Part shown: positions 1 to 49,325 of the stretch, in pieces | How the letters are laid out: each line of letters opens with the position of its first letter | How positions within the stretch are numbered: position 1 is the stretch's first letter | DNA from: a virus | Taxonomy: Duplodnaviria; Caudoviricetes | IMG/VR virus record: IMGVR_UViG_3300044646_000320 | Coordinates: 1 to 49,325 of that record | Reading direction: 5' to 3' (one strand) | Length of the DNA: 49,325 nucleotides | Position numbers and translations under genes: made by a program | Notes under the pieces: model-generated | What the model saw: only the letters and a program-made list of their open reading frames with translations | What the model was told of the DNA's origin: nothing | The model's database searches: none

Positions 1-7
1 TCAGGCC

Positions 8-2089
8 ATGAGCGAGCTGATGCCAGCCTCTGGTCCAGTGAGAACGAAGATCGTCGGTCGCATGACCAACGACAAGTTCAGGCAGTCCATCCGCGTTCAG
101 AACGAGATGAATTACCTCATCACCGAGCGCATGGTGGAATACAGGGACGAGATGGAACAGATGCTGTTCCGAGTCCCTCTCGCAGGATCTTCGTTCAAGA
201 AGACCTACTTCGATCCCCTGAAGAAGCGTCCATCTTCCATCTTCGTCCCTGCCGAAGACTTCATCATCAGCTACGGCGCATCGAATCTTGAGACATGCGA
301 GCGCTATACTCATGTGATGAAGAAGACCAAGAACGAGGTTAGAAAACTTCAGGCCAACGGCTTCTACAGGAACGTTGATCTTCCTCCTCCTGCCTTCGAG
401 AAGAGCGACATCCAAGAGAAGTACGACGAGCTTGAGGGTGTGACATCCTCTGGTGCCGACGACGACCGTCACACCATCCTTGAGATGCATGTCGATTACG
501 ACCTTCCAGAGCCCTTCAGCGACACCGATGGCATCGCAAGGCCCTATGTCATCACCATTGAACTCAGCTCCCGCACGATCCTGTCTATCCGTCGCAACTG
601 GTATGAGGACGACGAAGACAAGGAGAAGCGGCTGCACTTCGTCCACTACCCCTACCTGCCCGGACTTGGCTTCTACGGCACTGGCCTGACGCACATGATC
701 GGTGGTCTGTCGCGCTCCGCTACATCTATCCTGCGCCAGCTCATCGATGCCGGTACGCTCGCCAACCTCCCCGCAGGTCTCAAGGCGAGGGGACTTCGCA
801 TCAAGGGCGACAACACCCCGTTCCAGCCCGGTGAGTTCAGGGACGTTGACATCCCCGCCGGTGCCATCAGGGACTCGATCTTCCCCTTGCCGTTCAAGGA
901 GCCCTCCACGGTCCTCTACCAGCTCCTCCAGAATTTGGTCGAGGAAGCCCGCAGGATCGGTTCTGTTGCCGATATCCAAGTCGGAGACATCAACGCTCAA
1001 GCGCCCGTAGGAACGACGCTCGCCCTTATGGAGAGATCCATGAAGGTCATGTCTGGCGTTCAGGCGCGCATGCATGCGGCGATGAAGAAAGAGCTGCGCA
1101 TCCTCGCTCAGGTCATTCATGACTTCATGCCGGAAGAGTACGAATACGAGGTGACCGGGAAGAAGGAGAACTTCAACCGCGTCGAGGACTTCGACCTCAA
1201 GACGGTCGATGTCATCCCAGTATCTGACCCGAACGCAGCCACGATGGCGCAGAGGATCATGCAGTATCAGGCTGCTCTCCAGCTCGCATCGCAGGCACCG
1301 CAACTCTACGACATGGGCAAGCTTCACCGGCAGATGCTGGAGGTTCTTGGCATTCAGGATGCCGAAGACATCATCAAGCTTCCCGATGAGATCAAACCGA
1401 AAGACCCTGTCGCCGAGAACATGGCCATCCTCAAGCAGGAGCCCGTCAAGGCGTTCCTCTATCAGGACCACGAGGCTCACATCACGGCACACATGGCCGC
1501 TGTCCAAGACCCGAAGATCCAGCAGCTCATTGGTCAGTCCCCGTTCGCCTCTGCGATCATGTCTGCAATGTCGGCACACATCACCGAGCATGTCGCATTC
1601 CAGTACCGCAAGGAGATCGAACGGCAGCTTGGAGTTCCCCTGCCGCCTGAAGACGAGCAGCTTCCTGAGGATGTCGAGGCAGACCTGTCGAGGATCGTCG
1701 CTCAGGCAGCGAACAAGCTTCTCGGAAAGAACCAGCAGGAACTGGCGCAGCAGCAAGCTCAGCAGCAGATGCAGAACCCGCTGACTCAGATCCAGATGAA
1801 GGAGCTTGAGCTGCGGGAGCGCGAGGTCAAGATCAAGGAAGCTGAGTCGCAGCACCAGATGGCGTTTGACAAGGCCAAGCTTGAACTCGAAGTCGCCAAC
1901 AAGACCGCGAATGTCGAGATCCAGCGTCAGAGGATTACCTCTGAAGAGGAGCGTGAACGCGCCCGTATCGGAGCCAAGATGGCTGTCGATTACGTCGATA
2001 TGGCCAGCAAGGAGCGACTGGAAGGTGCCAAGATCGGCGTAGAGATCGCGAAGCAGGCCGTGAGCCAGCTTGGAGACGGCAATGAGTGA
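8..2089 (+). CDS. Portal (head-tail connector) protein, probably N-terminally truncated by the window edge
   Basis: 693-aa ORF at the head of the structural operon; GFYG.GL and RQLIDAGTLANLP motifs and a Gln-rich coiled-coil C-terminus as in podovirus portals; the frame is open to the window start. Confidence 0.85.
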   Translation: MSELMPASGPVRTKIVGRMTNDKFRQSIRVQNEMNYLITERMVEYRDEMEQMLFRVPLAGSSFKKTYFDPLKKRPSSIFVPAEDFIISYGASNLETCERYTHVMKKTKNEVRKLQANGFYRNVDLPPPAFEKSDIQEKYDELEGVTSSGADDDRHTILEMHVDYDLPEPFSDTDGIARPYVITIELSSRTILSIRRNWYEDDEDKEKRLHFVHYPYLPGLGFYGTGLTHMIGGLSRSATSILRQLIDAGTLANLPAGLKARGLRIKGDNTPFQPGEFRDVDIPAGAIRDSIFPLPFKEPSTVLYQLLQNLVEEARRIGSVADIQVGDINAQAPVGTTLALMERSMKVMSGVQARMHAAMKKELRILAQVIHDFMPEEYEYEVTGKKENFNRVEDFDLKTVDVIPVSDPNAATMAQRIMQYQAALQLASQAPQLYDMGKLHRQMLEVLGIQDAEDIIKLPDEIKPKDPVAENMAILKQEPVKAFLYQDHEAHITAHMAAVQDPKIQQLIGQSPFASAIMSAMSAHITEHVAFQYRKEIERQLGVPLPPEDEQLPEDVEADLSRIVAQAANKLLGKNQQELAQQQAQQQMQNPLTQIQMKELELREREVKIKEAESQHQMAFDKAKLELEVANKTANVEIQRQRITSEEERERARIGAKMAVDYVDMASKERLEGAKIGVEIAKQAVSQLGDGNE

Positions 2090-2270
2090 CACGATCTTCA
2101 GTGTTCTCAAGGAGCGCCTCAAGGAGAGAGAAAGTTCAACTGCATTTTTTCTCTCTCAGGGCCACGCCAAGTCCTACGACGAATACACGCGCATGGTCGG
2201 TTACTGCGCGGCGATCAGGGAGTTGATGGACGATCTCGCTGAAATCGAGAAAAGGATTCTTGAAGACTGA
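2082..2270 (+). CDS. Small hypothetical phage protein between portal and GroES
   Basis: ATG 2082 preceded by GGAGA and overlapping the portal end; 62-aa helical protein. Confidence 0.75.
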   Translation: MSDTIFSVLKERLKERESSTAFFLSQGHAKSYDEYTRMVGYCAAIRELMDDLAEIEKRILED

Positions 2271-2355
2271 TTCGCGATGATCTAGCGTGTCCCCACGAGT
2301 CGTGGATGTCCACGCATGGCAACTGTGACGCCACAAGTCACTGCATGAGGCAAGA

Positions 2356-2724
2356 ATGTACACATCAAGCAAGATTGATGACGAGCATCTGAAGGCCAAG
2401 CTGCCAGAGCCCACAGGCTACAAGCTTCTCATCGCGATCCCTGAAGTGAGTGAAAAGACGGATGGCGGCGTCTACATGCCTGACGCCCTCAAGAAGGCAG
2501 AGGAGACGGCATCCATCATTGGATTCGTCGTCAAGTCTGGCCCAGAGGCATACACCGACATCAACAAGTTTCCCAACGGCCCTTGGTGCAAGGACGGTAA
2601 TTTTGTCATCTTCCGCTCGTACTCCGGCACCAGATTCAAGGTTCTTGGGAAAGAGTTCCGTCTGATCAATGACGACACGGTCGAGGCCGTGGTCGAAGAC
2701 CCGAGGGGGTATAGCAGAGCATGA
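2356..2724 (+). CDS. groES: GroES/Cpn10-like co-chaperonin
   Basis: P.GYKLLI...EKTDGGVYMP (mobile loop)...G.VVKSGP...V.FRSYSGT...RLINDD.V.AVV match the Cpn10 pattern. Confidence 0.85.
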   Translation: MYTSSKIDDEHLKAKLPEPTGYKLLIAIPEVSEKTDGGVYMPDALKKAEETASIIGFVVKSGPEAYTDINKFPNGPWCKDGNFVIFRSYSGTRFKVLGKEFRLINDDTVEAVVEDPRGYSRA

Positions 2725-3629
2725 GCGACGAAGCTGAAGACAAGTTCGAAGTCGAGATCGAGGACGACACCCCTGAGCAGGATCGAGGCAAGCCGCGTCG
2801 TCCTGATGGTGCAGAGCCCGATGTTCCAGAAGAAGACGAGATCGCCTCCTACTCTGAGTCCGTTCAGAAGCGGATCAAGAAACTCAAGTACGAGTTTCAT
2901 GAGGAGCGTCGTCGCAAGGAAGAAGCAGAGCGGCTTCGAGAGGAAGCCATTCGCTATGCCGAGAACCAGAAGCGCGAACTCGATGCCATGCGCTCTAAGT
3001 ACGCTGAGGGCGAGACACTCTACGTCGGTCAAGTGAAGGCTCGCATCGATGTCGAGCTGGAGAGGGCGAGAAACGAGTACAAGGTCGCCTACGAATCAGG
3101 AGACGCAGATGCTCTCGTGAAGGCGAACGAAAGGCTCACTGAACTCAAGAACGAGAAGATCCGTCTTGATTCTTTCAGACCGGCTCCTCCTCCCCCTGCC
3201 CAGCCAGCTCCCTATGCTCGTCAACCAGTTCCTCAGGTTCCTGTCCCGAACCAGAGGACGATGGAATGGGCTCGGAAGAACCCTTGGTTCGGACCAGACA
3301 AGCACAACGACTCAGAGATGACTGCCCTTGCACTTGGTGTGCATGAAAAACTCCAGAAAAGTGGAGTTGAAGTTGGCAGTGAAAAGTACTATGCTGAAAT
3401 TGACGCTGCCGTGAGGAAGCGTTTTCCTGAGAAGTTTGGCGACGAAGACATCGAGGTGAAGGCACCTTCTCGTCAGACCGGCTCCGTGGTGGCCCCTGCG
3501 TCTCGCAGCGTTCCAACATCACGCGACAAAGTGCGAATCACCGCTTCCGCCGCCGCTCTCGCCAAGCGGCTTGGTTTGACCCCGGAACAATACGCGGCGC
3601 AAGTTCTCAAGGAGAGAAGCAATGGCTGA
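2721..3629 (+). CDS. Putative capsid scaffolding protein
   Basis: Acidic N-terminus, long coiled coil, Pro-rich linker, C-terminal AKRLGLTPEQYA helix; lies between portal and capsid genes. Confidence 0.65.
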   Translation: MSDEAEDKFEVEIEDDTPEQDRGKPRRPDGAEPDVPEEDEIASYSESVQKRIKKLKYEFHEERRRKEEAERLREEAIRYAENQKRELDAMRSKYAEGETLYVGQVKARIDVELERARNEYKVAYESGDADALVKANERLTELKNEKIRLDSFRPAPPPPAQPAPYARQPVPQVPVPNQRTMEWARKNPWFGPDKHNDSEMTALALGVHEKLQKSGVEVGSEKYYAEIDAAVRKRFPEKFGDEDIEVKAPSRQTGSVVAPASRSVPTSRDKVRITASAAALAKRLGLTPEQYAAQVLKERSNG

Positions 3630-4065
3630 CAGGACGCCTCGTCAACAAACGACTCGCGAAGCAGCGCAACGCAAGCGTTCGTGGCAGCGCTCCGCCATGA
3701 TCCCGGCTCCCGAACCCAGAGAAGGACTCCACTTCCGCTGGATTCGCACCTCCTCCATGGGCCAATCGGATCTCACGAACGTTTCTCGGCGTTTCCGTGA
3801 TGGCTACACGCCTGTCAAAGCTGAAGACTTTCCTGAGCTTCAGATTCTTTCCGATGTGGATTCTCGGTTCAAAGGGAACATCGAGGTAGGTGGATTGCTG
3901 CTGTGCAGCATCCCCGAAGAGTTCGCGCAGGATCGCGCCCAAGGCCAACTCGAGGAAGCTCGTGCACAAATTCAGGCCGTGGACAACAATCTCATGCGTG
4001 AGCAAGACCGTCGTATGCCATTGAGCATCGAGAGAACCAGTCGCACCAGCTTCGGAAAGGGCTAA
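3622..4065 (+). CDS. Hypothetical head-module protein
   Basis: 147 aa, AGGAG RBS, overlaps the scaffold stop. Confidence 0.75.
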   Translation: MADRTPRQQTTREAAQRKRSWQRSAMIPAPEPREGLHFRWIRTSSMGQSDLTNVSRRFRDGYTPVKAEDFPELQILSDVDSRFKGNIEVGGLLLCSIPEEFAQDRAQGQLEEARAQIQAVDNNLMREQDRRMPLSIERTSRTSFGKG

Positions 4066-4099
4066 CGCCCTCATATCAACCCCGTTCTAGGAGAGAGAC

Positions 4100-4762
4100 A
4101 TGGCCAGTGTTGCCACTCCCTACGGCCTCAAACCGCTGAATCTGATCGGCGGTCAGGCCTTCAATGGCGGGGTCATCCGTGAGTTCAAGGTCGCCGCCAA
4201 CAACTCGGCTGCGATCTTCAATGGTGACCTCGTCGTCCTCAGCTCTGCCGGTCAGCCTTCGGCTGTCGGTTCTACTCCTGTTGCGATCAAGATCCCCACG
4301 ACCTCGTCCGATGCTACGGCGGGTATCGTCGGTGTCTGCGTCGGCGCTCGCTATGTGAACAGCTCGGGCCAGCCCACTTGGAACAACTACCTTCCTGCCA
4401 ACGTCATCACCGGCGGCGGCTCGGATGTGTATGTCCTCGTGATGGACGATCCCGATGCTCTGTTCCAGATCAAGGGCAGCGCCGCTCTCGGCACGTTCAA
4501 CTCGGGCACTGATGGCTCGGGCTGGCCGGGTGCCATTGGCAAGAACGCTCAGCTTGGCTTCGGCACGGCTGGTCTTACCACGACCGGCGTGTCGGGTATG
4601 AACCTGCTCACCGGCACCAACGGCAACGGTCTTGTCACGACGGCAACGTACGCTGTGCGTATCGTTGACGTTGTCGCTGGCACCGAGAGCGATGACTATC
4701 CCGAGTTCATCGTCAAGCTGAACGTCGGGGTTCACTCGTACTACAACTCTCTCGGCGTCTAA
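4100..4762 (+). CDS. Putative capsid decoration / minor head protein
   Basis: Gly/Ala/Thr-rich beta-type protein directly upstream of the capsid gene; AGGAGAG RBS. Confidence 0.6.
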   Translation: MASVATPYGLKPLNLIGGQAFNGGVIREFKVAANNSAAIFNGDLVVLSSAGQPSAVGSTPVAIKIPTTSSDATAGIVGVCVGARYVNSSGQPTWNNYLPANVITGGGSDVYVLVMDDPDALFQIKGSAALGTFNSGTDGSGWPGAIGKNAQLGFGTAGLTTTGVSGMNLLTGTNGNGLVTTATYAVRIVDVVAGTESDDYPEFIVKLNVGVHSYYNSLGV

Positions 4763-4775
4763 GGAGGGCTGAAAC

Positions 4776-5681
4776 ATGGCTATCTCTCGCGCACAAGCCC
4801 TCAAGGAACTGCTCCCCGGTCTCAATGCGTTGTTTGGTCTTGAGTACGCAAAGTATGAAGACGAACATACGGAAATCTATGAGACTGAAACTTCGGAGCG
4901 TTCGTTCGAGGAAGAAGTCAAACTTTCTGGTTTTGGATCGGCTCCCGTGAAAGCGGAAGGCGCTGCAATCCAGTACGACAACGCACAGGAATCGTTCACC
5001 GCTCGTTATACGCACGAGACGGTTGCGATGGGCTTCGCCATCACCGAAGAGGCGATGGAGGACAACCTGTACGACTCGCTCTCGGCCCGCTACACGAAGG
5101 CACTGGCTCGCGCCATGGCCTACACGAAGCAGGTCAAGGCGGCTTCGCTCCTGAACACGGGCTTTGACACCTTCCTCGCTGGGGATGGTGTGACCCTGTT
5201 CAACACGGCGCATCCCACGGTCTCCGGCATCACCAATGCCAACGAGCCCACGGCTGCTGCCGACCTGAACGAGACCTCGCTCGAACAGGCTGTGATCGAC
5301 ATCGCTGCGTTCCGTGACGAACGTGGCCTGCTGATCGCCGCCCGCCCGCGCAAGCTGATCGTTCCCCCGGCTCTGATGTTCGTTGCTACTCGTCTCCTTG
5401 AGACCGAGCTGCGTGTCGGCACCGCCGATAACGACATCAACGCCCTGAAGTCCAACGGTTCGATCCCCGAGGGCTACCGTGTCAACCACTACCTGACGGA
5501 CAACGATGCGTGGTTCCTCACCACCGATGTTCCGAACGGCATGAAGCACTTCGTCCGTGTCGCGATGCAGACCGGCATGGATGGTGACTTCGACACGGGG
5601 AACGTCCGCTACAAGGCGCGTGAGCGTTACTCGTTCGGCGTCTCGGACCCGCTGGGCATCTACGGCTCGCCGGGCGTCTGA
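4776..5681 (+). CDS. Major capsid protein (Mu gpT-like, HK97 fold)
   Basis: MAISRAQ.LKELLPGLNALFG N-terminus, P.KLIVPP.L, and DFDTGNVRYKARERYSFG..DP C-terminus; AAGGAGG RBS; followed by terminators. Confidence 0.9.
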   Translation: MAISRAQALKELLPGLNALFGLEYAKYEDEHTEIYETETSERSFEEEVKLSGFGSAPVKAEGAAIQYDNAQESFTARYTHETVAMGFAITEEAMEDNLYDSLSARYTKALARAMAYTKQVKAASLLNTGFDTFLAGDGVTLFNTAHPTVSGITNANEPTAAADLNETSLEQAVIDIAAFRDERGLLIAARPRKLIVPPALMFVATRLLETELRVGTADNDINALKSNGSIPEGYRVNHYLTDNDAWFLTTDVPNGMKHFVRVAMQTGMDGDFDTGNVRYKARERYSFGVSDPLGIYGSPGV

Positions 5682-5710
5682 CCCCCTGCATCGCTTCGGT
5701 GTTGCAGTGA

Positions 5711-5740
5711 AAGGGCGGGGAAACCCGCCCTTTCTTTTTT
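5711..5740 (+). terminator. Rho-independent terminator after the capsid gene
   Basis: AAAGGGCGGG-AAA-CCCGCCCTTT followed by CTTTTTT; a UUCG-capped hairpin at 5686-5707 precedes it. Confidence 0.85.
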
Positions 5741-5760
5741 CTGCAAGATCTGGCATAAGG

Positions 5761-5822
5761 ATGGGACTACCTCCCTGTTTGCTCGACTTGAGGGCCACTG
5801 CTTAACGGTGGCCCTTTCTTTT
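5761..5822 (+). ncRNA. Candidate small RNA with an anti-SD (ACCUCCC) motif between tandem terminators
   Basis: ACCTCCC at 5769-5775 followed by its own terminator; no clear promoter seen. Confidence 0.35.
5791..5822 (+). terminator. Second Rho-independent terminator
   Basis: AGGGCCACTG-CTTAA-CGGTGGCCCT followed by TTCTTTT. Confidence 0.8.
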
Positions 5823-5850
5823 ACTGGATCATTGCTGTAGTATCTGTTCA

Positions 5851-5925
5851 GGGCGACATCAGTTACGCAGACAGGGTGCCCACCTGACGTTGCACGGACT
5901 GCGTAGCGAATCCTTGTGCAAGAGG
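5851..5925 (+). ncRNA. Structured, pseudoknotted cis-RNA candidate downstream of the gpT-like capsid gene
   Basis: Stem 5862-5870/5899-5907 is crossed by stem 5890-5898/5911-5921; inner stem 5872-5875/5883-5886; abuts the GAGG RBS of the next gene. Confidence 0.5.
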
Positions 5926-5932
5926 TGCTGCA

Positions 5933-6529
5933 ATGGCCAATACGACCTTCAACGGTCCGGTCCGTTCCGAGAACGGATTCCAGACCATCTCCATCAACTC
6001 GACGACCGGAACCATCACGACGCTCAGCAAGAGCGCCGCTGCTATTGCCAACCCCGCTGCGACGGGCGCTGGCATCGAGGGCACCGCTGCCGTCTATGAG
6101 ACTTCGGTCAAAACTGAGAACGGTATCGTCACCACCTCGATCATGATCGACCTGACCGGCCTCAACTCCGGCGGTACCGCTGGCGACATCATTGGCAAGA
6201 ACGGCTCTGGCGTGGCCTACATTGCCCGCATCACCACCGCTGACAACGGCACGGTGTTCGGCGTGAAGATGACCTGCTTCGAGGCCCCCACGGGCGGCGA
6301 CAACGACATCGACCTCTACTCTGCTACTGAGGGCACGGGTGTCGAAGACGTTGCCATCTCGACGCTGACTGAGACGCAGATCATCAACTCGGGCACGCTG
6401 TCTCTTGGCACGACCGTTGCTGGCACCGACATCGCCGCGAACCAGTACCTGTATCTCGTCGGTCAGGGTACCTCGAACACCACCTACACCGCCGGTCGCC
6501 TTCTGATCGAAATCTTCGGCTACGCCTGA
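5933..6529 (+). CDS. Putative virion structural protein (head fibre/decoration type)
   Basis: MANTTFNGPVRSENGF N-terminus; Thr/Gly-rich beta composition; late-operon position. Confidence 0.65.
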   Translation: MANTTFNGPVRSENGFQTISINSTTGTITTLSKSAAAIANPAATGAGIEGTAAVYETSVKTENGIVTTSIMIDLTGLNSGGTAGDIIGKNGSGVAYIARITTADNGTVFGVKMTCFEAPTGGDNDIDLYSATEGTGVEDVAISTLTETQIINSGTLSLGTTVAGTDIAANQYLYLVGQGTSNTTYTAGRLLIEIFGYA

Positions 6530-6542
6530 TAGGAGGCTCCCC

Positions 6543-7166
6543 ATGGGCATGTATGATGTCCTTACAAAATACATAGCGGCGGACACCACCGCCGCTGATG
6601 CTGATGGGGTTTGCCAGTCTCAAACGCCTGCCGCTGGCGGCGTGCAGAACCTCACCATCAACGGCGCGCTGTCTTCGGGCGGCGTTGCCACCTTTGTTGC
6701 TGCGCGCTTCATAACGATTGCCTCTGCTGCGGATGATAGCGCCCGGACGTTCACGGTGACGGGAACGGACGTGAACGGAAAAGTGCAGACGGAAGTGATT
6801 GCGGGGCCTGCGACTACCGTGACTGGCACAAGGTACTTCCGCACAGTTACGCAGGTCAGCGTTGACGGAAACACTGCTGGTGCGATTACGGTTGGCATGG
6901 CTAACAACTCGTTGGACGTGGTCAATGCTGGCCGCATTCGTATGCGGGGTATCTACCTTGTCCATACGAATACAGCAGGTACGATCCCCTTCAGGAACGG
7001 CAGTGCCACTGGCACGGCTCTCATCACCGTTGCCACGCCTTCCGCCGCCAACACGACGCGCGATCTGGTCATCCCTGATGATGGGGTGATCTTTGCTGAT
7101 GGTGCCTACATCACCTACACTGCCGGAACGACGGTTTTCTCCAGCGTCTTGGCAATGTACACTTGA
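6543..7166 (+). CDS. Putative virion structural protein
   Basis: AGGAGG RBS; Ala/Thr/Gly/Val-rich 207 aa. Confidence 0.65.
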   Translation: MGMYDVLTKYIAADTTAADADGVCQSQTPAAGGVQNLTINGALSSGGVATFVAARFITIASAADDSARTFTVTGTDVNGKVQTEVIAGPATTVTGTRYFRTVTQVSVDGNTAGAITVGMANNSLDVVNAGRIRMRGIYLVHTNTAGTIPFRNGSATGTALITVATPSAANTTRDLVIPDDGVIFADGAYITYTAGTTVFSSVLAMYT

Positions 7167-7175
7167 GGAAAACAG

Positions 7176-7955
7176 ATGGCTCGGGAGCTTGCTTCCATAT
7201 CGAGGTTCGGGCTTACCGAGCCGTTTGAGTTTCAGGTTGGCCGTGGCCAGATCACAGGCCACAGCGTCATTCATGTCTTCGGCTTCAACCCTGATGTGGA
7301 CACGAACGAAGAAACGATCTGGCCGATTGACGGGATTCTGGGTCATCCTTCGTCCCCGACAGTGATGAAGATCAGTTCTTCCAGCGCCGACGACGATGCT
7401 ACGGGCACTGGCGCTAGGACTGTCCTCATCGAGGGTGTGAACGGGACTGGCGGTCTTGTGACTGAGACCGTCATTCTTGACGGCCAGAACGAGGTCAACA
7501 CTGTCAACAGCTACGACGCCATCGAGCGGATGACTGTGCTGACTGTCGGTTCCGGTGGGAAGAATGCTGGGATCATATACGCTGGCACGGGAACGGTTAC
7601 TGCGGGTGTGCCGGCAGTGCCGTACAGCGCGATTGGTATCGGGGACAACACCTCCCTTGTCGGCCATTGGACATGCCCAACCGGGTACACCGGCTACCTT
7701 GTCGAGGGGAAGTTTACGGTTGGCCCATCGTCCGGAAACCAGTACGTCATCGGGCGGCTGAAACTGCGCGGGGCGGATAACGTCATCCGCACTGCGGCGA
7801 TCACGACGCTTCAATCTGGGACATCGGATTACCTGTTTCAGTACCCCGTCAAGATAAATCCGGGCGAGTGTGTCACAGCTACCGCTCAGGGCTCTGGGTC
7901 CAATAGCACCGTCTCCAGCTACTTCCAGATCGTTCTAGTCAGGGACGCTCAGTGA
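7176..7955 (+). CDS. Putative virion structural protein (beta-sandwich type)
   Basis: GAGG RBS; 259 aa; shares an S..DD...ART..I/V.G..G....TE.I/V segment with the upstream gene. Confidence 0.65.
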   Translation: MARELASISRFGLTEPFEFQVGRGQITGHSVIHVFGFNPDVDTNEETIWPIDGILGHPSSPTVMKISSSSADDDATGTGARTVLIEGVNGTGGLVTETVILDGQNEVNTVNSYDAIERMTVLTVGSGGKNAGIIYAGTGTVTAGVPAVPYSAIGIGDNTSLVGHWTCPTGYTGYLVEGKFTVGPSSGNQYVIGRLKLRGADNVIRTAAITTLQSGTSDYLFQYPVKINPGECVTATAQGSGSNSTVSSYFQIVLVRDAQ

Positions 7956-8215
7956 TGTCAAAGTCTCCCGCATGGACCCGCAAGGAAGGCAAAGACCCGA
8001 AGGGCGGTCTGAACGCCAAGGGAAGAGCGAGCTATAACCGCGCGAACCCCGGAAAGCCGGGCCTCAAGCCGCCAGCTCCGAATCCAAAGACCAAGGAAGA
8101 TGCTGGTCGTCGCAAGAGTTTTTGCGCCAGAATGGGCGGCATGCCGGGCCCTATGAAGGATGAAAAAGGGAGGCCAACGCGCAAAGCGTTGTCGCTAAGA
8201 GCATGGAACTGCTGA
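7952..8215 (+). CDS. Small basic phage protein (DUF6321-like)
   Basis: AWTRKEGKDPKGGLNAKGRASY...RRKSFCARM...SLRAWNC pattern; Lys/Arg/Pro-rich. Confidence 0.75.
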   Translation: MMSKSPAWTRKEGKDPKGGLNAKGRASYNRANPGKPGLKPPAPNPKTKEDAGRRKSFCARMGGMPGPMKDEKGRPTRKALSLRAWNC

Positions 8216-8613
8216 CCTGTACGCGGTGCAAGGGGCAAAAACCGGCCACCCTAGAGCATTTCCCGCCGCACAATAAGAAGCGGAACGGGCTGGATAGCTG
8301 GTGTCGTGACTGTAGAGCCACGTACCGCAACGCGATTAACCGTGGCAAGTTCCGAGACACCATTTCCGACGCCGCGCTTGTGGGGTTGAAGAGCACTACG
8401 CACGAGTGTGTAATATGTGGTAGTGTGGAGCCGCTAGTTGTGGATCACGACCACAAGACAAACAAGGTGCGAGGCATGCTGTGCAACCACTGCAATAGGG
8501 GTCTCGGGCATTTCAGAGACGACCCTGCGCTGCTGGAGTTCGCAAGAATCTACCTTCTCAGCAGCTTGGACAGCCCGGAAGCAGAAGAGTACTTGGGAAA
8601 GGGGGTCGCTTGA
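8203..8613 (+). CDS. Endonuclease VII-family (His-Me finger) nuclease, possible homing endonuclease
   Basis: CxxC..CxxC N-terminal Zn module plus CVICG...LVVDHDHKTNKVRGMLCNHCNRGLGHF.DD, the Endo VII signature. Confidence 0.85.
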   Translation: MELLTCTRCKGQKPATLEHFPPHNKKRNGLDSWCRDCRATYRNAINRGKFRDTISDAALVGLKSTTHECVICGSVEPLVVDHDHKTNKVRGMLCNHCNRGLGHFRDDPALLEFARIYLLSSLDSPEAEEYLGKGVA

Positions 8614-8614
8614 C

Positions 8615-8755
8615 ATGCCGCTGACCAAGAAGGGCGGGAAGATCAAGAAGGCCATGCAGAAGCAGTATGGCAAGAAGCGCGGAGAGACCGTTTTCTATGC
8701 TTCTGAGAACAAGGGAACCATCACTGGCGTAGCCAAGAAAGGATCGAAGAAATGA
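8615..8755 (+). CDS. Small Lys-rich protein (46 aa, MPLTKKGGKIKKAM...)
   Basis: ATG two bases after the Endo VII stop; ATGA-coupled to the next gene. Confidence 0.7.
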   Translation: MPLTKKGGKIKKAMQKQYGKKRGETVFYASENKGTITGVAKKGSKK

Positions 8756-8916
8756 TGGGTCGTGGGAACATGGGCAAGCAGATTGCTACCGCCCCTTCGA
8801 GCAAGAAGCCGATGATGATGGCAAAGGGTGGCAAGGCGTTCAAGACTTGCTCCGAGTGCCCGTCGCCTGCCAAGTGCAAGGCGGCTGGCAAGTGCATGAT
8901 GAAATCGAAGAAGTAG
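8752..8916 (+). CDS. Small basic Cys/Met-rich protein (54 aa; not in the ORF track)
   Basis: Translated by hand: MMGRGNMGKQIATAPSSKKPMMMAKGGKAFKTCSECPSPAKCKAAGKCMMKSKK; fills the gap exactly, with an ATGA overlap. Confidence 0.65.
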   Translation: MMGRGNMGKQIATAPSSKKPMMMAKGGKAFKTCSECPSPAKCKAAGKCMMKSKK

Positions 8917-8926
8917 GAGAAGTTCA

Positions 8927-9172
8927 ATGGCACTTCCCATCGCTCCACTTCTCATGGGCGGCCTTGGCGCTGCTGGAGTTCTTGCTCTCGACAAGATGCG
9001 CCGCAAGAAGAAGGCAAAGACTGTCGATCAGCGCGCCATGGAAGTCGGTGATGTCACCGGAGAAACCAAGATGGCCTACGGCGGCAGCGTCAAGAAGATG
9101 GCCAAGGGTGGTTCCGTCACCCGTGGCGATGGCGCTTGCATGAAGGGCCACACCAAAGGGAAGATGTACTGA
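8927..9172 (+). CDS. Small basic protein with a hydrophobic N-terminus and MAxGG repeats
   Basis: AGGAGA RBS; MAYGGSVKKMAKGGSV. Confidence 0.7.
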   Translation: MALPIAPLLMGGLGAAGVLALDKMRRKKKAKTVDQRAMEVGDVTGETKMAYGGSVKKMAKGGSVTRGDGACMKGHTKGKMY

Positions 9173-9363
9173 TGCCCCAGAAGCCCGCCTCGAAATCTCG
9201 CGTCAACGAAGCTGGCAACTACACCAAGCCTTCGATGCGCAAGTCGCTGTTCGAGAGCATCAAGGCGGGCGGCAAGGGCGGAAAGCCGGGCCAGTGGAGC
9301 GCCAGAAAGGCGCAGATGCTGGCGCAGCAGTACAAGGCCAAGGGCGGGGGCTACAGGGACTGA
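9172..9363 (+). CDS. Small basic protein (DUF5872-like, N-terminal part)
   Basis: NYTKP..RK...IKAGGKGGKPGQWSARKAQMLA..YK.KGGGY; TGATG coupling. Confidence 0.75.
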   Translation: MPQKPASKSRVNEAGNYTKPSMRKSLFESIKAGGKGGKPGQWSARKAQMLAQQYKAKGGGYRD

Positions 9364-9623
9364 TGCCGCTCAGAGCGCCACAGCAGAGCCTGAAGGCTTG
9401 GACCAAGCAGAAGTGGCGCACCAAGTCTGGCAAGCCCTCTACGCAAGGCTCAGAGGCCACTGGAGAGCGATACCTGCCGGAGAGCGCCATCAAGTCGCTC
9501 TCTGCATCAGAGTACGCTGCAACGACCAAGGCGAAGCGTGAAGGTACTCGCAAGGGCAAGCAATTCGTGGCACAACCGAAGAGCATCGCCAAGAAGACTG
9601 CGAGACACAGGAGCACCAAGTAA
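9363..9623 (+). CDS. Small basic protein (DUF5872-like, C-terminal part)
   Basis: QQSLKAWTKQKWRTKSG...GERYLP..AIKSLS..EYAATT.AKR.G...GKQFV; TGATG coupling. Confidence 0.75.
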   Translation: MPLRAPQQSLKAWTKQKWRTKSGKPSTQGSEATGERYLPESAIKSLSASEYAATTKAKREGTRKGKQFVAQPKSIAKKTARHRSTK

Positions 9624-10297
9624 TGGCCGTTGTAGTCCCGGATCTGTCAGAACTCTTCGAGGAAGCCTACGAGAGGGCTGGACTTGAGATGCGCTCAGGC
9701 TACGACCTGAAGACGATCAGGCGCAGCCTCAACATCCTCACGCTGGAGTGGCAGAACCGTGGCCTCAATCTCTTCACTATCGAATCTGGTACGCAGGCTC
9801 TTTCGTACGGCACTGCCACTTACACCCTTCCGGCAGACACAATCGACCTCATCGAGCATCAACTACGCACCGGAAGTGGAACCTCCCAGACAGACACTGC
9901 CCTTGAGAGAATCAGTGTATCTACTTACGCGCAGCAGACCAACAAAAACACTCAAGGAAGACCCACACAGATCTACATCCAGCGACTAGCCACCGAGACC
10001 AAGGCTACGCTCTGGCCTGTGCCAGACAACACGATGTCCTACACTCTGGTCTACTACAGGCTGAAGGGGATCGATGGTCTGGCTTCCGGCATCTCTGGCT
10101 CTGCCGCGATTCCTCCGCGCTTTGTGCCAGCTCTGGTTGCTGGTCTGGCCTATCAGATCGCGATGAAGAAGCCTGATGCAGCTCCTCGCATCGACCTCCT
10201 CAAGTCGTCCTATGAAGAGCAGTTCTCTCTGGCCGCTGGAGAGGATCAGGAGCGAGCATCTGTGCAGTTCTCTCCCTTTTATAGCTTTGGTGTATGA
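9623..10297 (+). CDS. Putative head-tail adaptor / tail tubular protein A-like
   Basis: Helical N-terminus, G.P..Y...LWPVPD motif, ALVAGLAY.IA C-terminal helix; position in the neck module. Confidence 0.6.
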   Translation: MAVVVPDLSELFEEAYERAGLEMRSGYDLKTIRRSLNILTLEWQNRGLNLFTIESGTQALSYGTATYTLPADTIDLIEHQLRTGSGTSQTDTALERISVSTYAQQTNKNTQGRPTQIYIQRLATETKATLWPVPDNTMSYTLVYYRLKGIDGLASGISGSAAIPPRFVPALVAGLAYQIAMKKPDAAPRIDLLKSSYEEQFSLAAGEDQERASVQFSPFYSFGV

Positions 10298-10623
10298 TGA
10301 CTGCCTACGCCCGTGGATCAAAGGCCTTCGGCTTCTGCGACAAGACTGGGTTCCGATACCCTCTGAGCGATCTTGTCTGGGAGTACAACAACGGTCAGCG
10401 CACAGGGTTTCGCGTCGGAAAGGACGTTGTAGACCCTGACCAGCCCCAGAACTTCCTCGGCAGGCTGAAGATCAACGATCCTCAGTCTCTGCGAGATCCG
10501 CGCCCTGATACGAGTCAGGACGAGTCGAGAGCCCTGTTTGGATGGAATCCGGTTTGGAATGAGATCCAGTACATGGTAGGCTCTGTCGGAACAGTGACCA
10601 TCACCACAACCAATGGAGCATGA
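10294..10623 (+). CDS. Hypothetical virion-associated protein
   Basis: CDKTGFRYPL..L...DPDQPQN..DPQSLRDPRPD; ends in GSVGTVTITT. Confidence 0.7.
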   Translation: MMTAYARGSKAFGFCDKTGFRYPLSDLVWEYNNGQRTGFRVGKDVVDPDQPQNFLGRLKINDPQSLRDPRPDTSQDESRALFGWNPVWNEIQYMVGSVGTVTITTTNGA

Positions 10624-10624
10624 C

Positions 10625-10807
10625 ATGGCGATGTGCGGCACGAAGAAGATGGCCATGGGTGGAAAGGCCAAGAAGATGATGGGTGGCGGCTACGCCAACA
10701 AGCCCATGATGATGAAGGAAGGCGGCAAGGCGAAGAAGATGGCCATGGGCGGCAAGTGCCGTGGCATGGGATCTGCCATGCGCGGTGGCAATTACAGCAT
10801 GGCGTAA
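10625..10807 (+). CDS. Met/Gly/Lys-rich microprotein made of M(A)xGG repeats
   Basis: 60 aa with 14 Met; GGAG RBS; KKMAMGGK occurs twice. Confidence 0.65.
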   Translation: MAMCGTKKMAMGGKAKKMMGGGYANKPMMMKEGGKAKKMAMGGKCRGMGSAMRGGNYSMA

Positions 10808-10813
10808 GTTCAA

Positions 10814-11461
10814 ATGAACTACTCTCAGCTCGTTCAGTTAATACAAGACTACACTGAGAACACGGAGACCAGCTTCGTCTCCAACATCCCGAACTTTGTG
10901 CGTCAAGCAGAAGAGCGGGTGTTCAGGACGATCATGCTCCCGGAGCTGAGGAAGAACGCCACGACCCCCATCAATCAGGGCGGGCAGTACGTTGCAAGGC
11001 CAACGGACTTCCTGTCTGTGTTCTCGTTTGCCGTCATAGATGGCAGCGGAAACTACAGCTACCTGATCGACAAGGATGTGAACTTCATCAGGGAAGCGTA
11101 CCCGTCATCCTCCACTCAGGGTGTTCCGAAGTACTACGCCCAGTTCGACGGTGATGTCACATCTCCCGTGTCATACGGCAACTTCATCTTGGGTCCGACG
11201 CCGAACGCATCGTACACCGTCGAACTCCACTACTACTACGACCCCCCTTCCATTGTTGACTCTGGAACCTCTTGGCTCGGAGACAACGCTGAAACGGTCC
11301 TTCTGTATGGCGCTCTCATCGAGGCGTACACATACATGAAGGGGGAGGCTGATCTGATCTCCCAGTACACAGAGCGCTATCGTGAGGCTCTGGCGCAACT
11401 TGGTGGTGTCAGCATCAGAAGCGACCGAGATGAATACAGAGACGGAAAACTAACTTCCTGA
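10814..11461 (+). CDS. Putative head-tail adaptor / neck protein
   Basis: MNYSQLVQLIQDY..F...AE.R; G.PKYYA...GPTP..Y.VELHYY; LLYGALIEAY; same architecture as 9623-10297. Confidence 0.6.
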   Translation: MNYSQLVQLIQDYTENTETSFVSNIPNFVRQAEERVFRTIMLPELRKNATTPINQGGQYVARPTDFLSVFSFAVIDGSGNYSYLIDKDVNFIREAYPSSSTQGVPKYYAQFDGDVTSPVSYGNFILGPTPNASYTVELHYYYDPPSIVDSGTSWLGDNAETVLLYGALIEAYTYMKGEADLISQYTERYREALAQLGGVSIRSDRDEYRDGKLTS

Positions 11462-11478
11462 AGAGCTGAGGTAGTTCA

Positions 11479-11781
11479 ATGATAACTCAATCAATGGGAT
11501 TGGATGTCCCGAGGTATGCTCAGATTGTGAACGTACAAACTACGTCTCACAGAGGGTCTTCCCCGGAAGAGGTCGCATCCCGCTGCGCGTCCAAGTTGAT
11601 CAGCGTCTCGCGTGATGCACACCCCGCCATCAGAGAGCAGGCTGAGGCGTTCAAGGGGAGCATCGAGAAGCTGCTGGCCCACTACATGCGTGAAGCTATA
11701 GCAAGCGACCGCACAACCGTGTATAATGCACTGAAGGATGCGGGCCATCCTGAACTTGCAGAACTGATCAGGAGGATCTGA
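11479..11781 (+). CDS. Hypothetical phage protein
   Basis: GAGG RBS; 100-aa helical protein. Confidence 0.7.
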   Translation: MITQSMGLDVPRYAQIVNVQTTSHRGSSPEEVASRCASKLISVSRDAHPAIREQAEAFKGSIEKLLAHYMREAIASDRTTVYNALKDAGHPELAELIRRI

Positions 11782-11782
11782 G

Positions 11783-12220
11783 ATGGCGTTCACCGGCAAC
11801 TTCATGTGCACGAGCTTCAAGCAAGAGCTGATGCAAGCTGTGCATGACTTCACCGCGTCCACTGGCGATACGTTCAAGCTGGCGCTTTACACGAACTCCG
11901 CTTCGTTCACGGCTGCGACGACGGCCTACACCTCTAGCAACGAGGTCGGAGCTTCTGGATCGTACGCCGCTGGTGGTGGCACCCTGACGAACGTCACCCC
12001 GACGACGAGCGGCACGACGGCATTCACTGACTTCGCCGACATCACGTTCACCTCGGCGACGATCACTGCTCGCGGAGCGCTGATCTACAACGACAGCGCC
12101 ACTGGAGACCCCTCTGTCGTCGTCCTCGACTTCGGCTCCGACAAGACATCGACTGCCGGTGACTTCACGATCCAGTTTCCGACAGCAGATGCGTCGAACG
12201 CGATCATTCGCATTGCCTGA
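11783..12220 (+). CDS. Putative small virion structural / fibre subunit
   Basis: MAFTGNFMCTSFKQEL...FKLALYT...GSY.AGG.TL...DFADITF...TARGALIYN...LDFG.DK; AGGAGG RBS. Confidence 0.7.
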   Translation: MAFTGNFMCTSFKQELMQAVHDFTASTGDTFKLALYTNSASFTAATTAYTSSNEVGASGSYAAGGGTLTNVTPTTSGTTAFTDFADITFTSATITARGALIYNDSATGDPSVVVLDFGSDKTSTAGDFTIQFPTADASNAIIRIA

Positions 12221-12238
12221 CGAGAACCGGAGCAAGTC

Positions 12239-12508
12239 ATGAAAATTGACTTTCAGTTCACTCATCCCGTTCACGGGAAGTTTGCTGACGCCATTCACCT
12301 CCCTGACGATCACACGTTCTCGGATGGTGAGATCGAGGCAATGAAGCAACAGAGGTTCGACAACTGGGTTGCAATTGTCGGGGCTCCGCCTGTCGAAGAG
12401 AACACTACCGTAGAGGTAGGTGGAAACATCTACGCAAAACTTGAAGGAGCCCCTGAGAACGGGGCCGTCCTCATTCAAGTGGAAGGCGTCTGGTACTATA
12501 GGGTGTAA
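12239..12508 (+). CDS. Hypothetical protein, possible partner or chaperone of the large fibre
   Basis: GGAG RBS; 89 aa; directly upstream of the large fibre gene. Confidence 0.65.
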   Translation: MKIDFQFTHPVHGKFADAIHLPDDHTFSDGEIEAMKQQRFDNWVAIVGAPPVEENTTVEVGGNIYAKLEGAPENGAVLIQVEGVWYYRV

Positions 12509-12510
12509 AA

Positions 12511-15500
12511 GTGGCGGATCGCTATTGGGTCGGTGGTACTGCAAGCTGGGATGGAACCGCCGGGACAAAGTGGTCTGCCACTTCTGGCGGTGCTGGAGGC
12601 GCTTCTGTTCCAACAACGTCTGATGATGTTTTCTTTGATGCAGCTTCAACTGGGACAGTTACTATCGCATCTGGAAACACTGGTGCGAAGTCGATCAACT
12701 GCACTGGGTTCATTGGCACACTGACTGGTAGCGCTGCGATATCCGTCGCAGGAAGCATCACTCTAGATGCTGGGATGACATATTCATACACAGGAGCAAT
12801 TACAATTACCGGAACTGGTACCTTGACTAGTGCCGGAAAGACAATGAGCCAAAACATAACGATCAACGGCTCTGGAATAACAGTTACTCTTGGAGACGCT
12901 TTAACCACCTCAAACAGCTCAGCAATTATTGTTTCTCAGGGAACATTTACAACAAATAACTACAACTTTACCGGAGGTCAACTTAGCTCGACAGGAACAT
13001 CTGTTAGGGCAATCAGCCTCGGCTCCAGCACTGTTACATTGAGGTTCAATACTCCAGTTAACTTTACAACTACCTCAAACTTGACATTTAATGCCGGAAC
13101 ATCTACTATTATAGTTGATAGCGGTGCAAATACATTTAATGGTGGAACTCAGTCTACTACTGGAGTAACATTTTACAATGTTACGTTTAACTTGGGAAAT
13201 TCTAGTGGATTGTCAATAAATGGAAGAAATACTTTTAATGACTTAACATTAAAAGGATCAACGTCTTCCGCAGGTTTGTATAGATATGCATTTAGAGACA
13301 ACCAAGTTATCAATGGAACATTTTCATCTGGAGACACAGATCCAGTAAAAAGGGTTTTGGTTTCTAGCTCCACATCATCTACATCAACAAATAAAATTTC
13401 ATACACACTTACACTCAATGGGAGTGTAAGCATATCTGATGTTGACTTTGAAAACATTTTTATAATTGGAACTTCTTCTCCAATATCTGGAACAAGAATC
13501 GGGGACATGAAAGGAACCTACGGGATTACTTTCTCGTCCCCCAAGACTGTATATCTGGTCGGGAATACATCTGGCTGGGCTGGTAATGGTGGAGCCAACT
13601 GGGCAGCTTCATCCGGCGCTGCTGGTGCTGCCGCCAATTTCCCACTTCCTCAGGACACAGCAGTAATAGATCAGAGCAGTCCGTCCTCGATCAGCATGTC
13701 TGGAGGCCCGACATACTTTGGAACTTTGGACTCTTCATCTAGGACAAGCGCATTCAGTATTTCATTCAGTGCAGATTATCTTGTGTACGGTAACATAGTT
13801 ACTGGATCAGGAATTTCTTACTCAAACAATAGAGTTTTGTATTTTCTTGGAAGGTCTCTACAGACTATCACCAGTGCAGGTAAAACTCTTAACCAAGCTA
13901 TAAGCATAATTTCTTATGGCGGGACAGTTGAACTAGCTGACGCTTTAAATATTGGACAGTCATTTTCTTTGTCAACTGGTACCTTTGATACGAAAGGGTA
14001 TAATCTTACATGTTCCTCCATAGGATCTGGTGACAATTTTCAAAGAACAATTAACCTAGGGTCTTCAACTGTAACAATTACAGCTGGGGTATCTTTTAAT
14101 AATACAACAAATTTGACCTTTAATGCAGGTACTTCAACTATAACAAGCAATGCTACAACTTTTAGCTTAACAGTTGCATCAACTGGTGGTAGTGGTGTTA
14201 CTTTTTACAATGTAACATCTACATCTAATGCATCAACTGGTGGAATTGTTGTACAAGGTAGCAATACATTTAATAATCTTACATCATCAAATTCTGCTGT
14301 AAATGGATACAGATATATTTCTTTTAACGCAGATCAAACTATAAATGGAACACTAAGTTGCGCCGGAGCCTCTGAGACTCGTAGAATTAGATTGATTTCA
14401 AATACTCTTGGATCATCAAGAACATTGACAGTGAATACTCTTACAGCGAGCAACTGTGATTTTAGGGACATTACAATTGCTGGAACTGCCGCTGGTGGAT
14501 CTCCCGCTGGCGCTGGCGATGCTGGAAACAACTCAGGCATCACGTTCCCGGCGGCAAAGACTGTCTACTGGAATCTAGCTGGAAGCAACAACTGGGATGC
14601 CAATGCGTGGGCATCGGCATCCGGAAGTTCTCCAGCCGCTGCAAACTTCCCCCTCGCTCAAGACACATGCGTATTTGACGATGCTGGCAGCGCAGGGACT
14701 GTATCGCTCAATTATGAGCACTTTATTGGAACACTAAACTGCGGATCAAGAACTTCTGCCATGACTTTTAGTCATGGTGGTCAATCACCAGTAATTTATG
14801 GAAACTTTACTCTTGGAACTGGTGTAACAATAACAGATGTTGCTGGTGCTTTTGTTTTCTCTGGAAGAGGAACTCAAACAATTACAAGCAACGGAGTTCA
14901 GTTTGGAGTAACAGTTAACATATCAAAACCTGCTGGTTCATTAGAACTTGCTGATGCAATTTCAATTGCATCTGGAAGAATTTTGCTTCACAATACTGGT
15001 GTTTTTGATGCAAAAACTTATAATGTTACTGCTGGTATATATCAATCAAATAGTAGTTCTGAAAGAACTCTTCGAATGGGATCTGGGCTATGGACACTGA
15101 GCGGGACAGGTAATGTATGGAATATGTCTAACAGTGGCATAAATTTCAATCCAGAAACTGCTGATATAACTTTATCAAATACAAGTTCTACTTCAAGAAC
15201 ATTTACAGGTGCTGGGTTTTCGTATAATAAATTAACAATTGGTGGAGCAACAGGAACATCTACGCTTACATTAAACGGAGCAAACGTATATAAAGAGCTT
15301 GCATCAACAAAGACTGTAGCACACACTATCAGTGTGGCTTCTTCAACAATTTTTGGAAAGTGGTCAGTATCAGGAACATCTGGAAACGTTGTTACAATTT
15401 CTGGTAGTAATTTTGATATATATGGGCCCGCTACTAGCGGTATAGATTATCTTTCGATGGGAAGTATAGGAGTTTCCGCTTCATCTCCGGGTGAGTTTTA

Positions 15501-17574
15501 CGCCGGTGCGAACTCTACTGGAACGGCAGCAGCACCGACCTTCAGAACCGCAGCGCCTGCGGCGAGAACTCTTTACTGGGTTGGCGGCACAGGGAACTGG
15601 GACAATACAGCGAGATGGTCTCTGTCCTCTGGTGGAGGCGGTGGAGAAGCAATACCCACATCGCTTGATGATGTTGTATTTGATTCATCTTCAAATGCGA
15701 CAGCATATACCGCAACTATAAATGTTACTGCTAGATGCAAAAGCATTAACGTATCTGGCCCGGCGTCAGGAAATGTTACGCTTTCTGGAACATCAACTTT
15801 AATTATGCATGACGATTTAACTATCGCTGCGACTGGTATTACTTGGTCGTATACTGGTACTATGATTTTTTCTGGAACAGGATCTGGAAAAACAATAACA
15901 ACAAATGGAGTTACGCTAACCAATACAATTTTCCTCCGTGGGTATGGGGCTGAATGGTCTCTTGGCAGTGCGCTTACTGCAACAAATAGATCTATAAATG
16001 TTAATATTGGTACTATTGATTTTGATACATATAACTCAACTTTTTCTGATCTTTCTACTAGTTTAAATGCTCCAAAGACAATTGATTTTGGCTCAGGTAC
16101 TATGTCGGTAAATGGAACAACTGCTATTGGCTTTCCAACTACAACGAATGAATCTAATGCGCTTACTGTTATAGCCGGTACAAGCCAAATAAATGTTGGA
16201 ATAAATGCAACTAGTGGATTCTTTAATGGGTCTGGTAAAACATTTTATAATGTATCATTTACTGGAACTTCAAAAGTTGTAACGATTAGAGGAAGCAACA
16301 CATTTAATAACTTATCTTCAACAGCCAGAGTAGCATCTGGTGTTTCTGGTATTACATTTGAAGCAGACCAAACCATTAATGGAACCTTGACATTAAACGC
16401 AGGACCGAATGCAACAGCTAGAGAATTTTTAAGATCTAGTGATCCTGTTGTTCAAAGGACTCTGACATGCAATGCCGTCGCTGCGTTGACTGATGTTGAT
16501 TTCAGTAACATAGCCATTGCAGGCGCTGCTGTGTCTGGCGGAAATCTTACTGGCACGAGGCTCGGAGATTGCACAGGCAACTCTGGCATCACATTCACTG
16601 CCGCAGCGAACAAGTACTGGAACCTTGCTGCCGGTGGCAATTGGAACGCCACAGCGTGGGCTACAAGCTCCGGTGGTGCCGTCGATGTGAACAACTTCCC
16701 TCTCGCTCAGGACACGGCATTTATAGAGTCATCATCTCCAAACTCTGGAACTACAATTACAGTCAGTGTTGGATACAACATTGGCAATATAAATATGTCT
16801 GGGAGGACAACAAATACCCTTACTTTCACACACACAACAAATGATCTTTTTATATATGGTAACTTTGTAAATGGAACTGGAGTAACATTTTCTGGATCAG
16901 CAAACTATATATTTTCTGGAAACTCGTCAGCATCTCTTACGAGTGCTGGGGTATCGTTCAGCAACGCAATAATTATTCAGAAGAATGGCGCAAGTTTAAC
17001 TCTTCAAGATGCTTTATCAATGAGCTTTACATCGGCATCTGGCCTAAGGCTCGATAACGGCACACTTGATGCTGCAACCTATAATGTAACTCTTACTAGT
17101 CTTAATACTTTTGCAAGCGCAAACACCAATAGCAGGACTCTTGCTGTTGGCTCAGGAACTTGGACCATGCCAGCTTCTGGCACCGCATGGAACTTGGGGA
17201 CTTCATCAGGGATTACAGTAACTGGAACTGGAACAATTAAATTTACATCATCATCAAGCAAAACATTTTCTGCTGGAGGAATTTCATATGATAGCGTGAC
17301 AATAGATCAGGCTGGGTCTGGTGCTCTTAGTATTACTGGGGATAATAAGTTTGAAAACATAACAAATTCATATGGGTCTACTGGAGCTACAAGCATCGCT
17401 CTAGGAAGCTCAATACAAAAAGTGGATCAATTTACAGCTTCTGGTTCTTCTGGTAATCTTCTTTCTATATCAGGTTCTAGTGATGGTAGTTTTGCAACTA
17501 TTATATATACAGGAGCTGGAAACATTAATGTAGACTACATCTCCGCAACCTTTGTGTCGGTGTACCCAGCATGA
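12511..17574 (+). CDS. Large repetitive beta-helix-like fibre/adhesin (about five 340-aa modules)
   Basis: 1687 aa, S/T/G/N-rich; modules start with YW(VGG/NLA) or YLVG and contain P...DDV or NFPL.QDT; GTG start; AT-rich DNA. Confidence 0.75.
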   Translation: MADRYWVGGTASWDGTAGTKWSATSGGAGGASVPTTSDDVFFDAASTGTVTIASGNTGAKSINCTGFIGTLTGSAAISVAGSITLDAGMTYSYTGAITITGTGTLTSAGKTMSQNITINGSGITVTLGDALTTSNSSAIIVSQGTFTTNNYNFTGGQLSSTGTSVRAISLGSSTVTLRFNTPVNFTTTSNLTFNAGTSTIIVDSGANTFNGGTQSTTGVTFYNVTFNLGNSSGLSINGRNTFNDLTLKGSTSSAGLYRYAFRDNQVINGTFSSGDTDPVKRVLVSSSTSSTSTNKISYTLTLNGSVSISDVDFENIFIIGTSSPISGTRIGDMKGTYGITFSSPKTVYLVGNTSGWAGNGGANWAASSGAAGAAANFPLPQDTAVIDQSSPSSISMSGGPTYFGTLDSSSRTSAFSISFSADYLVYGNIVTGSGISYSNNRVLYFLGRSLQTITSAGKTLNQAISIISYGGTVELADALNIGQSFSLSTGTFDTKGYNLTCSSIGSGDNFQRTINLGSSTVTITAGVSFNNTTNLTFNAGTSTITSNATTFSLTVASTGGSGVTFYNVTSTSNASTGGIVVQGSNTFNNLTSSNSAVNGYRYISFNADQTINGTLSCAGASETRRIRLISNTLGSSRTLTVNTLTASNCDFRDITIAGTAAGGSPAGAGDAGNNSGITFPAAKTVYWNLAGSNNWDANAWASASGSSPAAANFPLAQDTCVFDDAGSAGTVSLNYEHFIGTLNCGSRTSAMTFSHGGQSPVIYGNFTLGTGVTITDVAGAFVFSGRGTQTITSNGVQFGVTVNISKPAGSLELADAISIASGRILLHNTGVFDAKTYNVTAGIYQSNSSSERTLRMGSGLWTLSGTGNVWNMSNSGINFNPETADITLSNTSSTSRTFTGAGFSYNKLTIGGATGTSTLTLNGANVYKELASTKTVAHTISVASSTIFGKWSVSGTSGNVVTISGSNFDIYGPATSGIDYLSMGSIGVSASSPGEFYAGANSTGTAAAPTFRTAAPAARTLYWVGGTGNWDNTARWSLSSGGGGGEAIPTSLDDVVFDSSSNATAYTATINVTARCKSINVSGPASGNVTLSGTSTLIMHDDLTIAATGITWSYTGTMIFSGTGSGKTITTNGVTLTNTIFLRGYGAEWSLGSALTATNRSINVNIGTIDFDTYNSTFSDLSTSLNAPKTIDFGSGTMSVNGTTAIGFPTTTNESNALTVIAGTSQINVGINATSGFFNGSGKTFYNVSFTGTSKVVTIRGSNTFNNLSSTARVASGVSGITFEADQTINGTLTLNAGPNATAREFLRSSDPVVQRTLTCNAVAALTDVDFSNIAIAGAAVSGGNLTGTRLGDCTGNSGITFTAAANKYWNLAAGGNWNATAWATSSGGAVDVNNFPLAQDTAFIESSSPNSGTTITVSVGYNIGNINMSGRTTNTLTFTHTTNDLFIYGNFVNGTGVTFSGSANYIFSGNSSASLTSAGVSFSNAIIIQKNGASLTLQDALSMSFTSASGLRLDNGTLDAATYNVTLTSLNTFASANTNSRTLAVGSGTWTMPASGTAWNLGTSSGITVTGTGTIKFTSSSSKTFSAGGISYDSVTIDQAGSGALSITGDNKFENITNSYGSTGATSIALGSSIQKVDQFTASGSSGNLLSISGSSDGSFATIIYTGAGNINVDYISATFVSVYPA

Positions 17575-18824
17575 CTTGGTATGTAGGAAATAACTCTACC
17601 AACTTCGGTACATACGGCATGAACTTCACGGTTCAGCCGCCAACGGTTGTTGCCGTTACTGGAGTTTCTGGGACTGGAGAGGTTGGCTCCGTAACAGTCA
17701 TCGTCTCTGGGACAGTTGTCCCAGTGACAGGTGTTACTTCCACTGGAGGGGTCGGATCTGTCACCGTTGTTCCGGGGGTCACGGTTCCAGTAACTGGTGT
17801 GTTCGGCACTGGAGAGGTAGGGTCTCCGGTAGTTACTGGAACGTCTCTGACATCAGTAACGGGTGTATTTGCTTCAGGACAGGTTGGTACTGTAAACGTA
17901 ACTGGATCTTCAGTAACATCTGTAACTGGAGTTACTTCTTCTGGTGAAGTTGGATCTGTAACAGTAACTGGAGATGCAAATGTTCAAGTTACTGGTGTAT
18001 TCGCAACTGGGGATGTCGGCACAGTTAACGCTGTAGCGACGACAAATGTTCCTGTTTCTGGCCTTGAGGCAAGCGGTCAGGTTGGATCTGTCCTTGTTTC
18101 AGGGAATGCATTTGTAACTGTAAACGGCCTGTCCGCATCTGGAGAGGTCGGAAGTGTTCAGGTTTCTGGGTCTTCAATCGCACAGGTGAATGGTCTTCAG
18201 GCGTCCGGTCAGGTTGGCGTCGTAACCATTGCGACAGGAACGGGAGTAAACGTACCTGTCACTGGAACTCTTGCCTCCGGTGCGGTTGGCGTTGTCGCGG
18301 TTTCTGGAACATCTGTCACTCAGGTCACTGGTGTATCTGCCACCGGAGAGGTCGGAACTCCCTCTGTAACTGGTGATTCTCTTGTAGTCGTCACGGGCTT
18401 TTCTGCCACGGCAGTTGTTGGATCTGTTGTCGTAGCCGCCAACGCGAACGCCCCTGTAACAGGACTCTCGGCTTCTGGTTCTGTCGGATCAGTGTCTGTG
18501 ACCGGCACTTCTGTCGTGACTCTAACGGGAGTCGAAGGGACAGGAGAGGTTGGCGACGTAACCATCATCGAGGGTCAGGGCGTTACAGTACTCCTTACAG
18601 GGGTGTCTGGATCTGTAATTGCCGGTCAGGTTACGGCTGCGGCTGGTGCTATCGTTTCAGTTCTCGGAGTTCAGGCTACCGCTACATCCAATGGTGTGAT
18701 AACTTGGGGTCCGATCACACCGACGCCCGGCAACTCGTGGACAAATGTAGACCCGGCGACGAGTGACATATGGACTGACATAGATCCTGCTTCGACCAAT
18801 GTGTGGACAGAGATCGCAGCGTGA
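17571..18824 (+). CDS. Val/Gly/Thr/Ser repeat fibre-shaft protein; probably the C-terminal part of the 12511 gene
   Basis: Tandem ~21-aa repeats V.VTGV.A(S/T)G.VG.V.V; Trp-containing C-terminal tail; no SD before its ATG. Confidence 0.7.
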   Translation: MTWYVGNNSTNFGTYGMNFTVQPPTVVAVTGVSGTGEVGSVTVIVSGTVVPVTGVTSTGGVGSVTVVPGVTVPVTGVFGTGEVGSPVVTGTSLTSVTGVFASGQVGTVNVTGSSVTSVTGVTSSGEVGSVTVTGDANVQVTGVFATGDVGTVNAVATTNVPVSGLEASGQVGSVLVSGNAFVTVNGLSASGEVGSVQVSGSSIAQVNGLQASGQVGVVTIATGTGVNVPVTGTLASGAVGVVAVSGTSVTQVTGVSATGEVGTPSVTGDSLVVVTGFSATAVVGSVVVAANANAPVTGLSASGSVGSVSVTGTSVVTLTGVEGTGEVGDVTIIEGQGVTVLLTGVSGSVIAGQVTAAAGAIVSVLGVQATATSNGVITWGPITPTPGNSWTNVDPATSDIWTDIDPASTNVWTEIAA

Positions 18825-18833
18825 GGACCGGAC

Positions 18834-20891
18834 ATGCCCAGCAGCTACACCACCAACACAGGACTTGAGAAGCCCGGAGATGGCGAACAGGCCGGAAGCT
18901 GGGGCGGTACAGTCAACGACAACATGGACATCCTCGACCGCGCCCTGAACGGCGTTGGTTCAATAGCACTTTCTGGGACCACGCACACGCTGACCACCAG
19001 CGACGGCGTTCTATCTGACGGCCAGTATCGTGTGCTGGTTCTTGGCGGCACACCGTCAGGCACGAACACGATCACCCTCTCTCCGAACGACGCGCAGCAC
19101 CTTTACTTCGTGAGGAACAACTCAGGTCAGAGTGCCGTCTTCACTCAGGGCAGTGGAGGGAATGTCACCATTGCCAATGGAAAGAGCGCGATCATCTACG
19201 CAGATGGCGGTGGTGCCGGAGCCGCTGTCGTTGACATCACATCGACCTTCAACTTCCAGACAGCCAGCACGGCGCTTACGGCCATTGCCGCCCTTGCCAC
19301 CACTGATAACAACTTCATCGTCGGGAACGGATCTACTTGGGTAGCTGAGAGTGGCGCTACGGCGCGTACGTCTCTCGGGGTTGCCATTGGAACCAATGTT
19401 CAAGCATGGGATGCAAACCTAGATCAAATTGCAGCTCTTGCCGTTACTGATGGGAATTTCATTGTAGGGGATGGAACTGCTTGGGTTGCTGAGAGTGGAT
19501 CAACTGCGCGCACATCCCTTGGGCTAGGCTCCATCGCAACTCAGGCGGCGAACAACGTCACCATCAGCGGTGGCTCTATCACAGGGATCACAGATCTTGC
19601 TGTGGCAGACGGCGGTACAGGGGCATCATCCTTTACTGCAAACAACGTCTTGCTCGGCAATGGAACCTCTGCGTTTCAAGTTGTTGCACCCGGAACAACT
19701 GGTAATGTTCTTACTTCAAACGGAACAACTTGGGTATCTCAGGCCGTAACTGCTAGCTTGACTGGAGTTACACAATCAGTTTATCCTAATTTAGTTGCAT
19801 TTGGTGTAGGTGCTGGAGTTGTAAATAATAATGGCACTGGAAATACTTTTATTGGTTATGATTCTGGTAATGACAACACAGATGGAAGTAGAAATACATC
19901 AGTTGGTCATTTATCTTTTGATACAAATACAACAGGTAGCGACAATACTGCAATTGGATATGCATCCCTTAGTACAAGCACTTCAAATGGCAATACTGCA
20001 ATCGGCAGCTATGCTTTATTTGACTGCACAATTGGATCAGATAATTGTGCACTTGGTCATAATTCATTGACAAATCTTACTACAGGTCTTCAGAATGTAT
20101 CTATAGGAACAGATTCTGGAGTTGCAACAACTTCTGGATCTTACAATGTATTCATTGGAGATGGTGTAGCTGAGAACCTAAACGGTTCATATAATTGTGT
20201 AATTGGACATAGGGCTCTTAATTCTGCTGTATCTAATACAGGAACTGTAGCAATTGGTTCTGATGCTCTTTTTTCTACAACTGGTCAGAAAAACATTGGA
20301 ATAGGTTATCAAGCTGGAAATAGTATAACTTCAGGAACTGGAAATACTCTGCTAGGATATGATGTTGATACTGGAAGTGCCACCGCTCAGGACCGAATCG
20401 TAATCGGTCGTGAGGTTTCTGGCAGTGCTGATGATCGCATCACAATCGGCATCACCACGAACAAGGCAGAGCTTGACCTTGATGGTTCTGATACGTCTTG
20501 GGCCGCTTCTTCTGACAGCAGACTGAAGACCAACGTCGCCCCATACAGCGCTGGCCTTTCCTTCATCAACGACCTGAGCGTTGTCTCGTTCAACTGGAAG
20601 AAGAAGCGCGACGTTCCAGAGGATCTCGTTGGCTACCACGCTGACAGTGATGATCCCATCCATGGGAGGCCGGGGAAGACCTATCATGGCTTCATCGCTC
20701 AGGATGTGAGGAAGGCGCTGGATGACCATCCAGAGGTCGCTGATGGTCAGCACTTCTGGAAGCTGCGGGAGGATGGAGTTCAGACTACAGCTCCGTCCGA
20801 CCTTGTGCCAATCTTGGTGCGAGCGATTCAGGAGCTGTCCAGTCAGGTAGCTCTTCTTCGTTCAGAGCTTGACGCCATCAAGGGCGCTTGA
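18834..20891 (+). CDS. Tail fibre with a C-terminal intramolecular chaperone (peptidase S74-like)
   Basis: N-terminal anchor MPSSYT..GLEKP..G...WG...N.N; duplicated NFIVG.G..WVAESG.TARTSLG; N(T/V).IG repeats; SSDSRLKTNV...GFIAQDV...LVPILVRAIQEL. Confidence 0.85.
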   Translation: MPSSYTTNTGLEKPGDGEQAGSWGGTVNDNMDILDRALNGVGSIALSGTTHTLTTSDGVLSDGQYRVLVLGGTPSGTNTITLSPNDAQHLYFVRNNSGQSAVFTQGSGGNVTIANGKSAIIYADGGGAGAAVVDITSTFNFQTASTALTAIAALATTDNNFIVGNGSTWVAESGATARTSLGVAIGTNVQAWDANLDQIAALAVTDGNFIVGDGTAWVAESGSTARTSLGLGSIATQAANNVTISGGSITGITDLAVADGGTGASSFTANNVLLGNGTSAFQVVAPGTTGNVLTSNGTTWVSQAVTASLTGVTQSVYPNLVAFGVGAGVVNNNGTGNTFIGYDSGNDNTDGSRNTSVGHLSFDTNTTGSDNTAIGYASLSTSTSNGNTAIGSYALFDCTIGSDNCALGHNSLTNLTTGLQNVSIGTDSGVATTSGSYNVFIGDGVAENLNGSYNCVIGHRALNSAVSNTGTVAIGSDALFSTTGQKNIGIGYQAGNSITSGTGNTLLGYDVDTGSATAQDRIVIGREVSGSADDRITIGITTNKAELDLDGSDTSWAASSDSRLKTNVAPYSAGLSFINDLSVVSFNWKKKRDVPEDLVGYHADSDDPIHGRPGKTYHGFIAQDVRKALDDHPEVADGQHFWKLREDGVQTTAPSDLVPILVRAIQELSSQVALLRSELDAIKGA

Positions 20892-20916
20892 GGCGTATGC
20901 GACCAGAGGTGCCGCC

Positions 20917-22779
20917 ATGCCGCTAACGAAGTTGCAGTTCGTCCCGGGTATCAACAGGGAGAAGACAGACTATACAAACTCCGGCGGGTGGTATGACTGC
21001 GACAAGATCAGGTTCAGGGATGGTCTACCTGAAACGATAGGTGGCTGGACGAAGTACACCAATCAATCGATCCTCGGCACCTGTGTTTCGCTTCACAACT
21101 GGGCAGCTCTGGATGGAGATCTTCTCACTGGAGCAGGAACGAACTTGAAGTTCTACATCGTTGAGGGCGGAACCCCCAACGATATCACGCCCATCAGAAG
21201 AACTGTTACCCTAGCGGCTGACCCGCTTGAGTCCGACGCTGCTGCAAGTGGCGTTGTGATAGTCAGCGATACCGGACACGGAGCAATTCTAAACGACTTT
21301 GTTACTATATCAGGCGCAACAACGTTTGATGGGCTTACAACTGGACAATTGAATAAAGAGCATCAGATAATTGAGATTATTAATGCCAACTCATACAAAA
21401 TAAACACTGGAGGATCTGCTACCACTGGCGGCATCACCGGCGGTGGAGCTTCTGTGCAGGCTCAGTACCAGATCAACACTGGCCTAGATACCTCAGTGTT
21501 CGGCACTGGATGGGGCGCTGGACCTTGGGGCAGTGGCGGTTGGGGGTCTCCTGCAACCACGACTGTTCCCGGAGCACAGCTTCGCCTTTGGAGTCAGGAC
21601 AACTTCGGCGAGGATCTTCTTTTCAACGTCAGGGATGGCGGAATCTACTACTGGGACAAGAGTTCTGGGGTAGGAACCCGTGGCGTTAACATCACGAGCC
21701 TGAGCGGCTCCAACCTTGCTCCCACTGTGTCGAAGATAGTGATCGTGTCTGAGCGCGACAGGCATGTCATTGCGTTTGGCTGCGACCCAGAGTCGAACAT
21801 CGGCACCCAAGATCCTCTCGTCATCCGATTCTCGGATCAGGAAAACCTGACGGACTGGCAGTCCACTCCAGAGAACACTGCTGGAGAGCTTCGCCTCGGA
21901 AGCGGAAGCGAGATCATCTCTGCAATTCAAACAAAGCAGCAAATATTCATTCTAACGGACTCATCTGCTCACACGATGCAGTTCATTGGACCGCCCTTCA
22001 CGTTCGGCTTGAGCGAGGTCTCCACGAACACCACGATCATCAGTCAGAACGCCGCTGTTGCAATCGGCGACTCTGTATTCTGGATGGGCAAGGGTGAGTT
22101 CTACACATACAACGGCGCTGTGTCTCAGTTACCGTGCTCCGTGAAAGAGTATGTGTTCAACGACCTCAACGAGAACCAGTCACTGAAGGTCATCGCGTCA
22201 TCGAACTCCTCATTTGGAGAGGTTTGGTGGTTCTATCCTTCTTCAAGCAGTCAGTCAGTAGACAAGTATGTAGTCTATAACTACCAGCAGGGCGTCTGGT
22301 ATTATGGGTCTCTGTCTAGGAGCGCTTGGGCAGACAGAACTGTGTTGCAGTACCCGATTGCAGCGGCTCCTGATGGTTACATCTACTACCACGAAGTCGG
22401 TCTGAATGACGGATCTGCAAACCCTCCTGTTGGCATCAGCGCTTACATCGAGTCGAGCGCAATCGACATAAGCGATGGCAACCAGTTCATGTTCGCGAAC
22501 AGGGTGATACCTGACATCACGTTCAGAAACTCGACGAATCCATCTCCTACCGTCACCATGACGATCAAGGCTAGGAACTTCCCCGGAGAGAACTTCATAG
22601 ACAGCTACGGAAATAGCGTCGTCAGAACGGCTACTGTGCCTGTCGAGCAGTACACGGATCAAGTCTTCATACGTCTTCGCGGCAGGAGCGTGGCGCTGAG
22701 GGTGGCTTCGAGCGCAACCAACACTGCATGGCGTCTCGGCACACCAAGGCTTGATCTCAGGCCGGATGGTCGAAGATGA
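20917..22779 (+). CDS. Tail nozzle / tail tubular protein B-like (beta-propeller)
   Basis: MPLTKLQFVPGINRE; WSQDNFGEDL, IRFSDQE and FWMG motifs; start taken at ATG 20917 after GAGGT. Confidence 0.7.
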   Translation: MPLTKLQFVPGINREKTDYTNSGGWYDCDKIRFRDGLPETIGGWTKYTNQSILGTCVSLHNWAALDGDLLTGAGTNLKFYIVEGGTPNDITPIRRTVTLAADPLESDAAASGVVIVSDTGHGAILNDFVTISGATTFDGLTTGQLNKEHQIIEIINANSYKINTGGSATTGGITGGGASVQAQYQINTGLDTSVFGTGWGAGPWGSGGWGSPATTTVPGAQLRLWSQDNFGEDLLFNVRDGGIYYWDKSSGVGTRGVNITSLSGSNLAPTVSKIVIVSERDRHVIAFGCDPESNIGTQDPLVIRFSDQENLTDWQSTPENTAGELRLGSGSEIISAIQTKQQIFILTDSSAHTMQFIGPPFTFGLSEVSTNTTIISQNAAVAIGDSVFWMGKGEFYTYNGAVSQLPCSVKEYVFNDLNENQSLKVIASSNSSFGEVWWFYPSSSSQSVDKYVVYNYQQGVWYYGSLSRSAWADRTVLQYPIAAAPDGYIYYHEVGLNDGSANPPVGISAYIESSAIDISDGNQFMFANRVIPDITFRNSTNPSPTVTMTIKARNFPGENFIDSYGNSVVRTATVPVEQYTDQVFIRLRGRSVALRVASSATNTAWRLGTPRLDLRPDGRR

Positions 22780-23072
22780 GTTCGAACGTCAACGTTCCAT
22801 TCTTCCCTGACCCTCCGAGGGAATACAACCAGTCCTACATGGCTCAGGTGGTGAGGGCGTTTGCACTCTTTGCCTATCAGGTCAGGAACCCGGGACAGGG
22901 AAGGAACACCTTCATCGTCCTGACAGACCTGCAACAGAACGACTTCGGACTTGAAGTCGGAGCCGTCTACAGGAGCGGCAACGATCTGAAGATAGTTCTA
23001 TTGAACATTTCGGCTCCAGCGGGTCTTTCATCTACGGGATCGGTGGGTTCAGTGACTGTAGTCACGACCTGA
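22776..23072 (+). CDS. Small tail-associated protein
   Basis: ATGA-coupled; P.PP.EY motif; ends in TGSVGSVTVVTT. Confidence 0.65.
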   Translation: MSSNVNVPFFPDPPREYNQSYMAQVVRAFALFAYQVRNPGQGRNTFIVLTDLQQNDFGLEVGAVYRSGNDLKIVLLNISAPAGLSSTGSVGSVTVVTT

Positions 23073-23095
23073 GTCTTTTCGGTGTTCTCGTTTTC

Positions 23096-23104
23096 TGGTA
23101 TGCT
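23096..23104 (+). promoter_or_regulatory. Extended -10 promoter candidate for the lysis cassette
   Basis: TGGTATGCT (TGn-TATGCT) in the intergenic gap. Confidence 0.4.
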
Positions 23105-23130
23105 CGCGGCGTCAGAAGTCGGAGAGCATC

Positions 23131-23376
23131 ATGGAAGTTGCCACGATCTGGAATGGTGTGCTTACAGCTATCTTGGCTGTGGGCGGTTGGATATTGAAGT
23201 CGTGGTATGATGAACTACAGAGACTTCAAATACTCCTGAACAGGACCAGAGAAGAAATCGCTAGAGACTATGTTACCAAATCTGAGGTGCATGCTGATAT
23301 CAACAGAGTGATTTCAAGGCTTGAGGCTCTTGACGCAAAGATCGACCGTCTTATGGAAAGAGTCAGCAGGTCATGA
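23131..23376 (+). CDS. Membrane-anchored coiled-coil protein (lysis module)
   Basis: N-terminal hydrophobic helix followed by a coiled coil; GGAGAG RBS. Confidence 0.7.
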   Translation: MEVATIWNGVLTAILAVGGWILKSWYDELQRLQILLNRTREEIARDYVTKSEVHADINRVISRLEALDAKIDRLMERVSRS

Positions 23377-23377
23377 A

Positions 23378-23854
23378 ATGTTGGACCCAGTCAGTGCGAT
23401 AGCGCTCGCATCAAGCGCTTACAATGCCATCAAGAAGGGCATTGAAATTGGCCGTGAGCTTCAGGACATGGGTGGTCAGCTTTCCCAGTGGGCAAGCGCC
23501 ATCAGTGATATCGAGTTCCTTGAGAAGAAGGCTCAAGATCCTCCTTGGTACAAGTCTTTCGGAAGTAGTGCCCAAGCTGAGGCAATGGAGTTATTCGCAG
23601 CAAAGAAGAAAATTGAAGCACAACGTAACGAATTAAGAACTTACATTCAATTCAGTTACGGGCAAAGTGGATGGGAAGAGTTTCTTAGAATGGAAGCAGA
23701 TGTTCGTAAAAGAAGATCTGCTCATGAGCATAGGAAAGCTGAAATCAAAGAGACTATCATCAGTGTTGTTTTAATACTGCTGATGATGTCTTCTGTTGTA
23801 GGATTTCTGGCGTTCCTTGCGTTCCTCTACTACAAGGAAAGGGAGGGATACTGA
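23378..23854 (+). CDS. Hypothetical protein with a C-terminal transmembrane helix
   Basis: MLDPVSAIALASSAYNAIKKG...; TM IISVVLILLMMSSVVGFLAFLAFLYY. Confidence 0.7.
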   Translation: MLDPVSAIALASSAYNAIKKGIEIGRELQDMGGQLSQWASAISDIEFLEKKAQDPPWYKSFGSSAQAEAMELFAAKKKIEAQRNELRTYIQFSYGQSGWEEFLRMEADVRKRRSAHEHRKAEIKETIISVVLILLMMSSVVGFLAFLAFLYYKEREGY

Positions 23855-24090
23855 TGAAGAGGATGGTCAGACAGGCATGGGGCGTTATGACCTACGGCCC
23901 GTTCATTCTTCTTTTGATCGGCATGATCGGATTCATCATGCTGTTCAGACATGCTGGTGATGGTTTCTACAGATACCCATGCCAAGATCCTGCGCTGTGG
24001 AGCGATCCGCAGTGCAGAAAGCCAGCTTGCGATTCCACTGGAACTTGCACAGACTACCTCATCAACAGGGAGATGATCGATGAAGGTTGA
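23854..24090 (+). CDS. Membrane-anchored Cys-rich small protein
   Basis: One TM segment, then YRYPCQDP..W..PQC..P.C...GTC. Confidence 0.65.
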   Translation: MKRMVRQAWGVMTYGPFILLLIGMIGFIMLFRHAGDGFYRYPCQDPALWSDPQCRKPACDSTGTCTDYLINREMIDEG

Positions 24091-24355
24091 TGAATACGCC
24101 GACACTCTGGAAGCGAAGCTGCGTTTCTTCGTCGGCATCTGCCTTGCGCTCACGCTGACTGGAACGATCTTCGCTGTCTTGTACAGCCTGATCTTCGTTA
24201 CTCAACCGATGAACGGATCTGCACCGAACGACGAGAAGTTCTTCGAACTCATCCAGCCCATCGCTACGTTCCTGACTGGCACCCTATCTGGTATCATGCT
24301 TGCCAGTCGCAGGGGACAGGAAGCTCCACGGCCTCCCTCTGGTGACGATCAATGA
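24080..24355 (+). CDS. Two-TM membrane protein, holin candidate
   Basis: Two hydrophobic segments in 91 aa; upstream of the endolysin. Confidence 0.55.
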   Translation: MKVDEYADTLEAKLRFFVGICLALTLTGTIFAVLYSLIFVTQPMNGSAPNDEKFFELIQPIATFLTGTLSGIMLASRRGQEAPRPPSGDDQ

Positions 24356-24777
24356 TGCGCTTCTGGGCTCTATCTCTCTCAGCGGCTCTGTTGTTTGGCG
24401 GTCTTCCAGCCAGCGCTGAGGCCTACAAGATCAACCGCATCATAGATGGAGACACCGTCGAGATTGCGGTTGACTTCTTGCCAAAGCCTCTCCCACCGAA
24501 ACTGTCGATCAGAGTGCTTGGCGTCGATACACCAGAGAAAGCGCCTCGCGCTCTATGCGAGGCAGAGGCAAAGAAAGCGAAGGCTGCAAGCGAGTTCACC
24601 AAGTCTGCTGTTGCTGCCGCGAAGGAAATCGACATCCAGATCAAGACTTGGGACAAGTATGGAGGTCGGGTTCTTGGGTACGTCATTCTTGACGGCAAGA
24701 GTCTGACAGACATGTTGATCGAGAACGGTCATGCCAGACCATACGCTGGCGAGAAGAAGTCATCTTGGTGTGAATGA
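24352..24777 (+). CDS. Thermonuclease (SNase-like) with a Sec signal peptide
   Basis: IIDGDT, IRVLGVDTPE, DKYGGRVLG, LIENGHARPY; N-terminal MMRFWALSLSAALLFGGLPASA. Confidence 0.9.
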   Translation: MMRFWALSLSAALLFGGLPASAEAYKINRIIDGDTVEIAVDFLPKPLPPKLSIRVLGVDTPEKAPRALCEAEAKKAKAASEFTKSAVAAAKEIDIQIKTWDKYGGRVLGYVILDGKSLTDMLIENGHARPYAGEKKSSWCE

Positions 24778-24785
24778 GGGTTGCC

Positions 24786-25706
24786 ATGCCGCTGCTCACT
24801 GAATCTCAACTATCGAAGATGATCCCCACGAACAAGGAAGTTGCAGAGTGGTGCTCTGTTCTCAATGACATGCTTCCGAAGTACGAGATCACAACGCCTC
24901 GCAGGATTGCTTCCTTCATCAGTCAGTGCGCCCATGAAAGTGCTGACTTCAAGCTGCTAGAAGAGAACCTGAACTACAGGGAGGATACGCTCCTGAGGGT
25001 GTTCCCGAGATACTTCGGACCCGGCAAGGAGAATGCGGCGGAGTACGCCCGCAACCCGGAGAAGATCGCGAACTATGTCTACATGGACAGGAACAGGTCT
25101 GCTGCTGGTGCGCTTGGAAATACACAGCCCGGAGACGGCTGGAGATTTCGCGGCAGAGGGCTGAAGCAGGTTACAGGCAGGTCGAACTACACCAGCTTCG
25201 GGAAGGCCATTGGCAAAACCGCTGAGGAAGTCGCAGAGTATCTGGAGACGAAAGAGGGCGCTCTCGTATCTGCGCTGTGGTTCTGGCAGAGCCGGAACCT
25301 CAATGAGGTGGCTGACACTGGCGATGTAGCCCGTGTCACCAAGATCATCAACGGAGGCGATATCGGCCTCGAAGACAGGAGAAAGAGATATGCTCAAGTT
25401 CTTGCGGTCATTGATGGGTCGGACGCCACAGGGGATGATCGCGGAAGCGGTGGCGGGAGCGGTGGTGGACAAGGTCCAGAGCGCAGTGGAGGAGGCAGTC
25501 AAGGACAAGGTGGAGGATCTGAAGTACTCCGCGTTGGAAGCCGTGGTGAAAAAGTCGCGCGACTCCAAAGGGCGCTTCGCATCCAAGACGACGGCTCCTT
25601 CGGTCCAGCAACAGAGCGCGCCCTCCGCGAGTGGCAAAAAGCCCAAGGCTTGACGCCAGATGGCATAGCTGGGCCGAGGACTCTCGCAGTCCTGCTGAAG
25701 GAGTAG
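24786..25706 (+). CDS. Endolysin: GH19 catalytic domain plus C-terminal peptidoglycan-binding domain
   Basis: F.SQCAHES..F..LEENLNY, GDGWRFRGRGLKQVTGRSNY, TKIINGG..GL.DR; LR.GSRGE.V..LQ.AL....DG.FGP.T..A...WQ...GL.PDGIAGP.T. Confidence 0.92.
   Translation: MPLLTESQLSKMIPTNKEVAEWCSVLNDMLPKYEITTPRRIASFISQCAHESADFKLLEENLNYREDTLLRVFPRYFGPGKENAAEYARNPEKIANYVYMDRNRSAAGALGNTQPGDGWRFRGRGLKQVTGRSNYTSFGKAIGKTAEEVAEYLETKEGALVSALWFWQSRNLNEVADTGDVARVTKIINGGDIGLEDRRKRYAQVLAVIDGSDATGDDRGSGGGSGGGQGPERSGGGSQGQGGGSEVLRVGSRGEKVARLQRALRIQDDGSFGPATERALREWQKAQGLTPDGIAGPRTLAVLLKE
25390..25653 (+). CDS. Overprinted 87-aa gene in the +1 frame inside the endolysin
   Basis: AGGAG at 25377-25381, 8 nt before ATG 25390; MLKFLRSLMGRTPQGMIAEAVAGAVVDKVQSAVEEAVKDKVEDLKYSALEAVVKKSRDSKGRF... 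Confidence 0.6.
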   Translation: MLKFLRSLMGRTPQGMIAEAVAGAVVDKVQSAVEEAVKDKVEDLKYSALEAVVKKSRDSKGRFASKTTAPSVQQQSAPSASGKKPKA

Positions 25707-25744
25707 TTCAATAGAACTACTTCCTAGAATGTGTTTGCCGCGTC

Positions 25745-25765
25745 TGTTATGATGCGGCGCATCAT
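25745..25765 (+). promoter_or_regulatory. Extended -10 promoter candidate overlapped by a 7-bp inverted repeat
   Basis: TGTTATGAT at 25745-25753; ATGATGC-GGC-GCATCAT at 25749-25765. Confidence 0.45.
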
Positions 25766-25780
25766 GCTGTGGAGAGCGAT

Positions 25781-26920
25781 ATGCTTCCGATGCTTCTAAG
25801 CTTCTTGGGTGCCGGTGTTGCCAAGACTGGCGCTCTTGGTGCGTTCCTTGGATCGAATCCACTGATTGCCGCCTCGATTGGAGCTGGCCTCGGCAGGACG
25901 GCTGAAACAGGCAACCTCAGCGAAGGCATCAAGGCGGGGTTCGGATCGTTCGTCGGTGGCACCGCTCTCGGTGCTATCGGCAACGCTCTGGGTGGCGCTG
26001 GAGGGCAGGCTGCTGCAAGTCAGGCAGCAGAAGGTCTGGCTCCTTCCAGAGTCCCTGTCCCTCTCCCACGGCCAACTGCTGGCATGTCTATGCCTTCCAT
26101 TGGGAACGTCTTCCAAGGCGGCATGCAGTTCGGTCAGTCTGCTGCTGGCATTGGATCGACAGTCGGAAGCACGCTCGCTTCTCCGCAGACTCCTCCGAAA
26201 ACTTCAAAGCCATCGACAGGACCGATCCCCGACCTGTCTACCATCAGGCCAATGGAGCGCACACTGCGCAGCCCTCCTGCTGGCTACAGGCCGGGGTACG
26301 ATCCTGAGTTCGACTATGGGATGAGCAACCCATACACCTCCGAGTACTTCACCCGTCGCTATGCAAGCGGAGGAACTGTCCGCAAGCATGTTCCGGGTTA
26401 TGGGACGATCTACCTGCAAGCCGGAGGTATTGCAGACCTCGTTGCGGAACCTGAAGATGCTGTCGAGATCGAGCCCGAGGACGGAGAGTTCGAGATCGAA
26501 GAGTCCCGCACTGCTGGCGGCAATGAGAAGTCTGTCATTGTTGACGCTGTCATGGCGATCAAGAACATGCACCCGCAGCCAGAGGTTGCCCTTGCCACGT
26601 TCGTGCAGAACTATGGAGAGGAATCCCTGCGAGATCTCGTTGATCGAGTTCAGTCCGGTGAGTTCGACAAGACCATCGACAGGTTCTCCAGAGGAGAGAA
26701 AGGCGAGGTCCGTGGACCGGGCGACGGCTCTGGAACTGATGACATGGTTCCCGCCACCATTGACGGACAGCAGGATGTCCTCCTGAGCGATGGAGAGTTT
26801 GTCGTTCGCAAGGATTCAACGGACGCCCTTGAAGATGAGTTCGGATCAGGCTTCATGGACAGGATGAATGGTGCTGGTCCGAAAGCGCCCGAAGTCGTTC
26901 GAGAGATGGTGATGTCGTAG
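25781..26920 (+). CDS. Internal virion / ejection protein
   Basis: Gly/Ala-rich hydrophobic N-terminus; YASGG and LQAGG motifs; C-terminal GPGDG...DD.VPA.......LLSDGEFVV domain; GGAGAG RBS. Confidence 0.65.
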   Translation: MLPMLLSFLGAGVAKTGALGAFLGSNPLIAASIGAGLGRTAETGNLSEGIKAGFGSFVGGTALGAIGNALGGAGGQAAASQAAEGLAPSRVPVPLPRPTAGMSMPSIGNVFQGGMQFGQSAAGIGSTVGSTLASPQTPPKTSKPSTGPIPDLSTIRPMERTLRSPPAGYRPGYDPEFDYGMSNPYTSEYFTRRYASGGTVRKHVPGYGTIYLQAGGIADLVAEPEDAVEIEPEDGEFEIEESRTAGGNEKSVIVDAVMAIKNMHPQPEVALATFVQNYGEESLRDLVDRVQSGEFDKTIDRFSRGEKGEVRGPGDGSGTDDMVPATIDGQQDVLLSDGEFVVRKDSTDALEDEFGSGFMDRMNGAGPKAPEVVREMVMS

Positions 26921-27349
26921 ATGAGTGATGTGAAGGTCTTCGCTGTTCCAGTAGATCTTCTCGACGCAGTCTGGGGAGATGCGGCTCGCTGGCTGAAACC
27001 AGCGGTTGATAGATCCAACGGCAGAAGCTCTATCGGAGACACCTACTCTGACATCGAGTCTGGCAACAGCGTTCTGTGGATGGTCAGGAGGAGCGACGTT
27101 CCGGTTGGCTATTACACCACCAGAGTTGCCCAGTACCCCGGCTGCAAGGCAATGGTGTTGGACTGGATAGGCGGTTCTGGTATAGCATCGTGGATGAACG
27201 ACACCATTGAAGCGATGCGAAAGCATGCTGAACACAACAACTGCACCCACATCGAGTTCACTGGAAGAGAAGGTTGGGGCAGGCTTCTGAAGAACACTGG
27301 CTGGCAGCAAGAGTATGTCTGCTACAGGATGGAGTTGAAGGATGAGTAA
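26921..27349 (+). CDS. GNAT-fold-like virion assembly protein (T7 gp13 / P22 gp14 positional analogue)
   Basis: IGG.G...W......A....C..IE..GR.GW.R.L...GW pattern; lies among the ejection genes. Confidence 0.6.
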   Translation: MSDVKVFAVPVDLLDAVWGDAARWLKPAVDRSNGRSSIGDTYSDIESGNSVLWMVRRSDVPVGYYTTRVAQYPGCKAMVLDWIGGSGIASWMNDTIEAMRKHAEHNNCTHIEFTGREGWGRLLKNTGWQQEYVCYRMELKDE

Positions 27350-29900
27350 GGGCGGCGGAGCGCAGCAGGCAACGCAGACCACCGTTCAGGACGTTCCTGA
27401 ATGGGCGAAGCCTTACTACACCGACATCCTCCAGAAGGCGAAGGCTGCAAGTGAACAGCCCTACGTTCCTTATGAGGGGCCTCGTCTCGCCGAAACTCCA
27501 TACGACATCTCCACCTCTGAGGAGATGATTAGAGGCATTGCCGCCACCCCAACTCCCGGCCTCGCTGATGCCATGGGAACGATGAGCGGCCTTGGGCAGC
27601 AGGCGATGCAGCTCGGACAACAACAGCCGTCTCGATTCTACGAGTCGGGGTTCAGAGGGACGAACGTCTCTCCATATGCTGGGTTTCAGGAGGGCTTCGC
27701 TCGTCCGTACATGGGTTTCTCCCCCACCCTAGGAGAAGAGTACACGGGGTTCGAAGCTGGTGCTGCTCAGCCGTATGCTGGTTTCGAGCAGGCTCAGTTT
27801 GAACAGACCAGAGTTTCTCCCTATGCTGGCTTCAGGGGCACTCAGGTTTCCCCTTATGCCGACTTCAGCATGTACCAGCCGGAAGAGTACTCTACCTTTG
27901 CAGAGAGGGCAGTGTCTCCCTATGCAGGTTTCCAAGCTGGCCAAGCGACCCCTTACGCAGGCTTCGAGGCCTACCAGCCTGAACAGATTGCTTCGTTCAG
28001 GGAGCGTGAAGTCACTCCTTTTGCAGAGTTTCGGCAGGCTGGAGTAACTCCGTACTCTGAGTTCGAAGCGTATGCGCCTGAGCGCTTCACTGGGTTCGAG
28101 GCTGGAGCTGCCACGCCGTTCGCTGGGTTCGAGGAGAGGGGCGCTCAGGAGTTCCAGCTTGACCCATCTCGCCAGTTCACTGGTGCTGAGGTCGAGCAGT
28201 ACATGTCTCCCTACATGGAGAGCGTGGTCGCCCGTCAGGAAGAGGAAGCCATTCGTCAGGCTGAGCGTCAGCGCGCTGGTCGTGCTGCAAGCGCCATTGG
28301 TGCTGGTGCTTTCGGTGGATCTCGTCAGGCAGTTCAGGAGTCCCTCGCAGAGGAGGCGCTTGGTCGTCAGCTTGGAGACATCAGGGCCACTGGTCTTCAG
28401 GCTGCGTATGAACAGGCTGCTCGTCAGTTTGAGTCGGATCGTGCAGCTCAAGCTGCTCTTCAGCAGCAGCGCGTTGCTGAGGCGGCTCGGGTTCAGGGCA
28501 TCTCCACAGAAGAAGCGGCTCGCGTCCAGCAGGCTCGCGCTGCGGAACTCGCTCGCACTCAGGGCATCAGCATCGAAGAGGCAGCGAGGATTCAGCAGGC
28601 CAGAGCGGCAGAGGAAGCGAGATTCCAAGGGATGTCGGCAGAAGAAGCTGCTCGCATCCAGCAGTCAAGGGCAGCAGAACTCGCGAGGGTTCAAGGAATC
28701 GGTGTCGAAGAAGCTGCTCGTGTTCAACAGGCCAGAGCAGCTGAGCTGGCGAGGATTCAGGGCATCTCTGTTGATGAGGCTGCTCGCGTTGAAGCTGCTA
28801 CCGCCAATGAACTTGCTCGCTTCCAGCAGATGGAAGCTGGAGAGTTCGCTCGAATGCAGCAGTCTCAAGCGGCAGAGCTTGCTCGTGTGCAGGGTATCTC
28901 GATTGAAGAAGCCGCTCGTGTACAGCAGAGCAGGGCGGCAGAGCTTGCCAGAACTCAAGGCATCTCCGTCGATGAAGCTGCTCGGGTTCAGGCTGCAACG
29001 GCTGGAGAGAGGGCGCGCATCCAACAGATGGGTGCAAGTGAACTTGCCAGATTGCAGGAGTCTCAGGCCGCTGAGCTAGCCCGCATTCAGGGTATCTCTG
29101 TTGATGAAGCGGCAAGGGTTCAGCAGGCAAGAGCTGCCGAGATCGCTCGGGTTCAAGGCATCACGGTAGATGAAGCCGCCCGTGTTCAGGCTGCAAGGGC
29201 CTCTGAGGAAGCTCGTGTGCAGCAGTCCAGAGCTGCTGAGCTTGCAAGAACCCAAGGCATCAGCATCGATGAAGCTGCCCGCGTACAGGCCGCTACAGCC
29301 GCAGAGAGAGCCCGTCTTCAAGCGATGGACGCAGAGGAGTTCGCACGCGTTCAACAGTCTCAGGCGGCTGAACTGGCGCGTGTGCAGGGCATCTCCATCG
29401 ATGAAGCAGCAAGGGTCCAGCAACTGCAAGCGGCAGAGCTTGCTCGCGTTCAAGGGATTACCGTTGACGAGGCTGCGAGGGTTCAAGCGGCAAGGGCCAC
29501 TGAGGCTGCTCGCGTTCAGGAAGCCAGAGCCAATGAGGCGATGCGCCAGCGTCAGTTCCAGCTCGAAACCATGGGCTTCACGGCAGATCAGGCTCGCGGC
29601 ATAGCCGACCTCGGAGAGAGGGCGAGGGCCGGAGACATTCAGGCGGCACAGCTCCTTGAAGCTCAAGGCCTCGGACAGATGGCAAGAGAGCAGGCAGGGA
29701 TCGACATCGCCTATCAGGACTTCCTGCGTCAGCAGGGATACCCGATCTCCCAGCTCGGTGCCTACTCCCAGTTCATTCGTGGTCTTCCCGTGTCCGACGC
29801 GGGAACGGCAACGACATATATGCCGCAACCCAGCCCATTCCAGCAGGCTCTCGGCGCTGGTATCTCCGCATACGGTCTCTATAGGGGTCTTCAGGGATGA
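27342..29900 (+). CDS. Internal virion / DNA-ejection protein with two mirror-ordered repeat arrays
   Basis: MSKGGG..Q.T....VPEW.KPY N-terminus; YMSPY...GAFGGSR core; C-terminal PSPFQQALGAGI; two repeat arrays. Confidence 0.75.
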   Translation: MSKGGGAQQATQTTVQDVPEWAKPYYTDILQKAKAASEQPYVPYEGPRLAETPYDISTSEEMIRGIAATPTPGLADAMGTMSGLGQQAMQLGQQQPSRFYESGFRGTNVSPYAGFQEGFARPYMGFSPTLGEEYTGFEAGAAQPYAGFEQAQFEQTRVSPYAGFRGTQVSPYADFSMYQPEEYSTFAERAVSPYAGFQAGQATPYAGFEAYQPEQIASFREREVTPFAEFRQAGVTPYSEFEAYAPERFTGFEAGAATPFAGFEERGAQEFQLDPSRQFTGAEVEQYMSPYMESVVARQEEEAIRQAERQRAGRAASAIGAGAFGGSRQAVQESLAEEALGRQLGDIRATGLQAAYEQAARQFESDRAAQAALQQQRVAEAARVQGISTEEAARVQQARAAELARTQGISIEEAARIQQARAAEEARFQGMSAEEAARIQQSRAAELARVQGIGVEEAARVQQARAAELARIQGISVDEAARVEAATANELARFQQMEAGEFARMQQSQAAELARVQGISIEEAARVQQSRAAELARTQGISVDEAARVQAATAGERARIQQMGASELARLQESQAAELARIQGISVDEAARVQQARAAEIARVQGITVDEAARVQAARASEEARVQQSRAAELARTQGISIDEAARVQAATAAERARLQAMDAEEFARVQQSQAAELARVQGISIDEAARVQQLQAAELARVQGITVDEAARVQAARATEAARVQEARANEAMRQRQFQLETMGFTADQARGIADLGERARAGDIQAAQLLEAQGLGQMAREQAGIDIAYQDFLRQQGYPISQLGAYSQFIRGLPVSDAGTATTYMPQPSPFQQALGAGISAYGLYRGLQG
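27633..28172 (+). repeat. Coding tandem repeat A: 11-aa units (xxxP[YF]xxFxxx or xxEx[YFI]xxFxxx) with 5-aa half units
   Basis: aa 98-277 of the 852-aa protein, parsed by hand; 33-nt period. Confidence 0.9.
28461..29549 (+). repeat. Coding tandem repeat B: 22-aa units (QQ.RAAELARV-QGIS.DEAARV) with 11-aa half units
   Basis: aa 374-736, strict 11-residue period, helical composition. Confidence 0.95.
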
Positions 29901-31579
29901 TGAACGTCATCGAAGTGCAGGAAGCTCTCAAGGGCATGCCTATGGAGCAACTCGTTCGCGAGATGCAGATGCCGTCAGGTCAGGCACCTCAGTTCCTCGT
30001 CCTCAGCGAGATCACGCGCCGTAGGGAGATGGAGAAAGAGTACGCCCAGAGACAGCAGGCACCTCAGACAACCGTCGCTCAAGATGCTGTTGCAGCAGCC
30101 GGTGTGCCTCAGGGTGGCATCGCCGACATGGCAAGGGCAATGGCTCCTCGCACCGACATGACGATGAACACCGGAGCCTCCCAAGCTCCTGTTCAGGGGA
30201 TGGCACGAGGCGGGTATGTGCAGAAGATGCAGACCGGCGGTCCCGTCGTCCGTGGCGGTATGATCATCGACAACCCTCCAGAGCAATTCCTCATGGACCC
30301 ATCGATGGTCCAGATGGCATCGATGATGGGGATGACGCCTGAGCAGTACTGGAGGTCTCTCAGCCCAGAGAGCCGCAGGGCTCAACTTGAAATGTACGGT
30401 CAGCAAAGACCGGGGCTTACCCAGAGCCCGTTCCAAGATCGTGCTCTGAGAATGTACGATCCTTCCAGACCCTCCCCGGGGATGGTTGATCTTGATGCTG
30501 CGGCAGGGGCCGAGGCTATCTACAAGCCCATCCGTGAGCGCAGAGAGGCTCAGGCAGGGCGCATGACTGGCTTTGAGCCGGTCGGTGGTGGCCTGAGCGA
30601 TCTCATGGGCAGCTCCTCGTATGCTCGCCCTGAGTTTGCAGGAGAGCTTCCTGAGGCCGGATCTGTGTACGATAGGCCCATGACGGCAGAAGACCTTCTC
30701 GCCGCCTCTGCTGGGCCTGCTGCGCAGGTTCTTTCTCCACCCGCAACCACTCCAGAAACAACGAGTGCTCCAAGATACCCCGGATGGGGAGCCGATCAAA
30801 CTGTAGCTCCGTATAGTTCTCTCAGAAACTTTTTCTTCCCCGGTGGGGAGGGAGATGGCTATCAAGAATCTGCGGAAGCTATGTCATCTCTACCTCCAAG
30901 CGCCGTCGAAGAGCCTGCGCTTGAGCAGCCGGGGATGACATCAGGTACGCCTCTATCTGCTGCTGGACCCGGCGGTATCGATGCGCTCATGCCGCCTGCT
31001 GATGCTGCGCCCGTCGTCACGCCAGAAGCTCCAGAGGAAGCCCCAGATGTTGCGCGCGATACCGGTGGGGCTGGCGGCGCTGGAGGCGCTGGAGGCATCG
31101 CAGCCGCCATGTCCCCTCTCGAAACAGAGCTGTCCAGCATTCTCCAGCGCAGGGAGCGGCAGGCAGAGCAGGACAAGTGGCTTGCTCTTGCTCAGGCAGG
31201 GATGACCCTCATGTCTTCGAGGGAACCGAACATTGCCGGTGCAATTGGAGAGGCTGGTCTTGTCGGACTTGAGCAGTTCAGGTCGGCAAGGGATCAGTAC
31301 GAAAAGGATCGCCTGCAACTCATGACGGCTCAGGAGCAGCTCAGAGGTGCTCGTGTTGCTGCTGGTGCGCGCGCATCTGCTGCACAAAAGCGACCGTCAT
31401 TAAAGCCTTCTGACATCTCTACATACTATCAAAGGAGAGCTGATATACTGAAACAGATGTCAGAATCTTTTGATGAAGAATATAAAGAACTTCTTCGTCG
31501 AGAATTGATAAAACTAGAGATGGACTTCCGTGCTTCATCTGGATCTGTTTTTGACGCAGCAGACACCGGGGAAGGCTGA
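29897..31579 (+). CDS. Internal virion / ejection protein
   Basis: P.FLVLSEI.RR N-terminus; MARGGYVQKMQTGG; Pro/Ala low-complexity middle; LAQAG..LM...IAGAIGEAG amphipathic C-terminal part. Confidence 0.65.
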   Translation: MMNVIEVQEALKGMPMEQLVREMQMPSGQAPQFLVLSEITRRREMEKEYAQRQQAPQTTVAQDAVAAAGVPQGGIADMARAMAPRTDMTMNTGASQAPVQGMARGGYVQKMQTGGPVVRGGMIIDNPPEQFLMDPSMVQMASMMGMTPEQYWRSLSPESRRAQLEMYGQQRPGLTQSPFQDRALRMYDPSRPSPGMVDLDAAAGAEAIYKPIRERREAQAGRMTGFEPVGGGLSDLMGSSSYARPEFAGELPEAGSVYDRPMTAEDLLAASAGPAAQVLSPPATTPETTSAPRYPGWGADQTVAPYSSLRNFFFPGGEGDGYQESAEAMSSLPPSAVEEPALEQPGMTSGTPLSAAGPGGIDALMPPADAAPVVTPEAPEEAPDVARDTGGAGGAGGAGGIAAAMSPLETELSSILQRRERQAEQDKWLALAQAGMTLMSSREPNIAGAIGEAGLVGLEQFRSARDQYEKDRLQLMTAQEQLRGARVAAGARASAAQKRPSLKPSDISTYYQRRADILKQMSESFDEEYKELLRRELIKLEMDFRASSGSVFDAADTGEG

Positions 31580-31583
31580 CATG

Positions 31584-31641
31584 TAGACTATTGGCATGAG
31601 GTGGGTTACACTCTCCGCAGCACTACGGAGATCGCCTCATG
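31584..31641 (+). promoter_or_regulatory. Sigma70-like promoter and RBS-sequestering hairpin for the giant gene
   Basis: TAGACT-N17-TACACT (31584-31612); CATGAGGTG/CGCCTCATG and TCTCCG/CGGAGA pairings cover the SD and ATG. Confidence 0.55.
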
Positions 31642-34600
31642 GCCGTCATATACGTCCCCGGCCCGCTTAGCGGGCAGCAGTACGCCGTAAACATCGCAGG
31701 GGACGTACCGACCCCGGCAGAGCAAGCTCGGATCGATCAGTATATCTCCCAGCAGGAAGCTGCCTTCCAGTCGCAGTACGAGTCTATGTTCGGCTCTGTG
31801 GGCGCTGAACAGCAACCAGCCCCTGAAGACACCACGGCATTCGGTAGAGGCATCGACCAAGGTGTTGCCTCCCTCATGAGAGCTTATGGCTCTGCCGTTG
31901 AGGGTGTCGGAAGGACAACCGGCATTGAGACGCTTCAGCAGTATGGTGCTGATGTCGCTGCGAGAAGGTCAGAAGAGCTTGAACGTCTCGCTGAAGCCGC
32001 CGCCCTTGAGAAAGAGCGTGAAGCTCAGGGCGTTGTTGGTGGCGCGGCAACCTACGTCGGAGAGATCGCAGGTCAATCAGCTCCGCAGACAGCCGTTTCT
32101 CTCGCTGGTGGTATCGCCGGAGCGAAGGCTGGTGCTGCTGTTGGCGCATTCGGTGGCCCGGTTGGCGCAGCCGTAGGCAGCGTGATCGGCGGTCTCGGAG
32201 GTGCTGCTCTTGCATCTCTCCCGTACTTCTACGGCGACTACAGGGAGCAGCAGAAAGAAGCTGACGTTGAGGCAGGTCGTCCTGTTGAGGTGAGCGAGGG
32301 AGCTGCTGCACTGGCCGCTGTGCCCGCTTCTGTTCTCGATGGTGTGCTCTCTGCTGTTGGAGCGAAGTACGGTGCCAACGTCCTGAAGAACGCGGCGAAG
32401 GGCGGATTGTTCACGAGGGCGGCTCGCGGAGCTGCCGGTGGTGTTGCCGTCGAAGTACCGACCGAAATCGGTCAGGAGCTGCTTGGCATCGTACAGGCTG
32501 GCGAAGATCCCCTGAGTGACAACGCGATCAAGCGATACGGAGAGGCTGCACTTGGTGCCGCTGTCCTTGGTGGTGGTATTGGCGCTGTTGGTGGTGCCGC
32601 CGTCACTGGACGCAAAGCAGAAGAAGAACGCAAGAAGCGAGAACTCGACGAGGACATGGAAGAACTCGCCGCTCGTGGCGAGCAGTACATCCAGAATGCA
32701 AGGCAGAGCAGATCGAAGGAAGTTGCGGAGAGGGTCGTGTCTCCGCAGCCTGATCTTCCTATGCTTCCATCTCCTGTTGAACCGGCTCGCACCACGCCGC
32801 AGGAAGAAACATCCCTGCGTGGTAGGGCGGGCATGGAGGCCATCACCCCCACGCGCCCAGTTCTCCTGACAGATCTCCCCCTCGAAGAGAGAGTCGCCAT
32901 TTCTCGCGCCCGTGAGAGCGCAGGCAGAGAGGCATCTCCAGAGACAACGCTGGACGAGATTCAGGCTGTTGTCGGCACGGCTGCATCAGACAGGGAGGCC
33001 AAGAAGCAGAAGCCCATCACTGGTGGAGTTGCTCGCTTCGGACCTGTCGAGAACAAGACTTTCACGCAAGAACAGTACGATAGGGCTGTCCAACAGGTTA
33101 AGGCTGACAAGGGCGTCAGCTTCCCGAAGATCCAGAAGGCCATCAGAGATGTCACCAAGAAGACTGTACCGAATACAGTCGTTCGGGACATCAGGGACGA
33201 GATGGTCCGTCGCGGTGTTGTCAGGGCTGACACCAAGTCGCGCACCGGCTACACGCTTGAGCCCGTCGCCAAGACAGAGACAATCGAAACAAGCCTCAGG
33301 AGAGAGATCGATACCCTGAACAAGGAGATCGACCGCTCGCAGAAGGATCGCACCAACCTTGTCGAAGAGGTTCGCAGGGTAGAGCAGACTGGAAAGAACT
33401 CTGCTGGAAAGAAGGCAAGTGCCGCCGACTACAACCAGAGGCTCGACACGCTCGACGCATCTATTGGTGCTGCAAAGGCTCGCGTTGCAGCAGCAGAGGT
33501 CGAGATCAAGAACGCCAAGGATGCTGGGCGCATACCTTCGGTAGAGGCTGCTGCTCTTGAGTCCACGAAGGTCAGGGCACCTGTAGAGGCTGGCACCGTA
33601 GAGTCAGTCCAGCAGCGCATGGATGCCATCAGCCAGAGCATCAGTGCTTATGACCAGCAGATCTCTGATGCGGAGAAAGCCGCCGCCAATCTCCGCAAGC
33701 AGCAGAAAAAAGTTCAATTGAACAATGCGCAGAAGGCGCAGCTTCAGCAGTACGAGACCACGATAGCGAACCTCAGGAAGCTTCGAGAGACTGCCGCTGC
33801 CCGTATCAAGAACCCTTCTGCTGTTGTTCAGGCTGAGAAGGAAAGGCAGAACGCCGCTCAGGCTAGGTACAACTCTGCTCTCATCACAGAGCCGACCAAC
33901 TACACCCCATCATTCGACGCTCAGCAGCAGAAGGTCTTTGGAGCCCTCAGGAAGCGTCTGGACAATCTCGGTCTCAAGGATGTCAGGCTTGAGGGTTCTC
34001 AGGTCATGCTGGCCAGAGATCAATCCGGCAAGCCCATTGGCGTTGCAGAGGGCAAGTACAACCCCACCAAGAAGATCATCAGCCTGTCTATGGGCATCTA
34101 CAAGCCGGGCATGTCGAGTCAGGAATTGTTCGATTCGATCTCTGGCGTGATGAACCACGAGGTGATCCACGCACTTCGACTCATGAACGTGTTCAAGGAG
34201 AAGGAGTGGAATACCCTCACGAACTATGCCCGCAATCGCAGGTACGTTGCCATCAAGCAGGGCAAGCCTACAGAGCGCAGCTACACCTACGCAGAGCGCG
34301 CAAGGGCGATGGGTTACGATGATGGCGTCATCGATGAAGAGTCTGTGGCAGAGCTGTTCAGGGACTATCTGGACGGCAAGACCACCGTCAAAGGGCCTCA
34401 GAGAAAGTTCTTCGAACGGCTGAAGGCATTCTTCAAGAGCCTCATCGGTGTGCATGTCGATTCTGGTTTCGACTCACCGGAGAAGATCTTCGAGGACATC
34501 AGGTTCGGTCGCATCGGCGCTCGTGAGCGCGCTCCTGTCGAAGAGCCTGTAGTCAGGGAATCTCGTGCTGCCGCACAACAGGCGACGATGGACCCTGACT

Positions 34601-37600
34601 TCATGAAGTGGGCCTCCGAGCCAGAGGGGAAGAGGGTCGTAACGGATGATCAGGGGGCACCTGTCGTCTATTACACAGGGACTTCGAAGGACAAAGACTT
34701 TGCTGAGTTCAACGTCAGCCGACACGGTGGATGGTTCACTACCAACCCTGACGAGGCGAGTTCTTACGCCCTTGAGAACGACAGCATGGGCTTCCAGAGA
34801 GATGGCTGGAACATCATCAAGACAAACACTGCTTCCCGTGTAATTCCTGCTTTCATCAGGGTGGCAAACCCATACCGTGGGCCAAAGCCTGAAAGCGTGA
34901 TGCTGAAGGATAACTACAAGAAAGCTCAGACTGAGTGGTTCGACACGCTGCGCGCTCAGGGCTACGATTCTTGGATGCCGAAAGACACGCCGGGCCTTCT
35001 CGTTGTTCTCGGAGATCCACAGCAGGTGAAGTCTGTCTTCGCTCGTGGCGGCGTCGGCAAGAAGACCATGAGCCGTTTCTCCAACGTTCCGATCAGCCCC
35101 AGACTCAAGGCTCTTTCTGTTATTGACAGGATCGATAGTGACGGAAACTTCAGGGATGTCGCCCCGAGGAACAAGAAAGGTAAACGAATTGCAAATGTTA
35201 ACAAGGAAGACGCAGTCCGCATGCTTCAAGCGGATAGAGGTAACTTTGTATTCGACCTGAATGATCCTAACTCTGCTGACGATATCGCCACCATCATGGC
35301 TGCTGAGGCGGAGACTGCTCTCGCCGGAGATACAAGCGCTCTTGGATGGTATGACAGGCTGGTCTCCCTGTCGAAGAGGGTTGTGTCTATCCTTCATCCA
35401 GAAATCTTGGTGGACAGAGACGCTGCGCATGCCTTTGACTACGCCACTGCCGTGGCATCGAACGGTTTGTCTGTGAAGGACAACTACATCCTTGCCAACA
35501 AGCAGTATGAGAACTGGAAGAAGACAGGGTACTTTATAGAGGGCAGTGAAGGAACTTCCGGCAAGCAAGGCGTTTCGATGGAGAGCGCCTTCAAGGCATA
35601 CAACGACATGAAGCGCCCTGTGGAAAGGGGCGGTCTTGGCATGACAGATAGTGAGATCATTGATTTCCTGTCATCCAGAATGACTGTTGGCGACCTCAGA
35701 AAGAACGAAGTTGTTCAGAGGCTTGGTATCAATGTTGATGCCAAGGAAAAAGCTGGAACAGTCATCAACGGTTCCTACATCATTGGACCGAAGATTGGTC
35801 AGGGCTTCTATCAAAACCTGCGCGGCAACTTCGATCAGTTGACGATGGATCGCTGGTGGATGCGGTTCTTCAACAGGATCACCGGCAATCCGTTCAAAAC
35901 TTACGGAGAAAACACAATCAACAACGGAATCAACCGTCTTCGCGACACGATGGTAGATCCGTCTGATGTGCCAATGATCCTTCAGGCTATGAAGAATATT
36001 GATGCAGATATTCTTACAGATGAAGTTGTTGGTCAGCTATCAATAGAGATCGATAAACTCTATCAGAGAGCATATGCTGCCGCTCCAAAGGGTGATAAGC
36101 CTGTCAAGACTAACGTGTTCTTGGCAGCTAATGCCTTGAGACCGAAGATCGAAGGGGAACTTGAAGAATCCCCGAGGAATGCAACAGACCGCGACTTCAT
36201 GAGGGCAGTAACGCGGCTTGCTGTAGACAAGCTTGCAAGGGCTACCAATGTCCGTCTGGACATGGCTGACTTCCAAGCACTGATGTGGTACTGGGAGAAG
36301 AGGCTCTGGCGCTCTCTCGGCATCCGTCAAGGTCGCGGCGAAGACAACGACTATGTAGACGGCGCAATAGAACTTCTCAGGAAACAAGGGGTACCAGACA
36401 GTGAAATCCTCCAAGCACTCCCCGACAGTGAACGACAGCGGCTCGATACTGGACCAGATACCGGAAGAGATGAGGATGAAGTTCCTTCAGGAGTTGGTGG
36501 AAGACTGGAGGAAAAAGACCGCATTGCAGCAGAAGGAAGGGACGCCTCCCAACGAGGAAACTCTCCAATCGACAGGAGGTACTCGGTCGTCCCGGGACGA
36601 GGAGTCGGAGGACTCGGAACTCGGGAAGCTGCGGGTCGCTCGCTGGCGGAACCAGAACAAGGGCTTGCTCTCCCGCCGCTAGAGCCACTGCCGGGAGCGC
36701 CCCGTGTCGAGGGCTTTACCGGACCAGACCCCAACCTTGTAAGGGTTGCAGAGGGCTACGCGAAGAGCATCGGTCTGAATCTTCGTCGTCAGTCTGAATA
36801 CGTCGATGTCGATCCAGACAGAACTGCGCGCATTGCTGCGGCGTACGATGCAATGCCTCATGCTCCGCAAGACCCGAAGGTCAAGGAAGCATACCAGAAC
36901 CTGATCCGTCAGACGCTGGCACAGTACAGTGCGCTGGCTGATGATGGGTACCGTTTCTGGTTCACCGACCTGTCCCGCGCAAACAACGAGGAGTATCTGT
37001 CATCTCCTTGGAATGCCATGAGAGACATCAGGGCGAACAAGAGAATGGGCGTCTTCCCGACGCTTGAAGGGTTCGGATCTGGGGCAACTGAACTCAACGT
37101 CGAAGACAACCCCATGCTTGAGGACACTGGCCTTCGTTGGCCGGTCGGCTCTCCTGACAGCGAGCAGAAAGCTCCAGTCCTTGCAAACGACCTGTTCCGT
37201 GCCGTTCACGACGCATTCGGTCATGGTCTGGAAGGCTCTGGCTTCCGCGCTCGTGGAGAAGAGAACGCTTGGCAGGCACATGTACGTCTCTTCAACGGGT
37301 CTGCTGTTGGCGCCATCACATCGGAGACGAGGGGTCAGAACTCATGGCTCAACTACGGTCCCTATGGTGATGCCAACCGCTCTGCGAAGGTGGAAGACAC
37401 TGTCTTCGCTGATCAGAAGACTGGCCTCATGCCGTCGTGGACTTGGGAAGAGGGCAGGGCAGGGGACATGCCGCAGGAAACACCTGCTGCATCCAATCCC
37501 CCCACTCAACTCCTGCGCCGCTCAATGGTTCCTGTGCGCAACTCTGTTGCGGCAAATGCCCAGCGTCAGACGGCAAGGAAGCAGACAGGCGTCATCTACT

Positions 37601-40455
37601 CCAAGGCTGCTGACGTTATCGCAGCGGGCCTCAAGCTGCGCGGTTACGGGGTAGAGGAGCAGAAGGCGAAGCGCATTGCCGACGACATCGTCAAGAAGTT
37701 CCAAGACGGGATGATCCCTGTCGGTCGCATGATCGATGAGCTTCGGGCCAACGGCCTGAACATCACCGACGCGATGGACACATACATGCAGGAGGAACTC
37801 TACCACGGCGTCGTTGGTGAAAGGGTCGAGCAGGCGCAGACGAACATGTATCGTCCCCTGATTGATCTTGTCGGCAAGCTCAACGTCACCGATCAGGCCA
37901 AGCAGCAACTCATCTCCGTTTCCAATGGAGCTGCTGCCGGTCGTGGCTTTGCTTCCTACGCCTTCGACGACACCCGCAGCAATGCACTCTCGATGGCTGA
38001 TATCTATCTCTATGCCAGCCATGCAAAGGAGAGGAACGAGTACATTCGCAGCATCGATCCTGAGAACGAGTCAGGGTCTGGCATGAGCGATGCCGAGGCG
38101 GATGCAATCCTGTCGTGGTTCTCAAACAGCTCCTACGCCAACACGGTCAACCAGATCAGGGACGCAGCTCAGAGGATCGTGAAGTACACCAATGAGGTTC
38201 GCCTCGATGGGGGACTGATCCCGAAAGACTTCTTCGAGGTCACAGACCCAGAGACCGGAGAGACGATTGAGGTTCCCCAGTACGACAACTACGTCCCTCT
38301 GAGGGGCAAGAGAGACCCCTCTGGAGAGCTTGTCGATGAGCAGGCCACTGGCCCTTACCGCTCCCCCATGTATGGCGCTCGCCGCCGCGAGGATAGGCGC
38401 TCTCTGGGTCGCTACGACTACGCCGACAACATCATCCCGAACCTGCTCGTCCAGAACCAGAACGCCATCGTCAGAGCCGAGCGCAACAAGGTCGGCCAGT
38501 CCTTCCTGAATCTGCTTCGCTCGGACCCGTCGAAGACCAAGGCGTATGGCCGAATCCTGACACCGGGAGACATGAGGCCTGCGCAGCGCCGCGTCCTGAT
38601 CGAGCGCAAGAGGAAGGATGGAACGACCGTCCAGAAGGTTCAGACCATTCTAGATCCGAACTTCCGTCAGGAGCCCGACATCTTCGTCGTGAAGGAGGAC
38701 GGCAAGGAGGTCATCGTCAAGCTTGAGAACGACGCCATCGCCTCTGCGCTCAAGGGCGACATCTCCGCCACTCACAGCAACAAGATGGTCAGGGTTCTTT
38801 CGACCATCAACCGCTACCTTGCGAGCATCAATACCTCGCTGAACCCCGCGTTCTTCATCACCAACATGTTCCGCGATCTACAGACTGCGGGCGTGAACGT
38901 GGCGCAGTACGAGATCGATGGCCTGACGACGAAGATCGTCAAGGATCTTCCATCGTCTTTGCGCGGCATCAAGCAGTCCATTCGCAATGGCGACAACTCA
39001 TCTCAGTGGGCGCAGATCTACAGGGACTTCGTCAAGAACGGTGGCCAGAACTCTCTGAACCAAGTGAACACTGTCGCTGACCAGATGGCGAACATCAGCG
39101 GCATCATCGGTGACATCGCAGACAGCGGTATTCGGAAGCAGTTCAACCGCGTGAAGAACGGGTTTGTCGGCAAGGGCGCGATGTCGCTCCTCAACTTTGT
39201 CGAGGACTACAACAGCGTCATCGAGAACGGCATCCGCGTCAGCACATACAAGGCCTTGCTCGACAGGGGCTTCACCCCTCAGAGGGCAGCTCAAGCGGCG
39301 AGGAACATCACCGTCAACTTCTCCAAGGGCGGCGACTACAAGACTTTCATGAACGCGATGTTCCTGTTCTACAACGCATCGCTTCAGGGGTCGTTCGCCA
39401 TGCTGAACGCTGCTCTGCGCTCTCGCCGTGTGCAGATGTTCTGGGCGTCTGCAATCGGCGTAGGCCTGATGCAGGACTACCTGAATGCGATGCTGTCCGA
39501 CGAGGATGATGATGGCGTCAAGCTCTACGACAAGATTCCTCAATATGTGCTTGAGCACAACCTGATCCTGCCAGATCCATTCGGCTTCACGGATCGTTCG
39601 TACATCTCGATCCCCATGCCGTACGGCCTGAACATGGCGCACAACCTCGGTCGATCCATGGGTCGCCTGTCTCGCGGCGCATACGACCCGGGAGAGGCGG
39701 CTGGTAGCATCGTCGGCACTGCCCTCAACGTCATCAACCCCATCGGTGGCACAGAGAGCTTTGCGAACTTCGCTTCACCGACGATTGCCGACCCGTTCGT
39801 AGACATCATGCAGAACGAGAACTTCGCTGGTCAGCCTGTCTACAAGGAGGGCTTCCCGGGAGACAGAACTCCTTCCAGCCAGCTCTACTGGTCAACAACC
39901 AGTGTCCCGTCTGTGTGGCTAGCGAACACCATGAACTCTCTGACTGGCGGAACGACAGAGGTGAAAGGCCTTGTCGATGTGTCTCCAGATCTCATCGATT
40001 TCTGGTTCGAATACCTGACCGGAGGCGTCGGTCGCTTCGTACTGCGCACGGCAGAGACCCCGTTCATGGCATATGACGAAGGCTTCTCCGAGGATGTGGT
40101 CAGGAACCTTCCCATCTTCGGGAAGATCATCGGCACCATCACCACGAGAGAAGACACAGGAGAGTACATCGAGAAGCGCAATCAGGTTCTCACCGCTCTG
40201 GACGAAGTGAAGGCAGCGGTTGAAGAAGGAAACATGGAGAGGCTTGCCGCAGCAAGGGAACGCTTCTCTGATGAGATCAAGGTTTCCGGCGCAGTCAGGG
40301 CAATCGACAATGCAAGGATGAAGCTGTCCCGTCAGATGAGACAGGTCAAAGAGAGCAGGATGCCAGAGGAGCAGAAGCGCATCATCCTTGAAAGGCTGGA
40401 TGATCGCATGCAGCAACTCACTGCTCGCGCCAACAAGATCATGAGAGATCTGTGA
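31639..40455 (+). CDS. Giant polyvalent (ejected) protein: zincin metallopeptidase, ART-like domain, two further enzyme-like domains, LPD38-like C-terminus
   Basis: 2938 aa; NHEVIH zincin motif (~34153) with downstream EE.VAE.F; VYYTGT..F..F....GWFT...ASSYA; WYD...TMDRWWMR...QALMWYWEK; FRAVHDAFGH...GEENAW; N.FRD...NF.KGG...FLFYNAS.QG...IPMPYG. Confidence 0.8.
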   Translation: MAVIYVPGPLSGQQYAVNIAGDVPTPAEQARIDQYISQQEAAFQSQYESMFGSVGAEQQPAPEDTTAFGRGIDQGVASLMRAYGSAVEGVGRTTGIETLQQYGADVAARRSEELERLAEAAALEKEREAQGVVGGAATYVGEIAGQSAPQTAVSLAGGIAGAKAGAAVGAFGGPVGAAVGSVIGGLGGAALASLPYFYGDYREQQKEADVEAGRPVEVSEGAAALAAVPASVLDGVLSAVGAKYGANVLKNAAKGGLFTRAARGAAGGVAVEVPTEIGQELLGIVQAGEDPLSDNAIKRYGEAALGAAVLGGGIGAVGGAAVTGRKAEEERKKRELDEDMEELAARGEQYIQNARQSRSKEVAERVVSPQPDLPMLPSPVEPARTTPQEETSLRGRAGMEAITPTRPVLLTDLPLEERVAISRARESAGREASPETTLDEIQAVVGTAASDREAKKQKPITGGVARFGPVENKTFTQEQYDRAVQQVKADKGVSFPKIQKAIRDVTKKTVPNTVVRDIRDEMVRRGVVRADTKSRTGYTLEPVAKTETIETSLRREIDTLNKEIDRSQKDRTNLVEEVRRVEQTGKNSAGKKASAADYNQRLDTLDASIGAAKARVAAAEVEIKNAKDAGRIPSVEAAALESTKVRAPVEAGTVESVQQRMDAISQSISAYDQQISDAEKAAANLRKQQKKVQLNNAQKAQLQQYETTIANLRKLRETAAARIKNPSAVVQAEKERQNAAQARYNSALITEPTNYTPSFDAQQQKVFGALRKRLDNLGLKDVRLEGSQVMLARDQSGKPIGVAEGKYNPTKKIISLSMGIYKPGMSSQELFDSISGVMNHEVIHALRLMNVFKEKEWNTLTNYARNRRYVAIKQGKPTERSYTYAERARAMGYDDGVIDEESVAELFRDYLDGKTTVKGPQRKFFERLKAFFKSLIGVHVDSGFDSPEKIFEDIRFGRIGARERAPVEEPVVRESRAAAQQATMDPDFMKWASEPEGKRVVTDDQGAPVVYYTGTSKDKDFAEFNVSRHGGWFTTNPDEASSYALENDSMGFQRDGWNIIKTNTASRVIPAFIRVANPYRGPKPESVMLKDNYKKAQTEWFDTLRAQGYDSWMPKDTPGLLVVLGDPQQVKSVFARGGVGKKTMSRFSNVPISPRLKALSVIDRIDSDGNFRDVAPRNKKGKRIANVNKEDAVRMLQADRGNFVFDLNDPNSADDIATIMAAEAETALAGDTSALGWYDRLVSLSKRVVSILHPEILVDRDAAHAFDYATAVASNGLSVKDNYILANKQYENWKKTGYFIEGSEGTSGKQGVSMESAFKAYNDMKRPVERGGLGMTDSEIIDFLSSRMTVGDLRKNEVVQRLGINVDAKEKAGTVINGSYIIGPKIGQGFYQNLRGNFDQLTMDRWWMRFFNRITGNPFKTYGENTINNGINRLRDTMVDPSDVPMILQAMKNIDADILTDEVVGQLSIEIDKLYQRAYAAAPKGDKPVKTNVFLAANALRPKIEGELEESPRNATDRDFMRAVTRLAVDKLARATNVRLDMADFQALMWYWEKRLWRSLGIRQGRGEDNDYVDGAIELLRKQGVPDSEILQALPDSERQRLDTGPDTGRDEDEVPSGVGGRLEEKDRIAAEGRDASQRGNSPIDRRYSVVPGRGVGGLGTREAAGRSLAEPEQGLALPPLEPLPGAPRVEGFTGPDPNLVRVAEGYAKSIGLNLRRQSEYVDVDPDRTARIAAAYDAMPHAPQDPKVKEAYQNLIRQTLAQYSALADDGYRFWFTDLSRANNEEYLSSPWNAMRDIRANKRMGVFPTLEGFGSGATELNVEDNPMLEDTGLRWPVGSPDSEQKAPVLANDLFRAVHDAFGHGLEGSGFRARGEENAWQAHVRLFNGSAVGAITSETRGQNSWLNYGPYGDANRSAKVEDTVFADQKTGLMPSWTWEEGRAGDMPQETPAASNPPTQLLRRSMVPVRNSVAANAQRQTARKQTGVIYSKAADVIAAGLKLRGYGVEEQKAKRIADDIVKKFQDGMIPVGRMIDELRANGLNITDAMDTYMQEELYHGVVGERVEQAQTNMYRPLIDLVGKLNVTDQAKQQLISVSNGAAAGRGFASYAFDDTRSNALSMADIYLYASHAKERNEYIRSIDPENESGSGMSDAEADAILSWFSNSSYANTVNQIRDAAQRIVKYTNEVRLDGGLIPKDFFEVTDPETGETIEVPQYDNYVPLRGKRDPSGELVDEQATGPYRSPMYGARRREDRRSLGRYDYADNIIPNLLVQNQNAIVRAERNKVGQSFLNLLRSDPSKTKAYGRILTPGDMRPAQRRVLIERKRKDGTTVQKVQTILDPNFRQEPDIFVVKEDGKEVIVKLENDAIASALKGDISATHSNKMVRVLSTINRYLASINTSLNPAFFITNMFRDLQTAGVNVAQYEIDGLTTKIVKDLPSSLRGIKQSIRNGDNSSQWAQIYRDFVKNGGQNSLNQVNTVADQMANISGIIGDIADSGIRKQFNRVKNGFVGKGAMSLLNFVEDYNSVIENGIRVSTYKALLDRGFTPQRAAQAARNITVNFSKGGDYKTFMNAMFLFYNASLQGSFAMLNAALRSRRVQMFWASAIGVGLMQDYLNAMLSDEDDDGVKLYDKIPQYVLEHNLILPDPFGFTDRSYISIPMPYGLNMAHNLGRSMGRLSRGAYDPGEAAGSIVGTALNVINPIGGTESFANFASPTIADPFVDIMQNENFAGQPVYKEGFPGDRTPSSQLYWSTTSVPSVWLANTMNSLTGGTTEVKGLVDVSPDLIDFWFEYLTGGVGRFVLRTAETPFMAYDEGFSEDVVRNLPIFGKIIGTITTREDTGEYIEKRNQVLTALDEVKAAVEEGNMERLAAARERFSDEIKVSGAVRAIDNARMKLSRQMRQVKESRMPEEQKRIILERLDDRMQQLTARANKIMRDL

Positions 40456-40885
40456 TCATCCTGAATGAGGATGTCTTGAAATGAGCGACTGGTTCGTTGT
40501 CTTGCCAATCGGACCTGTCGCTTCTTCCACCAATCTTTAATGAGAACTCAGACATGAGGTCTATGTATCCAATTGCATCAGACCACTTAACAATAAGAAG
40601 GCAAGGAAGATTTGTGTTTTGATACATTGATCTTGCTGAAATAACTTTTCCAAGAGAAAGAATGTATGTATCATACTTTCCCATGTTGTTTGTTCTTGAC
40701 TTCATCTCGCAAAATGCAACGACGTTTCCATCGCGCACAATTGCGTAGTCGAGAGAGTACCTCAGAGGTAACTTGGAAAAAGAGCATTTGAACTTTCTCG
40801 ATACAATCGAGATTATCTTTATCTCTTCTTCCAAGTCATACTCTGATTCGTACATCGGCCTTGATGTCTGAAGCGCAGAACTCAT
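40439..40885 (-). CDS. PD-(D/E)XK-family nuclease
   Basis: LDYAIVRDG..VAFCEMKSR core; GGRSDR.D.QD.EP tail. Confidence 0.7.
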   Translation of the reverse strand: MSSALQTSRPMYESEYDLEEEIKIISIVSRKFKCSFSKLPLRYSLDYAIVRDGNVVAFCEMKSRTNNMGKYDTYILSLGKVISARSMYQNTNLPCLLIVKWSDAIGYIDLMSEFSLKIGGRSDRSDWQDNEPVAHFKTSSFRMITDLS

Positions 40886-41082
40886 TCAGTGTCTTTCTGT
40901 TTGCTTGCAGATAGCCACTGCTCTACCTCTTGCTTCACCCATCTGAGAGTCTTTGGTCCGAAGACAATAGGTTCAGGAAAGGTCGGATCTTTCTTGGCCT
41001 TGATGAACCTGTATAGTGTCTTCTTGTGTATAGACAGCATCTCTGCCATCTCGTTCATGTCGATCAGTTCCGGCTTGTTCAT
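40882..41082 (-). CDS. AlpA/excisionase-like HTH DNA-binding protein
   Basis: EMAEMLSIHKKTLYRFIK....FPEPIVFGPKTLRW...EVEQWL. Confidence 0.8.
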   Translation of the reverse strand: MNKPELIDMNEMAEMLSIHKKTLYRFIKAKKDPTFPEPIVFGPKTLRWVKQEVEQWLSASKQKDTE

Positions 41083-41534
41083 GGCTGTCCCTTCTTCCAC
41101 TCCTTGAAGCGTTCCCTGATCTCTTCAAACTTTCTTCTGGCCGCTGCGTTGCTCCTGAAGTCAGCGCGGCTCTTGATGTTGCAGGCAGACTTGATGGCGG
41201 ATACGCACTCTTTCTCCATCTCGTCCTCCTCGGTCGCAAAGTCACACATACCGTGCTCGAACAGGAACTGGTAGAAGTGGTCGTTCCTGCACAGCATACC
41301 GGCAGAGGATATCATCTTCTCGATGTGCCTCTGCTCCTCTCTCATGTCAGGCTTGTCTTCGTCGTTCAGCCTGACCATGGCCACTATGTATCTGGTGCCA
41401 ACCCAGTCTGACAAAAGCTCCTGAGGGCAGTCGTTGGGGTGGATGCTAAGGCGCAGGGCCATACCATCCTTGTTCTGGTTCATCGATACCTTGACCGCCT
41501 CGAAGTGGATGGCGGCTTCCCTCACTTCCACCAT
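41079..41534 (-). CDS. Hypothetical phage protein
   Basis: 151 aa, coupled to both neighbours; AGMLC.N..F..FL...C.I.SR..F motif. Confidence 0.7.
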   Translation of the reverse strand: MVEVREAAIHFEAVKVSMNQNKDGMALRLSIHPNDCPQELLSDWVGTRYIVAMVRLNDEDKPDMREEQRHIEKMISSAGMLCRNDHFYQFLFEHGMCDFATEEDEMEKECVSAIKSACNIKSRADFRSNAAARRKFEEIRERFKEWKKGQP

Positions 41535-41842
41535 AGCAGAGCCTTCGCGATCCTGCCGAAGAAGCCACCATTCTTGCCAGTAGAACTATTGTCTACATCC
41601 AGAACTGGTTGCTGACGCCTTTTGTTTTCACTGACACCTCCTTCGACACTCTCTAATTTACTCACAACAGAATATGCTAAAGCAGCTTTGCGTACAGATG
41701 AAAGCTTCGTTGACACAGCAACTCTGCTTCTTTTCATTTTCTTTGCAATATCTTTATCGCTAAGTCCAAGGTTAAATAGATGCATCAAAAGAGAGACTTC
41801 ATTTTCAGTCCATTGCTTTCCGGCTCTATCAAGATCTTTCAT
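41522..41842 (-). CDS. GcrA-like N-terminal HTH protein
   Basis: WTENEVSLLMHLFNLGLSDKDIAKKMKRSRVAV.TKL resembles the GcrA N-terminal domain (WT.E....L..L...GLS...IA......R.AV). Confidence 0.55.
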   Translation of the reverse strand: MKDLDRAGKQWTENEVSLLMHLFNLGLSDKDIAKKMKRSRVAVSTKLSSVRKAALAYSVVSKLESVEGGVSENKRRQQPVLDVDNSSTGKNGGFFGRIAKALLWWK

Positions 41843-42116
41843 TGTAGTTCTCCCAGCTTTTCTTCGCCCAAGAAAGAGGATCTACTCCTTCTAGATCCCA
41901 CCAAGTCTTCTCATCACCGTAGTGATGAAGTGTCATGTGACATGGGTGGCACATTGGAACCACCCAGTTGTCGCCAACCTTGAGAGAAACACCACGCGCT
42001 TCTGCATGATTGACATGGTGCGCCTCACCCGGCTTGCCGCAGACGAGGCAAGGAAGACCTCTGACAGTCTTCAGATATGCCTCGTCTCTGATGGCAATGT
42101 GCTTCGGAAGAAGCAT
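41829..42116 (-). CDS. Zn-binding HNH-like protein (DUF968/Ref-like)
   Basis: YL..VR.LPCLVCG...EAHH......G...K..D.WVVPMC..CH..LH. Confidence 0.75.
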   Translation of the reverse strand: MLLPKHIAIRDEAYLKTVRGLPCLVCGKPGEAHHVNHAEARGVSLKVGDNWVVPMCHPCHMTLHHYGDEKTWWDLEGVDPLSWAKKSWENYNERS

Positions 42117-42125
42117 CTACCAGCT

Positions 42126-42395
42126 TCACTCCACCCGGAAGACGCGGATGCCGAGGGTCTCGTCTTCGATGACCGACCTCGTCACGAACATCACCTTGTT
42201 GCCGGATTCAGCCATCCGGCGAGAGTAGTGATGGACCGTCTGGCGAACGGAACTCATCTTCGCCTTCGGGTTGTCACCGGCGGGCACGAAGAAGGAAGCG
42301 CCGACATCCATGCTGGCAAGAGGGTACAACATCTTGCGCGGCTTCCTGATGCTCTTGGGGGGGACTTCGATGTCGTATTCGATCTGATAGCTCAT
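42126..42395 (-). CDS. Small putative DNA-binding phage protein
   Basis: IE.DI.VPP...YP...MDVG.SFFVP...GIRVFRVE; AGGAG RBS before ATG 42395. Confidence 0.7.
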   Translation of the reverse strand: MSYQIEYDIEVPPKSIRKPRKMLYPLASMDVGASFFVPAGDNPKAKMSSVRQTVHHYSRRMAESGNKVMFVTRSVIEDETLGIRVFRVE

Positions 42396-42408
42396 TTTCT
42401 TCTCCTGA

Positions 42409-42726
42409 TCAGAAGGGGATTTCGTCGTCCATATCGAACTGGTTGGAATTACCATTGTTCGACTGTCTGCTGCTGCCCTGAGAATCGTTCTTCTCGTAGG
42501 GCTTCTTGGCGCTCAACGAGAGGAAGTTCTTCCCCCCATTGCTGACCTTCTTCCACGCCGCGAGGTCGAGTGTCGGGAACTCAACGCCAGACTTCACTTG
42601 AGCGGCGATGCTCTGCACAGCCTCCTTTGACAGGCTGATGTTGCCAGTGAAATCTGGATGGCTCGGTTGCGCCTTCCTGTTGTTCGCGAACAGGACGCCT
42701 CCATCTCTGCTTGGTCTGTTGTTCAC
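42409..42726 (-). CDS. ssb: Single-stranded DNA-binding protein (phage OB-fold type)
   Basis: G.LF.N.......PDFTG.I...L.AW......FLSL; acidic tail DMDDEIPF; AAGGAGG RBS; adjacent to the annealase. Confidence 0.75.
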   Translation of the reverse strand: MNNRPSRDGGVLFANNRKAQPSHPDFTGNISLSKEAVQSIAAQVKSGVEFPTLDLAAWKKVSNGGKNFLSLSAKKPYEKNDSQGSSRQSNNGNSNQFDMDDEIPF

Positions 42727-42727
42727 T

Positions 42728-43441
42728 TCATGCCTCCTTGAGTTCAGACTTGCGCTTCGAGAATGCGGTGATCACCGACTGATGAAGATCCTTGTTGGAA
42801 GCTTCCAGATAGGCGACCGCCTTCTTGTTCTTACTGTAGAAACCGTTCAGCTCCTTCATGTCGCTGCACTGAGGAATGAAGGCGATCATCGTGCTCGCAA
42901 CGATCTCCGGTGCCTGATTGGTATCCACACCATCAGACTGATCTGGAGAGCCGGTAGAGGCCTTACCTGACGCAGCGGTGCCAGACACCTGAGAGGTTGA
43001 GTTGCCGCTCTGCCGGGCCTCTGGCTGGCTCTGAGAGCCGTCCTGCTGCGGCAGGTCTTCACCGGCGTAGATGTAGTGGCCGAGACCATGATAGGCGATT
43101 GCCTTCGTGAGGCAGCGTTGCAGGGAGTTGTTCACCGCAAAGCTGTCAGGGTTCTGGATCGATCTGTTGCGATGATCGAGAACAGGGAGCGTCTCAGTGA
43201 CATCGTTGTCACCTGTCGCATCCAGACCGACAGTCACACGCACGAAGGCATAGCCCTGCTCATCCTTGAAGTAGGGCAGTCCGCTCATGTTCTCGTGCTT
43301 GCGAAACCAAGCTCCGGGGTAGTGCTGCTTCAGAACACCCCAAGCCCACGCCCAAGAAAGGTACGAAAGGCCATTCTTCTTCTCGATGTGCTGCGACACA
43401 TCGATCTTGGAGAGTACACCCCAAGGTTCCTTTTCCGACAT
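42728..43441 (-). CDS. Sak3/DUF1071-like single-strand annealing protein
   Basis: IDVS.HIEKKNGLSYLSWAWAW...LPVLD.RN..I.NP..F.VN..QRCL.KAIA.HGLG.YIYAGEDLP. Confidence 0.85.
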   Translation of the reverse strand: MSEKEPWGVLSKIDVSQHIEKKNGLSYLSWAWAWGVLKQHYPGAWFRKHENMSGLPYFKDEQGYAFVRVTVGLDATGDNDVTETLPVLDHRNRSIQNPDSFAVNNSLQRCLTKAIAYHGLGHYIYAGEDLPQQDGSQSQPEARQSGNSTSQVSGTAASGKASTGSPDQSDGVDTNQAPEIVASTMIAFIPQCSDMKELNGFYSKNKKAVAYLEASNKDLHQSVITAFSKRKSELKEA

Positions 43442-43443
43442 CT

Positions 43444-44331
43444 TCACTCCTCCATTGCTTGCGATACACGATCAACTGCCCACTGCGAGCAGAACTCAGA
43501 CACTGAGCAGTAGTTGGCGCATCTGGTGTATTCACCTTTCCGCACCTCTATTTCCAGCTTGATGGTCGAACTTGCGACGTAGTCTATTGCCTCCTGATGC
43601 GAAGAGCAAAGCTTCAACGCCTTCTTGTTGCCGGGCTTCTTTACTGCCCAGACATCGTTCTTTGCCCACCTTTCTTCACTGGTGCAATCAGCCAGAGTGC
43701 CAAGCAGATCGTACTCCATCTGCGCTGACTGATGGGCAGAGATCCTGTCCTCGATGTAGGCCTGAGCCTTGCCATCGTCCCAGAGGTTCAATCGAACTGT
43801 TGTCACAGGTGACTGCGGATAGTCTGGCTTGAGCATTGCATCCCTGCGGTTCCAGTCTCGGAGGACTGCACAGATGCTGATGCTACCGACAGGCATGCCC
43901 TTAACGCGACGCACCATGTGGGCGTAGATGTTCTGTTGCAGCTCCCATTCCTTCTTGCCGAGGATCACTGACCAGACTGATGTGACCTTGTAGTCGGTGA
44001 TGTGGACGGTGCCGTCGATGATCTCCTGATGATCGATTGCCCCAGACAGCGTCCATCCATTCACGTTCATGAACAGCCGCTCTTCCTTCACGACGTTGCC
44101 GGTGGGGTTCGACTGTTCAAGGATGCTGTGAACGGCAGTGCCGAGCAGCGGCCAGATCATCTCTGATGCATCTGCCTCAAGATCTCCTTGGTGCTCGTCC
44201 TTCAAGATGCGGATGCGAGGGCTGTCGATCAGCGTGGTGACGGAGATGTCAGCATCACCTTTGCTGTAGCGATCTGCCTTGGCATAGTCTACGAATGCCG
44301 CTGGAAGGTCGTGCTTGTTTGTGATCTTCAT
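43444..44331 (-). CDS. Cas4-like PD-(D/E)XK exonuclease
   Basis: GTAVHSILE...EER...SGAID...ITDYKVTS...QQNIY; C-terminal RC..YC.V..FC; AGGAGG RBS before ATG 44331. Confidence 0.8.
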   Translation of the reverse strand: MKITNKHDLPAAFVDYAKADRYSKGDADISVTTLIDSPRIRILKDEHQGDLEADASEMIWPLLGTAVHSILEQSNPTGNVVKEERLFMNVNGWTLSGAIDHQEIIDGTVHITDYKVTSVWSVILGKKEWELQQNIYAHMVRRVKGMPVGSISICAVLRDWNRRDAMLKPDYPQSPVTTVRLNLWDDGKAQAYIEDRISAHQSAQMEYDLLGTLADCTSEERWAKNDVWAVKKPGNKKALKLCSSHQEAIDYVASSTIKLEIEVRKGEYTRCANYCSVSEFCSQWAVDRVSQAMEE

Positions 44332-44348
44332 GGTGTCCTCCTGAGCCA

Positions 44349-44377
44349 TACATAGGCGTTCTGTTCGGAGTAGTCAA
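44349..44377 (-). promoter_or_regulatory. Leftward sigma70-like promoter for the recombination operon
   Basis: TTGACT-N17-TATGTA on the minus strand. Confidence 0.55.
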
Positions 44378-44380
44378 TAC

Positions 44381-44764
44381 ATGTCTCAACATGTCTCATT
44401 CACCATTTTCGGTGAACCAGCATCGAAGGCCAACAGCCGGAAGATTGTCTCCTTCGGCGGTAGGCCTGCCATCATCAAGTCAGCGAAAGCTCGATCATAC
44501 GCTGACTCGTTCAAGTTGCAATGTGCCGCTACTGTTAAGAGTAAAATAGAAGGAGATGTTAAAGTAGAGATTGTTATTTACTATTCTTCTAGAAGACCTG
44601 ATCTAGATGAAAGTGTTATTCTAGATTGTATGCAAGGTATTGTATATGATAATGATAGACAAGTTAAAGTAAAACATATTTACTGGTCTTTAGATAAAGA
44701 TAATCCTAGATCTATTATTAGAGTATCTTCTATTAAAGATATAGAAATACCAGTATTAACATAA
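44381..44764 (+). CDS. rusA: RusA-family Holliday junction resolvase
   Basis: GEP.SKANSR...RRPDLD...ILD.MQG.VY.NDRQV catalytic Asp pattern. Confidence 0.85.
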   Translation: MSQHVSFTIFGEPASKANSRKIVSFGGRPAIIKSAKARSYADSFKLQCAATVKSKIEGDVKVEIVIYYSSRRPDLDESVILDCMQGIVYDNDRQVKVKHIYWSLDKDNPRSIIRVSSIKDIEIPVLT

Positions 44765-44780
44765 CCTAATATATATAGGG
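44520..44780. other. AT-rich TAGA/TCTAGA repeat tract, candidate replication origin
   Basis: TCTAGA at 44588, 44602 and 44620; CCTAGATCT at ~44705; abrupt AT enrichment upstream of the primase-helicase. Confidence 0.5.
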
Positions 44781-44848
44781 GAGATCGGCACAAGGGTTTC
44801 TGGGACTTGTGTGGACATGCAGATGTCATTTCGGACACGAAGACCCTA

Positions 44849-44876
44849 TTGACTTCATGAGCAGCCGAGGTAGAGT
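44849..44876 (+). promoter_or_regulatory. Sigma70-like promoter candidate for the primase-helicase
   Basis: TTGACT-N16-TAGAGT. Confidence 0.45.
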
Positions 44877-44905
44877 GGTCTGGTCAGAGTTGAAACGAGG
44901 AAGCC

Positions 44906-46693
44906 GTGCTGATAGAACGCAAAGTTCGCGGCGAGGCACAGAGACTGGGAACCGGACAGCACAAGGTAGTCTGCCCATCCTGTGGCCCTGAGCGCCGCAA
45001 GAAGGGAGAGCGTAGCCTCTCCCTGCAAATCGAGTCCGACAGGGCACTCTTCAAGTGCTGGCACTGTGGACAGCAGGGGATTGTCCCCTTGGAGCAGAGA
45101 ACACATCAGGTCAGGAGAAGCGACATGAACGCAGTTGCCAAGGGCAATTGGGAAGGACTGTCAGAGAAGTCTCTGGAGTGGCTTAAGAGCCGTGGCATTT
45201 CCCCTTCGACGGCAGGGAAACTCGGATTGAAGACGACGAGATCCTACATCAGGGCCATGAACGCAGAGGTCGAGTGTGTCGTCTTCCCTTACTTCAACAA
45301 CGGATATGAGTACGCGGCGAAGGTCAGGGCGATTATCGACAAGGGCTTCTCGTGCAACGGTTCTCCTCAGACATTCTTCAACATTCACAACGTTGAACCG
45401 AGCGACTGGTTGATCATCACCGAAGGGGAGATCGACGCAGCAACGCTGGTTGAGGCTGGGTACACCAGCTCTGTGTCGATCCCCAACGGCGCTCCCATGA
45501 AGGTCGTTGATGGCGCGGTGGACCCGTCCGAGGATGGTAAGTTCAGGTTCGTGTGGGATGCCAAGAAGCAGATCGATCTCGCGGAAAGGGTTGTCATCGC
45601 GACAGACGCAGATGGCCCCGGCATGGCGGCGGCAGAAGAGATCGCAAGGCGCATCGGTAAAGACAGGTGCTGGAGGGTGGAGTACCCTGAGGGCTGCAAG
45701 GATGCGAACGATGTCTGGCTGAAGCATGGTCAGGAGGGCATCGACAAGCTGATCTCCGAGTGCAAGCCATGGCCGATCTCTGGACTGTACGATTCATCTC
45801 ATTTTTTCAATCAGTTAGACGAGATATATGAAAAGGGAGTGGGTAGAGGAGAAAGCACAGGATACCAATCAATCGATGAGATATACACAATAGCACCGGG
45901 CCAGTTGACGATTGTTACAGGTCAACCATCTTCAGGAAAGTCAGAGTTTGTAGATCAATTGATGATCAATCTAGCGAGGGAGAGGGGATGGCGACACGCT
46001 GTCTGCTCCTTCGAAAACGAGCCGAGGCTCCACATCGCGAAGCTGATCAGTAAGTACCTTCGCAAGCCATTCTTCGACGGCATCACTCCGAGGATGAGCA
46101 AGAACGAGTTGGAAGTCGGAAAGCAATTTGTTCAATCGAACTTCTCGTTCCTCTATCAGGCTGATGGTAGCCTTGCATCTCTCGACAGTATCTTGGAGCG
46201 GCTGAGGATTGCAGTCATGAGGCACGGCATCAGGGGTGCCGTCATCGATCCCTACAACTACATCGCGAAGAACAAGGACGCATCGGAGACTGACTGGATT
46301 TCCACGATGCTCTCTCAGGTTCGTCTCTTCGCTCAGGCTCACGACGTTCATGTCTGGTTCGTGGCACACCCGACGAAGATGATCAGGTCCGCTGATGGAA
46401 AGCTACCAGTCCCGAACGGCAACGACATCTCAGGTTCGGCAGCTTGGTGGGCGAAGGCAGACTGCGGCATCACTGTGCATCGGCCAGACCCGGTTCACTC
46501 GCCAGTTTCCGAGATCCATTCTTGGAAGTGCAGGTTCTCTTGGATCGGCAGACAGGGTAAAGCTCAGCTTGTCTACAACACAACCTCATCGACATACAGC
46601 GAGACATCCGAAGACCCGTTCGCAGATCTTCAGATCGGTTCAGGGGTGAAGGCTGTTGACGATGAAGAAGAGGAAGAAGGATTACCATTTTGA
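44906..46693 (+). CDS. Bifunctional primase-helicase (T7 gp4/Twinkle-like)
   Basis: CPSC...CWHC Zn finger; TOPRIM ITEGEIDA...D.D..G...KDAND; Walker A GQPSSGKS; VIDPYN; VAHP.K; ISGS. Confidence 0.93.
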   Translation: MLIERKVRGEAQRLGTGQHKVVCPSCGPERRKKGERSLSLQIESDRALFKCWHCGQQGIVPLEQRTHQVRRSDMNAVAKGNWEGLSEKSLEWLKSRGISPSTAGKLGLKTTRSYIRAMNAEVECVVFPYFNNGYEYAAKVRAIIDKGFSCNGSPQTFFNIHNVEPSDWLIITEGEIDAATLVEAGYTSSVSIPNGAPMKVVDGAVDPSEDGKFRFVWDAKKQIDLAERVVIATDADGPGMAAAEEIARRIGKDRCWRVEYPEGCKDANDVWLKHGQEGIDKLISECKPWPISGLYDSSHFFNQLDEIYEKGVGRGESTGYQSIDEIYTIAPGQLTIVTGQPSSGKSEFVDQLMINLARERGWRHAVCSFENEPRLHIAKLISKYLRKPFFDGITPRMSKNELEVGKQFVQSNFSFLYQADGSLASLDSILERLRIAVMRHGIRGAVIDPYNYIAKNKDASETDWISTMLSQVRLFAQAHDVHVWFVAHPTKMIRSADGKLPVPNGNDISGSAAWWAKADCGITVHRPDPVHSPVSEIHSWKCRFSWIGRQGKAQLVYNTTSSTYSETSEDPFADLQIGSGVKAVDDEEEEEGLPF

Positions 46694-47058
46694 ACGAGCA
46701 GATCGACTTGGAAGACTGGCTTGCAGAGAAGACTGGTCAGCGCAGGCCGTCACCTGAAAGGGTCAAGGTTCTCTATGACGCCATCAAGATCACTGGGGTT
46801 GATCGAGAGGCCCAGTATGGCGATGTCGTAAGGAACATGGAGAACGCCGCCATCCTGACTGCCGCTTGGATCAAGGCGAAGTACAAGATCGAAGTACCTC
46901 TGGATGCAGAGGACATGGCGAAGATCATGACGATGGTGAAGGACGTAAGGACGATGCAAGGTGTCACACACAGGGACAATTACATCGATGCAGCAGCTTA
47001 CGAGGCCATTGCGTACGAGTGCCGTGTCGCGAAGGACAAGCGTGGACACAGGGGTTGA
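46690..47058 (+). CDS. DUF6378-like protein (dimeric dUTPase/diphosphohydrolase-type fold suspected)
   Basis: R..QYGD...N....A.....W...D.A..M...K..R......DNYIDAAAY; TTG start overlaps the helicase stop. Confidence 0.65.
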   Translation: MNEQIDLEDWLAEKTGQRRPSPERVKVLYDAIKITGVDREAQYGDVVRNMENAAILTAAWIKAKYKIEVPLDAEDMAKIMTMVKDVRTMQGVTHRDNYIDAAAYEAIAYECRVAKDKRGHRG

Positions 47059-47083
47059 CTTCGCTTGCCCGCGTTCGTATACG
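47055..47083 (+). promoter_or_regulatory. Sigma70-like promoter with no downstream ORF
   Basis: TTGACT-N17-TATACG. Confidence 0.55.
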
Positions 47084-47087
47084 TTCA

Positions 47088-47159
47088 GTAGGTTCTCCGA
47101 CCTGCTTTGAACTTCTGACAAGACTAAAGGGGGGTGTTGATACACCCCCCTATTTTTTT
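47088..47159 (+). ncRNA. Candidate ~70-nt sRNA with an anti-SD loop
   Basis: GTAGGT-TCTCCG-ACCTGC hairpin after the promoter, ending at a terminator. Confidence 0.5.
47129..47159 (+). terminator. Rho-independent terminator between convergent units
   Basis: GGGGGGTGT-TGAT-ACACCCCCC followed by TATTTTTTT. Confidence 0.85.
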
Positions 47160-47400
47160 AGTGCATGCTGGATCTGTTGATAGCAATCTCACCAGTCTCG
47201 CTGTTAATGGTAGCGCCATTCTCTTCGAGAAGGTGAAGTGTGTACGAGATGATGTGAGGTGTGAACTCAACCATTCCATACTTAAGGAGTATAGAGGCAA
47301 GAATTATCCCAGCATCACCGGGATACATTTCTTTTGGAAGTTAATCCAGAATCTTTGTTAATTGTTTTTTTGTCATTTGTTCTGGTTTTTTTTTAGACAT
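47158..47400 (-). pseudogene. 80-codon gene interrupted by an in-frame TAA at codon 20
   Basis: GGAGA RBS; start overlaps the upstream gene end; MSKKKPEQMTKKQLTKILD*LPKEMYPGDAGIILASILLKYGMVEFTPHIISYTLHLLEENGATINSETGEIAINRSSMH*. Confidence 0.6.
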
Positions 47401-47815
47401 GTGTTTCTTCTCCGACTGTTCTGAAGACATCATTTCTGTAGGTCTTGATCCTTACAAGCTCCTTCCTAGCAACAAGTCGAGTGACTAGATGCCTTGTCAC
47501 TTGACGGGATAGGCCTATCAAATGTGCAACCTGTGCAACTGTCATTTCTCTCTGTCGAATAAGCTTCAGGATCAGGTGGTCTGTATCGTTATTCTCTCTT
47601 CCTTTCGTAAGGTCTGTCTTTCTGTTGTTGTCTGGAATCTTTGCTTCACCAAGTGGTGGAGTGTACCTTCCTTCCTTTGGCGGAAGTTTCACTTCCCTGA
47701 ACTGATTGATCTCCTCTTCTCTCTTCGCATGTATGACTCTGGCAATGTCCTCCTCAAACTTTTTTGCCAGAGCTGGATTGATGTTGTACGCAGGAACGAT
47801 GATCGACACGGTCAT
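47393..47815 (-). CDS. Protein with a C-terminal winged HTH
   Basis: ILKLIRQREMTVAQVAHLIGLSRQVTRHLVTRLVARKELVR. Confidence 0.65.
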   Translation of the reverse strand: MTVSIIVPAYNINPALAKKFEEDIARVIHAKREEEINQFREVKLPPKEGRYTPPLGEAKIPDNNRKTDLTKGRENNDTDHLILKLIRQREMTVAQVAHLIGLSRQVTRHLVTRLVARKELVRIKTYRNDVFRTVGEETHV

Positions 47816-48093
47816 TGCTTGTCTCCCTTCAGCTCTGCGAGGGCAGCGCGGGCGATGTCATAGGGATCGTCGGCATACGGGGCCTTTCCAGCGATCTGGT
47901 AGAGCGCCTTCTCGGCCTTCCGCATTTTTCCCTCCAGCCACACCGAATATGCCTCGGCCTCCTTCGCATCCAAGCGTGCTGCTTCTAGCTGCTCGGTCAG
48001 GGCTTCGATGCGGTCGGCTGCTTTCTCGCCATCACGTTGTTGAAGATTGCAACCATCACGCAGCCGCTTCACCAGATCGTTGTCGTCGGTCAT
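47812..48093 (-). CDS. Small early-type hypothetical protein
   Basis: DLVKRLR...AADRIEAL...ARAALAELKG; ATGA coupling. Confidence 0.7.
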   Translation of the reverse strand: MTDDNDLVKRLRDGCNLQQRDGEKAADRIEALTEQLEAARLDAKEAEAYSVWLEGKMRKAEKALYQIAGKAPYADDPYDIARAALAELKGDKQ

Positions 48094-48314
48094 CCCTTCT
48101 CTCCCTCAATCTCGGCCAACGTGGCGCGGGCGGCGTCTCCACACTCACAGCCAAAAGCATCTGCAATCTCCCGCAGCCCCTCCACCGCCTTCGCCAGCTT
48201 GGCCTCCAGCGCCTCGATCCGAGCCTTCGCCCTGTCGCGCGCCTCCGCTGCCCCCGCCATCCACGCAATCGTCAGGTCGCAGTCCTCGCCCAATGGGCAT
48301 TGCTTCTTGGTCAT
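48090..48314 (-). CDS. Small early-type hypothetical protein
   Basis: RIEALEAKLAKAVEGLREIA...ARATLAEIEG; ATGA coupling. Confidence 0.7.
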   Translation of the reverse strand: MTKKQCPLGEDCDLTIAWMAGAAEARDRAKARIEALEAKLAKAVEGLREIADAFGCECGDAARATLAEIEGEKG

Positions 48315-48526
48315 TGCACTATCTCCTTCTCATACTCGCGCAGGTCTACGCTATACCACTTGCCGTCGAAGCACGGCCCACAGACACAGGACACAGCTTC
48401 ATCTGGCTCGCACTCCCCGTCAGCGCCCAGCCAGTTCGTGATCGGCACCTCCTGCCCATCAGAGAGGATGGCAATGCCACGCTTGCGGTGGATCATCTGC
48501 ACCTCAAGGTCGATGTGGTCTGTCAT
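48311..48526 (-). CDS. Small acidic hypothetical protein
   Basis: 71 aa, ATGA coupling. Confidence 0.65.
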   Translation of the reverse strand: MTDHIDLEVQMIHRKRGIAILSDGQEVPITNWLGADGECEPDEAVSCVCGPCFDGKWYSVDLREYEKEIVQ

Positions 48527-48864
48527 CCCTTCATCTCCTCAATGAACTGCGCGGGGTCTAGGGCGCGGATGCTTTGTGCAAGGCGGTGAGCATGATGGGC
48601 ATATTCTGTCCAATCTGCTCGGTCGTGGTCTGGGTGAGGTCCGATGTGCGCCGCCGCCCCCTCCAACGCCCGCTTGATCGCAGCCTCCACCAGATCGGCG
48701 CGCTCACGCTCCAGCATCTCGACCCGCTGTTGCAGTGGCTTGATGTGGGTGTCGTAGATATGCTCGATGATGAGCGCGATCTTCTGCGCGATGGCATCCT
48801 CGATCACGCTGTCACGGATCAGGCCGCGCGCTAGCTCGCGCATCTGTGCGTGCTTGTCGGTCAT
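48523..48864 (-). CDS. Hypothetical protein
   Basis: 113 aa; ALEGAA...A..IRAL motif; ATGA coupling. Confidence 0.65.
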   Translation of the reverse strand: MTDKHAQMRELARGLIRDSVIEDAIAQKIALIIEHIYDTHIKPLQQRVEMLERERADLVEAAIKRALEGAAAHIGPHPDHDRADWTEYAHHAHRLAQSIRALDPAQFIEEMKG

Positions 48865-49031
48865 TTCAAATCACCCCTCGAAGCTTTGACAAAGAAGAAG
48901 ATCGCACCCCAAACCCACGCCGCCAACATCGCCGTCCCAAACCCCGCCGTCCCCCAGAGGATCGACGGGATCGTGAAGTAGATGACGACCAGCCCGAAGA
49001 TGATGCTCGTCAGCTTGATGTCCTCGGTCAC
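48861..49031 (-). CDS. Small two-TM membrane protein (56 aa; not in the ORF track)
   Basis: GTG start after GGAGG; MTEDIKLTSIIFGLVVIYFTIPSILWGTAGFGTAMLAAWVWGAIFFFVKASRGDLK; 4-nt overlaps on both sides. Confidence 0.65.
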   Translation of the reverse strand: MTEDIKLTSIIFGLVVIYFTIPSILWGTAGFGTAMLAAWVWGAIFFFVKASRGDLK

Positions 49032-49108
49032 AGTTTACCCTCCCTCATCTTCCTGAACACAATCTTGAAAGCCTCTGTCACGGCCCGCTCTACTTGGTCC
49101 TCGGTCAT
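49028..49108 (-). CDS. 26-aa microprotein (not in the ORF track)
   Basis: AAGGAG RBS; MTEDQVERAVTEAFKIVFRKMREGKL; ATGA and GTGA overlaps with both neighbours. Confidence 0.55.
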   Translation of the reverse strand: MTEDQVERAVTEAFKIVFRKMREGKL

Positions 49109-49323
49109 TTCGACATCTCCTTCCTGTAGCACTCGACCTCGACATCGTTGCGGAAGTCTTGGATCTCCTCACGCACCACCTCGTCCGAGTAGTAACGAGG
49201 GCTCTCGTAGGCCAGCAGCACGATCTCCTTCAGGATCGGCAGATCAGTAACCTCGAGCATGTCCGACAGCGGAATCCCCGCCTGCCGGTTGTCCATGATC
49301 TGACCAGCCACGATCCCCAGCAC
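49105..49323 (-). CDS. Hypothetical protein, N-terminally truncated by the window edge
   Basis: A..IM..RQ.G.P...M...IV..AY..PRY......I..F.N.....C pattern. Confidence 0.6.
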   Translation of the reverse strand: MLGIVAGQIMDNRQAGIPLSDMLEVTDLPILKEIVLLAYESPRYYSDEVVREEIQDFRNDVEVECYRKEMSK

Positions 49324-49325
49324 CT

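Follow-up and report, generated by a model that had tools for sequence, protein, structure and literature searches.

In the window analysed here, which is the whole of a 49,325-nt virus record with an estimated completeness of 83%, the endolysin gene carries a second gene in the +1 frame, hidden across the linker between its two domains. Comparison of related sequences confirmed that this ORF is under selection as a protein, and it is almost certainly a real, translated gene. Sister phages carry a small standalone gene just upstream in the same lysis cassette, and the hidden ORF very likely replaces it. On this sequence evidence, the hidden gene would most likely be a relocated or rebuilt lysis-cassette gene, the same function having been moved inside a neighbour.

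Portal, major capsid, tail and primase/helicase genes are all present in the window. The endolysin (24786..25706, + strand; 306 aa, P0010) combines in one open frame a GH19-type catalytic domain, a 36-aa Gly-rich linker and a C-terminal PG_binding_1 domain (25545..25694, + strand). It matches phrog_181 across aa 3-209 (E 4.9e-74). The match of the binding domain to Pfam PF01471 is above the cut-off (E 1.9e-13), whereas that of the catalytic part to Pfam GH19 (PF00182; E 2.4e-4) falls below it. No signal peptide or SAR-like start is evident in the endolysin sequence. Upstream, on the same strand, a three-gene module begins with TMcys (23854..24090), a membrane protein that is bitopic and has four Cys in its C-terminal domain; a lipobox is absent from every TMcys homolog among the matches listed. 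It is followed by a two-TM protein, 2TM (24080..24355; phrog_25359, unknown function), a holin candidate on the basis of position and topology. The 2TM gene directly adjoins, at junction 24352..24355 (+ strand), a gene for an SNase-family protein with a hydrophobic N-terminus (24352..24777, + strand; PF00565, E 5.9e-11); in sister phages this junction is the site of the standalone 58-77-aa gene. The SNase-family gene is an optional member of the cassette, found at 8 clade and 43 outgroup loci as defined below (51/81), and its product, which has a signal-peptide-like start, is possibly an exported nuclease. TMcys and 2TM constitute a tightly conserved, unannotated pair adjoining the endolysin (23854-24355 in the window; L012-L080 in the outgroup), possibly a holin with a periplasmic regulator, or an unusual spanin-like part. 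Elsewhere in the window, a GroES co-chaperonin homolog directly follows the portal gene (2356-2724; phrog_3188, E 9e-12), and the 852-aa product of 27342-29900, probably an internal virion protein, contains extended near-tandem repeats (ARVQ..RAAELAR..GIS units). A 301-aa antisense ORF across the endolysin (24957-25862, - strand) was rejected as a gene: it contains stops in 7/10 distinct relatives, is open in 3/10 over the aligned part and is probably due to chance.

The hidden gene (25390..25653, + strand) runs from ATG 25390 to TGA 25651-25653 and encodes 87 aa with a net charge of +7. A Shine-Dalgarno (SD) sequence, AGGAG (25377..25381, + strand), is formed by endolysin Asp-Arg-Arg codons and is separated from the ATG by an 8-nt spacer. 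Codons 1-10 (25390..25419) are dual coding: the N-terminal helix that they specify, which is cationic and amphipathic, lies over the codons for the last GH19-domain helix. Codons 11-45 (25420..25524) encode an amphipathic helical core where the endolysin frame yields a near-neutral linker, and codons 46-87 (25525..25653) overlap the PG-binding domain, where the endolysin frame is dominant. In the window protein, residues 1-12 have a hydrophobic moment of 0.55 and a net charge of +3. Across 16 hidden-family members, 83-87 aa in length, the N-terminal hydrophobic moment is 0.53-0.64 and the net charge +2 to +8; their conserved central part (aa 13-56) carries a net negative charge (-2 to -4), and for some the overall charge is only +2 or +3. 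Cys is absent from 16/16 members, so the protein has no lipobox and differs in this from an o-spanin of the Rz1 type. The best 19-residue Kyte-Doolittle hydropathy is 1.07 in the window protein and 0.69-1.07 across members, so there is no TM helix of the kind found in an i-spanin or a holin such as hol187. AlphaFold models are helical but of low confidence (pLDDT 53 and 58). The original prediction, made from the window sequence, thus had the SD, its spacing, the frame and the coordinates right, as well as the linker string, the lack of a lipobox or TM helix and the integrity of both endolysin domains. The basic end RDSKGRF to which it drew attention, in contrast, is private to the window and is not conserved.

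When endolysin codons were resampled synonymously with the protein held fixed, the +1 frame stayed open in 12-40% of draws, and an open frame together with ATG and AGGAG arose in ~1%. Over the PG-binding part, +1 stops are also missing from 15/55 distinct outgroup genes. Because resampling leaves the +1 frame open so often, the evidence from one sequence is weak and the case for the gene rests on comparative data. An endolysin scan returned 418 relatives, of which the best 80 were kept; 12 of these and the window make up a clade (13 loci), and the other 68 served as outgroup. In this set, SD, 8-nt spacer and ATG occur at the identical place in 13/13 clade loci and 0/68 outgroup loci. The 12 full-length clade loci all have the open 87-codon frame (L034 is interrupted by a contig end), while the longest +1 run from the same site in the 68 outgroup loci is 70 codons. 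A conserved open +1 frame and SD in homologous GH19 genes, which had been proposed as a check, are therefore found within the clade. The SD/ATG signal is retained at three further loci (L085, L095 and L096, the last encoding 83 aa), one of which has a 12-nt deletion, and AGGAG at the hidden-gene site was found in 0/120 endolysins adjoining a standalone gene. The metagenome scan took in 12/64 parts. From protein sequences alone, we also recognized 22 endolysin clusters with a long linker, of lengths 305, 301 and 297 (with one 269-aa partial); the length steps correspond to one 4-residue repeat of the hidden protein.

Diversity and pN/pS were calculated from 10 distinct clade genes (72-88% nucleotide identity). 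Within the GH19 domain, diversity at endolysin codon positions 1/2/3 is 0.06-0.13/0.05-0.11/0.39-0.50; over ORF codons 1-45 it becomes 0.30/0.15/0.03, the wobble having shifted by one base. Endolysin third-position diversity drops to 0.030 over these codons, compared to 0.39-0.56 outside the overlap, and is 0.036 over codons 1-10. The +1 frame has a pN/pS of 0.25 [0.15-0.38] over codons 1-45 and 0.21 [0.13-0.32] over codons 11-45, as against 6.6 and 7.6 in the endolysin frame (intervals from codon resampling, which ignores kinship). For codons 11-45, the +1 frame retains 83% amino acid identity, compared to 58% for the endolysin frame. As had been suspected from the odd composition of the linker, selection acts here on the +1 frame, and the low +1 and high endolysin values mark the Gly-rich linker as a by-product. 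An alternative is that the stretch is an RNA or DNA element without translation, or that a frameshift into it gives the endolysin a different C-terminus. Upstream of the ATG the +1 frame stays open for 21-76 codons, which makes a frameshift fusion formally possible, but the constraint starts at the SD/ATG and not upstream of it. Moreover, changes fall at +1 synonymous positions and amino acid swaps are conservative, SD spacing is fixed, indels are whole 4-codon repeats, and RNA folds near the start are not above those of shuffles (z -0.67 to 0.88). We regard an untranslated or frameshifted role as highly improbable.

Over codons 46-87 the balance is reversed, with pN/pS of 0.42 in the endolysin frame and 1.5 in the +1 frame, so that purifying selection on the hidden protein is detected for codons 1-45 and not for this tail. 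Synonymous choices nevertheless fix Glu-Ala-Val at hidden-protein residues 50-52. In clade genes, endolysin K/Q/E codons end in A rather than G at a ratio of 71:17 in the overlap versus 43:158 in the GH19 part; the same region of the outgroup gives 93:395. The skew is visible in the window alone (7:2 in the overlap versus 3:15, p 0.004). Neither the A-ending nor the G-ending codons make a +1 stop, and the skew yields 6-8 Lys in the +1 frame compared to 1.35 on average. A synonymous skew under a dominant endolysin frame indicates that the tail is shaped for composition and not for exact sequence.

Clustering of ORFs neighbouring endolysins identified the standalone family. A gene for an amphipathic basic protein of 58-77 aa lies between the holin candidate and the endolysin at 64/68 outgroup loci and at 0/13 clade loci. 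Two of the four outgroup exceptions are without upstream DNA. The other two (L046, L057) lack TMcys, 2TM and the small gene, and a GTA_holin_3TM-type module stands in place of the whole block, as it does in L412. A search with the standalone family gave a redundant set of 153 loci, in which TMcys and 2TM precede the gene at 141/141 loci with sufficient upstream DNA, a GH19 endolysin follows it at 131/131 loci, and the hidden ORF is present at 0/131 loci with sufficient downstream DNA. In a second endolysin scan, whose loci overlap those of the first, 74 loci could be scored: 67 had the standalone gene, 7 had neither form and none had the hidden gene. No standalone gene was found elsewhere in the window or in three other records, G001, G002 and G004 (53-88% complete); G003 is without DNA upstream of the endolysin and carries no weight as a negative. 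A cassette of TMcys, 2TM and GH19 genes thus has a single form of the small gene.

The standalone family is large (909 clusters at E<=1); none of the 120 matches listed has a Pfam domain, and in family searches the standalone protein matched unnamed viral clusters only. One contig with a standalone gene falls in the bin of a MAG labelled Aestuariivirga, and the family is carried by no cultured phage. At 10 loci (L012, L017, L021, L022, L025, L050, L054, L055, L059 and L071) an extra gene of ~75 aa (cluster c42) lies between the 2TM and standalone genes. Genome G005 (L337, 10543-11653) encodes an EF-hand-like 2TM protein and a GTA_holin_3TM-type holin alongside the three-gene module, where L046, L057 and L412 have the swap instead. 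By eye only, the N-termini of GTA_holin_3TM-type holins resemble both the standalone and the hidden proteins. The idea that the standalone gene is a split N-terminus of the GTA holin is not supported, as there is no Pfam match and both are present together in G005.

Hidden and standalone proteins share a colinear layout. In both, the N-terminus is cationic and amphipathic and closes with Gly-Arg/Lys, the middle is amphipathic and acidic to neutral, and the tail is rich in Lys. Net charges are +2 to +8 in the 16 hidden members and +1 to +7 in 26 standalone members. When the window was cut into 1058 six-frame segments, the best match to an HMM of the standalone family was the hidden ORF, but weakly (E 0.055; next 2.1), and in the clade loci hidden ORFs took ranks 1-14 of 1592. 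In the reverse search, a standalone protein came top among 9244, with standalone matches and outgroup endolysin +1 frames interspersed. Pairwise local scores between the two forms exceeded shuffles at z 4.1-7.5 and were above reversed controls in 10/10 cases; since reversed controls also beat shuffles, helix periodicity explains part of this signal. Alignment of the two profiles with hhalign was weak, giving a probability of 17% and E 0.0015 over 19 columns. A hidden-family profile did not retrieve the standalone family from 1.84 billion protein representatives, the matches there being 2 clade members and 2 tandem-repeat artefacts. Likewise, no true standalone homolog of the hidden protein was found among proteins of 47-153 aa; 7 clusters were recovered, all from the same clade. 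The hidden protein has no meaningful match in Pfam, PHROGs or NCBIfam and no usable match in the ESM Atlas. From two forms that never co-occur and have colinear sequences, we strongly infer that the hidden protein does the job of the standalone gene, and functional equivalence of the two appears likely. For the middle part of the hidden protein, the sequences lean towards descent from the standalone gene and away from convergence.

Quick trees of the GH19 domain only, with the overlap excluded, placed the hidden group as one clade (support 97-99) nested among standalone carriers. A tree uniting the standalone carriers was rejected (p-AU 0.024, 29 rows), a result that module recombination could blur. 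The last GH19 helix and the PG-binding domain of the endolysin still align with outgroups, so that endolysin DNA must have been the source of the SD, of codons 1-10 and of the tail. The DNA of the 36-aa linker, in contrast, resembles standalone genes (z 2.9-8.9 in 9/10 cases) and not outgroup linkers, although protein likeness alone would produce that. In the route that we propose, a stretch like the middle of the standalone gene would have come, in one lineage, into the tolerant endolysin linker in the +1 frame; the N-terminal helix and basic tail would then have been rebuilt from endolysin codons by synonymous changes, and the free standalone copy would have been lost. Other endolysin linkers have peculiarities of their own. 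Many outgroup linkers, those of L013, L019, L024, L028, L030, L031, L038, L043-L046, L068, L070 and L073, have in common a short motif around QITDAVTQ of a kind known from RebB (R-body) proteins; Pfam gave no RebB match. More distant GH19/PG-binding endolysins (P0034, P0035, P0038; L282-L296) have very acidic, Asp-rich linkers, with a +1 ORF of 48-57 codons at 10 loci (cluster 14).

A possible function of the hidden protein is suggested by its cassette. A lipobox scan that recovers 19/21 control o-spanins found no cassette lipoprotein in the window (83% complete), in G001 (88%) or in the complete standalone-type genomes G005, G009 and G010. The only credible lipoprotein in the genomes scanned is a VG64-family protein of G009 (L346, 778-1182; PF25682, E 1e-54), which lies outside the lysis cassette. 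Downstream of distant endolysin homologs, canonical i- and o-spanins are found at 27 and 26 of 76 loci, respectively, and the small gene is missing there; this fits a Gram-negative host and the need for an outer-membrane step. A precedent is the disruptin gp28 of phage phiKT, a 56-aa protein of charge +7 with a predicted amphipathic helix, encoded between endolysin and holin in a spanin-less genome, which performs the outer-membrane step (Holt et al., 10.1101/515445). The hidden protein is likewise small, basic (+7) and amphipathic, has no TM helix or lipobox and is encoded in the lysis cassette, and the standalone gene shares the position between endolysin and holin candidate. It differs in being longer (83-87 aa), embedded out of frame and acidic in its middle, which is unlike a typical cationic peptide; the likeness to gp28 is one of features. 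Proteins of the disruptin type are described as hard to predict (PMC12819732). That no cassette spanin was found in these records, together with a size, charge and cassette position resembling those of gp28, favours a disruptin-like role, and we consider it plausible, at somewhat under even chances, that the hidden protein is a membrane-binding lysis factor that disrupts the outer membrane in place of spanins. The internal SD on the late lysis mRNA would recruit ribosomes, so that the small protein is made alongside the endolysin; its cationic amphipathic N-terminus and Lys-rich tail would bind and destabilize the envelope, a step that would follow release of the endolysin by the 2TM holin, as with gp28. 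Counting against this reading, G006 and G007 have no standalone gene, hidden gene or detected spanin (records 67-72% complete).

Loss of the standalone gene along with TMcys and 2TM (L046, L057, L412) points to a partnership with the holin module, and the hidden protein could be a genuine replacement of the standalone one that acts at the cytoplasmic face as a co-factor or timing regulator of the 2TM holin within a TMcys-2TM-small module, much like T/RI/RIII in T4. The Lcc6 protein of LambdaSo offers a precedent for an extra holin-level factor (10.1101/2024.01.23.576932). The invariable place of the standalone gene behind TMcys and 2TM and the replacement of all three genes as a block by a GTA_holin_3TM-type module agree with such a role, and an acidic middle suits protein contact. 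However, a GTA-type holin and the standalone gene occur together in G005 and at 2/74 loci, so that the swap is not one-for-one, and these phages would be left without an identified outer-membrane step; we rate a holin co-factor as the main rival, though unlikely. Another possibility is that the product attaches to the endolysin and inhibits, chaperones or carries it, with nesting setting the ratio of the two. The constant GH19 neighbour of the standalone gene and the coding of the hidden form inside the endolysin would agree with this, but the same type of endolysin occurs without either form (L046, L057, L412 and the 76 distant loci), and the basic amphipathic ends appear membrane-directed, which makes an endolysin partner very unlikely. 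Barely more probable is a role outside lysis, for instance as a minor component of the virion or a late DNA-binding protein whose gene just happens to lie in the operon. Structural genes surround the cassette, which also accommodates a nuclease-like passenger, and Lys-rich tails also bind DNA; the fixed place between holin candidate and endolysin, and the loss as a block with membrane genes, speak against it. The original prediction had called the product a new lysis accessory. The lysis role is supported by mutual exclusion with, and resemblance to, a standalone cassette gene, but rather than being wholly new, the protein more probably belongs to a large unannotated family, of which it would be a relocated or rebuilt member. 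The disruptin-like role and the proposed route can be joined into a larger claim, namely that the core moved into the linker, that synonymous sites of the endolysin supplied a new start signal, N-terminal helix and Lys-rich tail, and that the family, whose unannotated clusters in aquatic phages number in the hundreds, represents a new and widespread class of spanin-replacing outer-membrane disruptors; we put this forward only tentatively.

Genes embedded in endolysin genes have precedents, among them hol15 within lys16 of phage P68. In Staphylococcus phage 187, hol187 is embedded out of frame in ply187 (Loessner 1999, cited in PMC3615230). Both are holin-like genes of Gram-positive phages, whereas the hidden protein has no TM helix, accompanies a separate 2TM holin candidate and has a standalone counterpart in sister phages. 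Rz/Rz1 spanins also include +1 nested genes in the lysis cassette and exist in separated and nested architectures, but the hidden protein lacks a lipobox, Cys and TM helix, and it is the endolysin gene that hosts it. Among the spanins examined by Kongari et al. 2018 (PMC6139136), no family came in both the embedded and the separated form; here both states are present in sister lineages, for a different lysis-cassette gene. Second endolysin products made in frame from internal starts are known (Pinto et al. 2022, PMC9430671; also Ms6 lysA). They share with the hidden gene an internal SD and start near the boundary of catalytic and binding domains, but consist of the binding domain again, while the hidden product is out of frame and an unrelated protein. 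In Hepatitis B virus, the polymerase spacer overlaps the surface gene (Pavesi 2021, PMC8227390), so that there too an inter-domain linker in one frame hosts a selected protein in the other; this is an animal virus with unrelated proteins, and the analogy is one of gene layout only. In the literature covered, mostly open papers, we found no report of the standalone family or of the nested arrangement.

An out-of-frame gene inside an endolysin is thus already known, and what is newly described is its relation to a standalone counterpart in sister phages. Overprinted genes are usually described as new proteins, but this hidden gene appears to recreate an existing neighbour. If the replacement reading is true, the transition from a separated to an embedded gene has been caught with both states alive, so that the stages before and after nesting can be compared directly; for embedded spanins, Kongari et al. 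could do no more than argue for such a step. Annotation, and any recoding of a modular endolysin, should take into account that its Gly/Ser/Asp/Arg-rich 'linker' can harbour a hidden gene. Finally, the hidden and standalone proteins provide a candidate family for how phages without spanins may breach the outer membrane.

Follow-up and report, generated by a model that had tools for sequence, protein, structure and literature searches.

How can two non-homologous repeat arrays, placed on either side of a conserved core in a single phage protein, carry the same irregular order of units in mirror image, and what could such a protein be for? The question is raised by an 852-aa open reading frame (ORF) in a 49,325-nucleotide stretch of DNA (IMG/VR record IMGVR_UViG_3300044646_000320; hereafter the window), which belongs to an uncultured short-tailed lake phage. 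The product of this ORF is likely a DNA-ejection protein (Table 1).

The ORF is not an assembly product: no exact DNA repeat within the gene exceeds 20 nt, a contig of run X1, which may be the source, covers 27510-30100 without any difference, and sequence pieces of three further studies agree too, with no joint listed. An assembly artefact in the window is thereby excluded as the source of the arrays. A mirror between the arrays at the level of DNA or RNA is excluded as well: the 37 inverted repeats found are all imperfect and no longer than 21 nt, and the 25 shown are scattered. No RNA holder of the sequence was listed.

Family, parts and gene neighbourhood

The phrog_4287 profile matches all three non-repeat parts of the protein (E values in Table 1). 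The full-length query gave no match to it at E 0.001; all 17 of the short homologs did match (best E 6.5e-21). Sequence searches of the PDB returned no relative. Similarities of array B to Pfam DUF3853 and to PHROG scaffolding entries were rejected as composition noise, with no passing stretch.

Genes for a portal, a capsid protein, two adaptors and a tail spike lie upstream. The ORF stands at the head of an internal-virion gene block that continues with a 560-aa and a 2938-aa gene, and the gene order is the same in phiM5 and LUZ24. In both phages the phrog_4287 protein is homologous to the query in its N-terminal and C-terminal parts and in the core with YMxPY and GAFGGSR, and both proteins, gp27 of the Sinorhizobium phage phiM5 and gp53 of LUZ24, are annotated as particle proteins. 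The ejection role put forward in the first-pass annotation is thus supported by family membership, gene slot and virion-detected relatives. The slot likewise suggests a function for the 142-aa gene upstream. The 560-aa gene has no Pfam or PHROG match, and its length does not track that of array B (rho 0.05, 59 loci, crude anchors).

Table 1. Coordinates in the window of the array-bearing ORF, its parts and the neighbouring genes
Feature	Coordinates	Strand	Basis
142-aa upstream gene, slot of P22 gene 14 / IVPA	26921..27349	+	phrog_7642 E 2e-4; LUZ24 gp54 E 0.022, weak
Array-bearing ORF, 852 aa, phrog_4287 family, likely first ejection protein	27342..29900	+	non-repeat parts match phrog_4287
N-terminal part, conserved, aa 1-94, three predicted helices	27342..27623	+	pLDDT 70-96 at aa 21-100; phrog_4287 E 0.062
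Array A, aa 95-279, 34 steps of 5 or 6 aa	27624..28178	+	automatic parse
Core, conserved, aa 280-359: YMxPY, helix, GAFGGSR turn, helix	28179..28418	+	invariant columns; phrog_4287 E 8.8e-5
Array B, aa 360-733, 34 in-frame 11-mers	28419..29540	+	automatic parse
C-terminal part, conserved, aa 734-852	29541..29897	+	predicted model; phrog_4287 E 1.9e-5
560-aa downstream gene, putative slot of P22 gp20 (periplasmic tunnel)	29897..31579	+	gene position
2938-aa polyvalent protein, slot of P22 gp16 / T7 gp16	31639..40455	+	LPD38, ART-PolyVal, phrog_6958 virion structural protein

In array A, 6-mers of the form x-P/E-[YF]-x-x-F alternate with 5-mers whose last residue is small, the half units being 5-mers with a terminal F. 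The 11-mers of array B have near-invariant R, Q and E, and 15 of them carry a G-I or x-M motif; their period is kept in frame over 31 consecutive spacings of 11, and in most homolog groups the length of array B shifts by multiples of 11. The C-terminal part is predicted to form a long helix up to about aa 813, followed by a Gly-rich hydrophobic helix (aa 832-851) that may serve as a membrane anchor.

Mirror order and length covariation of the two arrays

An automatic parse was run outward from the core, one 5-6-aa step of array A being set against one 11-mer of array B. The binary step types of the two arrays agree in mirror order at 34/34 positions, with zero mismatch. In larger units array A reads P,E,P,P,E,P,P,E,P,P,h,P,E,P,P,h,h and array B reads I,M,I,I,M,I,I,M,I,I,h,I,M,I,I,h,h, which confirms the one-to-one match that had been parsed by hand. 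The units of that parse are corrected here to a basic unit of one 5-6-aa step of array A for each 11-mer of array B. A random unit order would match with a chance of 1/680,680, or 1/15,015 with the two terminal halves dropped; this overstates the case because each array could independently be period-3, and the weight therefore rests on the homologs.

Order and residue pairing were followed in 80 of 232 proteins, selected by equal step counts and canonical steps, whose units are kin by descent. Among 55 representatives, mirror order gave 26 mismatches in 910 steps, as against 218/910 for same-direction order, about 23% for a two-step shift and 1298/5556 when equal-length B arrays of other proteins were substituted. 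The positions of irregular steps differ between lineages, yet A and B stay matched. Residues are coupled across the arrays as well. In 263 distinct unit pairs, Gly stands opposite I/L in 106/119 cases, T/S stands opposite V in 73/98 and opposite I/L in 3, and Phe stands opposite Arg in 76/131 cases, Tyr in 11/129. The array B positions with the strongest coupling cluster at 260-360 degrees of the helix, that is, on one face. A finer covariation had been proposed between B units with ELART and P units starting with Ala; in the query the three B units whose third residue is Thr do face the three Ala-starting P units, and 0/8 other I-type units do, but this position pair lies outside the strongest couplings across the family.

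Length follows the same rule. Across 230 distinct homologs the C-terminal arm gains two residues for each residue of the N-terminal arm, with a Theil slope of 2.0 and r 0.999 when each of 50 clusters (80% identity) is represented by its modal form, so that the expected covariation of A and B unit counts is borne out. Tree contrasts gave r 0.86, 0.95 and 0.997 for three longer branch classes, and two subfamilies with other repeat sequences gave slopes of 2.09 (19 distinct length pairs) and 1.91 (8 pairs). Among similar phages the step number of array B spans 3 to 34, more than tenfold. As controls, the length of the C-terminal tail does not track array A (rho 0.03), and that of the N-terminal tail tracks array B weakly (rho 0.39), likely a lineage effect.

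Departures from the rule are found at short range. In all, 22/230 distinct proteins deviate from 1:2 by more than 17 aa, most with near-identical matched relatives alongside. One clade of near-identical, length-deviating relatives carries exact DNA repeats of 61-98 nt, and assembly collapse is therefore plausible there; the unmatched records may reflect such collapse, a plausible origin, or be real. In ten proteins array A is 17 aa longer and array B unchanged; in the two that were set beside two short relatives the insert adjoins YMSPY, and we read it as a loop at the tip. The paired mirror-image indels that the first-pass annotation called for are accordingly seen across diverged lineages, but among near-identical relatives only 3/24 length-changing contrasts were concordant (10/24 of the same sign), so strict intolerance of single-array change is unsupported.

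Predicted structure and a possible extracellular channel

AlphaFold2 monomers were computed for the query (79 alignment rows) and for the homolog P0013 (57 rows). Array A has pLDDT below 50 in both (pTM 0.33), with no secondary structure at aa 101-270 of the query; it may be an extended strand. The core is predicted as a helical hairpin (helices 290-320 and 326-385 in the query), whose tip may dock on the tail. Array B had been taken for a continuous hendecad coiled coil, which is not borne out: the query model shows kinked helices of 18-19 residues, broken at 13/15 G-I/x-M steps (11/11 I-type, 2/4 M-type), and the P0013 monomer breaks at 6/6, although an oligomer could differ.

In the P0013 model the chain ends run antiparallel; the model aligns end to end with an Smc coiled coil and with a chemoreceptor hairpin, and its core region matches hairpins (VIA-align). 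These VIA-align matches are generic (best Z 8.7, rmsd 6.8 over 118 residues). Foldseek found nothing specific in the PDB, where designed repeat proteins scored best (TM at most 0.10), and a BFVD fold search returned only uncharacterised phage proteins. Complex prediction with the P0013 arms A and B (3+3 chains) scored 0.60, the best of three controls 0.00. This pass is graded weak: the mark is reached by 116/157 solved and 2/215 mismatched pairs, and at scores of 0.60 or less stand only 18 solved pairs together with both mismatched ones. The three runs agreed in at least 13% of contacts, with partner pLDDT of 79, 22 and 77; array A reached 77-79 in two of three runs with array B, and array B without array A, in the controls, had 41.

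Taken with the length covariation, the mirror order and the one-face coupling, this complex score supports the proposed folding back of A onto B in a 1:2 register, and we consider physical contact between the arrays very probable. Since the arrays are mirror-matched and covary in length in most relatives, the chain likely folds back into a length-adjustable rod. We favour, with reservation, a first ejection protein whose mirror-matched arrays pair as the arms of one fold-back hairpin. Such a strand-on-helix rod would probably form the wall of a channel between tail and host surface; here we infer the extracellular role, the oligomer number and the orientation. Once ejected, each chain would reverse direction at the GAFGGSR core, array B forming a kinked helix and array A an extended strand on one of its faces, with one 5-6-residue step of A per 11-residue step of B, or about 1.6 nm. 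As has been shown for P22 gp7, the core tip would be docked at the tail hub, with the hydrophobic C-terminal helix inserted in the outer membrane; several hairpins side by side would make up the extracellular part of the DNA channel. Estimated from residue counts, its length would be about 73 nm in the query and 22 nm in the shortest close relatives. Length may evolve by duplication in one array followed by a matching duplication in the other, unmatched forms being short-lived.

In Salmonella phage P22 the corresponding gene slot is that of gp7, a dodecamer whose chains fold back, with a hub-bound tip and the C-terminus in the outer membrane (10.64898/2026.09.03.749273). Its gene, for gp7* (PF25688, phrog_598), likewise follows a gene-14-like gene and precedes gp20 and gp16, and the Gly-rich hydrophobic C-terminus of gp7* lies in the outer membrane as part of an extracellular channel (10.64898/2026.09.03.749273). 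A fold-back chain, a conserved tip and a Gly-rich C-terminal helix are predicted for the query too, from models and covarying arms. In contrast, gp7* has 229 aa, two helical arms and a gap of about 6 nm, and the word 'repeat' is absent from the structure preprint. Homology was not detected: the short homolog P0136 has no match to Pfam P22_gp7, and hhalign gave a probability of 0.6-0.7%, the same as a reversed control. The Atlas feature score of 0.87, with 126 shared features, offers a lead only. Size and gene order make Pa223 gp56, which has been proposed as the outer-membrane channel and is predicted as a hollow nonamer (10.1101/2025.06.11.659172), a probable phrog_4287-type protein. These repeat arrays are absent from the cultured members examined (phiM5 gp27, DB2 gp18, Pag-Yong1 and LUZ24 gp53).

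Alternative readings and wider meaning

The same pairing of A on B could instead give a solid trimer of hairpins in which three A strands lie in the grooves of three B helices. Such a harpoon or tether would reach the outer membrane and puncture it in the manner of a class I fusion core, leaving the DNA to other proteins; this we regard as rather unlikely. phiM5 gp27 and DB2 gp18 end in a Peptidase_S74 domain (E 2.7e-11 and 1e-5) that is absent from the query and is immediately preceded in both by a Gly-rich hydrophobic stretch similar to the query's C-terminal helix. S74 chaperones act on trimers, and the domain in these two relatives therefore indicates a trimer, too narrow for DNA, against the channel. 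The weak complex pass came from 3+3 chains, the sole copy number tried, and coronavirus fusion cores pack extended chains on a helical trimer with paired insertions (PMC10893436). However, array B shows no continuous hydrophobic core stripe, and its face opposite the coupled one carries invariant R and E. A crude pattern for an S74-like motif found none in 204 locus ORFs, and in DEV and P22 the protein of this gene slot forms channels of 9 or 12 chains.

An improbable reading makes the hairpin a periplasmic tunnel or an envelope-spanning ruler fitted to envelope thickness, as the first-pass annotation had envisaged. The phiX174 H protein, which has 11-residue repeats, makes a tube of 17 nm that spans the wall (PMC7354561, Table 1). 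These repeats are helical and Q/R/E-rich, H is a DNA conduit whose length matters, and the pattern E-hydrophobic-small-x-hydrophobic-Q resembles array B by eye (PMC7354561). The shortest relatives, at about 22 nm, would also be of periplasm size. The H tube, however, is a decamer of single helices from an ssDNA phage, no second repeat array was found in the passages of that source consulted, and the query shares its in-frame 11-residue period but, in monomer models, not its continuous helix. A ruler is further disfavoured by the gene's place in the gp7 slot, ahead of a separate gp20-slot gene, and by the more than tenfold range of step number. The rod estimated from residue counts at about 73 nm would exceed the whole P22 trans-envelope channel of about 50 nm, and an extracellular stand-off would therefore fit better.

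Array A as a built-in chaperone, covering B step for step only within the capsid or on its way through the tail and freed when B assembles, seems quite remote. Ejection proteins do switch fold between virion and cell (PMC11445570), and the low pLDDT of array B modelled without array A agrees with this; but the conserved ends are antiparallel and the core a hairpin in the model, so the final structure would need A along the length of B anyway. That the arrays make no contact, and match because they share a process of duplication or because of a nucleic-acid structure, is scarcely credible: tandem duplication does enlarge both, and some records are unmatched, but the arrays show no notable DNA complementarity, have periods of 33 and 66 nt, run in reverse order with size-complementary residue pairs, and keep a slope of about 2 with three unrelated repeat alphabets.

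Returning to the paired hairpin, symmetric heptad indels are known between classes of chemoreceptor signalling hairpins (e.g. 36H, 40H). In coronavirus S2 a 14-residue HR1 insertion is matched in HR2, and extended HR2 packs on the HR1 helices (PMC10893436). Both cases involve few 1:1 helix-helix indels in non-repetitive arms, whereas the query has two non-homologous arrays, a 1:2 ratio, a step-type code and a family range of 3 to 34 steps. The claim that the design lacks a precedent is thus narrowed: no published description of this repeat architecture was found in the open-access literature searched, but paired indels in hairpin arms are known.

How short-tailed phages reach from tail to host membrane has been established for short channels alone, P22's among them. 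It is conceivable, though we hold it with less than even confidence, that the arrays form a two-alphabet zipper in the outer part of the DNA channel, where residue size matches each step of an extended aromatic strand to an 11-residue helical step, giving a reach of about 20 to more than 70 nm in 1.6-nm steps for host surface layers of differing thickness, and that this 1:2 design has arisen with at least three unrelated repeat sequences. If so, reach, varying about threefold through paired modules, would be a measurable and tunable trait, and the thickness of host surface layers would be predictable from sequence. The family would offer a natural case of two non-homologous repeat arrays held in register by a readable code. 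Compensatory evolution could be studied in it cleanly, with one array shifting first and the second catching up, and it could guide the design of protein rods or tubes whose length is set.

Mirror order of the two arrays

The 852-aa protein carries two repeat arrays on either side of its YMxPY/GAFGGSR core. Parsed outward from this core, array A (aa 95-279) yields 34 steps, each 5 or 6 residues long, and array B (aa 360-733) the same number of in-frame 11-mers. An A step with a final Phe, or the sole atypical step, stands opposite a plain 11-mer, and an A step with a small final residue opposite an 11-mer bearing G-I or x-M, a rule obeyed at 34 of 34 steps. The mirror-matched unit order reported in the first-pass annotation, half-units included, is borne out, the A and B orders being identical in its larger units; the three Thr-bearing B units do face the three Ala-starting units of the P type of array A. 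The longest exact DNA repeat within the gene is 20 nt, one contig of a metagenome run that is possibly the source covers 27510-30100 with zero differences from the window, and pieces from three other studies agree with it. The 37 inverted repeats found are short and imperfect, and scattered in the 25 of 37 listed.

The mirror match is real, family-wide and strongly non-random. Homologs were sampled as the best 120 of 306 long and the best 120 of 325 short ones with 13 locus ORFs (253, plus the query); the core pattern was absent in 3, and 232 passed the anchor filters, 230 of them distinct. LA was measured as the stretch between a conserved Arg in the N-terminal part and YMxPY, and LB as that between the core turn and a conserved Tyr in the C-terminal part. 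LB then amounts to about 2 x LA + 20, from 54/127 (LA/LB) up to 223/468 in the query, the deviation being at most 6 aa in 169 of the 230, at most 17 aa in 208 and larger in 22. Clustering at 80% identity gives 50 clusters, whose modal forms show a slope of 2.0 (r 0.999). For contrasts taken on a tree built from the non-repeat parts, r is 0.76 over all 229 and, from short to long branches, 0.34, 0.86, 0.95 and 0.997, with a slope of 2.01 in the last class. Two more distant groups with other repeat sequences show slopes of 2.09 (39 proteins, 19 distinct length pairs) and 1.91 (14 proteins, 8 pairs), and at one homolog locus (L003) unit 3 of five appears, by eye, atypical in both arrays.

The expected co-variation of unit counts holds over the clusters and longer branches; the near-identical relatives speak against it, their length-changing contrasts having the same sign in only 10 of 24 cases and being concordant in 3 of 24. 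The majority of unmatched records adjoin a matched twin, and two of them (P0130, P0138) resemble mosaics of matched neighbours. In the clade whose DNA was obtained, exact repeats of 61-98 nt occur in the long forms, and at such repeats short-read assembly can collapse copies. The unmatched records may equally well stem from assembly collapse or from single-array changes that are real but short-lived; some single-array changes must exist as evolutionary intermediates.

Step order was assessed on 80 of the 232 proteins (those with an unbroken 11-residue frame, canonical steps, 9 or more steps and equal step counts), a set that speaks to order only, being pre-chosen for equal counts. Across 55 representatives, the mirror register leaves 26 mismatches in 910 steps, against 218 for same-direction order, about 23% for two-step shifts and 1298 of 5556 when B is taken from another protein of equal length. 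In 310 comparisons the own partner fitted better 270 times, equally well 15 times and less well 25 times; the 19-step class alone has 10 distinct B patterns among 17 representatives.

Residue coupling and predicted structure

Over 263 distinct unit pairs, which are related by descent and hence not independent events, Gly in A stands opposite Ile/Leu in 106 of 119 cases; of the 98 pairs with Thr/Ser, 73 have Val opposite and 3 have Ile/Leu. Arg lies opposite Phe in 76 of 131 and opposite Tyr in 11 of 129; Leu/Ile/Met is paired with Pro in 208 of 217 and with non-Pro in 13 of 46. None of 300 within-protein shuffles reaches the strongest couplings. The five helix positions that couple most fall at 260-360 degrees, on the side of the invariant Gln and Ala and across the helix from the invariant Arg and Glu. 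This logic of size and charge is what contact between the arrays would give, and such contact is likely.

AlphaFold2 modelled the query from 79 alignment rows (mean pLDDT 69.5, pTM 0.33) with confident ends and core, and array A under pLDDT 50. In this monomer model array B is predicted as helices interrupted at all 11 G-I steps and at 2 of the 4 x-M steps, which speaks against the continuous hendecad coiled coil proposed earlier. The picture is the same for a 15-step homolog (P0013) with a better-registered alignment, in which 503 of 620 step pairs keep register, its model showing a hairpin at the core and antiparallel ends. A complex of this homolog's arms (3 + 3 copies) scored 0.60 against 0.00 for the best of 3 controls, graded as weak support: of 157 solved complexes 116 reach the score mark, as do 2 of 215 mismatched pairs, and of these only 18 solved complexes but both mismatched pairs score 0.60 or lower. 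The runs have at least 13% of their contacts in common, the pLDDT values of the partner are 79, 22 and 77, and the register is not readable from the score.

Gene neighbourhood and family

The 49,325-base virus record carries a short-tailed-phage gene set, and lake-water metagenome runs hold most of its DNA. The set comprises an SU10-type portal, a capsid gene, two SU10-adaptor genes, a tail spike and an endolysin, followed by the 142-aa gene, the 852-aa gene, the 560-aa gene and the gene of the 2938-aa polyvalent protein.

Features of the window discussed in the text
Feature	Position	Strand	Remarks
Two SU10-adaptor genes	9623-10297 and 10814-11461		SU10-adaptor family matches; resemble the dual tube-A arrangement described for phiGT1 (PMC10386132)
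1687-aa Thr/Ser/Gly-rich repeat protein	12511-17574		ORF in tail block; no match in Pfam or PHROG
417-aa protein	17571-18824		ORF; nearly all Val/Thr/Gly repeats; no family matched in Pfam or PHROG
383-aa gene	25769-26920		ORF; no Pfam or PHROG match
852-aa gene	27342-29900	+	ORF; mirror-matched arrays
560-aa neighbour	29897-31579		ORF directly downstream of the 852-aa gene
2938-aa polyvalent protein	31639-40455		ART-PolyVal aa 1003-1134, LPD38 aa 2630-2810

By eye, the C-terminal G-P-G-D-G region of the 383-aa gene resembles the gene directly upstream of the homolog in Pag-Yong1 (L260 7104-7988). A motif small/basic-x-G-G-x-[IV], often paired, is seen by eye in the 383-aa and 560-aa neighbours, as well as in extensions or C-termini of several homologs (ORFs at L003-L006, L020, L021); it is possibly a cleavage or packaging signal of ejection-block proteins.

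The DNA ejection protein family phrog_4287 is matched by the query's core and C-part and by 17 of 17 short homologs. A short-member profile finds the Pag-Yong1 protein (E 4e-52) and phiM5 gp27 (E 6e-26), both values being scaled to 50,000 sequences. The latter is annotated as detected in the particle proteome and is followed by three internal virion genes; the particle protein gp53 of LUZ24 hits phrog_4287 at 2e-10 and, in hhalign, the core at 68%. Both phiM5 gp27 (L259 8578-9984) and gp18 of DB virus 2 (L261 6887-7792), phrog_4287 proteins annotated as tailspikes, end in a Peptidase_S74 domain immediately after the Gly-rich hydrophobic helix. The family profile hits the gene upstream of gp18 (L261 6233-6886) with its N-terminal part (E 2.4e-6), and by this sequence match the family may be split over two genes in DB virus 2. 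One subfamily (L003-L006, L194-L209) has several hundred low-complexity residues before the conserved N-anchor, with no C-arm counterpart. Four homologs (P0007, P0029, P0030, P0224) carry an N-terminal leader of 25-30 aa ahead of the Gly-rich start, which recalls P22 gp7 with its cleaved leader of 20 aa.

A proposed lengthened hairpin and its precedents

P22 gp7 occupies the same gene slot as the query gene; homology between the families was not detectable by Pfam or hhalign. In infected cells, P22 gp7* is described as a dodecamer with every chain folded back on itself, residues 90-126 forming a fingertip at the tail hub, the C-terminal helices lying within the outer membrane and the bundle providing an extracellular channel, part of a ~50-nm conduit (10.64898/2026.09.03.749273). 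By prediction, the query shares this plan of a conserved tip, paired ends and a Gly-rich hydrophobic tail. It would be a gp7*-like hairpin whose two arms have both grown longer: helical 11-mers would extend the C-arm and extended 5-6-mers the N-arm, with the same rise of ~1.6 nm per step on either side. Some 490 residues in helix would give ~73 nm, against ~22 nm in 3-step relatives. Since this rod would exceed the whole P22 conduit and the length of the next gene does not follow array B (rho 0.05, 59 loci), an extracellular stand-off is the likeliest use of the long arms. A solid trimer is the main rival, a rank it owes to the S74-bearing relatives.

Podophage ejection proteins as a kind are already known, as are hairpin arms with paired insertions. 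Chemoreceptor length classes differ by symmetric indels in both hairpin arms. The existence of these classes is recorded by class name (10.1101/339275), alphacoronaviruses have a 14-residue insertion in both the HR1 and HR2 hairpin arms (PMC10893436), and phiX174 H has 11-residue repeats in a DNA tube (PMC7354561); related literature includes PMC11445570, 10.1101/2025.06.11.659172, PMC10461980, PMC9509320, PMC10386132 and PMC8954989. Searches of the open-access literature turned up no account of two non-homologous arrays that pair in mirror order, and it is in this architecture that the protein, as a podophage ejection protein, would depart from its known kind.
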